DNA of 64,000 nucleotides, from NCBI GenBank assembly GCA_002269645.1, contig NIVC01001967.1, forward strand, positions 124,001-188,000, given 5' to 3'. This stretch comes from Macrostomum lignano (lineage: Eukaryota). Position numbers and translations under genes: made by a program. The notes beneath the pieces were generated by a model, which saw only the letters and a program-made list of their open reading frames with translations, did no database searches and was not told the DNA's origin. Below are positions 1 to 64,000 of this stretch, piece by piece; positions within the stretch are counted from its first letter, which is position 1; each line of letters opens with the position of its first letter.

Positions 1-302
1 CATTTTTCACAAATTTTAAACGTCATTAAATTACAAAATCAAAACAATTACGAGTACCTAGGTACCTATCAAATAGTACAATTGAGGTCGTCAAGTTACA
101 AAAGGTGACAGATGCCATTGCAACTATAGTTACTCGTAACTTTTAATAAATAATACCGCTAAGAACACAGCCAAAAAATAAAATATTTATTAAAAAATAC
201 ATACATAGACGAACCTTTAAAGATCAACCAACAAAAATGCACTCGACATGCAGGGTTCTTACCGATACCTGCTTCGAAAGTTTAATTATATCAAGCACTG
301 CT

Positions 303-1625
303 CTACCTAGGATCCAGGGAGAAGACAACCGCAGCATTCTTCAGCTGTTTCAGGGTCCTCACCAGAGCAGTCGTCCAGTAACACTCGTCGTACTCAATCC
401 CGAGTCGAGCGCACACAGCCTTTATGTGTTTGCTCGCTTCCCTGAACCGGTGTCTTGGCATCAGCGGGAACAGGTGGTGCTCGATGTGGAAGTTCAGCCC
501 GCCATGAAACCAGTCCATCCACACGGGGTTCTTTATGTTGATGTTGCACTCAACCTGCATTCGGTACCAGTTGGTCTCCTCGCAGACCTCCTTGCGCTCG
601 TAGAAAGGCTTGCAGTAGTGATTTACCAATAGCTGGACATGGAGAATTCCTTCGAGCATCGACGCCAAAGAGTAAGTTACAAACACTTGAGTCCAAGTTG
701 GAAGTTGGCACAAGAGAACGCTCACCCAGATAATGTGCAAAATCAGAGCCAGCCACACAATAGGTCTTCTTTCACTCACAATTGCTGCTATAACGATGTA
801 TGGTCTTCCCACAATGATGCAGATGGGAAGGAACGTCCAATGCTGAATTGCAATCAGCGCGCGCTGCAGTCTCGTTGTAAAGAATGGGAACAGCTTTTTG
901 TTTTGCGCCCACGATTCCTCTTTCATCTGCGGGTCGAAAAACCCATTCTCATAGTCGACCGTATTGGTGAGTGCGTGGTGGACGTAGTGCTCTTCCTGCC
1001 ACCAGAAGCTGTTGATGCCCACACCGAGCGTTCCACACGCGAGGCCGATCCAGTTGTCAATCTTGCGCTCGTGGAAGCCTTGGCTGTGCATGAAGTCGTG
1101 CATGAAGAATCCGCATTGCTGCCAAAACAGAGCGAGGCTGCAGCTGGCCAGACAGTGCCAGTACCAAGAGCTGCAGCCCACAACCAGAAACAACGTGAGA
1201 GCCAACAAAGAGGCTGCAAACGCCATCTTGCCGGCATACCACACTGCACTGGTTTGAAAGAAGCCCTGCTTGATGAAGAACTGGTGCAGCTCTGCGAACG
1301 CCTCAGCGGCAGGGTCGTCTTCGCTCAGTCTGTAGGTGGCTACAGGCCGCATGTGTTTGAGCACATCCTTGGTATGCAGCCCTTTGAACACGGGAGTAGC
1401 GTCTTTGCCAACAAACTGAGCAATCACAGAGCCGCCTGGGTGGTGCGGGATGAATTTGGAAATGTCGTACCATCCACCGTTGATTCCGATGAGCTTGGCA
1501 GTCGGATGGGAACTCATGTAAGCCTTGTACGCTTCGGTCCTCGTTGGAAGAATAAACTTTTTTGATTTTCGGTCTCTACAGACGCTTTGCGGCTCTGGAT
1601 AACCTCCGGAATCTCCATTGTCCAT
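303..1625 (-). CDS. Cytochrome b5-fused front-end-type fatty acid/sphingolipid desaturase, copy 1 (440 aa, intronless)
   Basis: Cyt b5 motif GINGGWYDISKFIPHHPGG...DATPVFKGLH; His boxes HDFMH, HYVHH and HIEHH (canonical is QxxHH); FWQQCG, LHVQLLVNH and WMDWFHGGLNF...LFPLMPRH segments typical of Delta6/Delta8-sphingolipid desaturases. Confidence 0.93.
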   Translation of the reverse strand: MDNGDSGGYPEPQSVCRDRKSKKFILPTRTEAYKAYMSSHPTAKLIGINGGWYDISKFIPHHPGGSVIAQFVGKDATPVFKGLHTKDVLKHMRPVATYRLSEDDPAAEAFAELHQFFIKQGFFQTSAVWYAGKMAFAASLLALTLFLVVGCSSWYWHCLASCSLALFWQQCGFFMHDFMHSQGFHERKIDNWIGLACGTLGVGINSFWWQEEHYVHHALTNTVDYENGFFDPQMKEESWAQNKKLFPFFTTRLQRALIAIQHWTFLPICIIVGRPYIVIAAIVSERRPIVWLALILHIIWVSVLLCQLPTWTQVFVTYSLASMLEGILHVQLLVNHYCKPFYERKEVCEETNWYRMQVECNINIKNPVWMDWFHGGLNFHIEHHLFPLMPRHRFREASKHIKAVCARLGIEYDECYWTTALVRTLKQLKNAAVVFSLDPR

Positions 1626-1802
1626 TTTGGATCTTGTGTCACTTCTGCCCGTAAGCTATCTGGATATTTCTCAAGCAACGTTCGGTGAGAGTTTAGTGTA
1701 GATGCAGTCTAAAATAATTTTCGCATGAACTAATTTTAGTTCTGGCAAAAAGGAAATAATTTCTTAGCCGTGAATTTATAGAAATAATAGGTGCATATGT
1801 CA

Positions 1803-2056
1803 CGGCCATAGACTTCGTGGGTTTATTAGCTCGACATTTGCGAGTAACCCATGCAAGGACAGCTTAATAAATCAGGACTGAAAAAGAGACAAAAATAAGA
1901 ACTACGCACCATGCGATCATAATATTGCTTTTGTCAAGTTAAGTTAAGTTTGTCAAGCCAAGTTAAGTATTCCCATTTGGTAGCAGTAGATTTGATCTTA
2001 CACGTAAACAGATCCAGACGGAAAAAGGCTAACAATGCGATAATTCGGCCATAGAC
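1803..2056. mobile_element. Short segment bounded by 11-bp direct repeats CGGCCATAGAC; possible non-autonomous Crypton-like insert
   Basis: CGGCCATAGAC at 1803-1813 and 2046-2056; the same CCATAGAC/GTCTATGG word flanks the Crypton-like remnants at 26.8-28.3 kb. Confidence 0.3.
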
Positions 2057-3016
2057 ATCAGCACGAAGAAGGATGTCAGCAGCAACCTCTCATCATCGAC
2101 TCTGTCAATGGTCAAAACTTCTATTTATTTTTTAGCTCATTGGAATCACTTCTTAACACATCGATTTCGATGCAATTAAGATTATAAGCTTGCTTGCTTG
2201 CTAAGACGTTGACTCGTAATCTGGACGTTGCTCCACCTTGAAAACTCGCGTCTCCACCCATTATATCCTGAAGAGGGACCTTCGACCATTGCTCCCCAAT
2301 TTTTTATGAAGGGCCATGACCCCAATTTTACAACGAAAATCCAATTGTTTACTGTTATTACGTATCATAAGCAAACTTCAATATTCGGCTATATTTCTGC
2401 TGGTCCTGTCACTTTTTGAAACGTTCCTAAGCTTATGACTACTCTGGCGACTCACAACACGAGAAGCATTTAATTATTCGTATGTCCTATATTGTTTCAC
2501 ATGAAAACTGTTTAGTATGACTAAAATATTTTATTTTCTTCGTGTTATCTTATGTTTCATTAGGTCCGTCTCGAAGTCGGAGCGGTTTGCAAACTCAAAC
2601 AACACCTACACCTGCGACTGTAGCTTCATTTGCTGTCCTATTCGACATTTTCAAATGCGGTTCTCTTTTTCAAGTCAAAAGTTAGCAAAATTTAGACTGA
2701 GTTGAGACGAGCTCTCGGACTTGTAATGGAGAGAAGCCAACTGGTGGGCATCGGTTGCAGCTACCGTGTTGCAGTGCGGCTCGAGATGCGGAACTCTGCA
2801 TCATCGGACAGGCCATTGCATAGCTGTATTCGAGTCCAAGCGTCTCCAGACATGCACAATGAGTTCCAATGCTGCTGTAATACAAAGGCATTAGAATTTT
2901 AGGAGAGAAAACAGGTGCTGTACCGCGGGGAAAATATTTCATTATGTTTAAGGCGTAGCAAGAGGACAAAGGAGGCTGCGTCTCCGCCTTCAATCGGTTG
3001 GTTGGTAAAAGTATAC

Positions 3017-3328
3017 GGCGCTCCCTTGCAGTAGCCTCAGCGCCCCTTGCAGTAGCCTCAGCGCCCCTTGCAGTAGCCTCAGCGCCCTTGCAGTAGCTTC
3101 AGTTCCCCTTGCAGTATCTTCAGCGCCCCTTGCAGTATCTTCAGCACCCCTTGCAGTATCTTCAGCGCCCCTTGCAGTATCTTCAGCGCCCCTTGCAGTA
3201 TCTTCAGCACCCCTTGCAGTATCTTCAGCACCCCTTGCAGTATCTTCAGCACCCCTTGCAGTATCTTCAGCGCCTCTTGCAGTATCTTCAGCGCCTCTTG
3301 CAGTATCTTCAGCGCCTCTTGCAGTATC
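3017..3328. repeat. 21-bp minisatellite (CAGCGCCCCTTGCAGTATCTT)n, ~15 copies
   Basis: Direct reading; explains spurious ORF 3109-3336 (LQYLQRP repeats). Confidence 0.95.
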
Positions 3329-4314
3329 TATCTTAGAGCTCCTGATGACGCCTTTTACCCTGACAACCTGGCTCTGGTATCACTCAACCATTCAAACTTG
3401 GCACTCCTTAAATAAAATGTCGCCCATGGCGCTACGAGCGTAAATTCAAAACGGCTCCATCAAACTAAACAAATCCACTTTCAATTAATTACGAGAAATA
3501 AAAAACTTTTATTAATGGATTAAGAGATTGTTTTTTTCAGCTCTATTTGCAGGGTCCATGGACTGTAAAGACCAACTACAGTCCTTATTACAAAATACTT
3601 TAAATTAAATGTAGATAAAAAGCTGCATAAAATTGTACTTCCAGCTAAGCAAAGTAGGCGAGTCCAGTCCTTATCTTAAAAAACTGAGTTCGCAAGCTGA
3701 AAAAGTATTTGAAAACGGTTCGCGCAGGCACTATATAAGAATACACTGGTATTCTTTGGTCTCCAAGGAAAACTCGACCCCTGCACCCCCAGAAGATATG
3801 ATCTTACGACCCTGCACCCAGACATGACCCAGATGATCGAGTGGCTCAGCTAGCTTTTGAGCGCGTCATTGCGCTAACATGCTTTGAGAAAAAACTTGTG
3901 TGTAAAGTTGTCCAAGACTAACCTTCCAGCCCATTCACCTATATTTTAACTAGACTGTACACTGCTAGACAGAAATACAGTGTGCACGAAAATTTAAAGT
4001 TTATTCTTCTGCAGCGCAGCAGTTCGAAAATTTGAGATCACAATTTTTAATAACTTTGCATTGCTTAGACCAGAGCATTTAGGCATGTTATCCATGTATT
4101 AAAGTATTTCTGCTTTCTGTAGGAAGAAATTGCTCCTAAGCTGCCATCAAAATTTCAAATTTCAAACTACATGTACTTCTGTTCCGCTCATCACGTTTAT
4201 GATGAGCTGGGTTGATCAATAAATCTTGGAAGAGCGCTAGAAACATTGTTACACTAGATTAAATAGCAGGTAAGGTGTGGCTGAGTTCCAAAAGTTAGCG
4301 AAACTCTATCAGAC

Positions 4315-4409
4315 CAGTGCGTAGCGATGCTCCATCAGGGATCAGTGGGTAGCGATGCTCCACCAGGGATCAGTGGGTAGCGATGCTCCACCAGGAATCA
4401 GTGGGTAGC
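4315..4409. repeat. 28-bp minisatellite (ATCAGTGGGTAGCGATGCTCCACCAGGG), ~3.5 copies
   Basis: Direct reading. Confidence 0.9.
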
Positions 4410-5424
4410 ACAAACCTGTTCTATTAGATATTTAGACTCTTAAATAAGGCATTTCCTCTAGAGTACAGTACTCAGTACTCATGCGGATACAGAAATGATC
4501 CTTCCGGTTATCGGCAAATTATATTTTGAATCACGAAAGAGGCATCGCGAACAGGATTCGTGAAAATCAAAGACTAAGCCTATCTCATTAAAAAAGCATA
4601 AATATTCAGTCCTCAATAAGATATTTTTAGATAAAAGAGCGAAACAAATGCTCGATTTTACTAAAAAATTATGGTTAAAAGTTTAAATAAATATTTATAA
4701 ATAACAATTGATTACAAAATGAATAGCTAAGAAAGAGAGAACTGACGCAATTGAATTTTTTAAGCTTGCTGATAATTTGTTGCACCATAGCATTTAAATT
4801 TCCTTTGTTTTTTTTCAAATCAGTCATTTTCTTTGTGCACCCAGAAAATTGCGAGTAAAAAGCGTATTTTGCTAGAATTGAATATATACGAGCGTACTTA
4901 AAATGTATATAGGAGTACTTTGAGGTGAACTCAACTGGAGATTACCAAATTTACATATCAACGGTTAGTCATGAATGAATAGTCGTCAATATGGGGGTAA
5001 AATAGCCACTAAAAAGAAAATTCACTTTGCTACTCATAGCTATTGGATTTATTGGGGCAGAGAAGCACAATGGCAACTTGTTGCAAATTGCTAGCGTGAA
5101 GTCTATCAGAAATCAAGCTGTCGCTTTTGTACCTCAGCTGCCTATCAAGTGTTACCTAGCTCTGATTGGTAGAGGTAGAAGAGCCAAGAGTTTGATTTTG
5201 AAACATTCATGGATAATGCCATTAAAACTACTGCTGTCATGCTGTTGGACTGTTAGTTTATGTAAACCTCAAGCTAAAAGCAGCCACTTACCCACAGTTA
5301 AAAAATAAAAAAATACCCTTGCACGCGGTAGATACCCTTACATTTGCAGCAGTATTTGAATGATAAAATGGGAGGTTAATATTTTAGGAAATTCTTAAGT
5401 ATACAATCACTCATGCCTTCGTTC

Positions 5425-6866
5425 TCATCTCGGATCCAGGGAGAAGACAACCGCAGCATTCTTCAGCTGTTGCAGGGTCCTCACCAGAGCAGTCGTCCAG
5501 TAACACTCGTCGTACTCAATCCCGAGTCGAGCGCACACAGCCTTTATGTGTTTGCTCGCTTCCCTGAACCGGTGTCTTGGCATCAGCGGGAACAGGTGGT
5601 GCTCGATGTGGAAGTTCAGCCCGCCATGAAACCAGTCCATCCACACGGGGTTCTTTATGTTGATGTTGCATCAACCTGCATTCGGTACCAGTTGGTCTCC
5701 TCGCAGACCTCCTTACGCTCGTAGAAAGGCTTGCAGTAGTGATTTACCAATAGCTGGACATGGAGAATTCCTTCGAGCATCGACGCCAAAGAGTAAGTTA
5801 CAAACACTTGAGTCCAAGTTGGAAGTTGGCACAAGAGAACGCTCACCCAGATAATGTGCAAAATCAGAGCCAGCCACACAATAGGTCTTCTTTCACTCAC
5901 AATTGCTGCTATAACGATGTATGGTCTTCCCACAATGATGCAGATGGGAAGGAACGTCCAATGCTGAATTGCAATCAGCGCGCGCTGCAGTCTCGTTGTA
6001 AAGAATGGGAACAGCTTTTTGTTTTGCGCCCACGATTCCTCTTTCATCTGCGGGTCGAAAAACCCATTCTCATAGTCGACCGTATTGGTGAGTGCGTGGT
6101 GGACGTAGTGCTCTTCCTGCCACCAGAAGCTGTTGATGCCCACACCGAGCGTTCCACACGCGAGGCCGATCCAGTTGTCAATCTTGCGCTCGTGGAAGCC
6201 TTGGCTGTGCATGAAGTCGTGCATGAAGAATCCGCATTGCTGCCAAAACAGAGCGAGGCTGCAGCTGGCCAGACAGTGCCAGTACCAAGAGCTGCAGCCC
6301 ACAACCAGAAACAACGTGAGAGCCAACAAAGAGGCTGCAAACGCCATCTTGCCGGCATACCACACTGCACTGGTTTGAAAGAAGCCCTGCTTGATGAAGA
6401 ACTGGTGCAGCTCTGCGAACGCCTCAGCGGCAGGGTCGTCTTCGCTCAGTCTGTAGGTGGCTACAGGCCGCATGTGTTTGAGCACATCCTTGGTATGCAG
6501 CCCTTTGAACACGGGAGTAGCGTCTTTGCCAACAAACTGAGCAATCACAGAGCCGCCTGGGTGGTGCGGGATGAATTTGGAAATGTCGTACCATCCACCG
6601 TTGATTCCGATGAGCTTGGCAGTCGGATGGGAACTCATGTAAGCCTTGTACGCTTCGGTCCTCGTTAGTGCATCTGCTGGGATCTTCAGTGCAGGGTTGC
6701 TTCGACGAATGCAGCTGAACCCATTTCGCGAGGAGTTTTCTTCCGCTTCCGAATCTTGTGCTGAAAGTTCATACTTATTGGTTTCACGGATTTTAAAAGT
6801 AGCGGCATTCGCTGAAATGCTAGTGTTGCATTCTGATTGATGCTTTCCTAGGCGATGACTCACCAT
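5425..6866 (-). pseudogene. Desaturase copy 2 with 1-bp deletion frameshift (pseudogene or assembly error)
   Basis: Near-identical to copy 1 over 5432-6666. It reads gttgca-tcaacc at 5670/5671 versus gttgcactcaacc in copies 1 and 3, splitting the ORF into 5655-6866 and 5425-5646 before the third His box. Confidence 0.88.
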
Positions 6867-7352
6867 GCTTGTTTGATAGATAGGGTGTTTTAATTTGTCT
6901 TGTTAACTTCATGCAAGTGGTAAGCTCGTCATGTATTTTTTCTTTAACAGTTCAAATTCGAAAGTAAAGTCAGAGTTAAGGAATATATAGAGGTTTTAGA
7001 AAACGTACATGAGTGGTCTAGATACGGAACGGTCAGATTGAACACCCCATAATATGAACCTTCGTACTTGCACACTTGTACGTAGCATGTTGCACGTACG
7101 CTTCATATTTGCTCGGACCATACAGCAATGGTCTGATGGCCTGTTCTAAAAATAGATTTACCAGACAGCCCAACCAAAATCTACTTGGAGGGTTTAGGAT
7201 TCCACTAGGGCATTAGTCATGCTGCGAGCGCGTGGAGAAAAGCGGGCGAACGTACCCCACTTTGCCTTGTACGCACTCTGAAATATGGGCACAGAAATTT
7301 TCCGTTGAAGGAACTGGCTCCAAAGAGAGCCCAGACTTCTAATCTATACATA

Positions 7353-8340
7353 CGAGGGGTATTCATACGAGGAGTTTTCCGGATGTGAAAGACTGAAATA
7401 AGTTAGAGAGCAACTGACAGTCAAATTTTTTCAAGGTACTCTCCAGAAGAATCTATGCACGGTTGCATCCCTTCAAACCACCCATTGAAGCAGCTGGACC
7501 ACTACGAACTTGGCACCCCCTTGACATGCTTGATGAAGGCCTCGACTGCAGCTTCCGGCGATGAATAGCGATTGCCACACATCTTTTGCTTGAATTGCGA
7601 AAACACGAAGAAGTCGAACGGGGCCAGATCTGGGCTGTAGGGTGGATGGCCGAGCTCTTGAATGCGTTTTCCGGTCAGGAACTCGACCACTTGCCTGGAC
7701 TTGTGGGCGGGGGCGTTGTCGTGATGAAGAAGCACACCCGAGCTACGAGTAAGTCCTTGGGCGGCAGCTGGAGAGAGCACTCAGCACTTCTGGCAAGCAG
7801 TAGTTGGTATAACGGTCGCCAGTGGCTGTGCGCTGCTGCACAAGTGGCACTATCGCTAGATGACCAGCTTTCATCACAAAAATGGCCAGCATCTGCTTTG
7901 CCACGCTGCGCTCTCGCTGCAGCTTCAATGATGGGGCTTCCAGCTGGTGTCCACCGGGCCGACTGTTGCTTGGACTCTGGTCAAAACTACAGATCCAGGA
8001 TTACGTCACCACTGACGAGTTCCCAGACCGAGTCTGAGCGGCCATCATCGAATCTGTCGAGCATGGCATCGCACGAAGCCACCCCGAGCCTTCTTTGTTT
8101 CTCCATCAGGGTGATGAGGCACCCAGCGTGCAGAAATCTTGCTCAGGTTGAGCTCTGAGTGCAGGAATCGTGCGGATGGGTCCCGATGAGATGCATACTT
8201 ATGCCGAATCTATCTGAGACACAGTTACCCTGGCATCATCCTCAATCATGGCCGGAATGGCAGCAAAATTCTCATCGCTTGCTTGCTAGGGAGACGGCCG
8301 CTGCACTCGTCATCATCCAGACTCCGTAGGCCATGTCGAA
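7353..8340 (-). mobile_element. Degenerate mariner (DD34D) transposon, one end truncated
   Basis: Minus-strand fragments with WVPHH, LHHDNAPAH and GHPPYSPDLAPFDFF motifs plus a degenerate first catalytic-Asp region; terminal TA+CGAGGGGTATTCA at 7351 resembles the TIR of the 29-kb mariner; no matching second TIR seen. Confidence 0.9.
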
Positions 8341-9399
8341 ATTCGACAAACCACTCAAAAACTGTAGTGCTGGAGGGTGATTCACTTCAAAAAGCCACTT
8401 AGCCACAAGTTAATATATTTAACTAGACGAGCGATACGGTGTAGAATGTAGGTTCTACATTCACACTAGAACCTAAGGCCGGTGCGCATGAATAAAGCAT
8501 TTTATATTTAGATATTTAGATGGATTGGGCTAGAGCTCTCATTGATCCTGCAGTTAAACCAAAACAACTGATACAAAATGCAGTACACAACATCACCCTC
8601 CGAAAGATTTCTGTTTGAAACGATCTAAACGAAGGAACATTGGTTACGAACTTGCATCCCTAGTGAAGGAATGATAATTCAATGTTTTGAACGAAAGAAA
8701 AGAAAAGAAAAGAACAAAGGAACAAAATCATATTTGGTATCAGAATATCTGATACCTAGAATACTACTGAAAGTCCTACAATCTGAGCTATTAGATAACC
8801 ACAGAATGATCTCATATACAATACGCATAGTATACTAGTGTGTAGCTGAGTAAGCTGAGTATTTGGATGCTTAAAATACGAGTAGTAGTTTAAGTGACAT
8901 AAAATTAAATAAAGTGACAGTCAATGGCAAATCGGTGTACTTAGGGTTAGGCCGCCTCCTGATAGTACTCAGGAGTCTTGACAAGCTCGGCCACGATACG
9001 GCCTAGGCCCCATCTCGCTGCCCCAAGGCCGGCTCAAGGACGACTAAAGTAACGTATATATAGGACGCAAGACTCAACTTTCGTGGAAAATTCGTTGGAG
9101 GCCGATTTTCGTAATGGTTTGCATAGTTTGCAGTTTCGTCTCTTTTAACGTTTTTCTTGTTTGTTTTGACACAATAAAATCAGCAATTTTAGATGAATTT
9201 TTTTTTTGATAGGACTATACCGTTGACGAGTATTTTGAGCTGTTAAAGATCGACTTATTCAACTTATTGATGTCTTAACTGAAAGAGCATGTTACTGCCT
9301 ATTCTGCGACAAAATAAGCATCTTACAATCAATAGCGTGCACAGGAGATACATTGAAAAATCGGCCTCCAATGAAATTTTCACCAATTCTGAGTCTTGC

Positions 9400-10920
9400 G
9401 TCCTTCTACTTAAGTAGTCCTTGGGCCGGCTTCACAGAAGCCGCGGCTGCACGGAGGCCGACCGATAAACTCCCTCCTCCTCCTCTTCGCTGCTTTGTTG
9501 GAATCCACCGACTGTCACACCAATCTTTCGAGACCTGATGAAGCGGTGGCTCCGTCTGAGTAACTGTCAAGTCTCTATTTGAACCCAGTACGACCCTGAA
9601 GAGTTCTCACACTCGCTATCAATCTCAGCTACCACCCATTCGCGACGACCGCGTTGTAACCACACCAGATCACCAGCTGCTAGTTTTTGCAAGGGTTGGA
9701 GCTCCACAATTGTATAGCTGCGGTTATCTGTTTTACAAAAGCCTCTATGCTGGTGTGAAGACGAGTTTCCATTGTTTACAGGTCCTTGAAATTCGCTGGC
9801 AGGTCACAACGAAGCTTACGGCCGAAAGCCATCTCCGCCGGGCTTGGAAAGCCGCTGCCAACCGGAGTGTTGCAGTAGTGAAGCAGTGCCAACTATAAAC
9901 TTTGGCCTATCTTGGGACATTTTTTCAGCATGTTTTTGACTGTCTATGCGTAGCGCTTGGCTCTACCGTTCGACTGCGGGTACGTGCGTTCCACCTTCAA
10001 CTGAGACATTGTTTGTCGAAACTCGAGAGCAGAAAACTATTTGACCTCCATCACTGACTAGCTTCTCTGGCACTCCAATTTTTTAAAATGATCCCGTATC
10101 ACATGCGCCACAGCCAAGCTAGGGCTGGTCTCATCCGCGTGACACTCATCCAGCGACTGTAGGAGTCAACGTACACAAAGTAGGATCCACCAGGGAGCTC
10201 AAATGGGTCCGTTGAAAAATTTGGCATCAACGTTACTTTTGACTGAGTCATCATATCCTGCTGGCATGAATTCGCATTCACTAACCACCTGCTTCACGCT
10301 GTTCCACATTCCTGGCCAGTAGAAAATAGTTCTTGGCCTTGAGGTCCATTTTCAAAATGCTAGGGTGCCTCAAACGAAGGATTTTAATTGCTCCGACTTT
10401 CGAGCCGACATACCATAGATACGGTCCTAAATACCGCATCGAAGACCAGAGGCAAACATCAGGTTATTTCGGATATCCCAAAGAAGGCTTCAACTTCGTC
10501 GTCTGCCAACTTCGACCGATGCTCTGGCCAAGCCTCCATGATTACAGTTTGCAACCTCTCGCTAAGTTGCATTTTCTGTCGCAGCCTTTATAACCTGCAA
10601 GATTTCTCGATCACCACTAAAGCAGCATTCCACTGAAAAATCTTGGCCGTGAAGCGCAGCCTCAAGCTGAATAGTGAGAAGATCAGCTGCACCGTGAGCT
10701 CGACTTAAAGTGTCGGCTACGTAAAGGTCTTAGTCGGGCGTGTACTTCACGTGGATGTCATACGAGCGTAAGGTTGCAACTGGAAGCAAGGAGTCGCTGA
10801 ATTCGAGGAGTAGTGTCACGCAAAGCCTTCTTACAGATCGATTCGTGGCTTGTGGTCGCTTTGCACTTGCGCCGTACGACCCCAGATATAACGATGGAGC
10901 CTTTTGGCAATCATTGGCCA
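9400..10920 (-). mobile_element. Degenerate Ty3/Gypsy LTR-retrotransposon pol fragment (RNase H end and integrase)
   Basis: Minus-strand frameshifted peptides: YDIHVKYTP..LYVADTLSRAH, FWDIRNNL, FYWPGMWNSVKQVVSEC, YVDSYSRW, LALLHYCNTPVGSGFPSPAEMAFGRKLR, SYWVQ..LLRRSHRF. No LTR pair identified. Confidence 0.85.
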
Positions 10921-12679
10921 AAGGAGCTCAACTTTAGGAATCTAATTTAAGAGTCAACTTCAAAAAGATACTTAACGCAGCTTCTTTTTGAATTTGACAA
11001 TAGAAACGTGATAGAATTAGCAATGTCTCCATTCGTTCAGATTTAAAACAATAATACTTTACTGTGTGACGATATGATAAATTGTTACTATCCCGAAGAA
11101 TATCTGATTCTTCCATCATTCGTCCTATATCGTTTCAAGTTCCAAAAAGTGGTCGTATATTTTAGGTAGCTAATTACGAATTATTTATTAGCTCAACAAC
11201 TAGAGCATGAAAATAGAGCTCTATAGATTCTATACGAATCAGATATACTGCAGTGATATGTTATTATTGAACACCTTTCCGATGCTCTGTTTATTGGTAT
11301 ACATATAGCCAGGGCTGTGTGTCTGCGGGCCCCCTCTGTAATCACCTGGGGTGGAGCGTGGGCCTTGGCAGCAAAAACTATAGGATATGGCAAAGTTGTA
11401 GCCATACGGCAAAGAGAATATTTTAGATCTAACTAAATAGCGTACTCCTACATTTCAACACCGCATTTCGATAACGCGAGCCCGCCATTTACGATAGGTT
11501 TGGCGATGAACGACGAACTGCATGCAGCTTGGTTTATTTTACCTCACGTGCGGACATGTAATTTGTTTGTTGGTACATATTTACAATAAACTCATTATGT
11601 TTTATCTGGAGCTATATCTGGTAACTTGTTTCTATGAATAAAATCAATGCCAGAGTGAATTCAACTCGAATACAGAGCGGACAATGTTATTTACCAAATA
11701 GAGATTGGCGGCTGAAAAAATTCAAGAAGTCAAATAAAATTTTAAGTCGGCATAAAGTACTAGATCAGAAATGACAGTATAAAAATTAAAAAAAGACAAA
11801 AAAGCATGATACATGTAGATCAGTCTAAAAGGTTTAAATAGAGTCCGAGCACAGGCAGAATGAAGCATTTAACAAGATTTCTAAATCTAGTTTTCTGAAA
11901 GATATTTTCGTCAAATTTTATAGATCAAATCAAAAGACAGCAACGTCAAAGCAGTACAAAGCAATATTCGTCCGCTCACAATGGAAAGTATGTCATACGC
12001 TCGTAGATAGCAGCTCAATTAATTACAGAAAAAGCTAAGGAAAAAGTAAGCAGTTAAGCAGTTAAAATGGAGCAATAAAAATCATCCTTTGATCACTTGT
12101 TTCCACGTTTCAGTTAAAAAAGGTTGAGGTAACCTACAAATCGTATATCACTTGAAAAGGCACAGGACTTGGCCAAGGCCCCTACTGGACAACAATGGAA
12201 TGCTTAGTTAAACCAGATAATTGTCAGTTTGAGTAAAATTTCGGTGAAACTTGATTCAGCACAATAAAAGCAGTAGAATTTGCATCTTCCCTATCAACGC
12301 ACGCTAGAAACTGTACGTCAGAATTAGATCCTTGGCCGCTGCATTTCAAATAGTCTAAACTAAGACCTAGAGTCGAAAGCTGAAAAGTAACGCTATCGTT
12401 ACAATAGTCTGTACATTATATGCCGTTTCTCGCATGCTCCAGAGGCAGAGAAGCACATTCGACAAAACTCTAAGCTTCTGGCTACACCTGATTTATTAAG
12501 AATGAGTCCCAAATCCATAAAACTCCCCCATAAAATTTCTACAACCAATCCTGATTGGTACGTAACATCGGCTACTTTTCAGCAGTACAAAAAAACAAAA
12601 TTATTCGAAGCGATTCTACGCTCGTACACTACGAAAACTACGCCAGTTGGTCCGTACGCGATAAGAACTCGTTTCGTTC

Positions 12680-14110
12680 TCATCTCGGATCCAGGGAGAA
12701 GACAACCGCAGCATTCTTCAGCTGTTGCAGGGTCCTCACCAGAGCAGTCGTCCAGTAACACTCGTCGTACTCAATCCCGAGTCGAGCGCACACAGCCTTC
12801 ACGTGTTTGCTCGCTTCCCTGAACCGATGTCTTGGCATCAGCGGAAACAGGTGGTGCTCAATGTGAAAATTCAGCCCGCCATGAAACCAGTCCATCCACA
12901 CGGGGTTCTTTATGTTGATGTTGCACTCAACCTGCATTCGGTACCAGTTGGTCTCCTCGCAGACTTCTTTGCGCTCGTAGAAAGGCTTACAGTAGTGACT
13001 CACTAATAGCTGGACATGAAGAATTCCTTCTAGCATTGACGCCAAAGAGTAAGTTACAAAAACTTGAGTCCATGTTGGAAGTTGGCACAAGAGAACGCTC
13101 ACCCAGATAATGTGCAAAATCAAAGCCAGCCATATAATGAGCCGCTTTTCACTCTTGAATGCAGTGATGATTATAGCAGTTCGACCAAGTATTATGCAGG
13201 CAGGAAGGAACGTCCAATGCTGGATTTTTATCAGCTTATGCTGCAGTTTCATTGTGAAGAATGGGAACAACTTTTTGTTTTGCGCCCACGATTCCTCTTT
13301 CATCTGAGGGTCGAAAAACCCATTCTCATAGTCGACCGTATTGGTGAGTGCGTGGTGGACGTAGTGCTCTTCCTGCCACCAGAAGCTGTTGACGCCCACA
13401 CCGAGCGTTCCACACGCGAGGCCGATCCAGTTGTCAATCTTGCGCTCGTGGAAGCCTTGGCTGTGCATGAAGTCGTGCATGAAGAATCCGCATTGCTGCC
13501 AAAACAGAGCGAGGCTGCAGCTGGCCAGACAGTGCCAGTACCAAGAGCTGCAGCCCACAACCAGAAACAACGTGAGAGCCAACAAAGAGGCTGCAAACGC
13601 CATCTTGCCGGCATACCACACTGCACTGGTTTGAAAGAAGCCCTGCTTGATGAAGAACTGGTGCAGCTCTGCGAACGCCTCAGCGGCAGGGTCGTCTTCG
13701 CTCAGTCTGTAGGTGGCTACAGGCCGCATGTGTTTGAGCACATCCTTGGTATGCAGCCCTTTGAACACGGGAGTAGCGTCTTTGCCAACAAACTGAGCAA
13801 TCACAGAGCCGCCTGGGTGGTGCGGGATGAATTTGGAAATGTCGTACCATCCACCGTTGATTCCGATGAGCTTGGCAGTCGGATGGGAACTCATGTAAGC
13901 CTTGTACGCTTCGGTCCTCGTTAGTGCATCTGCTGGGATCTTCAGTGCAGGGTTGCTTCGACGAATGCAGCTGAACCCATTTCGCGAGGAGTCTTCTTCC
14001 GTTTCTGCATCTTGTACAGCCTCTCGAAGCTCAATAGTAGTGGTTGAGTTGGTCGCAACGCGGGTGCTGCATTCTGAAGATTGATGCTTACCTAGGCGAT
14101 GACTTACCAT
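12680..14110 (-). CDS. Cytochrome b5-fused desaturase, copy 3 (476 aa, intronless)
   Basis: Intact ORF with HPGG, HDFMH, HYVHH and HIEHH; differs from copy 1 mainly in the N-terminus and one ~40-aa block. Confidence 0.93.
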   Translation of the reverse strand: MVSHRLGKHQSSECSTRVATNSTTTIELREAVQDAETEEDSSRNGFSCIRRSNPALKIPADALTRTEAYKAYMSSHPTAKLIGINGGWYDISKFIPHHPGGSVIAQFVGKDATPVFKGLHTKDVLKHMRPVATYRLSEDDPAAEAFAELHQFFIKQGFFQTSAVWYAGKMAFAASLLALTLFLVVGCSSWYWHCLASCSLALFWQQCGFFMHDFMHSQGFHERKIDNWIGLACGTLGVGVNSFWWQEEHYVHHALTNTVDYENGFFDPQMKEESWAQNKKLFPFFTMKLQHKLIKIQHWTFLPACIILGRTAIIITAFKSEKRLIIWLALILHIIWVSVLLCQLPTWTQVFVTYSLASMLEGILHVQLLVSHYCKPFYERKEVCEETNWYRMQVECNINIKNPVWMDWFHGGLNFHIEHHLFPLMPRHRFREASKHVKAVCARLGIEYDECYWTTALVRTLQQLKNAAVVFSLDPR

Positions 14111-14949
14111 GCTTCTCGTGTTACTGCCGATTTAGGAATTTTTCTTTAGCTTGTTACGTCTAAAATTGGTGTGAATAATTATTTTAAATTCATTTTCTAA
14201 TCCTTGAGAAGAGTCGACTTTTAATGCCGTTTTATTCAAAACACAATGTGTGTTTCGTTGCAGTGAGAAAATGTTAATGCTTGTTATAATGCTGGTACGG
14301 GCGTATCTTGTGTAAACAATAGCTATAGAATCGTTTGACTTTATTAAAGCTTTCCTTTATCGCCTGCTAGATTTGACAAGATTGACTGTCTGTGATATAT
14401 AAAGAATTTTGAGCGAGAATTAACATGTAGGTGGACTTTTTGGCCACATTTTACGAACATGTAGCTGCTAGCTTGCGAATGACTGACTAATGACTGTTAC
14501 ACACAGTGGGTAGTAATCAATTTGGCTCGCATTCGCCTCAAGGTTTTTTTGCAGAATATGTAAAAATGATTTCATTAAGATATGCACCTACAATGGCTAC
14601 ATTATAAATGTACATTGTTATTATTTGTTTTGGCTGTCTGTAGCAGCGGAGATTAAGTATTGTATTAAGTATTAAACTAAACTGAGCATTGAATTGTCAA
14701 GTTAGATTTGCTATCTCGCCAGCATTAGGCTTGTGGAGCCCATGTATGTAGAAGTCAAACAAGGTGACAAACTGTAGGTTGTTATTGTATTGTATTGTAA
14801 TGTTATTGTATTCTCCGTTCAAGTTTCGCGATAATATTGAATATTACCGAATAAAGCACTGGATAAATAATGTCTTGGAAATCGTCCTATATTTTAATCT
14901 ATTCAATATTATCAAGGGTCGGAAAACTCCGTCCCGCGGGCCACGTCTC

Positions 14950-15021
14950 CCCTATCCTCTTTCCTTTCTCTTCTTTCCCCTCTCTCCTTCCCCTCCTCTT
15001 CCCTCTTCTCTCATCTTATCT

Positions 15022-15062
<41 letters not shown>

Positions 15063-15145
15063 TCCCACTCTCTCTTCTCTCATCCCATCTCTCGCCTCTC
15101 CTCTCTTGTCTCATTTCTCATCGTCTATTCTCTCTCCTCTCCACT
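14950..15145. repeat. CT-rich low-complexity tract with (CT)n microsatellite
   Basis: Direct reading. Confidence 0.9.
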
Positions 15146-16600
15146 TTTACATGTAGCTGGTTATGATGTAAAAAAAATTGCCGACGCCTGTTCTACATAA
15201 AAGCGTCTGACGAGTTCCAAGCTATTATTATCTTAATTCACTATTTAATTCAGTGTAGTATCCTAGTATCCCCAGCAATTCGTATCTCTACATACACAAA
15301 TGTAATAAAAGCAACACTTACCTATGAGCAAAGGAAAGCTTTAGCTGACGAATGGTACGCAAGGTTAATAGAATTTACTGTTTTTTCGGATATTTGAGCT
15401 GAGTTTGCAAGAGCTACCTAACTATGTATGCAACTAACCTTTGCAGTGGGTGTGTGGCCTTGCAATAACCTGAAAGAGTGGCTGTTGCTGCACATCCACT
15501 ATACTAAAATTCTACCTAAATACCCAACAGCTCAGATGCTATGCTTCATTCATTAGAGAGCAAGGGGTAGAGAGTAAAAATTCTCTGCCCCAAACCATGG
15601 CAACCACACCCCGAAACAATGGCATTGGATGCTGTATTCGTGCGCAGAAGTCCGCAGAATGAAAATGAACGCACTTTTTCAACCCTCAAGCCTGAGCAGA
15701 GTACAGTGCAGTTCTCTCTGCTTCTCCCAGCCGCCTTGGGCGGATGCAGCGATCATGCTTGAGTGAATGAAAAGGAAAAAGGTTGACTGGCCCACCGCTG
15801 CCCCCATTCTTCAGTGTGTGCGCACCCATGCACTCAGAGGCTCTAGAACTTGTGTCCTAGGCAACGACGAGAGATGAGGAATATGCAAATAGGGAAACAC
15901 TCTGGTGCAGTAATGCTTATTATATGAAGTGGCAGGCCTCTCAATTTAATAAGCTAGTTCGTACTATACACTACATGCACTGACCTGACTTTCACCGCCG
16001 TGTCAGTTCTTACATCAGAATCCTGCCATTAAGTACATTATAGGAAGGGCGAGTCACTTGTCTACCTCAGTTTCCCTCAGGGCCCCAGACTCAACTAGTA
16101 TAGGCTGTCTGGTAGGCAAACTCATTATAGGAAGATAGGTGCCGATATTCTCCAGGGGAACTTTGGGCATGATTTCGGCAGACTGATCAAGGGTCGGTCT
16201 TGATATATGCATCCGCAAAATGTATGCATTTTAATACATGTTGCAAACAGGTAGTAGCTGGACAAACGGTTGAGCTACCTAAGCTACGTAAAAGCCTTAA
16301 GGTTTATTTAATGCAGAATATAAGATAATTACAGAGAAACAGGCAATAGCTACTCGAAAACTACAGTATACTCGTAGACTATAAGCATGCAATGGCGGGG
16401 GGATGGGGGTGGATGTTTATTACGCATTACACTAAAATCTCACAAGAAGGCATATACTTAAAGAATATTATTGCGGTCACCCCCTTGGAGGGACGGGAGA
16501 GTGCAGGTCACTTGGAGGCCGCAGCCCCCCACCCCCTGTGCTGCTACTGGCTATACTCAGCAGCAACCTAGGCCCCCCCACTCCCTCTCAACTGACACTG

Positions 16601-16900
16601 TCACGCGGCACAAAAGTTGAGCAATGTCTTTAATGCTTGTTTCAGTATCACCGTGAGTAGGAACCACGAGCATGCAAAAGTGCAAGTGTTGTCACTCATC
16701 GTAGCATCCTGATCACCAGCCAGTTGGTTAACTCTTGGGGCAGCTGCTGCCAGGCATTCAGAACCGACTGTCGCAACCTGTTCAGCATTCTGCAGACACC
16801 CTTGCCAACTCTTTGCTTCACGAAGTCCCAGACAGGCTCGATAGGATTCATGCCTAGAGCGGCCGCCTTTGGCGGCCTGTTCCAATGTGCGAATTGCGTT
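16601..16900 (-). mobile_element. Tc1-like transposase C-terminal remnant
   Basis: A minus-strand frame reads MNPIEPVWDFVKQRV...LNRLRQSVLNAWQQLPQELTNWLVIRM, matching the Tc1 LNPIEHVW...W..IP...LI.SM region. Confidence 0.7.
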
Positions 16901-17227
16901 GCGCAACCCCCTTCCCACTTTGAAGGAATTTCTGAATCACAGAGATAGTATGCAAAACTTTTGGGTCGTGTTGTGAGTGTACCGCAGGTACTGGAATACT
17001 GTACCTAGATACATCCAAGCCCTCGCAATTAAAGCTGTGAAAAAAGTAAAGCGTCTACTTTTTTAAACTAGTTTGTTTGCGCGGTGTCGCTGAAATTTTT
17101 GTGGCAGCTAAATTTTTTTCTTCGGGGTTTGCGGCCTCAAGAATACGTGGGGTCAAGAATGAACAAGCATTTAACTTTTATGTACAGTACATGTACTGAA
17201 AGTGAACGCAAGACTGGAAACTCAACC

Positions 17228-17697
17228 TAGAGGGCAGGCATAATCTAGCTCAGCCAATGAGAGAGCAGTAAAGAGATGAAGTCAAACCGTCAAAGCCAGA
17301 CGGACGAAGCCGTCTAGGGCAAGCCCAATCTAGCTCAGCCAATGAGAGAGCAGTAAGGAGAAGAGGTCAAACCGTCAAATCCAGAAGGACGAAGCAGTCT
17401 AGGGCAGGCCCAATCTAGCTCAGCTAATGAGAGAGCAGTAAGGAGAAGAGGTCAAACCGGCAAAGCCAGACGGACGAAGCAGTCTAGGGCAAGCCCAATC
17501 TAGCTCAGCTAATGAGAGAGCAGTAAGGAGAAGAGGTCAAACCGGCAAAGCCAGAAGGAAGAAGCAGTCTAGGGCAGGCCCAATCTAGCTCAGCCAATGA
17601 GAGAGCAGTAAGGAGAAGAGGTCAAACCGTCAAAGCCAGACGGACGAAGCAGTCTAGGGCAGGCCCAATCTAGCTCAGCCAATGAGAGAGCAGTAAG
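17228..17697. repeat. 85-bp tandem repeat, ~5.5 copies
   Basis: AATCTAGCTCAG recurs at 17242, 17327, 17412, 17497, 17582 and 17667. Confidence 0.95.
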
Positions 17698-18981
17698 TAA
17701 AAACGTCGAAGTCAAACTGCCAAACAGCCAAACTGTTTATCGGCCTTAGCTGGGGCGCTACCCTTTTTTTCTCTTGCCCGCTATGCACACGAACTGGATT
17801 GCTTTTTCCAAGTTTTCCTACATGAAACAATTGGTCTTTATTCCATAAATAGTAAATACTAAACATATCGAGCCTGAAGCAGTTTGGAGCCAGTAAGACA
17901 GGACGGATATGCTAATTTTAACGTGTTTGCTCGTAGAAAGCCAGAGGCGATTTTTGCTGTTTCAAAAACTAAATATCTTAAAGGCAAAAACGCAAATTTG
18001 ACATACTGACATATGGTTTATAATGAAACCATATAACACTGCGTACTGGTCTTTGTTGCTGAAAGGTGAAAATAATCAAAAAATTATTAATTATAAGCAA
18101 TTAGGTTTAAACTACACGACAGTATTATTCATAATTTAATTAATTTAGGTGATAATAATTTTCAGCCTGCTTACGAGTACTATCAAGGTTTACAATTCTA
18201 TTTCAAGACAACACAGGTTTGTCATGTCAAAGAGTTTCAATAATGTTTCGAATATTATAATTGTGGGGCAAGACAGCTAAAATACGAAGCAAACGATGCG
18301 TTTAATACACTATCATCAAATCAGTGGCTACAAATCCACAGTAAAAATAGAGCTAGGCTTCAAGTATGAATAAAAAACTCAACAAGAATTGCTCAGTAGT
18401 CGTCGCCTTGAGAACTAAACGGCAGAGAGTACAATGACATGATGACGCTATGCTTACTCTGACTAACACACGCATCTGTTTGTCGGAGAAGCGTATCGGA
18501 CAAAACTGATTTTACGATAGGAGTGCGACTTGGGCAGAAAAATGCAGCAATGCATCCATGAAGCCTAGATAATGGTACAGGTGGAGTGTCTATAAAGCTA
18601 TGCAAAGAACTGGCTCGGCGTCTTTTGCGCTATAATTATATTTTATCGCTGACCATTATAGCTGAGCGCACATAACTTAGCTTAGTTATTTAGACCAAGA
18701 AGATTGAAACCTGAACTATTAATGTCAATTACTAATCAGCCTATAATTTTCTGCGGAATTTAAAAAATATCGAAATTTTTATCACAAAATTCCTGATGCA
18801 GCTGCAGGCCAGCAATCAGCAAGAAGTAAGGCAAAAATCGATCCTTTTTAATCATGCGGATATCGAAACGCAAAATTTACACAACAACGTCTACAGTATT
18901 TAAGAGTATAAATTACTAGTTTAGCTAAACTGTAGAAGATTAAACATGCCTTTGAGGGACTTTAGGGGGGTTGGTCCTCAA

Positions 18982-19052
18982 GGGCGGACCTGGAATCGAG
19001 CCTGGGCCGCTGGCACATAAGAACGCTAGACCATTAGGCTACGACACTCGCC
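18982..19052 (-). ncRNA. tRNA-derived pseudogene or SINE head
   Basis: Minus strand GTGTCGTAGCCTAATGGTCTAG...CGGCCCAGGCTCGATTCCAGGTCCGCCC: A-box (TAGCCTAATGG) and B-box-like (GCTCGATTCC) at tRNA spacing; no clean cloverleaf. Confidence 0.55.
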
Positions 19053-19773
19053 GGAAATAGGATTCTCATAGCGAACTCAGTGAGATTAGAAGAAGCTAGG
19101 GCAAGGGTTACGCACAGTCGCACATTGCATGAATAATAATAAAAATTCGGTGACATTCCGACAATGAATTAGAAGCAACATAGAAGCAGCTCTTTTTAAT
19201 ACGAGTATTATAAGATCGAAATATTAAAGAAGTCACTGATTCGGCCAAAGAGCAGATATCATGAGTTAAAGATGAGTTCTGAAGCCAGTTGATTGGCAAA
19301 TATTTATAACATTTTCTAAATAACAGGTCTAGGTCGCGGTAACAGTTCAGCATGAGCACTATAATATAGCTAAGCTATATATGACAGACTAAACTACTAA
19401 AGTTAACAGTACAAATCACATCACAACTAACAATATAGACCTAAAGGAAGAAGAAAACTTCAGTTTTCTTAAAGCTAAATTTCTCGTAAGATATAATTGT
19501 AACAATTAGGGTACGCGGGAAAGCTGTTTTGATACACATTAACAAATAATTCATGATCGAAAACATAAGAGAAAAATACTGTGAGCGCATCGATAATGCC
19601 GTTTGCATTGAGCAAATATGGCAGGTTTGCGCTGTAAAATTGATTACTCAGAATACAAGGACACAAAACTAAATGGTGAAACAATTTCTAATGTAATCGG
19701 ATAGCCTGAGAACATTGAAGTTCGTCCACAGTTTTCATTATATCCATGTGTTCACCTCGATGATTGAAAGCCT

Positions 19774-22700
19774 CTAGTCGCAAGGTTTGTACATGACAGT
19801 AGTAACGAACTTCTTCCTATAGCGGTGTATTGTGGACAGCACAATAACGCCGTCCTTTATGCTCAAAGCGTAAAGGTGGTTGAGCATCACGTGATCTGGC
19901 TCGGGCAGAAGGTTCGGATCGTACTTGGCGTCAGTTGGCTTGTTCAATATTACCTGGAGCAGTTGCTGGGGCAGAGCGGGAGGGTTCCTGCCGGGCCCCG
20001 AGGCTCTTGGCTGCGGCACTGTGTTGGTGTAGCGGCCTGTCAGTGGAATTATTAAATGGCAAGCATTGAGCTAAGGTAAAGCTGGGCACCACTCAGCCGG
20101 ATAAACATTGACAGGCTTGCAGAGGCAGGGTTTTAAATCACAAAAAGAGGGAAATAAGTCACAGAGGGAGACGTAAGTCACAGAGGGAGACGTAAGTCAC
20201 AGATGGAGATGTAAGTCGCAGATGGAGATGCAATTCGCAGAGGGAGATGCGATTCGCAGATGGAGATGCGATTCGCAGATGGAGATGCAATTCGCAGAGG
20301 GAGATGCAATTCGCAGATGGAGATGCAATTCGCAGATGGAGATGCGATTCGCAGATGGAGATGCAATTCGCAGATGGAGATGCAATTCGCAGAGGGAGAT
20401 GCAAGTTGCAGAGGGAGATGCAATTCGCAGATGGAGATGCAATTCGCAGATGGAGATGCAATTCGCAGATGGAGATGTAATTCGCAGATGGAGATGCAAT
20501 TCGCAGATGGAGATGCAATTCGCAGAGGGAGATGCAATTCGCAGATGGAGATGCAATTGGCAGATGGAGATGCAAGTCGCAGATGGAGATGCAATTCGCA
20601 GAGGGAGATGCAAGTTGCAGAGGGAGATGTAAGTCGCAGAGGGAGATGTAAGTTGCAGAGGGAGATGTAAGTTGCAGAGGGAGATGTAAGTTGCAGAGGG
20701 AGATGTAAGTCGCAGATGGAGATGTAAGTCGCAGATGGAGATGTAAGTCGCAGAGGGAGATGTAAGTCGCAGATGGAGATGTAAGTCGTAGAGGGAGATG
20801 TAAGTCGCAGAGGGAGATGTAAGTCGCAGAGGGAGATGTAAGTCGCAGATGGAGATGTAAGTCGTAGAGGGAGATGTAAGTCGCAGAGGGAGATGTAAGT
20901 CGCAGAGGGAGATGTAAGTCGCACACGGAAATACATCACAATACCCCAAGCGAAAAGTTTTGAATTTCAAGGTGCATCTCAATAGACACTGATTATGTGA
21001 AACGCGCCAGCCACCAACCTGTAGAAGCAGCCGTTCATAGCAATCGGGAACTATGACTAGAAAATAATATTTATGACTATGATCAAACACTAATAAATTG
21101 GCCATAACTTTGCACGCTTGTACTTTAATTAAAAACGAGAAGTTTTAAATTTTTCACAGTGAGCTATTCTACATCGATTGACAATTAGTAAGCAGCATTA
21201 ATTACCAGGTGGACTGCCGGAACGGTGGCGGGTGCGCTCGGAGACCTCCGATTGAGTTGTAGTGTCCTTTGGCTGATTGGACTCTGCAATGTCCATGGCC
21301 AAGGCTTCAAACACTTCAAAGTCGGACGCCTTGACTTCGATCCGGTTGTTCACCGAGCCCATGTTGTTGGGCACAGTAGGCTAAAATTGAAAGTGAGTTT
21401 TTCTGTTTGAGTATTTAGCTGTATTTAGCTCCATGTAAGCTCGTAAGCACGAAAATTAAATAGATTCTTTGGTTTAGAATAGCTCATGCTAAATCTTAAA
21501 GAAATTGGATGCCAAAGCTCGTTTAGATCGCCATCAAAGGAGGTACTTTTTGCTTGTACCCGAGGTGCTGGTGCTGCCAAAAGTGTCCAGACTAATGCTC
21601 ACTACATGGTCAATCCACATCAAATTTGATGAAATTTGATATCGAATTAGTCTGAATTTTACGGGTCCATGAGAATTATCCGCAGACGAATTGCCTGCCG
21701 AAATTTTCTCGCAATTACGATGTGAAATGCAATGTGAAATTTCGGGTCTATGAGAATTTCCCGCAGGGTTCCAGTCGGAATTTCAAGTCAAATCCAGTCT
21801 ATAGATAATGCTGGACTGGACTAAATTAGAACTAGCCTACACTACACTAGATTTCAAATCCGATTGAATTCGACTTGAAATCCCGATTGGAAAAACCCTG
21901 CGTTAAAAACTCGCTGCGCGAAAAGTTCGTGCGGGCACACCTCGCTGCGGGAAAACTTCCTACGAGAAATTCTCATAGACCCGAAATTTTGAGCTCCCGA
22001 AAGTGACAGAACTTTTCGATCGCGTGAAGGTGACCAGCAGGAATTTTCAACGATATGAAACTTTGCGCTTAAGAAATTTTGGGTTTGTGAAAGATTTTCT
22101 TTCGACGATGTGCAATTTTGAGCACATTTTAAGCTCCAGTCGAATGCTATCAAAATGCATCTCAATAGACACTATGTCAAACGCGCCAGCAACCAACCGG
22201 TAGACACAGCCGGCCATAGCGATCGGGAGCTGTGACTAGAAAATCAAATTTGTGAATTCGATCAATGATGACTAAATTGGTCATCAATTTTCACACTTGA
22301 TGCTTTGAGTAAATACAATTTACATGATCTCTGAATTACGTTTCAGTCAAATTCTGACTTGAACTGCCTATGTACTGAGAATTAGTCCGGGAACTTCTGC
22401 AGCACCCTTCATACATGAGTTTTGATCTCTTTAAACATTAAGACAATGTGAACGAGCTTTCCTTTTTTTCTTTGCTGCCGTGTTATCGGTGTTCAGTTCA
22501 GCACAAGGACTGAGGGTCGCAACGCACCCTCAATTACCCCAGCTAATGCTGGCTCCAATTTTACAGCTGAGTGAACTGAAGCAATTCAGATTTAAGTGTC
22601 TTGCTTATGCACAGAACAGACAAAGTTTTTACACAATCCACAGCAGCACCAACCTGCTTCCCATCGTGCTTCCAAGCATCGTCTACAATGAACTTGTATT

Positions 22701-24261
22701 CGTGGACGCCTTGGGGCAGCTCAACGATGGTGTAGAAATTGTCCCGACTGAAATTGTTAAAAATGCGCAAAGAACTTTGCAAAACCACTAAATGCAATAT
22801 TTCTCTGCGTACGGACATCCAATATACATAAATTTCTTATGCGTTTGGTTGGAGGTTGGTTTACAAGTCAGCTAGTAAATACGTTCCTAGTAATTTACTA
22901 GCTCGTACATGTACCTTTTCAGCATGGAATTTGACAAAAGTGACTTTGAATTTAGGCTTGATTGGCTAGCTCTATAGCTTTCCGATAGACTACAGTAAAG
23001 AAGCTACACGATTTGTCCGTAAATCAGTCAGCACTTCTACTGTATCTTATCGCACTGATTCTTTCTATCCATATAGCATCCTATTTTTCAACCCATGCGT
23101 AGACCGGAAGCAAGCAAAATTACCTGTTATTTTTGTTTTCTAATTTTCGAAACTTTTGTGTCCATGGATTTTTGCCACAGACAAGACAATCTCTGGGTGT
23201 GAAAAATCTATCAAAAAATGCATTTTAAAAAAGTACACCTTGAAGAGAAACTCCAAATAGCAACACTTTTTTATCTCTGGGCATGGGCGTCCTGGTGAGA
23301 AATCGTCAATTTAGTGACAAAAATGCTCATTTTTGTAATCTCGCAAATGCAGTTCAAATCGGATTTGGGACTTCAAATAAATTTTCATTATATATCTTAC
23401 AATTATATCTTACAATAAATAAATAAGCACAGGACCAATCCCTTATTCCAGGCGATCTCATCCTGAATCAAGTCACTGTGTTGTTGCGACCGCTCAATAA
23501 CTAAAATCATTTTAAGCACCACCCCAAACGACTCACCTTTTCACCAAAGGAATTTTGGACTGCCAAGAGTTGAAACTGCCGGTAAGAAACACCTGCTTGC
23601 CGCCGCCTTCCCATTTGAATACTGTCGGCAATTTGCTGGCAGTCACGTGATCGCCCGGCTTCTCGCTCAGAGTGGCCGCTCGCAAGCGGAAATGCTCTTC
23701 TTCGCTGACATTCTAGTGGGATGTTATTGAAAAAGTGTTTTATTGTACACTGTTCATGGCAATATACTAAAGATTGCTTGTAGGTAAGTTGTAGCAGAGT
23801 TTAGGAAGAAAAGTTAGCATTAATTTAGTGCAGAAAAGCTTGCAGCAGTTGTGCAGTGAAGCTTTGGCAGTACTCACTTTAGAAGGGAGACGAGGGAGGA
23901 GAGGAGGGAAGAGAGGAGAGAGAAAATAGAAGAGCTGAGAATAGACTTAAGCTTTGAGCGGGATGGGTTGCTACTGTAAAGTTTCAAAGGATACGGGGGC
24001 CGCATAGAGTTTGCCGACGCCTGCTTTAAAAGAAAAAACCAATAGGACAAGGATAAATAATAGTATGAGTAGCAAGGAGTAGTGTGAGTAGCATTAACTT
24101 ACCTTAATAATAGCTGATAGATCAGTAGAGCCGTCCGATTGGCCATCTTGCGAGTCTTCATGTGGCTTCTTTTTCAAAGGGGGCTGGTAGCCAGCATTCT
24201 CCGCCAATCCAGACGAAGGTCGCCGCGATCTGCCACTGTCGCTGCCAGGTGTGTTTCCCAT
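19774..24261 (-). CDS. PRKAB: 5'-AMP-activated protein kinase beta subunit (288 aa, 5 coding exons)
   Basis: Exons complement(24103-24261, 23537-23712, 22654-22747, 21206-21380, 19774-20036), all GT-AG and phase-compatible, total 867 nt. N-terminal MGNT myristoylation motif; CBM LPTVFKWEGGGKQVFLTGSFNSW...VKSRDNF...HEYKFIVD; C-terminal LPEPDHVMLNHLYALSIKDGVIVLSTIHRYRKKFVTTVMYKP. Confidence 0.96.
20145..20923. repeat. 19-bp minisatellite (GAKGGAGATGYAAKTCGCA)n, ~41 copies, in the last AMPK-beta intron
   Basis: Direct reading; source of spurious ORFs 20159-21105. Confidence 0.95.
20945..22310. repeat. Dispersed ~200-bp repeat present twice (20945-21170 and 22130-22310) in AMPK-beta introns
   Basis: Shared TGCATCTCAATAGACACT...AAACGCGCCAGC.ACCAACC...ATCGGGA.CT.TGACTAGAAAAT on either side of exon 4. 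Confidence 0.7.
21737..21989. mobile_element. MITE-like element with 23-bp perfect terminal inverted repeats
   Basis: AAATTTCGGGTCTATGAGAATTT (21737-21759) and its reverse complement (21967-21989), with further internal inverted similarity. Confidence 0.7.
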
Positions 24262-24669
24262 TCTCTGGTGAGCTGCAAATAGAAATGCTCTTGCAAATAA
24301 TGCATGCAGTAGTATGGCAGTTTAAATAAAGTCTCATATGTGAGCACAGCATTGGAGAATTGGCTTGACTCTGGTACCCAGCCATACCCTGAGGCAGTTG
24401 GATTCTGGCTTATGTCTGATGAATTTTTATGGAATTTCTATTATGTCTGTATGTTTTTGAGTTAATAGGTAAAAAATAACTTGGCCTCAATATCTTTTAT
24501 TTTGAAAATTTATTAGAAGTATCCTATTCAAATTAATCATGGGAAGCACTATAATTTTTTACTAGACTTAAACAGGAAATGAACTAAAGGAAGTAAAGGA
24601 AGCATCAGAATAAATATAAAAGTGTTATTCAGGCATAAAAGAAGTGTCATGCCAAACATATAGAAGATT

Positions 24670-24844
24670 CAGTTGGGAATTGCTACAATGTCAAGGCTTA
24701 GGGGAAATAGCTATAATGCTGTGACTCTTGAGGAGAATAGCTGAGATGCCAAAGCTGAGACTAAAAGCTATATGTAGTTTATAAAAAAATATAACCCATT
24801 CTTTGTTCTTTGTTGGCTCCCCAATGGGGGGTGCTGATTGCTAG
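24670..24844 (+). mobile_element. Helitron-like 3' remnant of the family found at 48-64 kb
   Basis: Degenerate GGGAATTGCTACAATGTCAAGGCTTAGGGG monomers followed by hairpin CCCC-AAT-GGGG and GATTGCTAG|T at 24844, matching the 3' end at 54046. Confidence 0.6.
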
Positions 24845-26189
24845 TCACTTTCTACTCCCATATGACATTTTGGGAAAGCCCTATTCTCAAAAGGGATCTT
24901 TGGTCTTGTAGTTCTCATGGTTTTGCAGGCTAGTCTATGGTTTTTTAGTCTAAAATATGATAGGGTAGGCTTTATTTCAAGATATGATTTTTAAAGACAT
25001 TTTTAATTGAATAATATTGTTTATGTTAGCTTAGTTTATAGGTAAGCCTAGAAACCTATTTTATAGACTCTTTATTTTCAAATCTATTGAATTTTTTAAC
25101 TTATTGAAATCATGCTTAAACATCAACTTAATAATAAAGATCAAAGCAATTACCCTGGGTTTTTTTTCGTCCATAACTAGTCCATAACTTCGTCCATAAG
25201 CTAGATTTCAGGGTGCAATTTTCAAGACCAGGATGCGCTGCACTGCTGCAGACAAAAACTTGCAAAAATTTGGGTGCAATTTTCGCACCCTGAGTCACAT
25301 TTCAGGGTGCGATTTTTAAGACAAGGATGCTACTCGCACCCATTCACACAAAAAACCCAGTAATTACCATTAATCTATAAATCCAACAAGTAAAAATAAT
25401 TTTTTTATTACTATCTCATTAAACTCATAATGCTAATATTATACTTAATATTTTATGGCAAACAAAATGACTAGGTCCTACATTAAATTTTAGCAAACAA
25501 GTTTTAGATAAACTGGCAATAGACAAAACTACTATTAACTAAAATCCATTATTATGAATTCTTTAGAAATAAAAAGAAAATAACACTAATGTTAACTAGC
25601 TATGCTAACAAAAACAAATGTTAACATATTTAGTAACAGATTTAGGGGAAGGTCTAGTTGCCTTCCTTTGTCATTGGCAATGATAGCCATTGATAGGCCC
25701 TTTTCCTTTGCCCTAAAAACTTAAAAAGTCTTTACTTCCCTCATTTAGCTTAGTGTACCTCATTGTGCCCCTTTATAGTAGTCAGTGTTGCCACTACAAC
25801 AACCAAAGAAATTATTGCAGGATAAGAAAAAAATCACAGGAACAAATTTCTTATTTGTCATAGAGAAAAAGGCACCAGTATGTGAAAACAACTTTCTTTT
25901 TTAGCTTTCCATTTCTAATTCCATCTTCTATTTGACCAAAAAGAACTACTACAATTTGCAATAACTGCATGCAACTCTCATTTATATTGAATCAGTGAAG
26001 TAGTCATACAACACATGCATTTTCTTAAGAGAAGACAGGCATACATATAATATAGATTACTGATGTTCATTATAGAACTGACCAGAGCAACCAACTAAAA
26101 CACAAGATGCTACAACTGCTGATGAGATAACAATTGTCATTATCATATAGACTATTGTTTTTTAATGCATTTTTTAATGAAGCTGTTAA

Positions 26190-26830
26190 GTCACAATAAA
26201 TTGCCATAGATTATGAGCGAGAAATTCACTGTTTTTATTAATTTAAGCAACAAGAACTTTAACAGGAAACATATCAAGGATATAGCAAAGCAAACTGGCA
26301 AGCAAGCTGGTGAATAGCAACTGCTGTCAGATTTTTTTAGATAGAAGTAAAAGAACCTTAAAAATTCAGCCAAGCAATTGTCATTGATTACACTCACATC
26401 CACAGCACCATGCTTCTTTAAAAACTCCACAAACATTTTGCCATACAGAAACATGTGTTCTTGTGTAGTGCTTGGCAGTTATTCTAGTTCAACAAAATTC
26501 ATTGCACTGGGTAAATCAGATAGTTCTGGAAGCTCGACACTAGAAACTACAGCGGCCTTATCAGCCGTCTTGATTTTAGACAGGTAGTCAATAAAATCTC
26601 CAAGAATTTCATTGGAACTGTTGTTCATGGCACTCAGTTCACTCAGAAAATCTAGTTCAGTAGACGAGACGCCATCTAAACTGTCGACTAGTAGATTTTT
26701 CCAGTTGATAAGAGGCATTTTTAATTTGATTTCTCTTGCTTCTTGCTTCTAGTTCTTAACTTCCTAACAGACTTCATGGTCGAGCTTTTCTTTTAGAGAA
26801 CTGTATTCTAAAAAAATGTCTATGGTCCGA
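26190..26830 (-). mobile_element. Crypton-type (DUF3504/tyrosine recombinase) remnant A
   Basis: Minus strand LPSTTQEHMFLYGKMFVEFLKK...LAEFLRFFYFYLKKSDSSCYSPACL, resembling the Crypton/ZMYM N-terminal region; GTCTATGG at 26818. Confidence 0.6.
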
Positions 26831-27190
26831 TTAGTGGGGGCTCTGCCCACACACCCGCGCAAGGGAGCTGTGCTCCCTTGACCCTGCTCACTGCCAAGCC
26901 AATATCTATGGCACAAATACACTGCAGCATTACTTAATGGCGTGGCTTAATGGCATTACATGATCAACCAAAAACACTAGTCTATATGATAATGCGATTA
27001 TGTCTATGGTTTCAGAATTAAATAATGATCAGAATTTTATCTGATCATTACCATATAATGATCACTTGTGACTGTGATCATTATCCAAGTCTGTAACCAT
27101 AGATTTAATCTACCATTATATTAACTTTTCTTAGCTCAAGTGTCCCTTTTCGGGGTATCAACAAATGAAATTTCATCTCGGATTTTTGTA

Positions 27191-28236
27191 GTCTATGGTA
27201 AAACAAGTTCCAACCAAGTATGCTTTTATATTTCAAAAGAAATTATACTTTTATAGGATTATTATGATTTAGTTTTCTTTTATGCTTTCATACTTTTATA
27301 ATTTCGTACCCATCCTACATGCACGCCTTCTTGGCATCCTGGAACTCGCTGGGTTTTAATGAAGCCTTTGAATTCTTGCTGATAATTTTGTGGTTTAGAG
27401 TGACATACTCTCTGCCTCTGCCTGAGTCCTTTTGAAAAACGAAGCTTGCTTTGTCTAGCAAAGGGAGCATCTCTCGTCCACATAGTCTGAATTAGTAAAT
27501 TAGGTGGAATATTACCTCCTGCTGCAGTACTGCACCATTTGTCCGATCAAAGTAGGCCATGATTTTGACCAGATTGTTCTTCTCAATGGCAGCAAACTCG
27601 TCTTGGACCTTTGGCTGGTTTGCACGCTTCTATTTTTGGACCATGGACACTAGCATCTAATTGGCAGCAGTAAACACAGGATCTCCGATAATGTTTACTC
27701 CTGGACAGTTGAGATTGAAGAACTTACAGAGTCTGGCTTGAATGCAAATCAGTGTTGGAGGCGCATAGAACAGGCCATCCTGGGTCCTTAGCGTTGAATA
27801 GAAGAAATGCAGATAGTTGTTCAAAATAGTAGGAGGTACTCGCATCAGATCTGATGACAATTGCTTATCAGTCAAAAACGTTTGAAACCTTCTCACAGCA
27901 TCCGCCATCTGTCTTTCAGAGGACTTTGGGATTCCTTCTCATTCAATTTCTTTAAGTTCCTCAAGCACATCTTTGCTTAGGTCCTGAATCCCTTCAGCTT
28001 CTAGTTGTCAAGCGAACTCGCCACTCAATTCTTTCAAATAGCAGGTTGCTGACTCTGACGACACCCAATTCAACTCCTCTGTTGACAGACCACTGATAAG
28101 TTGGTTGGGCAGATTTGCATAGTTCAAAATTCTTAGTCAGTAGTTGATTAGACAGACAGAACTTTCTAGAATCATTGCTTCAAAATGCGGCTCCATAGCC
28201 CCGTTCTCTCAATTAATCTGAGTGTTTCGTCTATGG
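27191..28236 (-). mobile_element. Crypton-type tyrosine-recombinase transposon remnant B
   Basis: Minus strand GIPKSSERQMADAVRRFQTFL...LNNYLHFFYSTLRTQDGLFYAPPTLICIQARL...NIIGDPVFTAAN...YFDRTNGAVLQQEVIFHLIY*FRLCGRE...REYVTLNHK; bounded by direct GTCTATGG at 27191 and 28229. Confidence 0.75.
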
Positions 28237-29010
28237 CACAAAGATTTGCCCATACACCGAAAAAAATAGCCTTTGACCATAGACTTTCTCAACTTTCTGC
28301 CTATCTCTAACATAGTGCCCGCAAATTTCCACATTGTTACCCACAAATTTCTTGCATTGATTAAGTTAATGACAATCTTATTGACATAGAATTTTGCAGT
28401 TGTCAATGTTATATTTTACAACTAAATTTTGTGCATATTCCAGTTGTCTGAATCTGTTCTCAATTCTATATAGCTGAAATGAATTCTTTTAATATTTTTA
28501 TTGTTGATCAATGTCGGTAACTGTAGGGGAAGAAATACTTTTATGTGAATCTTTGTTTGGCTAGTCAAACGTTAGTCAGGCAAAACTGCAGGCTCATTAG
28601 TGGATATTCATTTTTTCTTTGGAACCTTTAACAGGACAGATCGAGCGCCAAACTCTGCCTTTCTCTTTCGCCGAGCCATTTCGTCAGCAGCTTTCTTCAG
28701 TGCTAGCTCAACCGCAGCATGCTCAATCTCCTTTTGCCAAGCTTCAAAACCAGAGGCTTGCACAGCCTCACGCTATATTGATGACATTTATGACACTTAA
28801 ATTTAGCACAAAATGAAACACAGTACTTGATAAAAAAGTTGAAAGGACTGGTGTCCACAAAAAATTGCAGGAAATGAGCAAAATGGACAAAATTATCACT
28901 CAGCGATTAAAAATTGCTGAGCGATAAAAAATCAGTGGTGATAACACTGTATAGTGCTCCTACTCATGATTAAAATATGCCCCTACCCCTCTCCCTATTT
29001 TATAATTCTA

Positions 29011-30356
29011 CGAGGTGTATTCAAAAAGTTCTTTTCGGTCCTTTGGCATTTATTTTTAAAAAGCCTTGTAAACAGAATTTTAGCGATTTCACCAAGTTAT
29101 GTCTATGGCCTAAACGTTCCTAGGGTTTTAAGTCTCAGTTTGCAACTATGTTAGAGCAGCGAACATTTCTATCAGCTACCACTCAATTTCTTGGCCATGG
29201 CTGAATCATTTTCAAAGCAAGACGTTCGAAGCTTGATGAAGTTTCAGTTTCTGCAAGGAAAAAAGCCACTGGATATGTTTAGGGAGCTTCAGCAAGTGCT
29301 TGGCAAATGTGCACCAACTGAGCAGACAGTTCGAAAATGGTACCGGCTGTTCGCTGAGGGAAGAGAGAGCGTTGAGGACAATGATCGCTCTGGAAGGCCG
29401 ATGACTGCAACCAACGAGACTGTTGTGAAGAAAGTGCAAGAGCTCCTGGATGATGATCGGTGACGGACTTGCGAAGAGTTGGCAGAAGACGTTGGTGTGT
29501 CAGTAGGAAGCGTCCACACCATTCTGACGGAGCGTCTTCACCTGCAGAAAAAGTTTTGCAAGTGGGTGCCACACCTGCTGACAGGTGAGCAAAAGATGCA
29601 GCGAACTGTGGCTTCAAGCAGCCACCTGCGTCGGTTCCATCGAGAAGGGGAGGATTTTCTATCAAGAATTGTAGCTGGAGACGAGACGTGGGTTTACAGC
29701 TGGGATCCTGAGACAAAGGCCCAGTCTGCCGAATGGCTTCCAGCACATTCTCCAAGACCTCAGAAGGCCATCAGGAAGCAGGGCGCGATGAAGATCATGC
29801 ACGTCATGTTTTTTGATTCCCAAGGAATCCTGCTGAACTGGGCAGTCCCACAAGGAACCACCGTCAATGGGGACTACTACAAGTGGATTCTGCAGGAGAA
29901 GCTGCGCCCAGCAATACGAAAGAAGCGCCCTGATCTGCTGGAATCTGGCATGATCCTGCTGCACGACAATGCGCCAGCACATCGCAAGCACAACGTCGTG
30001 GAACTCCTGAGCAAATGGGGATGGGAAGTGCTCCAACATCCAGCCTATTCGCCTGATTTGTCGCCGTGCGACTTCTTCTTATTTCCATCTGTGAAGAAGC
30101 ACCTTCGGGGCATTCGATTCGACAGCGTCGAGCACATCGAGGCTGCATGCAATCAAGCTGTTCGCCAAACGGACGCGAGTGGTGTGAGTTCCGGAATCAG
30201 AGGCCTGGTAAATCACTAATAGAAGTGCAAAGACATTGGCCGTGAATATGTTGAGTGACCGAATCATGTTAAGCAATCTAACAGTGTTTTCATAGTTCCA
30301 GTTGTTTTGTGTTCAGTTTTGTAGGGCACCGAAAAGAACTTTTTGAATACACCTCG
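29011..30356 (+). mobile_element. Full-length mariner transposon (1346 bp), 29-bp perfect TIRs, TA target duplication
   Basis: TA|CGAGGTGTATTCAAAAAGTTCTTTTCGGT ... ACCGAAAAGAACTTTTTGAATACACCTCG|TA. Confidence 0.97.
29197..30258 (+). pseudogene. Mariner DD34D transposase, single frame interrupted by nonsense codons
   Basis: HTH N-terminus, WVPHLL, AGDETWVY, LHDNAPAH, YSPDLSPCDF; in-frame TGA at 29461 and TAA-TAG at 30217-30222; terminal EYVE-stop. Confidence 0.93.
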
Positions 30357-32239
30357 TATATCTCAATTCTAGGCCTAATTCAAAGCTTAGTTTCAAAGAA
30401 AAAAATGGAAGACCAAAGAATTTTTTAGTATTGAGAATAGCTATATCAAAATAGAATTGCCTTGAAATAGTCACTTATAAATTCAAGACAGGATAAATCA
30501 AGCCAAGTTCCAAGGACAATGTGAATTTTCTTTTAATTGATAGGCCATAGTCAGTCTATTTTTGTCATTGCACAAATTCAGTTTTCTGGTGTCATTGTGA
30601 GCACAATAATGTATTATTTATATACATAGATTATTTGGGCTCTACTTTATAAGCTTAAGTTGATAGGCCCTTTGGGAAGCAGCCTTAATATACCAAATGT
30701 ATATTTAATTTGTATATGCAATTTTCTGAATACCAAATATATGACGATATCTAGGCCTATGTACACTATGTGTCTAATGCACTAAGAAATGTCATTTTTT
30801 ACATTTAAAAACATGGTAGGCCTACAAAAAGAAAAACAAATCATACCATTTTTAAACTAAAATACAACATAAAGAATATATTACTAGCAATTACGAAACA
30901 ACATTTTTTTAAAATGAAAATATATTAATGAAAAATATATATTTCATTTTTGTGGCATATGCTAATATTGTATATATGCACAGCACCAATGTATACATTG
31001 TAGCATCATTATATACACTATATATACAATATATACACATGCATATCATATACAGCATATGCATGCCATATACACTGAATATACACTAAAAAATAGTGGC
31101 TAGGCCAATATAGACTGGAATTTTCAAGCAAAAAGGCCATTTTCTTGACTAGGCCTATCATGGTTGATAGGCCTTTTTTACCTAAATCGTATAGAATAGG
31201 TCAATATTTGTTAGAAACCTTAGTTCTAAAAGTATGCAAAAAATTATATTTGTTTTAATTTGCAAAATATTTTTAATATTTAAGGTTTGGTTAAATATAT
31301 GCAATCAGCATAGTAGAAATAGGAGCAAGGTTTAAGGAGAGAAGAGAAACTTGTGTTTTCACTCATTTGTTAGTTATAAGCTCAAAATGTGTTCAATAAA
31401 CTCATTCTCAAATCTTCAAAGCATTAATCATTTTACCAGTAAGAGATTCTAAGAGTGTTGTAAAGAAACTTGCTAGAAGGTTGAAAGAAGTTGGGAACTC
31501 ATGCATAGGGAGTACTAAGAGTAAGCGCCATGACTCTCTAGTCTCTAATCTCAATAATGCCCAGACAGGAAACAAAGTATATATATCAATAAGACCACTT
31601 AGGCCACATAGTATAAAAATGCTACCAGAATGCTATTAAGAACATTACTAGATTCTAGAATGCTACCGAAATATTACTACAAATTAGAATTAATAGGACA
31701 ATAGGATTTAATACAACTTGGCAACATAACAATGGAATTAATTATAGAATAGAAGTTTCCTCTATGACAACTTTGGTGGCAACTTATAGGATATTTAAAT
31801 AGACAAAGGAAATATGCCTACTACAATCAAAAATATTAAATAGTCAAAGTTGAGAATCTGCAAAAAGAAGCTACAAATTACAACAACAAGAATTGGCCTA
31901 TATATAGCAAGATCTAATCTTATCACCAACTTATTAATATCTTGAAATTTTGTTTTTTGATTTTTTGATTTTGATTTTTTTGATCAAAAATTTTTTGAAA
32001 TAGGCCTTGAAATAGGAAATATCTTTTTGTTAGTTTCATGATTAAATTAGGCCTAGGCCTAAATAAATTATAAGCTAGACCTAAAATAAACTTTTTTGTT
32101 TCTATCAAAATTCTCTAAGAATTTTTTTAATTGATAAGACGTCTAGTTGCAAAAATAACATTTTTGTAACTTTGTCATAAAAATTTTACACTGTCTGTGA
32201 CAAGCAATCTTACAAAGTGATCTTGAATAGGCCTATGGT

Positions 32240-32935
32240 GTGTGGTAATTTCGTCTGCCACCTTTTCATCTGCCGGCAGACAGAATGACTTTTTTTTAAA
32301 AGTTAAGGTATAGCTACATAGCTAGCAAAGCTTATTTTTCACAATTAAATATTGCGAGTCATGCAAAAAAAGTTAAAAAGGGCTGTCAGTTTTTCTAAGC
32401 ATAGGCCTAATTTTCTTTATTTCAATATTTTAAAGAAATATGATATAATGATATCAATTTTAAACATCCATTGAAAAAAGAAATTATTATGGATGGATGG
32501 ATGGATGGAGCTGCAATCACAAATATTGAAGGCCGAGACAGAGTTTGCTGTTGAATATGATCAGCCAGCTGTTATGAGCATTGTGGCCATTGTTATGACA
32601 CCATCCAATGCTGATTCATTTTCATTATGAACAATTATATTCAGCTGACAAAATTCATATAACAAACAAAAAGTTTGGCCTAGTGTAGGCCTACATGTAG
32701 GCCTATACTATGGGTCCCTTAGGATTTTTTAAATCGTACGCTTGTGCTTCTAACGTAATGAATTCGTTATCTTCACTATAAGTACTTTTTTAAGATATAC
32801 AGATAGTAATTATATATGTACTGTGGTGTCGTAATATGTCTTAATATTTTGTTGCAGACGAAATGACTGCATCGTATTTTTGCAGACGAAAGAATGGCAG
32901 ACGAACTGGCAGCAGACGAAACGACCGTCGACCAG
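32240..32935. mobile_element. Putative MITE with inverted subterminal TTCGTCTGC/GCAGACGAA repeats
   Basis: TTTCGTCTGCC and TCATCTGCC near 32250-32275 face 4-5 GCAGACGAA copies at 32853-32920. Confidence 0.45.
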
Positions 32936-33356
32936 GCCTATGGCTACCACTGAGAAATGATATTTTTGGCCTTCATTGTGATTTATGAAAAGAATTATTT
33001 TAATCTAATTATTCTTAGATTAAGGAAATTAATATCTGACTCAGATATTGTTTTTGAAAACTCTGAAAAATTTTATCGCACAAAAAAAAAAAAAAACTGT
33101 AGGACGGGAAACAGATAATTTCCTTGCATTTACACATCTGATGGAATTTTTTATTAGATACGTTTGTTATACGAGTTTTGTAAACAATCATTTTTAATAT
33201 ATGAAGTTTCTACAAAATAATTAATACTCATTTTATATTCCACTAAGAATTGTTTAGGCATAGTGCATCGGCTTCAGCCTTCCGCTTCCTTTACAAACTA
33301 CTTTAAATTTCCCCTTCTATCAGTTCGCATTAGGCTAATCTGCTTCCCTTTTGAGA

Positions 33357-35226
33357 ATGTTAAACGGCGTTTTAAAATCAGTTCAATTGGTTGGCAGCGC
33401 TTCTCGCGCTCGCCTTTGTTCTGCGCCTACAGAACTTGTTGGTGGAATTTCATTTAGTAAGCGTTATATACTCGTATTTTTATATTAGTGCCTGTCTGAG
33501 AGCTTACATGATTAGGCTCTTATTGTATTGATTACATATGCTTCTGTAAACTTTAATAAGTTTACATATTATAAGTCTAACTCTAGTCTAACTGTCTAAA
33601 TGTATTGTGTATATAATTGAAGAAAAATTGTATGCTAGATGATAGGTGCGATTTTCTAAGCTAAGCCAAGATCGAACTCCTTTAAAATTAAGATTGATTC
33701 GAATTTTACGCTGCTGCAATAGGAATTATAACCCATATTAACTTAATAGTAAAGTTTCTAAGATTTTGAAATCTCTATTCTAACCATTGCATTACCTAGC
33801 TGTTTATATATAAAATAGCTCGTGCTTAAGTGAATTGATCTTTGGTACACTCGAAGGTTGTCAAGCCTCGATGCTAATTGATTTTTAACCTTTATAATAT
33901 TATCTGAAAAGAAGGAAAAGGATTAGCTATATTGTCTCAATGTGTCATGCATGTGTGCTCTGAAACATTGTTGAAGCAATGTGTCAGTTTGTGAAATACA
34001 GTATTTTTTCATGTCTGCCTCGTGAAACTATCACCTGTCTAAGTATTCTCAACCAACCAAAATTTGTAGAGCTTTCTGAAGAACAGCAGTCCTTGCAGGA
34101 GCTGGCGCGAAAGTTTACTGCAGATGAAATTCTACCAGTGGCGGCACAGTACGATGTCTCTGGCGAGTATCCATGGCCAGTAATTCGCAAGGCACACTCA
34201 CTTGGCCTGATGAATCTTAGTCTGCCCAAGTGGCTCGGCGGGCTTGAATTGGGTGTCTTTGATGATTGCCTAGCTACTGAGGAATTTTCTTTCGGTTGCT
34301 CTGGAATTCAGACTGCCATTCTGGGCAATGGACTGGGCGCCAGCCCTTTGCTCATGTTTGGCACTAAAGAACAGCAGAAAGAGTACCTTGGGAGGCTTAT
34401 AGATGAGCCATTGATGTGCGCCTATGCTGTCACTGAGCCTGGCGCTGGCAGCGATGTAGCTGGGGTTAAAACTACAGCTGTGCGCAAAGGCGATGATTGG
34501 GTGATCAATGGCCAAAAGATGTGGATCACCAATGGCGGAGTGGCTAATTGGTATTTTGTCCTAGCCAGAAGCGACCCCGACCCGAAGACTCCAGCTGGCA
34601 AAGCTTTCACCGGCTTCGTCGTCGACCGAGACACTCCCGGTGTGAATCCCGGCCGCAAGGAGGACAACCTTGGCCAGCGGGCCTCAGACACTCGCGGAAT
34701 CACTTTCGAGGATGTGGTGGTCCCAGCCAAAAATGTCCTTGGCACGCCAGGCATGGGTTTCAAGATCGCCATGGGTGCTTTCGATAAGACTCGCGCTCCA
34801 GTTGGTGCCGGCGCCGTGGGTATTGCGAAGCGCGCTCTGCATGAAGCTACGCAATATGCCATGCAGCGCAAGACCATGGGAGTGCCCATCGCCCAGCACC
34901 AGGCTGTGGCTTTTCTGCTCGCGGACATGGCCATCGGGCTGGAGACGGCTCGACTCGCTGTGTGGCGCGCGGCCTACGAGGCCGACTGCGGCCGGCGCAA
35001 CACCTACTATGCCAGCGTGGCAAAAGCGTTCGCCTCCGACGTGGCTAACAAGTCTGCCTCCGATGCTGTGCAGGTGTTCGGCGGCAACGGCTACAACAAG
35101 GAGTACCCGGTTGAGAAGCTCATGCGCGATGCTAAGATCTTCCAGATCTATGAGGGCACTTCACAGATTCAGCGCCTCATCATCAGCAGAGAACTGCTTG
35201 CAGCCGCCATGTCTGTGAAGAGCTGA
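33357..35226 (+). CDS. ACADM: Medium-chain acyl-CoA dehydrogenase, mitochondrial (418 aa, 2 exons)
   Basis: join(33357-33456, 34070-35226). Exon 1 [20 protein letters not shown]...GGISF is a transit peptide ending A|gtaagc; acceptor tttgtag|AG. Motifs [54 protein letters not shown] (catalytic Glu). The ORF-track start at 33979 is intronic. Confidence 0.96.
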
Positions 35227-37229
35227 AGGCCTGCCGCGAGGCTTACGAGCTACAAAGGTGCCATTTTGAATAATGTGGCATCTGATTAGTGTCGGGTGAT
35301 TGCGTATCTGAAATATCTAATTACGTTTCCGAACTACAAACTTATGCCCAGCTATATGTTTCTGATCGTGTCTATGATACTGATGGTGTGATTCGGTCAC
35401 ATCGCATGGAATGTATCGAATTTTTAAAACTGATTCGACTTTAACGCTGTAGGTTTCTTATCGTAGAGCTTCTTTGGGCTCTTTTCTTTTGGCTGTAGCT
35501 TTTTGTCTGCAAATTGAAAAATCTATTAAAATCTAGATGTATAACATTGCTTGCTATAAAGCAAGTGTATGTGGGCTATAAAGTGTTTGTTAATTGTAAT
35601 ACAAGCTTACATTTGAATGGTAATATTCCACAAATTGATATTAATGATGCCTAGCTAACTACTCGCAACTCAAGCCTATGCATACAGACGTCTTCGGAAG
35701 TTTTCTGTCTGTGCGATCTTGGCTAGCGATTTTGGTGCTTTTGATATTCCTATTCGCAATCGCTGTACATGCCCTGGTCTGCCGACTCTACAGACGTGTT
35801 ATCAAACAGTTTTGATAGTAAAATGACCAATATTATCACGTGACGGCGTATAGTAAATGTTTTCATGTTGCTTTGATTACGAGTTAATAAATTTTGCTAT
35901 ACTTTTATTAACCCTCCCTCCTTCACACCGCCATTGATTGAGCTAATTTTGTACACAGCCATTTTTCATCGTTCTGCACATAATTCGTGTGAATCGAAAG
36001 CTTCACTAGAATGCTTTTAGTGAGAAAAGTATGCCCAGAAGTCACTGCATAGTGACAAAAGCTTCTATCACATTAACCCTTGACGGTCATGCCTCTATGC
36101 TGCAGTGTAAGAAACTGCCGTCAAAAATCTAATTGCATATACAGGTGCTCGATTTAAAGTGAACTGCAGCTTGACAAAATCCGATCTTAAAGGAAAAAAG
36201 GCTCACCAAATCTTAATTTGCAGTTGCAGGAGCGCTCAAAGTTCAAAGGTTATAACTGTTAGATTAGATATGAAAGAACTTTCCAGTACGACTTATGTGC
36301 ATGGTATAGAAAACGGCATGCTGCTTATCGAATCACTATCGAACCATTAAAGCAATAAATTTTGGAGAATTCTGTCTGCATGCATATTATATGCACAATA
36401 TAACATATATGCACATCATGCCCGCGATCATACAGTACTTGTGGCAGGTATGGACAGATAGGATTGGCAATCTCTGAGCGATTTCTTCAGCAGTCATTCT
36501 GGGGGCGTGTGGATCGTACACATTTACTTTTGCCAACAGCGGGGATCTAGGCCTCTCATTTAACCACTTCTGCCCCTCAAGCCTGTGGGTGCACTCACTC
36601 TGAGAAAACCCGTTGGCTGCAGAGCAGCCATAGATATCTGCGTCTTCCCACAAGCAGCCACAGCATTCACTCTTTGAAAACCCACTGGCTACAGAGAAGC
36701 CCATACATGTAGATTCACTAAATTAGGTGTGTGAAAATAAGTGCTATTTCTTTAATGGCTGCTCTGCAACAACAGTGGATTTTCGCAGAGTGAGTTGCAG
36801 GGTGCCGCTGGTCCTGGCCACAGACAACTGTGGCGGCGGGCATTCCGCGGATGGCAGATGGCTGCAGAGCAGCCAGCGGCTTTGAGGGTGTTAACTGCAC
36901 TATACTTTGACGCCTCTGACGTAAATTTTTGCACCTTGACACTCACGTTGCAGTGCATGGCGCCTCTCACTAACATATTCTGCACCCTGACACTGGTTTG
37001 TCACCTCCAACTTATACATTCCTACATGTACACCCAAGTGACACTCACGTTGGAACCTGCTGTGACGAAATTATGCACCACTTGATACTCATTTTGGCAT
37101 CTCTGACTTACATTCTGCAACCTGACACTCATGCATTTTGGCATCTCTGACTTACATTCCGCACCCTGACACTCGCATTGGCACCTCATTGGCACTGCCA
37201 TTGGCACTTCGCACTGCATTGGCAAGTAA

Positions 37230-38512
37230 ATGCCGCGACCTTTACGTGGTCAGGACAACGGTGAGCCGCACTTAACTGCTGCGGCGGCCAGAAGCGGCAG
37301 GACCAAGCGAGGGCAACAAAGCGAGGGCAGCAAAGCGAGCGTCGGCGTGTTGGGCGTCGGCTGCTACTGCGCTGGCCTATACGGATCTTCTGGGTGGCGC
37401 TATAAGGGCCAAGAGGCATATCGATCCCCAGCCTACCACAGGGCATGCTTTGGGTCGGGACGCGAGGACGTTGAACTGCCGCACGCTCAAGGGTGCCTGG
37501 CGAAGCAAAGCTGGCCAGAGCCCGACCTAAGCTGTGATGTCATCGCACTGCAGGAGGTGTCTAAGGCTGATCCGGGGCTATCGCGGTTGCAGCCGTGCTG
37601 GATCCGTACCTGCGTCCTGAGCAGAATGGCTTTCGGCCTCGTCGCGGCATACTGGCGCAGATCCTAGCTCTTCACCGAGTCATCGAAGAGGCGCGGACAC
37701 GCCAATTGATCCTAATTGTTATCGTAATTGATTTCAAGAAGGCATTCGACTCTGTCGTCAGGTCTGTGCTTCCAAAGGTGCTCCGTGCGTACAACGTGCC
37801 AGAGCAGCTGATTTCCGCCATCATGTCGATGTACCGTGATGCGAAAGCTGCTGTTTCAAAATCGGACGGCCTATCGGACTTCTTTGAGATATACTCTGGG
37901 GTGCTTCAGGGAGATACACAGCTTGCGCCGTTCCCGTTCGTTATGGTGCTTGACTGGGTGCTGCGGACCGCTCTTCCTACCAACGACGACGCCTTTCTGT
38001 TGCGGCGACGCGTGGGTCGACGCCAACCGGAGAGGCGGCTCAGCGTTCTTGGCTACGCCGACGATCTCGCCTCGCTGTCCTCAACTGTCGAAGGAGCACA
38101 GCGACAACACGACCGCAACATGATTGCGGCGAGTGCCGGCCTGGTGGTCAACACGCGAAGACCGTCGGGCTCTGCGTGTCGGACGACATCAAGGCTGTAA
38201 TTTTCTGCCGAGGCGCTGACGGGCAGGTGACTAGACTTCCGAGTCTGTCTAAACAACCTGTTGCGTCGTCGGTGACTCCAGCTGGCAGGCCACATCATCC
38301 GCACCGAGACGTACTGCCCATGAGGTGCTGCTGCCAACGCTGCAGGCACCCCACCGGCGGGGGCAGGCGCGCACTCGACGTTTCGTCGACTGACTGCCAG
38401 CAGACGCCGACGCCCGTGGATTCGGCCGGCGGCGTTGCGTTCGTTCTCGACCTTGCTCTGAAGCTCGCCCTGTGACGCTGACCGCGTATTTTGTTGTTGT
38501 TGCTGTTGCATT
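37230..38512 (+). mobile_element. RTE-clade non-LTR retrotransposon, internally deleted and degenerate
   Basis: Endonuclease start TLNCRTL..DVIALQEV joined to RT PYLRPEQNGFR, IDFKKAFDSV, GVLQGD, LGYADDL; C-terminal LQLAGHIIR; (TTG)n tail at 38490-38512. Confidence 0.88.
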
Positions 38513-38889
38513 ACATGTTTTAAACACTAATAAAAATATTAAGAAAAAAAGCCAACATCAGAAACTTACCAACAGTAGAAAAGAGCCACGTTTTGCATGT
38601 ACCAATGCATACTATAGTGCATGTCATTCTGAAAGCTGTATATATTAAATTAGTTGTACGAGCGTACATGTAATTACTTGAATAATATTAAAGCACAACA
38701 ATACGGATAAACAAAACCACACGTACCTTGTTCCTTGGGTAGCTGTGAGCACAGACAGTTTTGATCCGGAGCAGGTAATAGGAGATGGGGGTTGTCTGGA
38801 AGTGAGAATTCATGGTAATGGGCATAGACACGAGCGGCGATAGCTAACTTGATTGTTCAATTTGTTCATCAGGATCCGAGTGGGAAGGG

Positions 38890-40104
38890 GGAATGGGGGT
38901 GTGGGGGCGAAGCCCCCCCCCTTACAGCCATAGACAATTTTATCCCGATATCCTGGTAAATTGCTTTATTGTCAATTTCAAACAATGGTAGATTGTATAG
39001 TATGCAACTTCGTTGAATAATGGCCTTAGACACTCGTGCGCTACGTGCTACGCGCACTCGAGTTTTGGCCATTATTCAACTCAGTTGCATACTATACAAG
39101 TGCATTGTATTTATACTTTCACTCAGCGCTCAGTCATTATTCCACACTTTTGCGGCCATTATTCCACACTTTTTATCATGCTTCAATTGGCTGTTTTAAG
39201 AGTTGTTTTACCCATAGACGACTGAGTTGTGTGGCTTAGTTTGACCATAGACAACACTGTGATGAGTGCTGATTTTGCTTGCGTCTTGCAAGAAATCAGG
39301 AAAGCGAGTAGTGGGAGAAAAAGCTATTTGTCTTGTCAAACAACTATGGCTATAGTGCATCTCGTCAAACAGCCGCGCTTATTAATTGAAAAAATCTTCC
39401 TGTCGACGACTGAACGAACCGTGCGGCGCTACCTAGGAAGAAAACGCGATCATGCAGTCTTCAACGCCTCGACGGCTACGAGTATAAACGATGCCTGAAA
39501 ACGGCCAATCGATTCAGTCGAGCAGCCGACAGTCCCAAAGAATCCCAGCTTGGATGTACCAAAGAAGCTCATCAGACGAAGCTCATCAGTCGCATGCCAA
39601 CTTAACCAAGACGTGCATCTTTCAAATGGTAAGTTCGGCAACTATACTTGAGCACCTGTATTTCTCTTTCATAGAAAACATTCAACATAGACCAACTCCT
39701 TTTGCAGTGCCAAATCATCAGGCTAAAGTGTCGAGCATCTTTGGAAACTGCGGCTTTGAGAACTATGCATGTTTCACTTTGGGTGACAAATTGATTTTTA
39801 CATTGTCAAATTTCGACTACAAACTGATGAACTGCACTAGCTGTGACATTTATTATTAACTCTTTTCGTGTAGCTGGTACTTTAGTTTTAATGATTTTTC
39901 CTTTTTGTTCATTTACTTCTTGTTGTTCTGTATTTATTAACAAAAATACTGAGCGATGGATTTTTTCTATCCAAATGTCTATGGTACACATCAAAACTGT
40001 GGAATAATGGCCAAAATATTTTTTCATTGCGTCTGGGTAAAAGTCTAATTACAATGACCGGTCATTGCTCGAATGTCGTTGCCTTAACCTAAATTACCAT
40101 AGAC
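38890..40104. mobile_element. Unclassified repeat cluster with CCATAGAC words and nested inverted repeats (possibly Crypton-related)
   Basis: GGGGGCGAAGCCCCC hairpin; CCATAGAC at 38928, 39212, 39245 and 40097, GTCTATGG at 39977; inverted GTTGAATAATGGCC/GGCCATTATTCAAC (39012-39080) and GGCCATTATTCCACA/TGTGGAATAATGGCC (~39155 and ~40000). Confidence 0.4.
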
Positions 40105-41164
40105 ATTTAGAACATTATATGTCCCTCAGCTACTGAACTGAGGAACATAGACTTAAAGCTACTGTGGTCAGCTAAAATATTTTTTCTAACTTTTTCGGGG
40201 CAAATTCTTAACATTTTTTGAATAGAGTGGCCCATCCAGGGCCACTAGATACTACATGTATCCATGCCCGAGGCTGCTCCTCGGCCTAGAAACCAGTCTT
40301 TATCATAGAAGTAAATAAACGTTAATAACTTATTACTGCCAATAGCTCGTACTAAGATAATACTAATTCATTTTTCAGTCTGTTGTACTTGGATCAGGTA
40401 AAGAAAAAAGTACAATTATAGAGGGAAATAAAGGACTACTCAAGTATTGCGACGGAAAGCAACATTTCTTGGAAAAATTTACGAGGCAGGTTTTACCAAA
40501 AAATACATTGCGGAGAGGTTTCCATTTTTTCAACGCAAAAATTGTTATTGCGTTAGGATTCTATGTTAATTTTACATCCCGTAGTTTCCCGTCCTTCTAC
40601 TTGAGTAGTCCTTGGGAAAAATTGTTGGGTCCATTTCTACTCAACAGCTAGATTAATATTATTAACTGGTATGCATGTATGCTTGCTGTCTGATGGCTTC
40701 CGAATTTAAAATGCTCTAGAGATTTTCGGATATGAGCTACGAAGCGTGCTAGCAATTAAATTGATGTCAGCTGCGTGAGCCATGATTAATCATTTTATTA
40801 GCAGTAGTGCTCTTCTTGCGTACATAATCCCACAGCACCAAAATTAATCAGTCCAGTGGCTCGATTTGTATGGATTTTTGGTATGAGTGATTAATAACAT
40901 ATTTGCATGCTTATCTGCTGCCGTTTAAGCGAATTTAATTTAAGTCATGGCTTTTTTCCGACTTACTGCTGGAGAGTACTTTATTGCTGTGCTCATGACA
41001 TCCGATCGCATGTGGAACATTCTTGTCCCGCAGATTCCCAACCAATCAGACACCGAAAGCAGCCTATTGGCCCCTGGCATTTCATTTTATTCAGCCAAAT
41101 GCGTGCAGGTGGCACTGGAAGCTGGAAACTTGCGATTCTATTGAACTTTCAGTGAAAGCATCTG

Positions 41165-44135
41165 ATGGACATGGACACGAATTCAGCATCAATATCGGAG
41201 CTGGACCCTGCAGGCTCGGAGGCGTCAATGAATGACGGGTGCCTTCAGCAGCTGCAGGCCAGCATGGGGCTGAATCCGGCCGATCCCACTCCCATGATCA
41301 ACTACTTTCGGTGCGCCAACAAGACCGACTTTGTTGAGGCGATTCGCCTGGCTTACAGGTCCCTGCAGGACAGCCGAAGAAGCGAGCTCCCCCTGATCCA
41401 GGCGATCATTTCTGTCTACGCCGTGTTCATGGCTTTCGGCGTCGTTGGCAACGGTTTGGTGATTTATGCTGTGGCCGCTAACAGGCACATGCGGACACCC
41501 AGGAACCTGTACATCGTGAACCTGGCCATCTCCGACCTCATTCTGTGCGCATTCACGCAGCCGTTGAACATAGTCCGACTGTTCCAGAGATACCGCAGCT
41601 GGGAGTTCGGGCTGTTTCTCTGCAAGACGGTCAACACGGTCACTGGAGTCAATGTATTCCTGTCAACATACGCCATCACTGCCATCGCCTTGGACAGGTT
41701 TCAGGTTGGTCAATTTCAACTTCATAAGGGCAGTCTGAACCTAGAAATCTTATTCAGTAAGGTTTCTTTGTTTTGAAGGCAAGATTGAGTACTTAAAGAG
41801 CTTTCTTTGAAAACTTGGGCAGCAAAAAAACTAGCTGAACTGAAGGTCGCTGAGGATCACGAGAAATTTGTTAATTTTTCATGAGTACACTCTTTGCGGC
41901 AGCCGTTAAGGCGTCTTGTTATTTTACAGGCGTTTAAACCCTCTCCATTGGTTTTTTTGCTTGGGAATTCGTCATGTGGCTCCCAAAACTGTGCCCTTGA
42001 GACTTCTGCAAAACGATTCTCCTGCACAACTGTCTGCGGGCTTATATTGATTATCTGGTCAATTAACTCCCATTTACAGCGTACAGTTGCTTAGTCTGCA
42101 ATTTGTTACCAGTGTGGAATAGAGAGTTAGAAAAATATTTTGATTGAAAGCACAACATCATCGGTCTCTTGGGTACTAAATATTCTGAATTAAGTAGACC
42201 CCGAGGCAAATCGATTCTCCTAGTCAAGGAATATTAAACATTGCATTGGCTGAGCAACTGTGTACTGATGACTACAACTTGTAAAAAGTCACAACATACT
42301 CATGGGCCTAAGATTCATTTTTGTCTAGGTGTGTAGCGTCTTCAAAGCAGTCGAATAAAGCATTCTAAATAAAGAGCATTGACTCGTTTGATTAGCTAAG
42401 AAAATGCCCGGTTCTAAGAGAAACAACCTTCAATAAAATAATGTGCACTGCACGTTAACATTATCCCTCTTTTTAAATGCGCTGGGGTGCTGATTTTTTA
42501 ATTTTATTGTAATATTGATTAGCTTAAACTAGTTAAGACAGTCCAAGAAAAAATAGCTACCAAAGCTAGTGAATAAATGGTATATATTTTCGACGTAAAA
42601 TAGTATTCAAGCTTATTTATGAAGCTAATAGTTCGTATGAAGCCCCAGGGCAGTTGCATTCTAGCTTGTGTCATCATGTCTTTGATGAATATTACTAGAC
42701 TTTCCATTATTCCTACATCTTCTTGAGTCATTCGGTACAATACTTTATCCTCTGCAGTAAATTTTTTGAATTTGAAACTTAATCAAAGATTTCCTGTCCA
42801 AAACTTATCATTATAAATGTTCCAGCTCAACTCAAACAGGAAGCGAACTTCCTTTTCTATCCCCCACATAGCACTTTGGACAGGTCCTATTCTTGTAAAG
42901 GATCTCTGGTCTCGCAGTCCTCATTGCTGCGAAGGCCAGTTTATGGTTTGCTAATTAACTAAAACTAATCAACCAACTGTCTGCAGGTGATTGCCTACCC
43001 AAACCTGGCCAGCCAGAGCAGCGGTGCGGCAAGCATCTGCGTGGCCTGTCTCTGGGTGGCCTCGGCTTTGCTAGCGAGTCCCCTCGCCTGGTTCGCCTCC
43101 GTCACCACCGTGCCCGACCCGTTTGGAGGCGCAGACGCGGTTTTCTGCGGCGAAATGACTACCGATGCAACGGTGAAGCGTTGGAAGGCCATTTATAGCG
43201 GAATCGTGCTCGTATTTCAATACCTGATTCCGCTATCCATGGTGGTGATCGCGTATGGAACCGTCTGCCGCCGGCTCAATCAGAAAGTTCGCCGGCGTCA
43301 TGCTGGCACAGCTGGCTTGCCAAGCAACAACACTATTGGCATTGCTAACAATACAAACTGCACCAATAACATGAACGCTTGCAGTTATTATAACAACGCG
43401 GCCACTGCATTCCAGCGCCGTCGCCTGTACTTGGAGCAACGCAGAGGACGGCGGGCTAACCTTGTCCTACTGTTAATAGCAGTAGTTTTCGCAGTTTCCT
43501 GGCTGCCCCTGACCCTCTGCAACGTCTACCACGATATCGCTGATCTTAGCGTACAGCAGGTTTCTTCAGCGTCGGAGCAACAGCAGCAACCCGGTGATGG
43601 GGGCCGAAACAGCACCTGGGAAGGCGGAAGTTTCCATACCCTAAGGAACATTGAGTCCGTTGGTCGCAGCAGCGTTGCAGCCACAGTGGCTTTGCACTTC
43701 GCTCCTCCGCTACTAGTGCTGGTGTCCGCCTGTCTGAACCCAGTGTTCTACGGCTTATTTAACTACAACTTCCAGACGGAGCTGCGTCGAATATGCCAAC
43801 GTCTGCTGCTGCGAGTTCCAGGCCGGCGCAGACAGGTTTTCCGGCGACGACTGCGCTTGCCACGGATGCGGCAGCTTCGCCAGCATAGGCATCGCGATCC
43901 GCAAGGCGATGATGCCAGCGATATTGTCGGCACTGTAGGTCAACAGCGGCGAGTGTTTCTCTCTAACCTGCTGCGGCTTGCGAATCTGCCGCTGCGCAGA
44001 GCGACGACAACTCATTCAGCAACAGCATCGATTTGGCAGCCGCAGCTCACCTGTGTCACTGAGACTGCTCTTCGCGATACTCAGGGCGACCTGCCGTATA
44101 TTGACGATGAAGATCAGACGCTGGGGCTTGTCTGA
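41165..44135 (+). CDS. Rhodopsin-family neuropeptide GPCR, NPY/NPF-receptor-like (562 aa, 2 exons)
   Basis: join(41165-41704, 42987-44135), phase-0 GT-AG intron after DRFQ. Motifs GN (TM1), MRTPRNLYIVNLAISDL, W.FG..LCK, DRF, VFQYLIPL, FAVSWLPL, NPVFYG. Confidence 0.92.
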
Positions 44136-47101
44136 TGAAAACGATAGATTCTAGACGCATCTTGCATGCACTGAACTACTGAAACTGTCAAACTGACCAG
44201 ACACTTTCGACCGATTAACTACCCGGGTATTCTGACAGATTATTATTTTCCGAAGAGGAAGCTTTTGTAAACTACTGCACATGCACAGCACTATACTGAA
44301 CTTACATATGCTCACTTTATCGTACCTGCGTCCTGCCCTTTGCACGTTATCTCATGCGATACTTACTAATCGGATCATGGAAATCAATCTGTTTTCGAGA
44401 CGGTTGACCGGTCGATGCACAAGACCACTGGCCAAAAAATTGCTTAGTCTTGTGCAAAAGCTTTTAACCCATTATCGGCTTTATGCTTGCACATCGCGTG
44501 AGCCACAAAAAGTCAGACTCATGACGATTCAGCAAGCGGCATTGCAAGATCTAATTACTGCCAGATCGAATTTCTGCGAATGGTCAGCCATAACTGCGGT
44601 TTAGCTGATCCTCCCCTTTTGTATATTTCTGAGCATGCTAAGGATCGCTAATGCGCGCATAAGCCAGAAATGAATAAAATAAGCGAGTTGATTTTCATAG
44701 AGCAGCCAGTAATGCATTTGCTTTAGCAAATATTTGCCGGAGAATAAATGGTACTTGGCCAATCGGACTGGAAGTTATGTCGAATTTTGGCCAGTTACAG
44801 GCATGATGCTATAAATTAGAATAAAATCAAACAACTGGCAAAAATGACAAGCTGCAAATCAGTACCGTATCACTGGTACAGATGAATTACACTTGTAGAG
44901 CACTTGCTGCTATATTCGAGTTGTTGCAACTCCAACTTTGCTAGGCCAAGTGATTTATTATGCTGCAGCCAAGGATTTTAGTGCTGCTACCATCGTGCAC
45001 ATTCTCCCGCAAGGAGAGAGTCCATCGTTAATAATGTAGAATTCAGTAGCATTTTGCAAGCCGGTCGAGGTGTGGGAGCAAGCAGTTCAATAATCAATTG
45101 CTAGGGAAAATTTATGTTCAAGCATCTTTGCCAGCTCCATGTTTCAAAGCATATAAGGACTCTAGGTTCGAGCAAGCTATTAATACGACATAGAATAGCT
45201 GAACATATTCGAATAATTATACAAAAAGACTCTTAGTCAGGTTTGGCCTTAGACAAAAACTAATTTTGGGCAGTCTTTTGTGTCGAAGTTTCATTCAATC
45301 GTGGTGCAGTTTTTAATGTTCAATCTATCAACACTTCTTCCTCAGTAAGTCTCTCTCGATCGATCGAAGTACTGGTACTTAGTTTTCTATATGAATAATA
45401 GAATTAGACAGTTTGCTATACCGAATCAAGTCACCCGCAGCCCGACTGTCTTCTTCATTACTCGAGACTTGTCAGCCGTACTCAAAGGTAAGTGCAATAT
45501 ATTCTGAAATGAAGAAGTGACACGTGCGCGTGTACTTTATTTGGTTGGCAATGATAATAAGCAATTGGAAAGAGAGTTATCAAGACGCTGAAAGTATGGT
45601 GTTAAACCTGAGAAAAGAGAGACAGCGTCAAATAAAATAGGAAAGATAAGAGAAAAGAGAGGTCTTAGGAATGAGCTTTCCTGTCATATTGCATGTGTAT
45701 CAGATAGTGGCATCGGTGCTAGCACGTTCGATGGAGTCTTGGGTTGAGCCTCAGCTCGGAGTCAGCCAGACAGGCACTGCCCAAGGACCACTAGTAGTAT
45801 ATCAGTACCGTTGATGCTACACTCAAAGATGGTGCAATTTTTCGAAACAGTATAAGAGAAAAAATGAATGCACCGCAATGAACTCGATGTTCTCAACGCC
45901 TATGAGTTTTATTTAGTTTGCCAGGTAAGAGTTGCGTGCTGCATTGCATTACCGTATCAAGGGGAAGTCAGGCCATTCCAAGCAGAAACATAGCACTTCA
46001 GGTGACGGAAATTGGTCCAGACACAGTCCAGGGCAGAATGGGAAGATACGATGTTGATATTAATTCAGACGCACAGTACCTGAGCTATTACGTGCTTCCG
46101 CCACAGCGCTTCGATCATTGCTGCATCCGAACTGCCCGTCACTCGGCCCGTGTCATCCCATTTTGCCCTGCTGCCTAACTCCACTGGCAGATCTCCTTAA
46201 ACTCTGGAAAAGCAGGGCAGGAAGATAATTGCTTCTTATAAGTCATCATTTCCAGGTGGACAGCTATAGGTAGAGTACATATAGTCCCAGATGATTAAGG
46301 ACTTCATGCTGAAAATGCATGCGCATATTGTTGGCTGCTGCTGTTATTATTCACAGTTGCCATTGGCATCTGGCACATGCATGAACAGAGAAGACTCGAA
46401 TGTAAGGAAATTCAGTAGCGCAAATGATTGGGCAGGGAGCGAATACAGTAGGAAATGTGTGTTGGGAAAGCTTCGCTCATGTGCGTGTGTCCGACCATCA
46501 CCTCTGAAAGAATAGGAGTAATTCAGCTTCTAACATCTCGCAAAGCATTGAAACTCGTATCGAGGGTTTCTAAATGCAAAAAGGAGTACATATAACTGAG
46601 TACACGTTCGTCGAAGCTCACTGACTACATATTTTATATTCCAGATGTTTCAAGGTTATCCTCCGCAGAAAGGCTTTAGCGAAGCCGAAATCAACCGTAT
46701 TTTATGGCTAATTGCCTGGCAGAAGTTACTGACTCTCACCTTGGCGTGCATTGTTGTCGTGTTTGTGGTTTACATGTTTTCAAGAGACTTGGCCATCATT
46801 CTCAGAGCTATCTGTTTCGGATTTGCAGCGCAAATAAAAGCAAAAAGAACGGAAATGGCGAACCAGAAGCTGGTGGACACAATTAAATAGGCATTGATTG
46901 CAGCGTCTTGATTCAGAATGCCATCGAATGCAGCTCTTTTCTATCTATTTACTATTGGCTGGCTTCTATTTAATAAACTATATCCATTTATTATAGTTAT
47001 GCCTAATCTATGCACTACCGGTATTCGCACCTGCATATGCTATAAGCCCGTACACCAATTCGACATCAGCGATGTTGACCGACGTTCCGACTTCTATTGA
47101 G

Positions 47102-47213
47102 GTCGCTGACAAACATGTACTTTTACATTCATCGACGGATAACGGCGTCGTCCGTCGGCGGCGAAACGGCAGCTGAACGTTGATGCAATGTAAAAGTACA
47201 TATTATCAGCGAC
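47102..47213. repeat. Imperfect palindrome (MITE-like)
   Basis: GTCGCTGACAAACATGTACTTTTACATT ... AATGTAAAAGTACATATTATCAGCGAC arms around a GC-rich core. Confidence 0.6.
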
Positions 47214-49020
47214 GTCGATAGACTTCCCGTACATCGGCCAGCGTCGCAGACGTCGGATGACTGTGAGGAATGTTTCAACTTATGTAATAGTATATTGTAC
47301 AATAGTCACCCCACTACCCCACTGGATGAATACATGTACTTACTGTGCATGCTACAGTTACATGTGACTGTCGCTGTCAGTTTTACTAAAAATAAATATG
47401 TCGTCTAAATGTAAAATGCATTGAATTGGCAGCCAAGCACAAATTCGTACGTGTACAATAGTCACTCGGCCAAAAAGTAACCCTCGCTGGTCAGCAAGCG
47501 TCGATAAGCTAGCAAATTGGATCGATGCATACATGTACAGTTGAGCGACAATGTGCTACTACATAAGCACCACTGAAGAACACAGTATGTTGCACGATCC
47601 CAAATATTGACAGGCTTCGTATTGCTGCATACGTATTGCTGCATGGGTACACAACATCTGGATTTCTGTCAAACAGCAAAAAATACGGATAGGAAGTAAG
47701 ATCGACGCGTTCAAAGGCAAAATTATTGGCCCAGCCAATACAGAAGCGGTGAAAAATGCACTACGTCCGTCGTAAGTACTCTTTGGAGGCTCGTATTAGT
47801 TCCTATAGCTTCCTAAAGGAAGCGAGTACATGTAGTTGATTGACGGCCTTGCCCGTTTTAAAGTGAAGGAAACATGTTCTTCACTTTGTACCAGTAAATC
47901 ATCTTCAAGCATTTTTCTCAATCTTCCTTATTATCGCGTGTGTAGGATCCAGGAACTATTTACATGTAAGTAGTCCCTGGTAGCATCTTGTTGTGTTCTC
48001 TTATGTTGTCCTTGGTTATCCATGTACGGCTAAAAGAAGGCAGCGACACAATTATTTTCTGTAATTGTTAGTGATTTTCCCGTAGTGTTGCTATTGATTG
48101 ACGACGATTGATATAATTTCCAATATACTAAAAATCAAAACTATGTACCTATAGGAACCTTCGCTTAACTTCACTCTACATGGTCGGAATTTCGTGGGGT
48201 TTTCTGCATTCGATGCGTATTGATGACGCGCTGGTACACGAAATTTCGCTAAGAAATTGCTTCATTTTTTCGGGCTTAAATATTCGAAAAACTCGATTTT
48301 CTCCCTGTTTTTTAAAGTTCAAACAGTTCTTTCCGATTGAGAAGGAGTCTGACTGCCGATGGAATTGTATTGCATCATAACTCAGTGCCAACTATAGCAT
48401 TGGTTCTCTACACTCGCGTGGAGAGCTACAAGCGTTGAAAGGTTGCGCAACACCTTTAAGTTATTGAAATTGAGGGGCGGGTGTCACTATTCAATTATTC
48501 ATGGGCTGGCTTGGTTGTTAATTTCAATGCATCAACTTGCAGGCCTCTCACTGTAGCTAGCGCTGAATGTACACCTTATGAATTTGAATGCTTTAAAGCA
48601 GGAATGTTTAATCGTTGTTTGTGCTTCGAGTTTTTTACTTTCAGAAGAGAGCCTTGTGCCCTTGTATTGCTAGAAAGAGCTTGAAACGCTGAGTTCGGGA
48701 ATATAATTTCTTTGCTTAGATTCGAAAAATTGAAAGCACAGCATTAAAAAGAAGATTCCTATGAATTTTACTTTATATACTCATTGTACACTCTCCAATA
48801 TCGCAAACCCCTACTTTATCGCAACTCCACAATTCAAGCCAGCGCCATTGAATTTAGATTTAGATTGCGTAACCATATTGGTGACTTTATTTGAAACTGA
48901 TACAGACTGGCTGAGAAATTATGTCATAACTGCTTCGTATGATTTACTCTGTGCGTGGAGTTTTGAAAGTGTTGAATTATGTACTCGTAAGTGCTACAAT
49001 TTATGTTATCAAAACAATGA

Positions 49021-49077
49021 GAGATAGCCTAGAGGCAAACAGACTGACCTGCTAATGCAGCGACGTGGGTTCGAATT
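49021..49077 (+). ncRNA. tRNA-like cassette in H1
   Basis: TAGCCTAGAGG..CTGCTAATGCAG..GGGTTCGAAT followed by T5; diverged homolog of 52958-53015. Confidence 0.45.
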
Positions 49078-49209
49078 TTTAAATTGTAGAAGTTTTTTAT
49101 TAAAAAAATTAATTTTAAACTTTTTAGCTAAAGAAAACTAAAAAACGTCAGGTAAATCAGGTAGAAGAGAAGCTACGAGTATTCATGTAGTATATTCAAA
49201 TTTTTTTAT

Positions 49210-52200
49210 TAAACTGAGATGCCAAGGCTAAGAGGGAATTTCTGAGATATCAAGACGTGAGGGGAATTGCTGAGATTTCAAGACTTACTGGGGGAATTAC
49301 TGAGATATAAGGGCTTACTGAGATAATTACTGAGATGCCAAGGCTTAAGAGTGAATTGCTGAGATGTCAAGGCTTGAAGGGAATTTCTGAGGTGTCAAGG
49401 CTTGGTGGGAATTGCTGAGATGTTAAGTCTTGGGGAAGAATTCTATGGATTGGGGAATCTTTGAACGAGAGATGCTTCTAATGGATATCTCGAGGAGATT
49501 AGGGGATTCTTTGGCCAAAAATTCTATTCATGGGCGGATTATTTGGATGGGAGATTCTTTGGATTCCTTGAATGGGGAATTCTGTTGATGGGGATTATTT
49601 GGACGTGGATTTTTTAACGGGTTTTTTAGATGAGGGTATTCTTTGGCCAATTATTCTTTTGATGGGAGAATCAATGGATAATGTGGATGGAGATTCTGTG
49701 GATGGGGATTATTTGGACGTGGATTTTTTGAACGGGTTTTTTTAGATGAGGGTATTCTTTGGCCAATTATTCTTTTGATGGGAGAATCAAGGGATAATGT
49801 GGATGGGGATTATTTGGACGTGGATTATTTGCATGGAGATTATTTGGAGGGGGATTCTTTAGATAGGAATGGATGGGGATTGATAGGAGGATTCTTTGGA
49901 TAGGGATAAATAGGGGCATTTTTTCGATAGGGATGGATGGGGGATTCTTTGGATATGGATGGGTGGGGGGATTCTTTCGATAGGGATTCTGTGAATGAGG
50001 GATTATTTAAATAGGGATTCTTTTGAAGGGGATTCTTTGCATGTGAGATGTTATGGATGGGCAATGCATTGGATGGGAAGTTCTTCAGATAGGAGAATTC
50101 CTTGAATGGGGAATTCTTTGGATCCGGGATTCTATTGATAGCTGGGTTCTTTGGATGGGGGATTTTTTTATATGGATGGAGGTCGGGGATTTTTTGGATA
50201 GGGATGGATAGGGGGATTCTTCGGATCGGGGATTCTATCGATGGGGGTTCTTTGGATGGGGATTCTCTGCATGTAAGATTCTATGGATGGGCAATTCTTC
50301 AGATAGGAGAATTCCTTGAATGGGGAATTCTTTGGATGGGGGATTCTTTGGATGGGGGATTCTTTAGATGGGGGATTCTTTGATGGGGGATTCTTTGGAT
50401 GGGGGATTCTTTGGATGGGGGATTCTTTGGATGGGGGATTCTTTGGATGGGGGATTCTTTGGATGGGGGATTCTTTGGATGGGGGATTCTTTAGATGGGG
50501 GATTCTTCGGATCGGTGATTCTATCGATGGGAGGTTTTTTGGATGGCGGATTCTTTGCATGTGAGATTCTTTGTATCGTGGATTCTATGGGTGGTGTATT
50601 CTTTGGATGAGGGATTCTTTGGATGGGAGATTCAGTTGGGTGAAATTTTATTGCGTGGGAAAACTGTGGCTGGAGTTTGGACGGAAAGCCCCAACGGGAG
50701 TTGGAATTGGCTAGCTGAGGAAATTGCTTCACTAATCTTGCAGGAGGTAATTTCTATCAGGGGATGCTTGCTATCGGAAGGACGCTCGCTCTTGGGGGAT
50801 GCTTGCTCGGAAGAGAATTTTAAGATGTCAAGATTTACAGGGGGAATTATTGAGATACATGTATAAAATCTTACCTTGGGGAATTAATGACATGTGAAGG
50901 CTTAAGAGGGACTTGCTGAGATGCCAAGGCTTAAGAGGGAATTGCTGAGGTGTCAAGTCTTGTTGGGGAATTGCTGAGATGCCAAGGCTTAAGAGGGAGT
51001 TCCTGAGATTTCAAGACTTGGGAAGGAGAATTACTCAGATGTCAAGGCTTAGGGGAATTTCTGAGATGTCAAGGCTTGTGGGGGGAATCGCTGAGATGTG
51101 AAGGCTTAAGAGGGAATCGCTGAGATGTCAAGGCTTGTGGGGGAATTGCTGAGGTTTGAAGGCTTAAAAAGGAATTGCTGAGGTCTTAAGTCTCGGGGAG
51201 GGGAATCGCTAAGATGCCAAGGCTTTGGACGGGGAGAAATTGCTAAGATGTCAAGACTTACTGGAGGAATTACTGAGATATGAAGGCTAACTGGGAGAAT
51301 TACTGAGATATGAAGGCTTACTAGGAGAATTACTGAGATATCAAGGCTTGGGGAGGGGAATTACTGAGATGTCAAGGCTTTTGGCGGGGAGAAATTGGTA
51401 ACATGTCAAGGCTTGCGCCGGAATTGCTTAGATGTCAATGCTTGGGGAAAATTTCTGAGGTGTCGAGGCTTGGGGGAATTGCTGAGATGTTAAGTCTTGG
51501 GGGAATTCTATGGATTGATGATTCTTTGGATGAGGGATGCTTCTAATGGATAAATTTGGATAGGTGATTCATTGGGCAATTTCTTCGGTGGGGCATTGTT
51601 TTGGTGGAGGGCTTTTTGAATGGGGGATTCTTTAGATGAATGATTCTTTAGATGGGGGTTATTTGAACGGGGGTTCTTTAGATGAGGGGATTCTGGGATT
51701 ATTTGGCCAATTATTCTTTTGATGTGGGATTATTTCAGGATGTGAATTCTTTGGAGGGGGATTTTTTGGAGGAGGAATTTTTTGGATATGGATGGTTGAG
51801 GGGATTATTTAGATAGAAATGGATGGGGAAATTCTTTGGATATGGATGAATAGGAGGATTCTTGGGATAGGGACCGATGGGGTATTCTTTAGATAGGGAT
51901 GGATGGGCGATTCTTTGGATAGGGATGGGTGGGGGGATTCTTTGGATAGAGGGTTTCTGTGTATGGGGGATTTCTTGAATAAGGGATTCATTGGACGAGG
52001 AATTCTTCAGATGGGAGGATTCCTTGAATTGGGAATTCTTCGGATCGGGGATTCTATCAATGGGATGGGATGGGGATGGGACGGGAAGGATTGGTATTCT
52101 TTGCATGTGAGATTCTATGGATGGGCGATTAATTAAATAGGGAATTCTACAGATAGAGGATTCCTTGAATGGGAAATTCTTCGGATCGGGGATTCTGTCG

Positions 52201-52300
52201 ATGGGGGGTTCCTTGTATGGGGATTCTTTGGATGAGGGTTTTTTGCATGTGAGATTATTTGCATCAGGGATTTTATGGATGAGAGATTCTTTGGATGGAA
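49210..52300 (+). repeat. Alternating 30-mer (GGGGAATTGCTGAGATGTCAAGGCTTACTG; 49210-49435, 50820-51500) and ~16-mer (GGATGGGGGATTCTTT; 49440-50630, 51500-52300) satellites
   Basis: Direct reading; explains spurious ORFs 49840-52136. Confidence 0.9.
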
Positions 52301-52957
52301 GGTTCAGTTGGGTAAATTTCTTTTGCGTGAGAAAACTTTGGTAGGAGTTCTGACGGAAAGCCCCAACGGGGGTTGGAATTGGCTAGTCCAATATACTAAA
52401 AATGGTCTGTCTGTGTCAAAAAAATGAAAATCTTGTATGTTTGTACGAAATCGATTATCTCCCAAAAGGCTCAACCGATTTTCTTCGAACTTGCACTGTT
52501 CGATCAGAAATTTTCCCGTGACGGTACATGTGTCTTGGCTAAGAAATTGCTCAATGCTAAAAGGATTAAATATTCGAAAAACATGCTTTTGTGCAAAGGT
52601 CAAGCAAACTTTTCGACTTGAAATGCATTGTAAGAATGCTAGAGAAAAAATTGACTGGTTGAATTCTGATTCTGAAATAGATTGCATCACACCAGGCTTT
52701 TTATTTATTCACTCTGTGTACTGGCTTAATTTTGACACTGAATTGAATTGCGTCACAGTATTGAAAACGCAGTGTGGAAGCCTAGCACAATACTTGATTT
52801 ATATTGCATAACCATATTGCTAACTTTAATAGAAACTGGTACTGACTTGCCTAAGAAATTGATTATGTCATAACTGCTTCGTGTGACTTATACTCAATTG
52901 ACTTGGTGTGAGTGTTGAATTATATAGGTGCTACAAATTCATTTATAATTTCAATAA

Positions 52958-53015
52958 GAGCTAGCCTAGATGTGAACACACTGGACTGCTAATGCAGCAA
53001 CCTGGGTTCGAATCT
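52958..53015 (+). ncRNA. tRNA-like (Ser-GCT anticodon loop) cassette in H2
   Basis: A-box-like TAGCCTAGATG; anticodon arm CTGGA-CTGCTAA-TGCAG; T-arm CTGGG-TTCGAAT-CTTAG; no acceptor stem; T7 run ~30 nt downstream. Confidence 0.55.
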
Positions 53016-53094
53016 TAGTAGTGTATGAAAAAAAGTAGCATAATTTTTTTCATTGAAAGCTTTTATTAAAGGACTAATTAAAAAGACCTGGATT

Positions 53095-54045
53095 ATGGCG
53101 CTAGATAAACCAAGGATTACTGCGCTTGATAAACCAAGGATTATTGCACTTGATAAGCCAAGGATTATTGCACTTGATAAGCCAAGGATTATTGCACCTG
53201 ATAAGCCAAGGACTATTGCACTTGATAAACCAAGGATTATTGTACTTGATAAGCCAAGGATTATTGCACTTGATAAACCAAGGACTATTGCACTTGATAA
53301 ACCAAGGATTATTGTACTTGATAAGCCAAGGATTATTGCACTTGATAAACCAAGGACTATTGCACTTGATAAACCAAGGATTATTGTACTTGATAAGCCA
53401 AGGATTATTGCACTCGATTAGCCAATGATTATTGCACTTTTAAGCCAAGGATTATTGCACCTGATAAGCCAAGGATTATTGCACTTGATAAACAAAGGAT
53501 TAAAAAGACCTGGATTATGGCGCTAGATAAACCAAGGATTATTGCACTTGATAAACCAAGGATTATTGCACCTGATAAGCCAAGGACTATTGCACTTGAT
53601 AAACCAAGAATTATTGTACTTGATAAGCCAAGGATTATTGCACTTGATTAGCCAATGATTATTGCACTTTTAAGCCAAGGATTATTGCACCTGATAAGCC
53701 AAGGATTATTGCACTTGATAAACAAAGGATTAAAAAGACCTGGATTATGGCGCTAGATAAACCAAGGATTATTGCACTTGATAAACCAAGAATTATTGCA
53801 CTTGATAAGCCAAGGATTACTGTGCTTGATAAACCAAGAATTATTGCACTTGATAAACCAAGGATTACTGCGCTTGATAAACAAAGGATTATTGCACTTC
53901 ATAAACCAAGGATTACTGCGCTTGATAAACAAAGGATTATTGCACTTGATAAGCCAAGGATTATTTCACTTGATAAGCCAAGGATTATTGCACTTGATAA
54001 ACCAAGGATTATTGCACTTGATAAGCCAAGGATTATTGCACTTGA
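53095..54045 (+). repeat. 24-bp satellite (GCACTTGATAAACCAAGGATTATT)n
   Basis: Direct reading; spurious ALDKPRII ORFs. Confidence 0.95.
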
Positions 54046-54294
54046 CTAGCAATCTAGTGCGGCCCCCCTTCGGGGCGCCCAATAAGCAAGGAGCAAAAAT
54101 AGTTCATGGAAAAAAATAAAAAAGCACATTTTCTTAAACACCAATTCCTTCTTCACTTTAAAAAATCACCTTATTAATGTCAAATTGTCATGGACAATGA
54201 TATTTGCTATGAATCTCTTTTTCTAAAATTAACAAACAGACAACAGAATATAGCTTTCACAAAGATAACAGACATTCCACCTAAATAGAAAATA

Positions 54295-54635
54295 TTCCCA
54301 AGACAGCAAGCATCCCTCCAGATAGCAAGCACCCTCCTCCAAAAGTAAGCAACCGCAGATAGCAAGCATCTCCCAAATATTGTAGAAGCATCCATCCAGA
54401 TAGCAAGCATCCACCCAGGTAGCAAGAATCCACCCAGATAGCAAGCATCCACCCAGATAGCAAGCATCCACCCAATAGCAAGAATCCACCCAGATAGCAA
54501 GCATCCTGCACAATGCACATAGCAAGTATATCCCAGATATTGTAGAAGTATCCACCCAGATAGCAAGCATCCTGCACATAGCAAGCACCCCCCAGATATT
54601 GTAGAAGCATCCACCCAGATAGCAAGCATCCCTGG
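54295..54635 (-). repeat. 19-bp satellite (GGTGGATGCTTGCTATCTG)n in H3
   Basis: Direct reading; related monomers also at 50760-50810. Confidence 0.85.
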
Positions 54636-54662
54636 ATAGAAAGAATCCCATACATGTAGCCA

Positions 54663-55875
54663 AGCTTATCAAGTGCAGTAATCCTTGGTTTATCAAGTGC
54701 AGTAATCCTTGGTTTATCAAGTGCAGTAATCTTTGGTTTATCAAGTGCAGTAATCCTTGGTTTATCAAGTGCAGTAATCCTTGGTTTGCCAAGTGCAATA
54801 ATCCTTGGCTTATCAAGTGCCGTAATCCTTGGCTTATCAAGTGCAGTAATCCTTGGCTTATCAAGTGCAGTAATCCTTAGCTTATTAAGAGCAATAATTC
54901 TTGGCTTATCAAGTGCAGTAATTCTTGGCTTATCAAGCGCAGTAATCCTTGGTTTTTTAAGAGCAATAATCCTTGGCTTATTAAGAACAATAATCTTTGG
55001 TTTATCAAGTGCAATAATCCTTGGCCTATTAAGAGCAATAATCCTTGGTTTATCGAGTGCAGTAATCCTTAACTTATTAAGAGCAATAATCCTTGGTTTA
55101 TCAAGCGGAGTAATCCTTGGTTTGCCAAGTGCAATAATCCTTGGCTTATTAAGAGCAATAATACTTGGCTTATTAAGAGCAATAATCCTTGGTTTATCAA
55201 GTGCAGTAATCCTTGGTTTGCCAAGTGCAATAATCCTTAGCTTATTAAGAGCAATAATTCTTGGTTTATCAAGAGCAGTAATCCTTGGTTTATTAAGAGC
55301 AATAATCCTTGGCTTTTTAAGAGCAATAATCCTTGGCTTATCAAGCCCAGTAATCCTTGGTTTATTAAGAGCAATAATCCTTGGTTTATCAAGCGCAGTA
55401 ATCCTTAGCTTATTAAGAGCAAAAATTCTTGGCTTATCAAGTGCAGTAATCCTAGGCTTATCAAGCGCAGTAATCCTTGGTTTATCAAGTGCAGTAATCC
55501 TTGGTTTATCGAGTGCAGTAATCCTTGGTTTGCCAAGTGCTATATTCCTTGGCCTATTAAGCGCAATAGTCCTTGGTTTATCAAGCGCAGTAATCCTTGG
55601 CTTATCAAGTGCAATAATCCTTGGCCTATCAAGTGCAATAATCCTTGGTTTATCAAGTGCAGTAATCCTTGGCTTATCCAGTGCAATAATCCTTGGTTTA
55701 TCAAGTGCAATTATCCTTGGTTTATCAAGTGCAATAATTTTTAGTTTATCACACATGTGCAGTAATCTCTGGCTTAATAAGTGCAATAATTCTTGGTTTA
55801 TCAAGCGCAGTAATCATTGTTTTATCAAGTGCAATAATTTTTGGTTTATCAAGTGCAGTAATCCTTGGTTTATCT
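54663..55875 (-). repeat. 24-bp satellite array in H3 (same monomer as H2)
   Basis: Direct reading; spurious 507-aa and 363-aa ORFs. Confidence 0.95.
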
Positions 55876-55978
55876 AGCACCATAATCCAGGTCTTTTTAA
55901 TTATTTTTTTAATAAAAGCTTTCAATAAAAAAATTATGCTACTTTTATTCTTTTATACACTACTACATGTACATGTAT

Positions 55979-56039
55979 AAGATTCGAACCCAGGTTGCTG
56001 CATTAGCAGTCCAGTGTGTTTACATCTAGGCTAGCTCTC
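55979..56039 (-). ncRNA. tRNA-like cassette in H3
   Basis: Near-identical reverse complement of 52958-53015. Confidence 0.55.
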
Positions 56040-56583
56040 ATTGAAATTTTATATGAATTTGTAGCACTTATAATTCAACACTCACACCAAGTCAATTGAG
56101 TAAAAGTTACACAAAGCAGTTATGACACAATCAATTTTTTAGGCAAGTCATACCAGTCTAAAAAAGTTAGCAATATGGTTACGCAATATAAATCAAGTAT
56201 TGTGCTATGCTTCCACACTGCGTTTTCAATACTGTGACGTAATTCAGTGTCAAAATTCAGCCAGTACATAGACGATAAATAAAGCCTATTGTTATGATGC
56301 AATCTATTTCAGAATCAGAATTCAACCAGTCAGTTTTTTTTCTCTAGCATTCTTACAATGCATTTCAAGTCAAAAGAGCTGCTTGACCTTTGCAAAAAAG
56401 CATGTTTTTCGAATATTTAATCCCTTTAGCATCAAGCAATTTCTTAGCCACGATGCATGTACCGTCACGGAAAAATTTCTGATTGAACAGTGCAAGTTCG
56501 AACAAAATCGGTTGAGCCGTTTTTGCTAAAATCGATCACACACACACACACATATACCGACAGACCATTTTTAGTATATTGGA

Positions 56584-59500
56584 CTAGCCATTTAGCCCCC
56601 CGCTGGGGAGCCTTGAAAATGACACCAATTGGTTTTTATTTTGGCACAAGAGTAACCTTACTATAATCATCCAAAATTTTGATTTCCAATAATCAAAAAT
56701 TACCTTTTCTCATTTTGGCAGAAATAAATTGTCATTAATCCGAATTTTATTAGCCAAAAAAGTTTCGTTCATCAGCTCAAAACCCTTTCTAAATCAGCAA
56801 ATAGTGCTTATCCTTTCAAGCACAAACTCTTGATGCATATCGTCACTGGCCGGGGCATATTCTGATCCGCAGCAGGAGCTCAATATGCAAATCCCTGACG
56901 CCCTTAGACCCTCTCTCTATATTAGCCTAAATCAAAGGATCAAACCAGCGCAAAGGATTAAATGCGCTGGTATTTCCTATTAGCAGAAATCAGCATCACT
57001 TGTGTACTTTTTCATTATCTGAATTACATGAGCTACTTGAGCCGTACTACCTGACTATCTGACAATCGCCCAACAACCTAACACCCCTCAAAAAAATTCA
57101 GCCATCGTCCATGAGCCTTGACATCTCAGTAATTTCCACAGTAAGCCTTGATGTCTGAGGAATTCCCCCAGGAAGCCTTGACATCTCAGCAATTCCCCCA
57201 GTAAGCCTTGACATCTCAGCATTCCCCCAGTAAGCATTGAGATCTCAGCAATTCCGCCAGTAAGCCTTGGCATCTCAGCAATTCCCCCAGTAAGCCTTGA
57301 CATCTCAGCAATTCCCCCAGTAAGCCTTGACACCTCAGCAATTCCCCCAGTAAGCCTTGAGATCTCAGCAATTCCCTCAGTAAGCCTTGACATCTCAGCA
57401 ATTCGCCCAGTAAGCTCTGAGATCTCAGTAAGCATAGAAATCTTAGCAATTCCCAGTAGGACTTGACATTTTAGCAATTCCCAGAAAGCCTTGACACCTC
57501 AGCAATTCCTAGTAGGACTTGACATCTCAGCAATTCCCCCATTAAGCCTTGACATTGCAGCAATTCTCCCAGCGCAGTAATTAGCCTTGACATCCCAACA
57601 ACCCAACTCCCCTCTCCCAAGAATTCAGCAATCCCCTTATAAGCCTTGATAACTCAGCTATTCCCCCATGAGCTTTGATATCTTAGCAAGTCTTTAATTG
57701 ATTGTTGACAGCGGTGATTCTATGATTGAACCAAAACTGACCCTAAGCCCCCAAACCTACCCATAAGTGAGTCTTGGCATGTTAGCAATTTCCACTATGA
57801 GCCTTGAGCCTCAGCATTAAAGTAACTTCCTCATAAGTTTTGTAATCTGAATTTCACCGAAAGCCTTGACCTATCAGCAATTCCCCGTAGAGCCAAAGCA
57901 TTTAAGTAATTCGCCCCAAGAGCCTTTAATCTTAGCAATTCCTCGATGGATCATTGATGGTTGTCACGACGATCGCTCTATAATTTAACCAAAACCATAA
58001 CCCTTAACCTTTAGTCGAATTTCAGCAATTCCCCAATGAGCTTTGGAAATGTTAGCAATTTTCCCATGAGCCTGAAAATTGAGTGACTAACCATTTGAAA
58101 TCTTGGCACTTGCATTTCAACAATTAATTTCAGCAATTTCACAAATGAAACTTGAAATCAAAGCAATTCTCCCCAGAATGACATAATTATAGCAATTCTC
58201 CTTTGTCTTGATATCTTATAAATTCTTCCATGAGTATTGATATATCACAGCAATTTACCATACGAGCATTATGCTCGTAGCAATGGTCTTAGCAGTCTTA
58301 ACAGTCAGCAATTCCCGATGAGACTTTTGCTTTCGACAGGGCGCTTTTTTATGATTGACATGATGATTCTTGTTCGTTTTTTCTTGCCTTTGCGTTTTCT
58401 TCTCTTTAAAAGAAGTTTATATTAAAAAATACAATATTTCACTATAGCTTTCTGCAGTTTAGCAATGGTTCACCAGCAGTTTAGCAATGCAGTTTAGCAA
58501 TGCTTCACCAGCAGTTTAGCAATGGTTCACCAGCACTGTTTTGCACAATCAGTGAGCAGATGGCCACTAATCTTTGCATATGGCCATATTGCTTCTGCAT
58601 AATCGAAACCATTTAAAATGTTTTTGCAACTTGCAGGGTAAATTTAATCTCCTTACATATTTATTATTTTATTATATGCGTCGACAGATTAGCACTGCTC
58701 TCCCCGATTAGCGCTGCTCACCCAGATTAGCAATACCCTTTGTAAATTAGCACTTACAGCAGATGAGCACTGCTCTTGAAGCTTAGCGTAGCCCCAGCGA
58801 AAGTATATATAAAATAAAATGTTAAAAATTTGCATGAATTCCCATAGGAAACAATGATTATTGTCACAAAGATAAATTCGCTGCTTTAATGTAGACTCGA
58901 ACTGCCGACCTTCTACTAAAAACGTTACTATTCTAGAAGTTTAGTAACTTCGCACTTTGAAGTTAACCCCCCCCCCACCCAGAAATCGGCAGTTATCCCC
59001 ACAACATCCTGAAATTAGCTATCACTTCTAATCCCACAAACAGACTGCAGTCATACTCTTAGCAGCCTGCAGATATCCACTGTGCCGTCTACAACTTTCA
59101 TTAACATCAGCAAACTACAATACTTCACTCAGCAGTCCGCAGTTATCCACTCAACAACTTGCACTTAATTCTTCACAGCTATTATCCACTTTAAACTCTG
59201 TAGATAGTTATCCCCTCAACAGTTTGCTGCTATGCACTCATAAGTGTTGAGGAACTACCTCAGCAGTTTGTTCCATTTTTCCCTTTGCAGTCTGCATGAA
59301 TGATCCCTTTGACAATCTGCAGTTCCACTCAGCATCTTCTGTTCTCCTTTTCAATAATCTTGCAATCTTCCAATAATCTAAAAATGTGCTCAGCATTTTA
59401 CGGCTCACTAAACATTTTTAAGTACATATCGGCATTCTTAAAAAGCTCAAAATTTAGCAATTTTAAGAAATTTAAGAAATTTTAACAGCATGGTCTGCAG

Positions 59501-60700
59501 TTTAATAGCAATTTCATACAATTTCATACTTTCATGGTGCGAGGCAGTACTCGTTGATGGGATCAGTAATACACGAAGCAGTTTTTTAAAATCAAATTTG
59601 ATAAGTGGCTTGTGCCAAGTAGCAAAAATTATTTGCTAATTAATAAAAATTGTTGCAATTAAAATTAATAAAAAATATGTTATATTTAGTCGAGTCACAA
59701 GCTACAAATGAATGAATTTACTTATTTTAATTATCCACCGGGAGGCGGACTCGAACCTTGGACCTTACGCCTAGCCTAAACCTAGTCCTAGTGCCTACAC
59801 TGCGGCTATTCCGCCTACTGATGGAAGGGCGCAAAAATCAGACATATATGCTTCGGCACTGCAGTCAAATACATACCAGTGATAGCCTGCATGCTCAGTG
59901 TGCACAGTTTTGGTGCTGGCAGAGCCATTGCACAGTTAAGTAAATCTCTCAATTTCAATACTTTTAAAATGCACTGGCTGATTTCTCTCTCCCTCCAGAG
60001 TGCCTGCGCAATGCTTGGCACACTGCCTCCTGCTGAAAAGCTCAGAGTCAGTTTATAGCGAGAATATGCAGTACGCAGTTGTGGCGCAATCATTTAGAAT
60101 TGTAATTCAGCCAGTCAAGAATTCAACCCTGCTTGGCCTTCCATTAAAAGCATTTAGATAAACTTGTTTTTCGAATATTTAATACCTTTAGCATTGAAGC
60201 AGATTAAAGAAATTTTAGCTGTCCTCTTTCCAGATAATTACAAAACTTTTGGCCAAAACGCGATCAAAATTGGTCAAGAATTGCAGTCTGTAGAGCGTTA
60301 CGAAAAACAGATCTTTGACGCTTAAAAAGCTCGCTGCTAGCCTCCAGAATAATTTTATTTTTGACCCCTGGTATGGTTGCGCAATTTAAATAGAGTAATT
60401 ATCTGGGCAGTGGGGCCCATTGAGTTTTCTGATCAGTTCGCTCTGGCGCAATCAATTAAAATTGGCAGTGAAGCTTCTCGCTGATAAAATTTGCATTGAA
60501 AAAGGCCATTTAAAACAGTTTTTCGAATATTTAATCCCTTTAGCATTGGAGCAGATTAAAGAAATTTTAACCGTCTTCTTTCCAGACAATTTTGAATCTT
60601 TTGGCGAAAACGCGATCAAAATCGGTGAAGAATTGCAGTCTCTAGAGCGTTATGGACATTCAAGCATACAAACCTTAGAGATTTAGTATATTTAGATAGA
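56584..60700 (-). mobile_element. Helitron-like element H4 (~4.1 kb)
   Basis: 3' CCCC-AGC-GGGG hairpin + GGCTAAATGGCTAG abutting the H3 5' TC; 5' TCTATCTAAATATACTAAAT at 60700; internal 30-mer array (57110-57560) and degenerate arrays. Confidence 0.78.
59741..59815 (-). ncRNA. tRNA-like cassette in H4 (different family)
   Basis: Minus strand GGCGGAATAGCCGCAGTG...AAGGTTCGAGTCCGCCTCC with A-box-like and B-box (GGTTCGAGTCC) elements. Confidence 0.45.
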
Positions 60701-63700
60701 CTAGCCATTTAGCCCCCCTCTGGGGAGCCTTGAAAATGACACCAATTGGTTTTTATTTTGGCACAAGAGTAACCTTACTATAATCATCCAAAATTTTGAT
60801 TTCCAATAATCAAAAATTACCTTTTCTCATTTTGGCAGAAATAAATTGTCATTAATCCGAATTTTATTAGCCAAAAAAGTTTCGTTCATCAGCTCAAAAC
60901 CCTTTCTAAATCAGCAAATAGTGCTTATCCTTTCAAGCACAAACTCTTGATGCATATCGTCACTGGCCGGGGCATATTCTGATCCGCAGCAGGAGCTCAA
61001 TATGCAAATCCCTGACGCCCTTAGACCCTCTCTCTATATTAGCCTAAATCAAAGGATCAAACCAGCGCAAAGGATTAAATGCGCTGGTATTTCCTATTAG
61101 CAGAAATCAGCATCACTTGTGTGTACTTTTTCAGTATCTGAATTACATGAGCTACTTGAGCCGTACTACCCGATTATCTGACAATCGCCCAACAACCTAA
61201 CACCCCCCCCCCAAAAAAAATTCAGCCATCATCCATGAGCCTTGACATCTCAGCAACTTCCACAGTAAATCTTGAGATCTCAGAAATTATCCCAGTAAGC
61301 CTTGAGATCTCAGCAATTCCCCCAGTAAGCCTTGACATCTCAGCATTCCCCCAGTAAGCATTGACATCTCAGCAATTCCCCCAGTAAGCCTTAAAATCTT
61401 AGAAATTATCCCAGTAAGTTTTAAGATCTCAGCAATTCCCCCAGTAAGCCTTGACATCTCAGCAATACCCCAGTAAGCCTTGACATCTCAGCAATTCCCT
61501 AAGTAAGCCTTGAGATCTCAGCAATTCCACCAGTAAGCCTTGACATCTCAGCAATACCCCCAGTAATCTCAGCAATACCCCCAGTAAGCCTTGATGTCTG
61601 AGGAATTCCCCCAGTAAGCCTTGACATCTCAGCAATTCCCCCAGTAAGCCTTGAGATCTCAGCAATTCCCAGTAAGCCTTGACATCTCAGAATTCCCCCA
61701 GTAAGCCTTGAGATCTCAGAAATTATCCCAGTAAGTTTGGAGATCTCAGCAATTCCCCCAGTAAGCCTTGACATCTCAGCAATTCCCCAGTAAGCTTGAG
61801 ATCTCAGCAATTCCCCCAGTAAGCCTTGACATCTCAGCAATTTAAGCTTGAGATCTCAGCAATTCCCCCAGTAAGCCTTGACATCTCAGCAATTCCCCCA
61901 GTAAGCCTTGACATCTCAGCAATTCCCTCAGTAAGCCTTGACATCTCAGCAATTCCCCCAGTAGGCTCTGAGATCTCAGCAATTCCCCCAGTAAGCCTTG
62001 ACATCTCAGCAATTCCCCCAGTAAGCCTTGACGTCTCAGTAGGCATAGAAATCTTAGCAATTCCCAGTAGGACTTGACATTTTAGCAATTCCAAGAAAGC
62101 CTTGACATCTCAGCAATTCTTAGTAGGACTTGACATCTCAGCAGTTTCCCCATTAAGCCTCGACATTGTAGCAATTCTCCCAGCGCAGTAATTATAGCCT
62201 TGAGATCCCAACAACCCAACTCCCCTCTCCCAAGAATTCAGCAATCCCCTTATAAGCCATGATAACTCAGCTATACCCTCATGAGCTTTGATATCTTAGC
62301 AAGTCTTTAATTGATTGTTGACAGCGGTTAATCTATGATTGAACCAAAACTGACCCTAAGCCCCCAAACCTACCCATAAGTGAGTCTTGGCATGTTAGCA
62401 ATTTCCACTATGAGCCTTGAGCCTCAGCATTAAAGTAACTTCCTCATAAGGTTTGTAATCTGAATTTCACCGAAAGCCTTGACCTGTCAGCAATTCCCTA
62501 AGAGCCAAAGCATATAACTAATTCGCCCCTTTAATCTTTGAAATTCCTTGATGAATCATTTATGATTGACACGACGATCGCTCTATAATTAAACTCAAAT
62601 CCTAACCCTTAACCTGCAGCCGAGTCACAGCATTTCAGCAACTCCCCCTCTCAGCTCAAGAATTTCAGCAATTCCCCAATGAGCTTTTGAAATCTTAGCA
62701 ATTTTCCCATGAGCATGAAACTTTAGCGACTAACCTTTTGATATCTTGGCACTTTCACATGAGTCTTATGGTTGAAAACTAACCCTGCCAAGTCACAGCA
62801 TTTCAGCAATTCCCACCGTAAACCACAGCATTTCAACAAATACCCAATGAACCTTGACATTTCGTGAATTTCAGCTATTCGCTTTAGGAGCCTTTGAAAT
62901 CTCAGTCATTCCCCCGTGAACCTTAGCATCTCAGCAATACCCAAGAGTCACAGCCTACAGCATTACAGGGATCCCCCGTGAGCTTTGAAATCTCAGCTAT
63001 TCCCCAATGAGCCTTGATATCTCAGCAACTCCTATTTGAGCCACAAAATTTCGGCATTATGAGCAGGTACTGCAATCACAACAATCCCCCTGAGCATTGA
63101 GCCACATTATAATTCGGATATCCCCCCACGAGCCTTTAAAACTTAGCAATTCCCCAATGAGTATTTAATGTTAGACAGGCCTATTCATTTATATGGTTTA
63201 CGTCTTACTCTTACCCTAACAATGTCGGCAATTCCCTCAAGAGCCACAGCATTCCAGAAATTATTTCCATGAGCCTTGACAGCAAATAATTTTAATGAGC
63301 CTTGATACCTCAGAAATTTCTCAAATGGAATTTGAAATCAAAGCAATTCTGCCCAGAATCACATCAGTATAGGAATTTCCCTCTGAGACTTGACAAGACA
63401 TCTCAGAATTTCTCTCATGGGCCTTGATCTGGCCCATGGCCCAGTAAGCCTTGAAATCTCAATAATTCCCCAGTAAGCCTTGACATCTCAGAAATTCCCT
63501 CATTAAGATCGACATCGCAGCAATTGAACTTAAGCTTTGAAATCAAAGCAATTCTCCCCTGAATCACATCATTATAGCAATTACCGCTGAGCCTTGAGAT
63601 CTTAGAAATTCTCCCATGAGTCTTGATATCACAGAAATTTTCCATACCAGCCTTGACATCTTAGCAATTCACATTGAGTATTTTATTCTCGACAGACCGC

Positions 63701-64000
63701 TTCTTTTATGGTTGACATGATGATTCTTTTGTCGCTTTTTCTTGTGTTGAGTTTTCTTCTGTTTAAAGTAGCATTTATTAAAAACTTACAGTGGTTTACC
63801 ATCACTTTAGCAATGGTTTACCATCACTTTAGCGATGGTTCACCAGCAATTTAGCAATGGTTCACCAGCAGTTTAGCAATGGTTCACCGGCACTGTTCCG
63901 CAAAATCTGGGAGCAGATGGCTACTGATCTCCATATGCTTCTCAATAATCGAAACCATTTGAAATGTTTGCAACTTGCAGTTTAAAATTGATTTGCAATT
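60701..64000 (-). mobile_element. Helitron-like element H5 (copy of H4, runs off the window)
   Basis: 3' CTAG at 60701 abutting the H4 5' TC; 60701-61230 nearly identical to 56584-57110; expanded 30-mer array 61235-62170. Confidence 0.78.

What the first reader, a model, noticed from the sequence alone, without database searches (positions are those of the whole stretch)
303..14110. Triplicated b5-fused desaturase of Delta8-sphingolipid/Delta6 type with a non-canonical HIEHH third His box
Seen: all three copies read WMDWFHGGLNFHIEHHLFP, together with HPGG, HDFMH and WWQEEHYVHH. Established: cytochrome-b5-fused front-end and Delta8-sphingolipid desaturases almost invariably have Q at the first position of box 3 (QxxHH), and a Q-to-H substitution in a plant Delta6 enzyme was reported to abolish activity. 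The LHVQLLV(N/S)H, FWQQCG and DP..E.WA.N.KLF segments look more like fungal/plant SLD and Mortierella-type Delta6 proteins than vertebrate FADS1/2. Inference: a natural HxxHH variant kept and amplified in an animal may have altered chemistry (different regiochemistry, sphingoid-base desaturation, or hydroxylase/conjugase-like activity). It may also have been acquired horizontally.
Basis: partly seen in the sequence, partly recalled or inferred. Interest (0 to 1): 0.72.

Follow-up and report, generated by a model that had tools for sequence, protein, structure and literature searches.

The report
Flatworm tandem sphingolipid-type desaturase genes
Three tandem, intronless cytochrome-b5-fused desaturase genes of the flatworm Macrostomum lignano belong to a widespread animal and protist family in which the "odd" HxxHH third histidine box is the normal state, so the motif is ordinary for the family, although no animal member has been tested biochemically.

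Summary
Three minus-strand, intronless copies (303-1625, 5425-6866, 12680-14110) encode Cyt-b5 + FA_desaturase proteins with HPGG, HDFMH, WWQEEHYVHH and HIEHH. The window is Macrostomum lignano contig NIVC01001967.1.

The interpretation mostly fails. HxxHH is not a private variant:
- All 96 homologs at least 40% identical to copy 3 with a readable box 3 have H.
- Q takes over only below about 35% identity, where the plant, fungal and chytrid Delta8-sphingolipid desaturases begin.
- The H-type clade separates from the Q-type with 96.5% NJ bootstrap.
- It includes brachiopod, annelid, priapulid, bryozoan, tunicate, amphioxus and acoel proteins, plus diatoms and diplonemids.
- RefSeq names several members "sphingolipid 10-desaturase".

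Recent horizontal transfer is not supported. The nearest relatives are animal, the flanks carry animal genes, and the three-copy layout recurs at two other loci in the same assembly.

Copy 2 has a 1-nt deletion, which GenBank's model hides by splicing copy 2 to copy 1. The copies show gene conversion plus one diverged 40-codon patch.

The most likely function is sphingoid long-chain-base desaturation. This is inferred, not shown. It is a new member of a known kind, of modest interest.

The parts
303..1625 (-). Copy 1. Intact intronless CDS of 440 aa (Cyt-b5 + FA_desaturase). Its first 27 residues (MDNGDSGG...) are unique to this copy. GenBank does not annotate it as a separate gene.
   Evidence: ORF list; Pfam; alignment to P0001
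5425..6866 (-). Copy 2. The CDS is 99.7% identical to copy 1 over the shared core but carries a 1-nt deletion. The ORF 5655-6866 gives 403 aa without box 3. Box 3 and the C-terminus continue in another frame to the stop at 5425-5427.
5670..5671 (-). Site of the missing base in copy 2 (GTTGA-TGCAAC, against GTTGAGTGCAAC in copies 1 and 3).
   Evidence: the middle copy is intact in locus L002 and frameshifted at a different column in L003
12680..14110 (-). Copy 3. Intact intronless CDS of 476 aa, identical to a GenBank M. lignano protein (P0188).
474..488 (-). His box 3 (HIEHH) of copy 1. The same box lies at 5596-5610 in copy 2 and 12851-12865 in copy 3.
975..1004 (-). His box 2 region (WWQEEHYVHH) of copy 1. 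Also at 6096-6125 and 13352-13381.
1086..1100 (-). His box 1 (HDFMH) of copy 1. Also at 6207-6221 and 13463-13477.
1431..1442 (-). Heme-binding HPGG of the b5 domain of copy 1. Also at 6552-6563 and 13808-13819.
1017..1545 (-). Tract of about 528 nt that is 100% identical in all three copies (also 6138-6666 and 13394-13922), covering the b5 domain through box 1. Interpreted as a gene-conversion tract.
13133..13252 (-). Diverged 40-codon patch (core codons 224-263; copy 1 equivalent 756-875), lying between box 2 and the following helices. It has 16 amino-acid differences between copy 3 and copies 1/2, with nucleotide identity of 64-86% in the 90-nt windows covering it.
   Evidence: helices 288-341 in the AF2 model

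Best explanation
This is a tandem array of three intronless genes in the nuclear genome of the flatworm Macrostomum lignano. Two are intact and the middle one is frameshifted in this assembly. They encode ER-type membrane desaturases with an N-terminal cytochrome-b5 electron-donor domain.

They belong to a distinct clade that lies next to the classical Q-type Delta8-sphingolipid desaturases. In this clade box 1 is HD-x-M-H, box 2 is WW(R/Q)(D/E)EHxxHH, and box 3 is HxxHH in every close member. The box-3 histidine is therefore the ancestral, selected state. By inference, it is a direct di-iron ligand, as in the many membrane desaturases that have HxxHH.

The most likely substrate is the sphingoid long-chain base of ceramide or glucosylceramide, with a double bond introduced distal to C4 (Delta10-type or Delta8-type). 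The reasons are that the nearest named relatives are annotated as sphingolipid 10-desaturase and the next-nearest family is the Delta8-SLDs.

The array is old. It predates the divergence of the three copies of the locus in this assembly. It evolves by gene conversion, apart from one patch where copy 3 and copies 1/2 have diverged.

Shown: family membership, clade-wide H, gene structure, and the duplication and conversion pattern. Inferred: substrate class, regiochemistry, and metal ligation by the box-3 histidine.
For: - Pfam Cyt-b5 + FA_desaturase.
- Window = GCA_002269645.1 NIVC01001967.1 at 100% identity.
- The best hits are animal proteins at 42-58% identity: Lingula, Owenia, Priapulus, Styela, Watersipora, Dimorphilus, Ciona, Branchiostoma, Convolutriloba. 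Several are named sphingolipid 10-desaturase(-like) by RefSeq, as are two Diplonema proteins.
- Box 3 is H in 96/96 homologs at >=40% identity and 54/55 at 35-40%. Q dominates below 30% (94 against 5).
- An exhaustive HMMER search gives H at ranks 1-38, with Q starting at rank 39.
- The H/Q split has 96.5% support in an NJ bootstrap tree of 145 sequences.
- Twelve columns distinguish the H-type from the Q-type group, including DPQ against DPD and H333 against F.
- The AF2 model is confident: pLDDT 89.1, pTM 0.86.
- Outside the patch, differences between copy 3 and copy 1 are almost all synonymous (3 amino-acid changes in core codons 264-413), which indicates purifying selection.
- The same three-copy layout followed by an SH2 tyrosine-kinase gene occurs at two further loci.
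- Within one locus copies 1 and 2 differ at 9 sites, while copy 2 differs at 21 sites between loci, which indicates concerted evolution.
- Marine invertebrates, including ascidians, are reported to contain 4,8,10-triene sphingoid bases (introduction of PMC4440215).
Against: - I could not obtain the sequence of the one characterised enzyme, the Thalassiosira pseudonana sphingolipid Delta10-desaturase (Michaelson et al. 2013; paper not held). It was not identifiable among the hits. The functional anchor therefore rests on names given by annotation pipelines.
- No animal member has been characterised. PMC6010785 states that b5-fused sphingolipid desaturases had not been identified in Metazoa.
- No named mollusc, echinoderm or cnidarian protein appears among the hits, although those groups are known for triene bases. 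The taxonomic fit to that chemistry is therefore imperfect.
- M. lignano sphingolipids are, as far as I could find, undescribed.
- b5-fusion desaturases are known to change substrate and regiochemistry between close relatives (discussion in PMC4440215).
Confidence: 0.6

Rival explanations
1. The proteins are fatty-acyl desaturases, not sphingoid-base desaturases. They would act on acyl-CoA or glycerolipid-bound chains, for example a first or mid-chain desaturation such as Delta11 on 16:0, or synthesis of non-methylene-interrupted fatty acids.
For: The b5-fusion superfamily mixes acyl and sphingolipid specificities in closely related branches (PMC5037126; discussion in PMC4440215). JGI labels on homologs vary: 'fatty acid desaturase', 'delta8-fatty-acid desaturase', 'acyl-lipid Delta6-acetylenase'. 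The named animal hits do not match the taxa best known for triene bases. From my own memory, unverified: T. pseudonana also has a b5-fused Delta11 palmitate desaturase, which may be a relative.
Against: The closest named relatives and the next-nearest family are both sphingolipid desaturases. No characterised acyl desaturase appeared among the named hits above the Q-type SLDs.
Confidence: 0.25
2. One reading: a private Q-to-H variant in an animal has produced novel chemistry (hydroxylase, conjugase or altered regiochemistry) and was then amplified, possibly after horizontal acquisition.
For: Box 3 does differ from the QxxHH of classical front-end desaturases (PMC3877899). There are three copies here and nine across the assembly. 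The genes are intronless. The rooted NJ tree does not cleanly separate animal from protist sequences.
Against: H is universal in well over 100 homologs from many phyla, so there was no Q-to-H event in this lineage. The nearest relatives are animal, and Mlig + P0002 has 100% bootstrap support. The flanks carry animal-type genes: SH2 tyrosine kinase, rhodopsin-type GPCR, ACAD. CDS GC content (0.51) resembles that of the neighbouring ACAD gene (0.55). Single-exon structure is shared with Priapulus, Owenia and another eukaryotic contig. The array predates the split between the three loci.
Confidence: 0.04
3. The array is decaying: the copies are pseudogenes, or on the way to becoming pseudogenes, with no current enzymatic role.
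For: The middle copy carries a 1-nt deletion here and a different one in locus L003. No expression data could be examined.
Against: Copies 1 and 3 are full-length ORFs with every catalytic motif. Outside one patch their differences are overwhelmingly synonymous. Copy 3 is identical between L001 and L003, and the middle copy is intact in L002. Single-base indels are also a common error in long-read assemblies of near-identical repeats.
Confidence: 0.05

Closest known systems
Sphingolipid Delta10-desaturase of the diatom Thalassiosira pseudonana (cytochrome-b5 fusion; Michaelson et al. 2013, Phytochemistry 90:50; cited in PMC4440215)
   Same: N-terminal b5 fusion and membrane desaturase domain. 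RefSeq and the Diplonema genome annotation give this enzyme's name to proteins 42-57% identical to the window's proteins. Diatom homologs with H-type box 3 (HSVHH or HSPHH) fall in the same clade.
   Different: I could not compare the sequences directly. Diatom members of the clade are only about 31-38% identical to copy 3 and form a separate subclade. The substrate and position of desaturation in animals are untested.
Plant, fungal and chytrid Delta8-sphingolipid desaturases (SLD; Q-type)
   Same: Same architecture (HPGG b5 domain plus three His boxes). They share WxDWFHGGL just before box 3. They are the next-nearest family at 23-32% identity.
   Different: Box 3 is QxxHH, box 1 is HD(S/A)GH, box 2 is WWKxxHNxHH, and DPD replaces DPQ after box 2. 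The two groups separate with 96.5% NJ bootstrap.
Classical front-end fatty-acyl desaturases (vertebrate FADS1/2/3, Mortierella and borage Delta6, Delta5, Delta4)
   Same: b5 fusion and three His boxes.
   Different: QxxHH is treated as diagnostic of these enzymes (PMC3877899, PMC12405942, PMC3423564), and surveys of animal Fads require it (PMC6010785). No vertebrate FADS appeared among the named hits. Q-type representatives start only at rank 39, about 31-38% identity.
Fusarium graminearum Delta10(E)-sphingolipid desaturase (PMC4440215)
   Same: b5-fusion enzyme that makes a 10,11 double bond in a sphingoid base.
   Different: It is 55.7% identical to the fungal Delta8 SLD and shares under 20% similarity with the diatom Delta10 enzyme. 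It requires a C9-methyl substrate (PMC4440215). It is an independent origin of Delta10 activity within the fungal SLD lineage, not this clade.

Membership tests
Cytochrome-b5-fusion membrane desaturases (superfamily) | N-terminal cytochrome-b5 domain with the HPGG heme motif | tested here: met
   Pfam PF00173, E about 1e-10, in copies 1 and 3. HPGG is present in all three copies. The profile matches solved b5 structures at E down to 2e-15.
Cytochrome-b5-fusion membrane desaturases (superfamily) | FA_desaturase domain with three histidine boxes: HxxxH, HxxHH and (H/Q)xxHH | tested here: met
   PF00487, E 1.6e-31 and 4.8e-31. HDFMH, HYVHH and HIEHH are present. All box histidines are invariant across 79 aligned homologs.
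Classical front-end desaturases and Q-type Delta8-SLDs | Glutamine at the first position of box 3 (QxxHH) | tested here: not met
   H in all three copies and in every homolog at >=40% identity.
Classical front-end desaturases and Q-type Delta8-SLDs | Groups with characterised Q-type members in a phylogeny | tested here: not met
   The NJ tree separates the H-type from the Q-type group with 96.5% bootstrap. Identity to named plant and fungal SLDs is 23-29%.
H-type 'sphingolipid 10-desaturase-like' clade | Box 3 HxxHH, box 1 HD-x-M-H, box 2 WW(R/Q/K)(D/E)EHxxHH and DPQ after box 2 | tested here: met
   HDFMH, WWQEEHYVHH, DPQMKEE and HIEHH. Clade-diagnostic columns. Q at the third residue of the WW-x-x-E motif in box 2 (as in WWQDE) occurs in 13 other H-type members; the commonest form, RDE, occurs in 119.
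H-type 'sphingolipid 10-desaturase-like' clade | Closest relatives are members of the clade, including proteins that carry the name | tested here: met
   Lingula 'sphingolipid 10-desaturase isoform X2' at 57% identity; Priapulus and Branchiostoma '-like' at 43-50%; Diplonema at 42%.
H-type 'sphingolipid 10-desaturase-like' clade | Direct sequence relationship to the characterised T. pseudonana Delta10 enzyme | tested here: inconclusive
   The reference sequence could not be retrieved or recognised among the hits. The link is inferred from pipeline names only.
H-type 'sphingolipid 10-desaturase-like' clade | Delta10 desaturation of sphingoid long-chain bases | not testable with these tools
   Needs expression and LC-MS of long-chain bases.

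The most novel reading that the evidence does not exclude
The metazoan H-type clade may contain the still unidentified animal enzymes that make the Delta8 and/or Delta10 double bonds of the 4,8,10-triene sphingoid bases of marine invertebrates. Surveys of animal desaturases would have missed it because they filter for QxxHH. In M. lignano, the two conserved paralog types (copy 3 against copies 1/2) differ mainly in a 40-residue patch after box 2. They could have split the two sequential desaturations, or two substrates, between them.
Probability: 0.2. Interest if true: 0.55.

Novelty: new member of a known kind. Interest (0 to 1): 0.3.

Why it matters
If the family assignment is right, the motif that looked exceptional is simply the signature of a neglected desaturase family. 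The claim of a natural Q-to-H "experiment" then disappears.

What remains useful is modest:
- Animals in several phyla carry b5-fused, sphingolipid-type desaturases.
- Published surveys that require QxxHH exclude these proteins.
- No animal member has been characterised.
- M. lignano is a genetically tractable flatworm with two conserved paralog types, so it would be a convenient system for finding out what these enzymes make.

The work also flags a chimeric GenBank gene model (PAA62162.1).

Tried and rejected
1. Retrieving the T. pseudonana Delta10 enzyme. The paper is not held. Two further homolog searches, from a protist hit and from a 28-sequence profile, plus a cluster look-up of 10 diatom-like hits, returned no protein labelled Thalassiosira. 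The functional anchor stays indirect.

2. Literature on animal members. Searches for 'sphingolipid 10-desaturase', 'TpdesN' and 'Macrostomum + desaturase' gave nothing relevant.

3. Structural anchoring. The AF2 model is confident. Foldseek against the PDB gave only weak matches to subunits of the Chlamydomonas Ycf2/Orf2971-FtsHi complex (TM 0.47-0.59, 13% identity) and to isolated b5 domains. A sequence search of the PDB matched only b5 domains. No solved homolog tells us about box-3 ligation.

4. Conservation of the paralog types. HMM scoring of copy 1 against copy 3 with the family profile showed no difference (609.5 against 608.9 bits; 21 against 21 matches to the consensus in the patch). 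Neither type looks degenerate.

5. Intron comparison in Lingula and B. floridae. It failed because those exact isoforms are not on record. Owenia and Priapulus were used instead.

6. Contamination or recent HGT. Rejected on the flanking genes, GC content and nearest relatives.

7. The NJ tree does not resolve the deeper order of the animal and protist subclades (bootstraps of 25-35%). I draw no conclusion on ancient transfers.


Full report
**What is there**

A six-frame scan finds the reported motifs three times on the minus strand.
- Copy 1 (303-1625, 440 aa) and copy 3 (12680-14110, 476 aa) are uninterrupted ORFs.
- Both match Pfam FA_desaturase (E 1.6e-31 and 4.8e-31) and Cyt-b5 (E about 1e-10).
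- Copy 2 (5425-6866) lacks one base between window 5670 and 5671 relative to the other two. Its ORF therefore stops after 403 aa, and the HIEHH box sits in another frame.
- All three genes are intronless.

**Where it comes from**

The window is identical to the reverse complement of Macrostomum lignano contig NIVC01001967.1, assembly GCA_002269645.1.
- GenBank annotates only two genes here. One equals copy 3.
- The other (PAA62162.1, 480 aa, spanning 6564 nt) joins the 5' part of copy 2 to the 3' part of copy 1 across a false 'intron'. That model hides the frameshift and drops copy 1's own start.
- Beyond the window start lies an SH2 tyrosine-kinase gene.
- Inside the window are an acyl-CoA dehydrogenase gene, a two-exon rhodopsin-type GPCR, a reverse-transcriptase fragment and a mariner-like transposase.

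This is ordinary animal nuclear DNA.

**Structure of the array**

Similarity between the copies is confined to the coding sequence. The intergenic DNA does not align.
- The first 528 nt of the shared core are identical in all three copies.
- Core codons 224-263 then differ sharply between copy 3 and copies 1/2: 16 amino-acid changes, and 64-86% nucleotide identity in the 90-nt windows covering the patch.
- The 3' third differs by about 5%, almost all synonymous.
- Two more loci in the same assembly carry the same three-copy layout followed by the kinase gene. One is 98-99% identical to this locus (haplotype-like), the other 94-97% (homeolog-like).
- Copies 1 and 2 within this locus differ at 9 sites, while copy 2 differs at 21 sites between loci.

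The array therefore predates the split between the loci, and its members are being homogenised by gene conversion. Both paralog types are retained.

The middle copy is intact in one of the other loci and frameshifted at a different column in the other. This fits either assembly error or recent decay. I cannot tell which.

**The box-3 question**

- Every hit to copy 3 with E <= 1.5e-45 and a readable box 3 has H at the first position, apart from one 30%-identical Q-type protein (P0091).
- Pooling all 374 proteins fetched and binning by identity to copy 3 gives the following:

| Identity to copy 3 | H | Q |
|---|---|---|
| >=40% | 96 | 0 |
| 35-40% | 54 | 1 |
| 30-35% | 46 | 24 |
| <30% | 5 | 94 |

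- An exhaustive HMMER search of 1.84 billion representatives found 248 proteins at E <= 1e-30. Ranks 1-38 are all H where the box is readable, and Q begins at rank 39.
- The H-type proteins also share HD-x-M-H, WW(R/Q/K)(D/E)EHxxHH, DPQ and other diagnostic columns, against HD(S/A)GH, WWKxxHNxHH and DPD in the Q-type.
- In an NJ tree (145 sequences, 402 columns, 200 bootstraps) the H/Q split has 96.5% support.

So HxxHH is the family norm. The Q-to-H loss of activity reported for a plant Delta6 enzyme (Sayanova and colleagues; from my own memory, not checked here) concerns a different active-site background.

**Who else has it**

Named members come from:
- Animals: Lingula, Owenia, Dimorphilus, Watersipora, Priapulus, Styela, Ciona, Clavelina, two Branchiostoma species and Convolutriloba.
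- Protists: Diplonema and several diatoms.

The flatworm proteins pair with an unnamed 69-70% identical transcript (100% bootstrap). They sit among spiralian sequences with weak support.

Priapulus and an unnamed 486-kb eukaryotic contig have intronless genes. Owenia has one large coding exon plus a short 5' exon, and a tandem neighbour of the same family. Intronlessness is therefore a family trait and not a sign of recent transfer. Coding GC content (0.51) is close to that of the neighbouring ACAD gene (0.55).

**Function**

RefSeq calls the Lingula, Priapulus and Branchiostoma proteins sphingolipid 10-desaturase(-like), and the Diplonema annotation does the same. The name traces to the b5-fusion enzyme of Thalassiosira pseudonana that makes d18:3(4,8,10) bases (Michaelson 2013, cited in PMC4440215).

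I could not obtain that sequence, so this link is indirect.

The next-nearest family is the Delta8-sphingolipid desaturases. Triene sphingoid bases are reported from ascidians, starfish, a sea anemone, a sponge and scallops (PMC4440215, PMC11765627).

A 2018 survey states that b5-fused sphingolipid desaturases had not been identified in Metazoa, and it required QxxHH for inclusion (PMC6010785). That filter would exclude this clade.

Against a simple match: no named mollusc, echinoderm or cnidarian protein appeared among the hits.

I therefore rate 'sphingoid-base desaturase, Delta10- or Delta8-type' as the best explanation at about 0.6. An acyl-chain desaturase is the main rival.

**Structure**

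AlphaFold2 with a 79-sequence alignment gives a confident model (pLDDT 89.1, pTM 0.86) with a disordered N-terminus of about 54 residues. The PDB holds no close homolog of the desaturase domain, by sequence or by fold. Ligation of iron by the box-3 histidine is an inference from other HxxHH membrane desaturases.

**Verdict**

This is a new member of a known, little-studied family. The locus itself is ordinary. The family's role in animals is an open but modest question.

Noticed in passing
window 303-6866 (GenBank PAA62162.1 = P0001): The deposited gene model is a chimera. It splices the 5' part of copy 2 to the 3' part of copy 1 across about 5.1 kb. This hides copy 2's 1-nt deletion and leaves copy 1 unannotated as a separate gene.
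   Followed up: yes
L002 (NIVC01000385.1) and L003 (NIVC01000691.1): Two more loci in the same assembly carry the same three-copy array plus a downstream SH2 tyrosine-kinase gene. L003 is 98-99% identical to this locus and L002 is 94-97% identical. The middle copy is intact in L002 and frameshifted at a different site in L003.
   Followed up: yes
window 13133-13252 (copy 3) and 756-875 (copy 1): A 40-codon patch after His box 2 carries 16 amino-acid differences between the paralog types, while flanking sequence is identical or differs only synonymously. This may be a specificity-determining region. Neither version is closer to the family consensus.
   Followed up: partly
window 49200-62100: A large block of satellites is arranged as an inverted pair. 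A 24-mer (GGATTATTGCACTTGATAAGCCAA) lies at 53090-54045 and its reverse complement at 54666-55888. A 29/30-mer (GGGAATTGCTGAGATGTCAAGGCTTAAGA) lies at 49214-51507 and its reverse complement at 57114-57428 and 61238-62039. GC skew changes sign near 54 kb.
   Followed up: no
window 3018-3329; 17231-17697; 20155-20923: Minisatellites: 21 bp x 15 between copies 1 and 2, 85 bp x 5.5, and 19 bp x 40. The last generates long spurious ORFs on the minus strand.
   Followed up: no
window 33979-35226 (+): An intronless 415-aa ORF with all three acyl-CoA dehydrogenase domains (Pfam E down to 2e-48).
   Followed up: no
window 41165-41776 and 42987-44135 (+): Two ORFs that together cover a rhodopsin-family 7TM receptor (7tm_1 profile positions 1-85 and 97-229). 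Probably one gene with an intron of about 1.2 kb.
   Followed up: no
window 29479-30219 (+); 37595-38200 (+): Fragments of a mariner/DDE transposase and of a reverse transcriptase.
   Followed up: no
P0239 (Trichoplax sp. H2, 472 aa): A placozoan protein named Delta(8)-fatty-acid desaturase has the classical Q-type signature (HDTGH, WWKRTHNVHH, QVEHH). At least one early-branching animal therefore carries the Q-type SLD-like form.
   Followed up: no
L004 (Owenia fusiformis), L005 (Priapulus caudatus), L006 (unnamed ENA contig): Family members in other animals are also encoded by a single large exon. Owenia has a second family member immediately upstream, so it too has a tandem duplication.
   Followed up: partly
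hit list: No named mollusc, echinoderm or cnidarian homolog appears, although those groups are the classic sources of 4,8,10-triene sphingoid bases. A fly entry (Condylostylus, 318 aa, patchy match) looks like a fragment or a contaminant.
   Followed up: no
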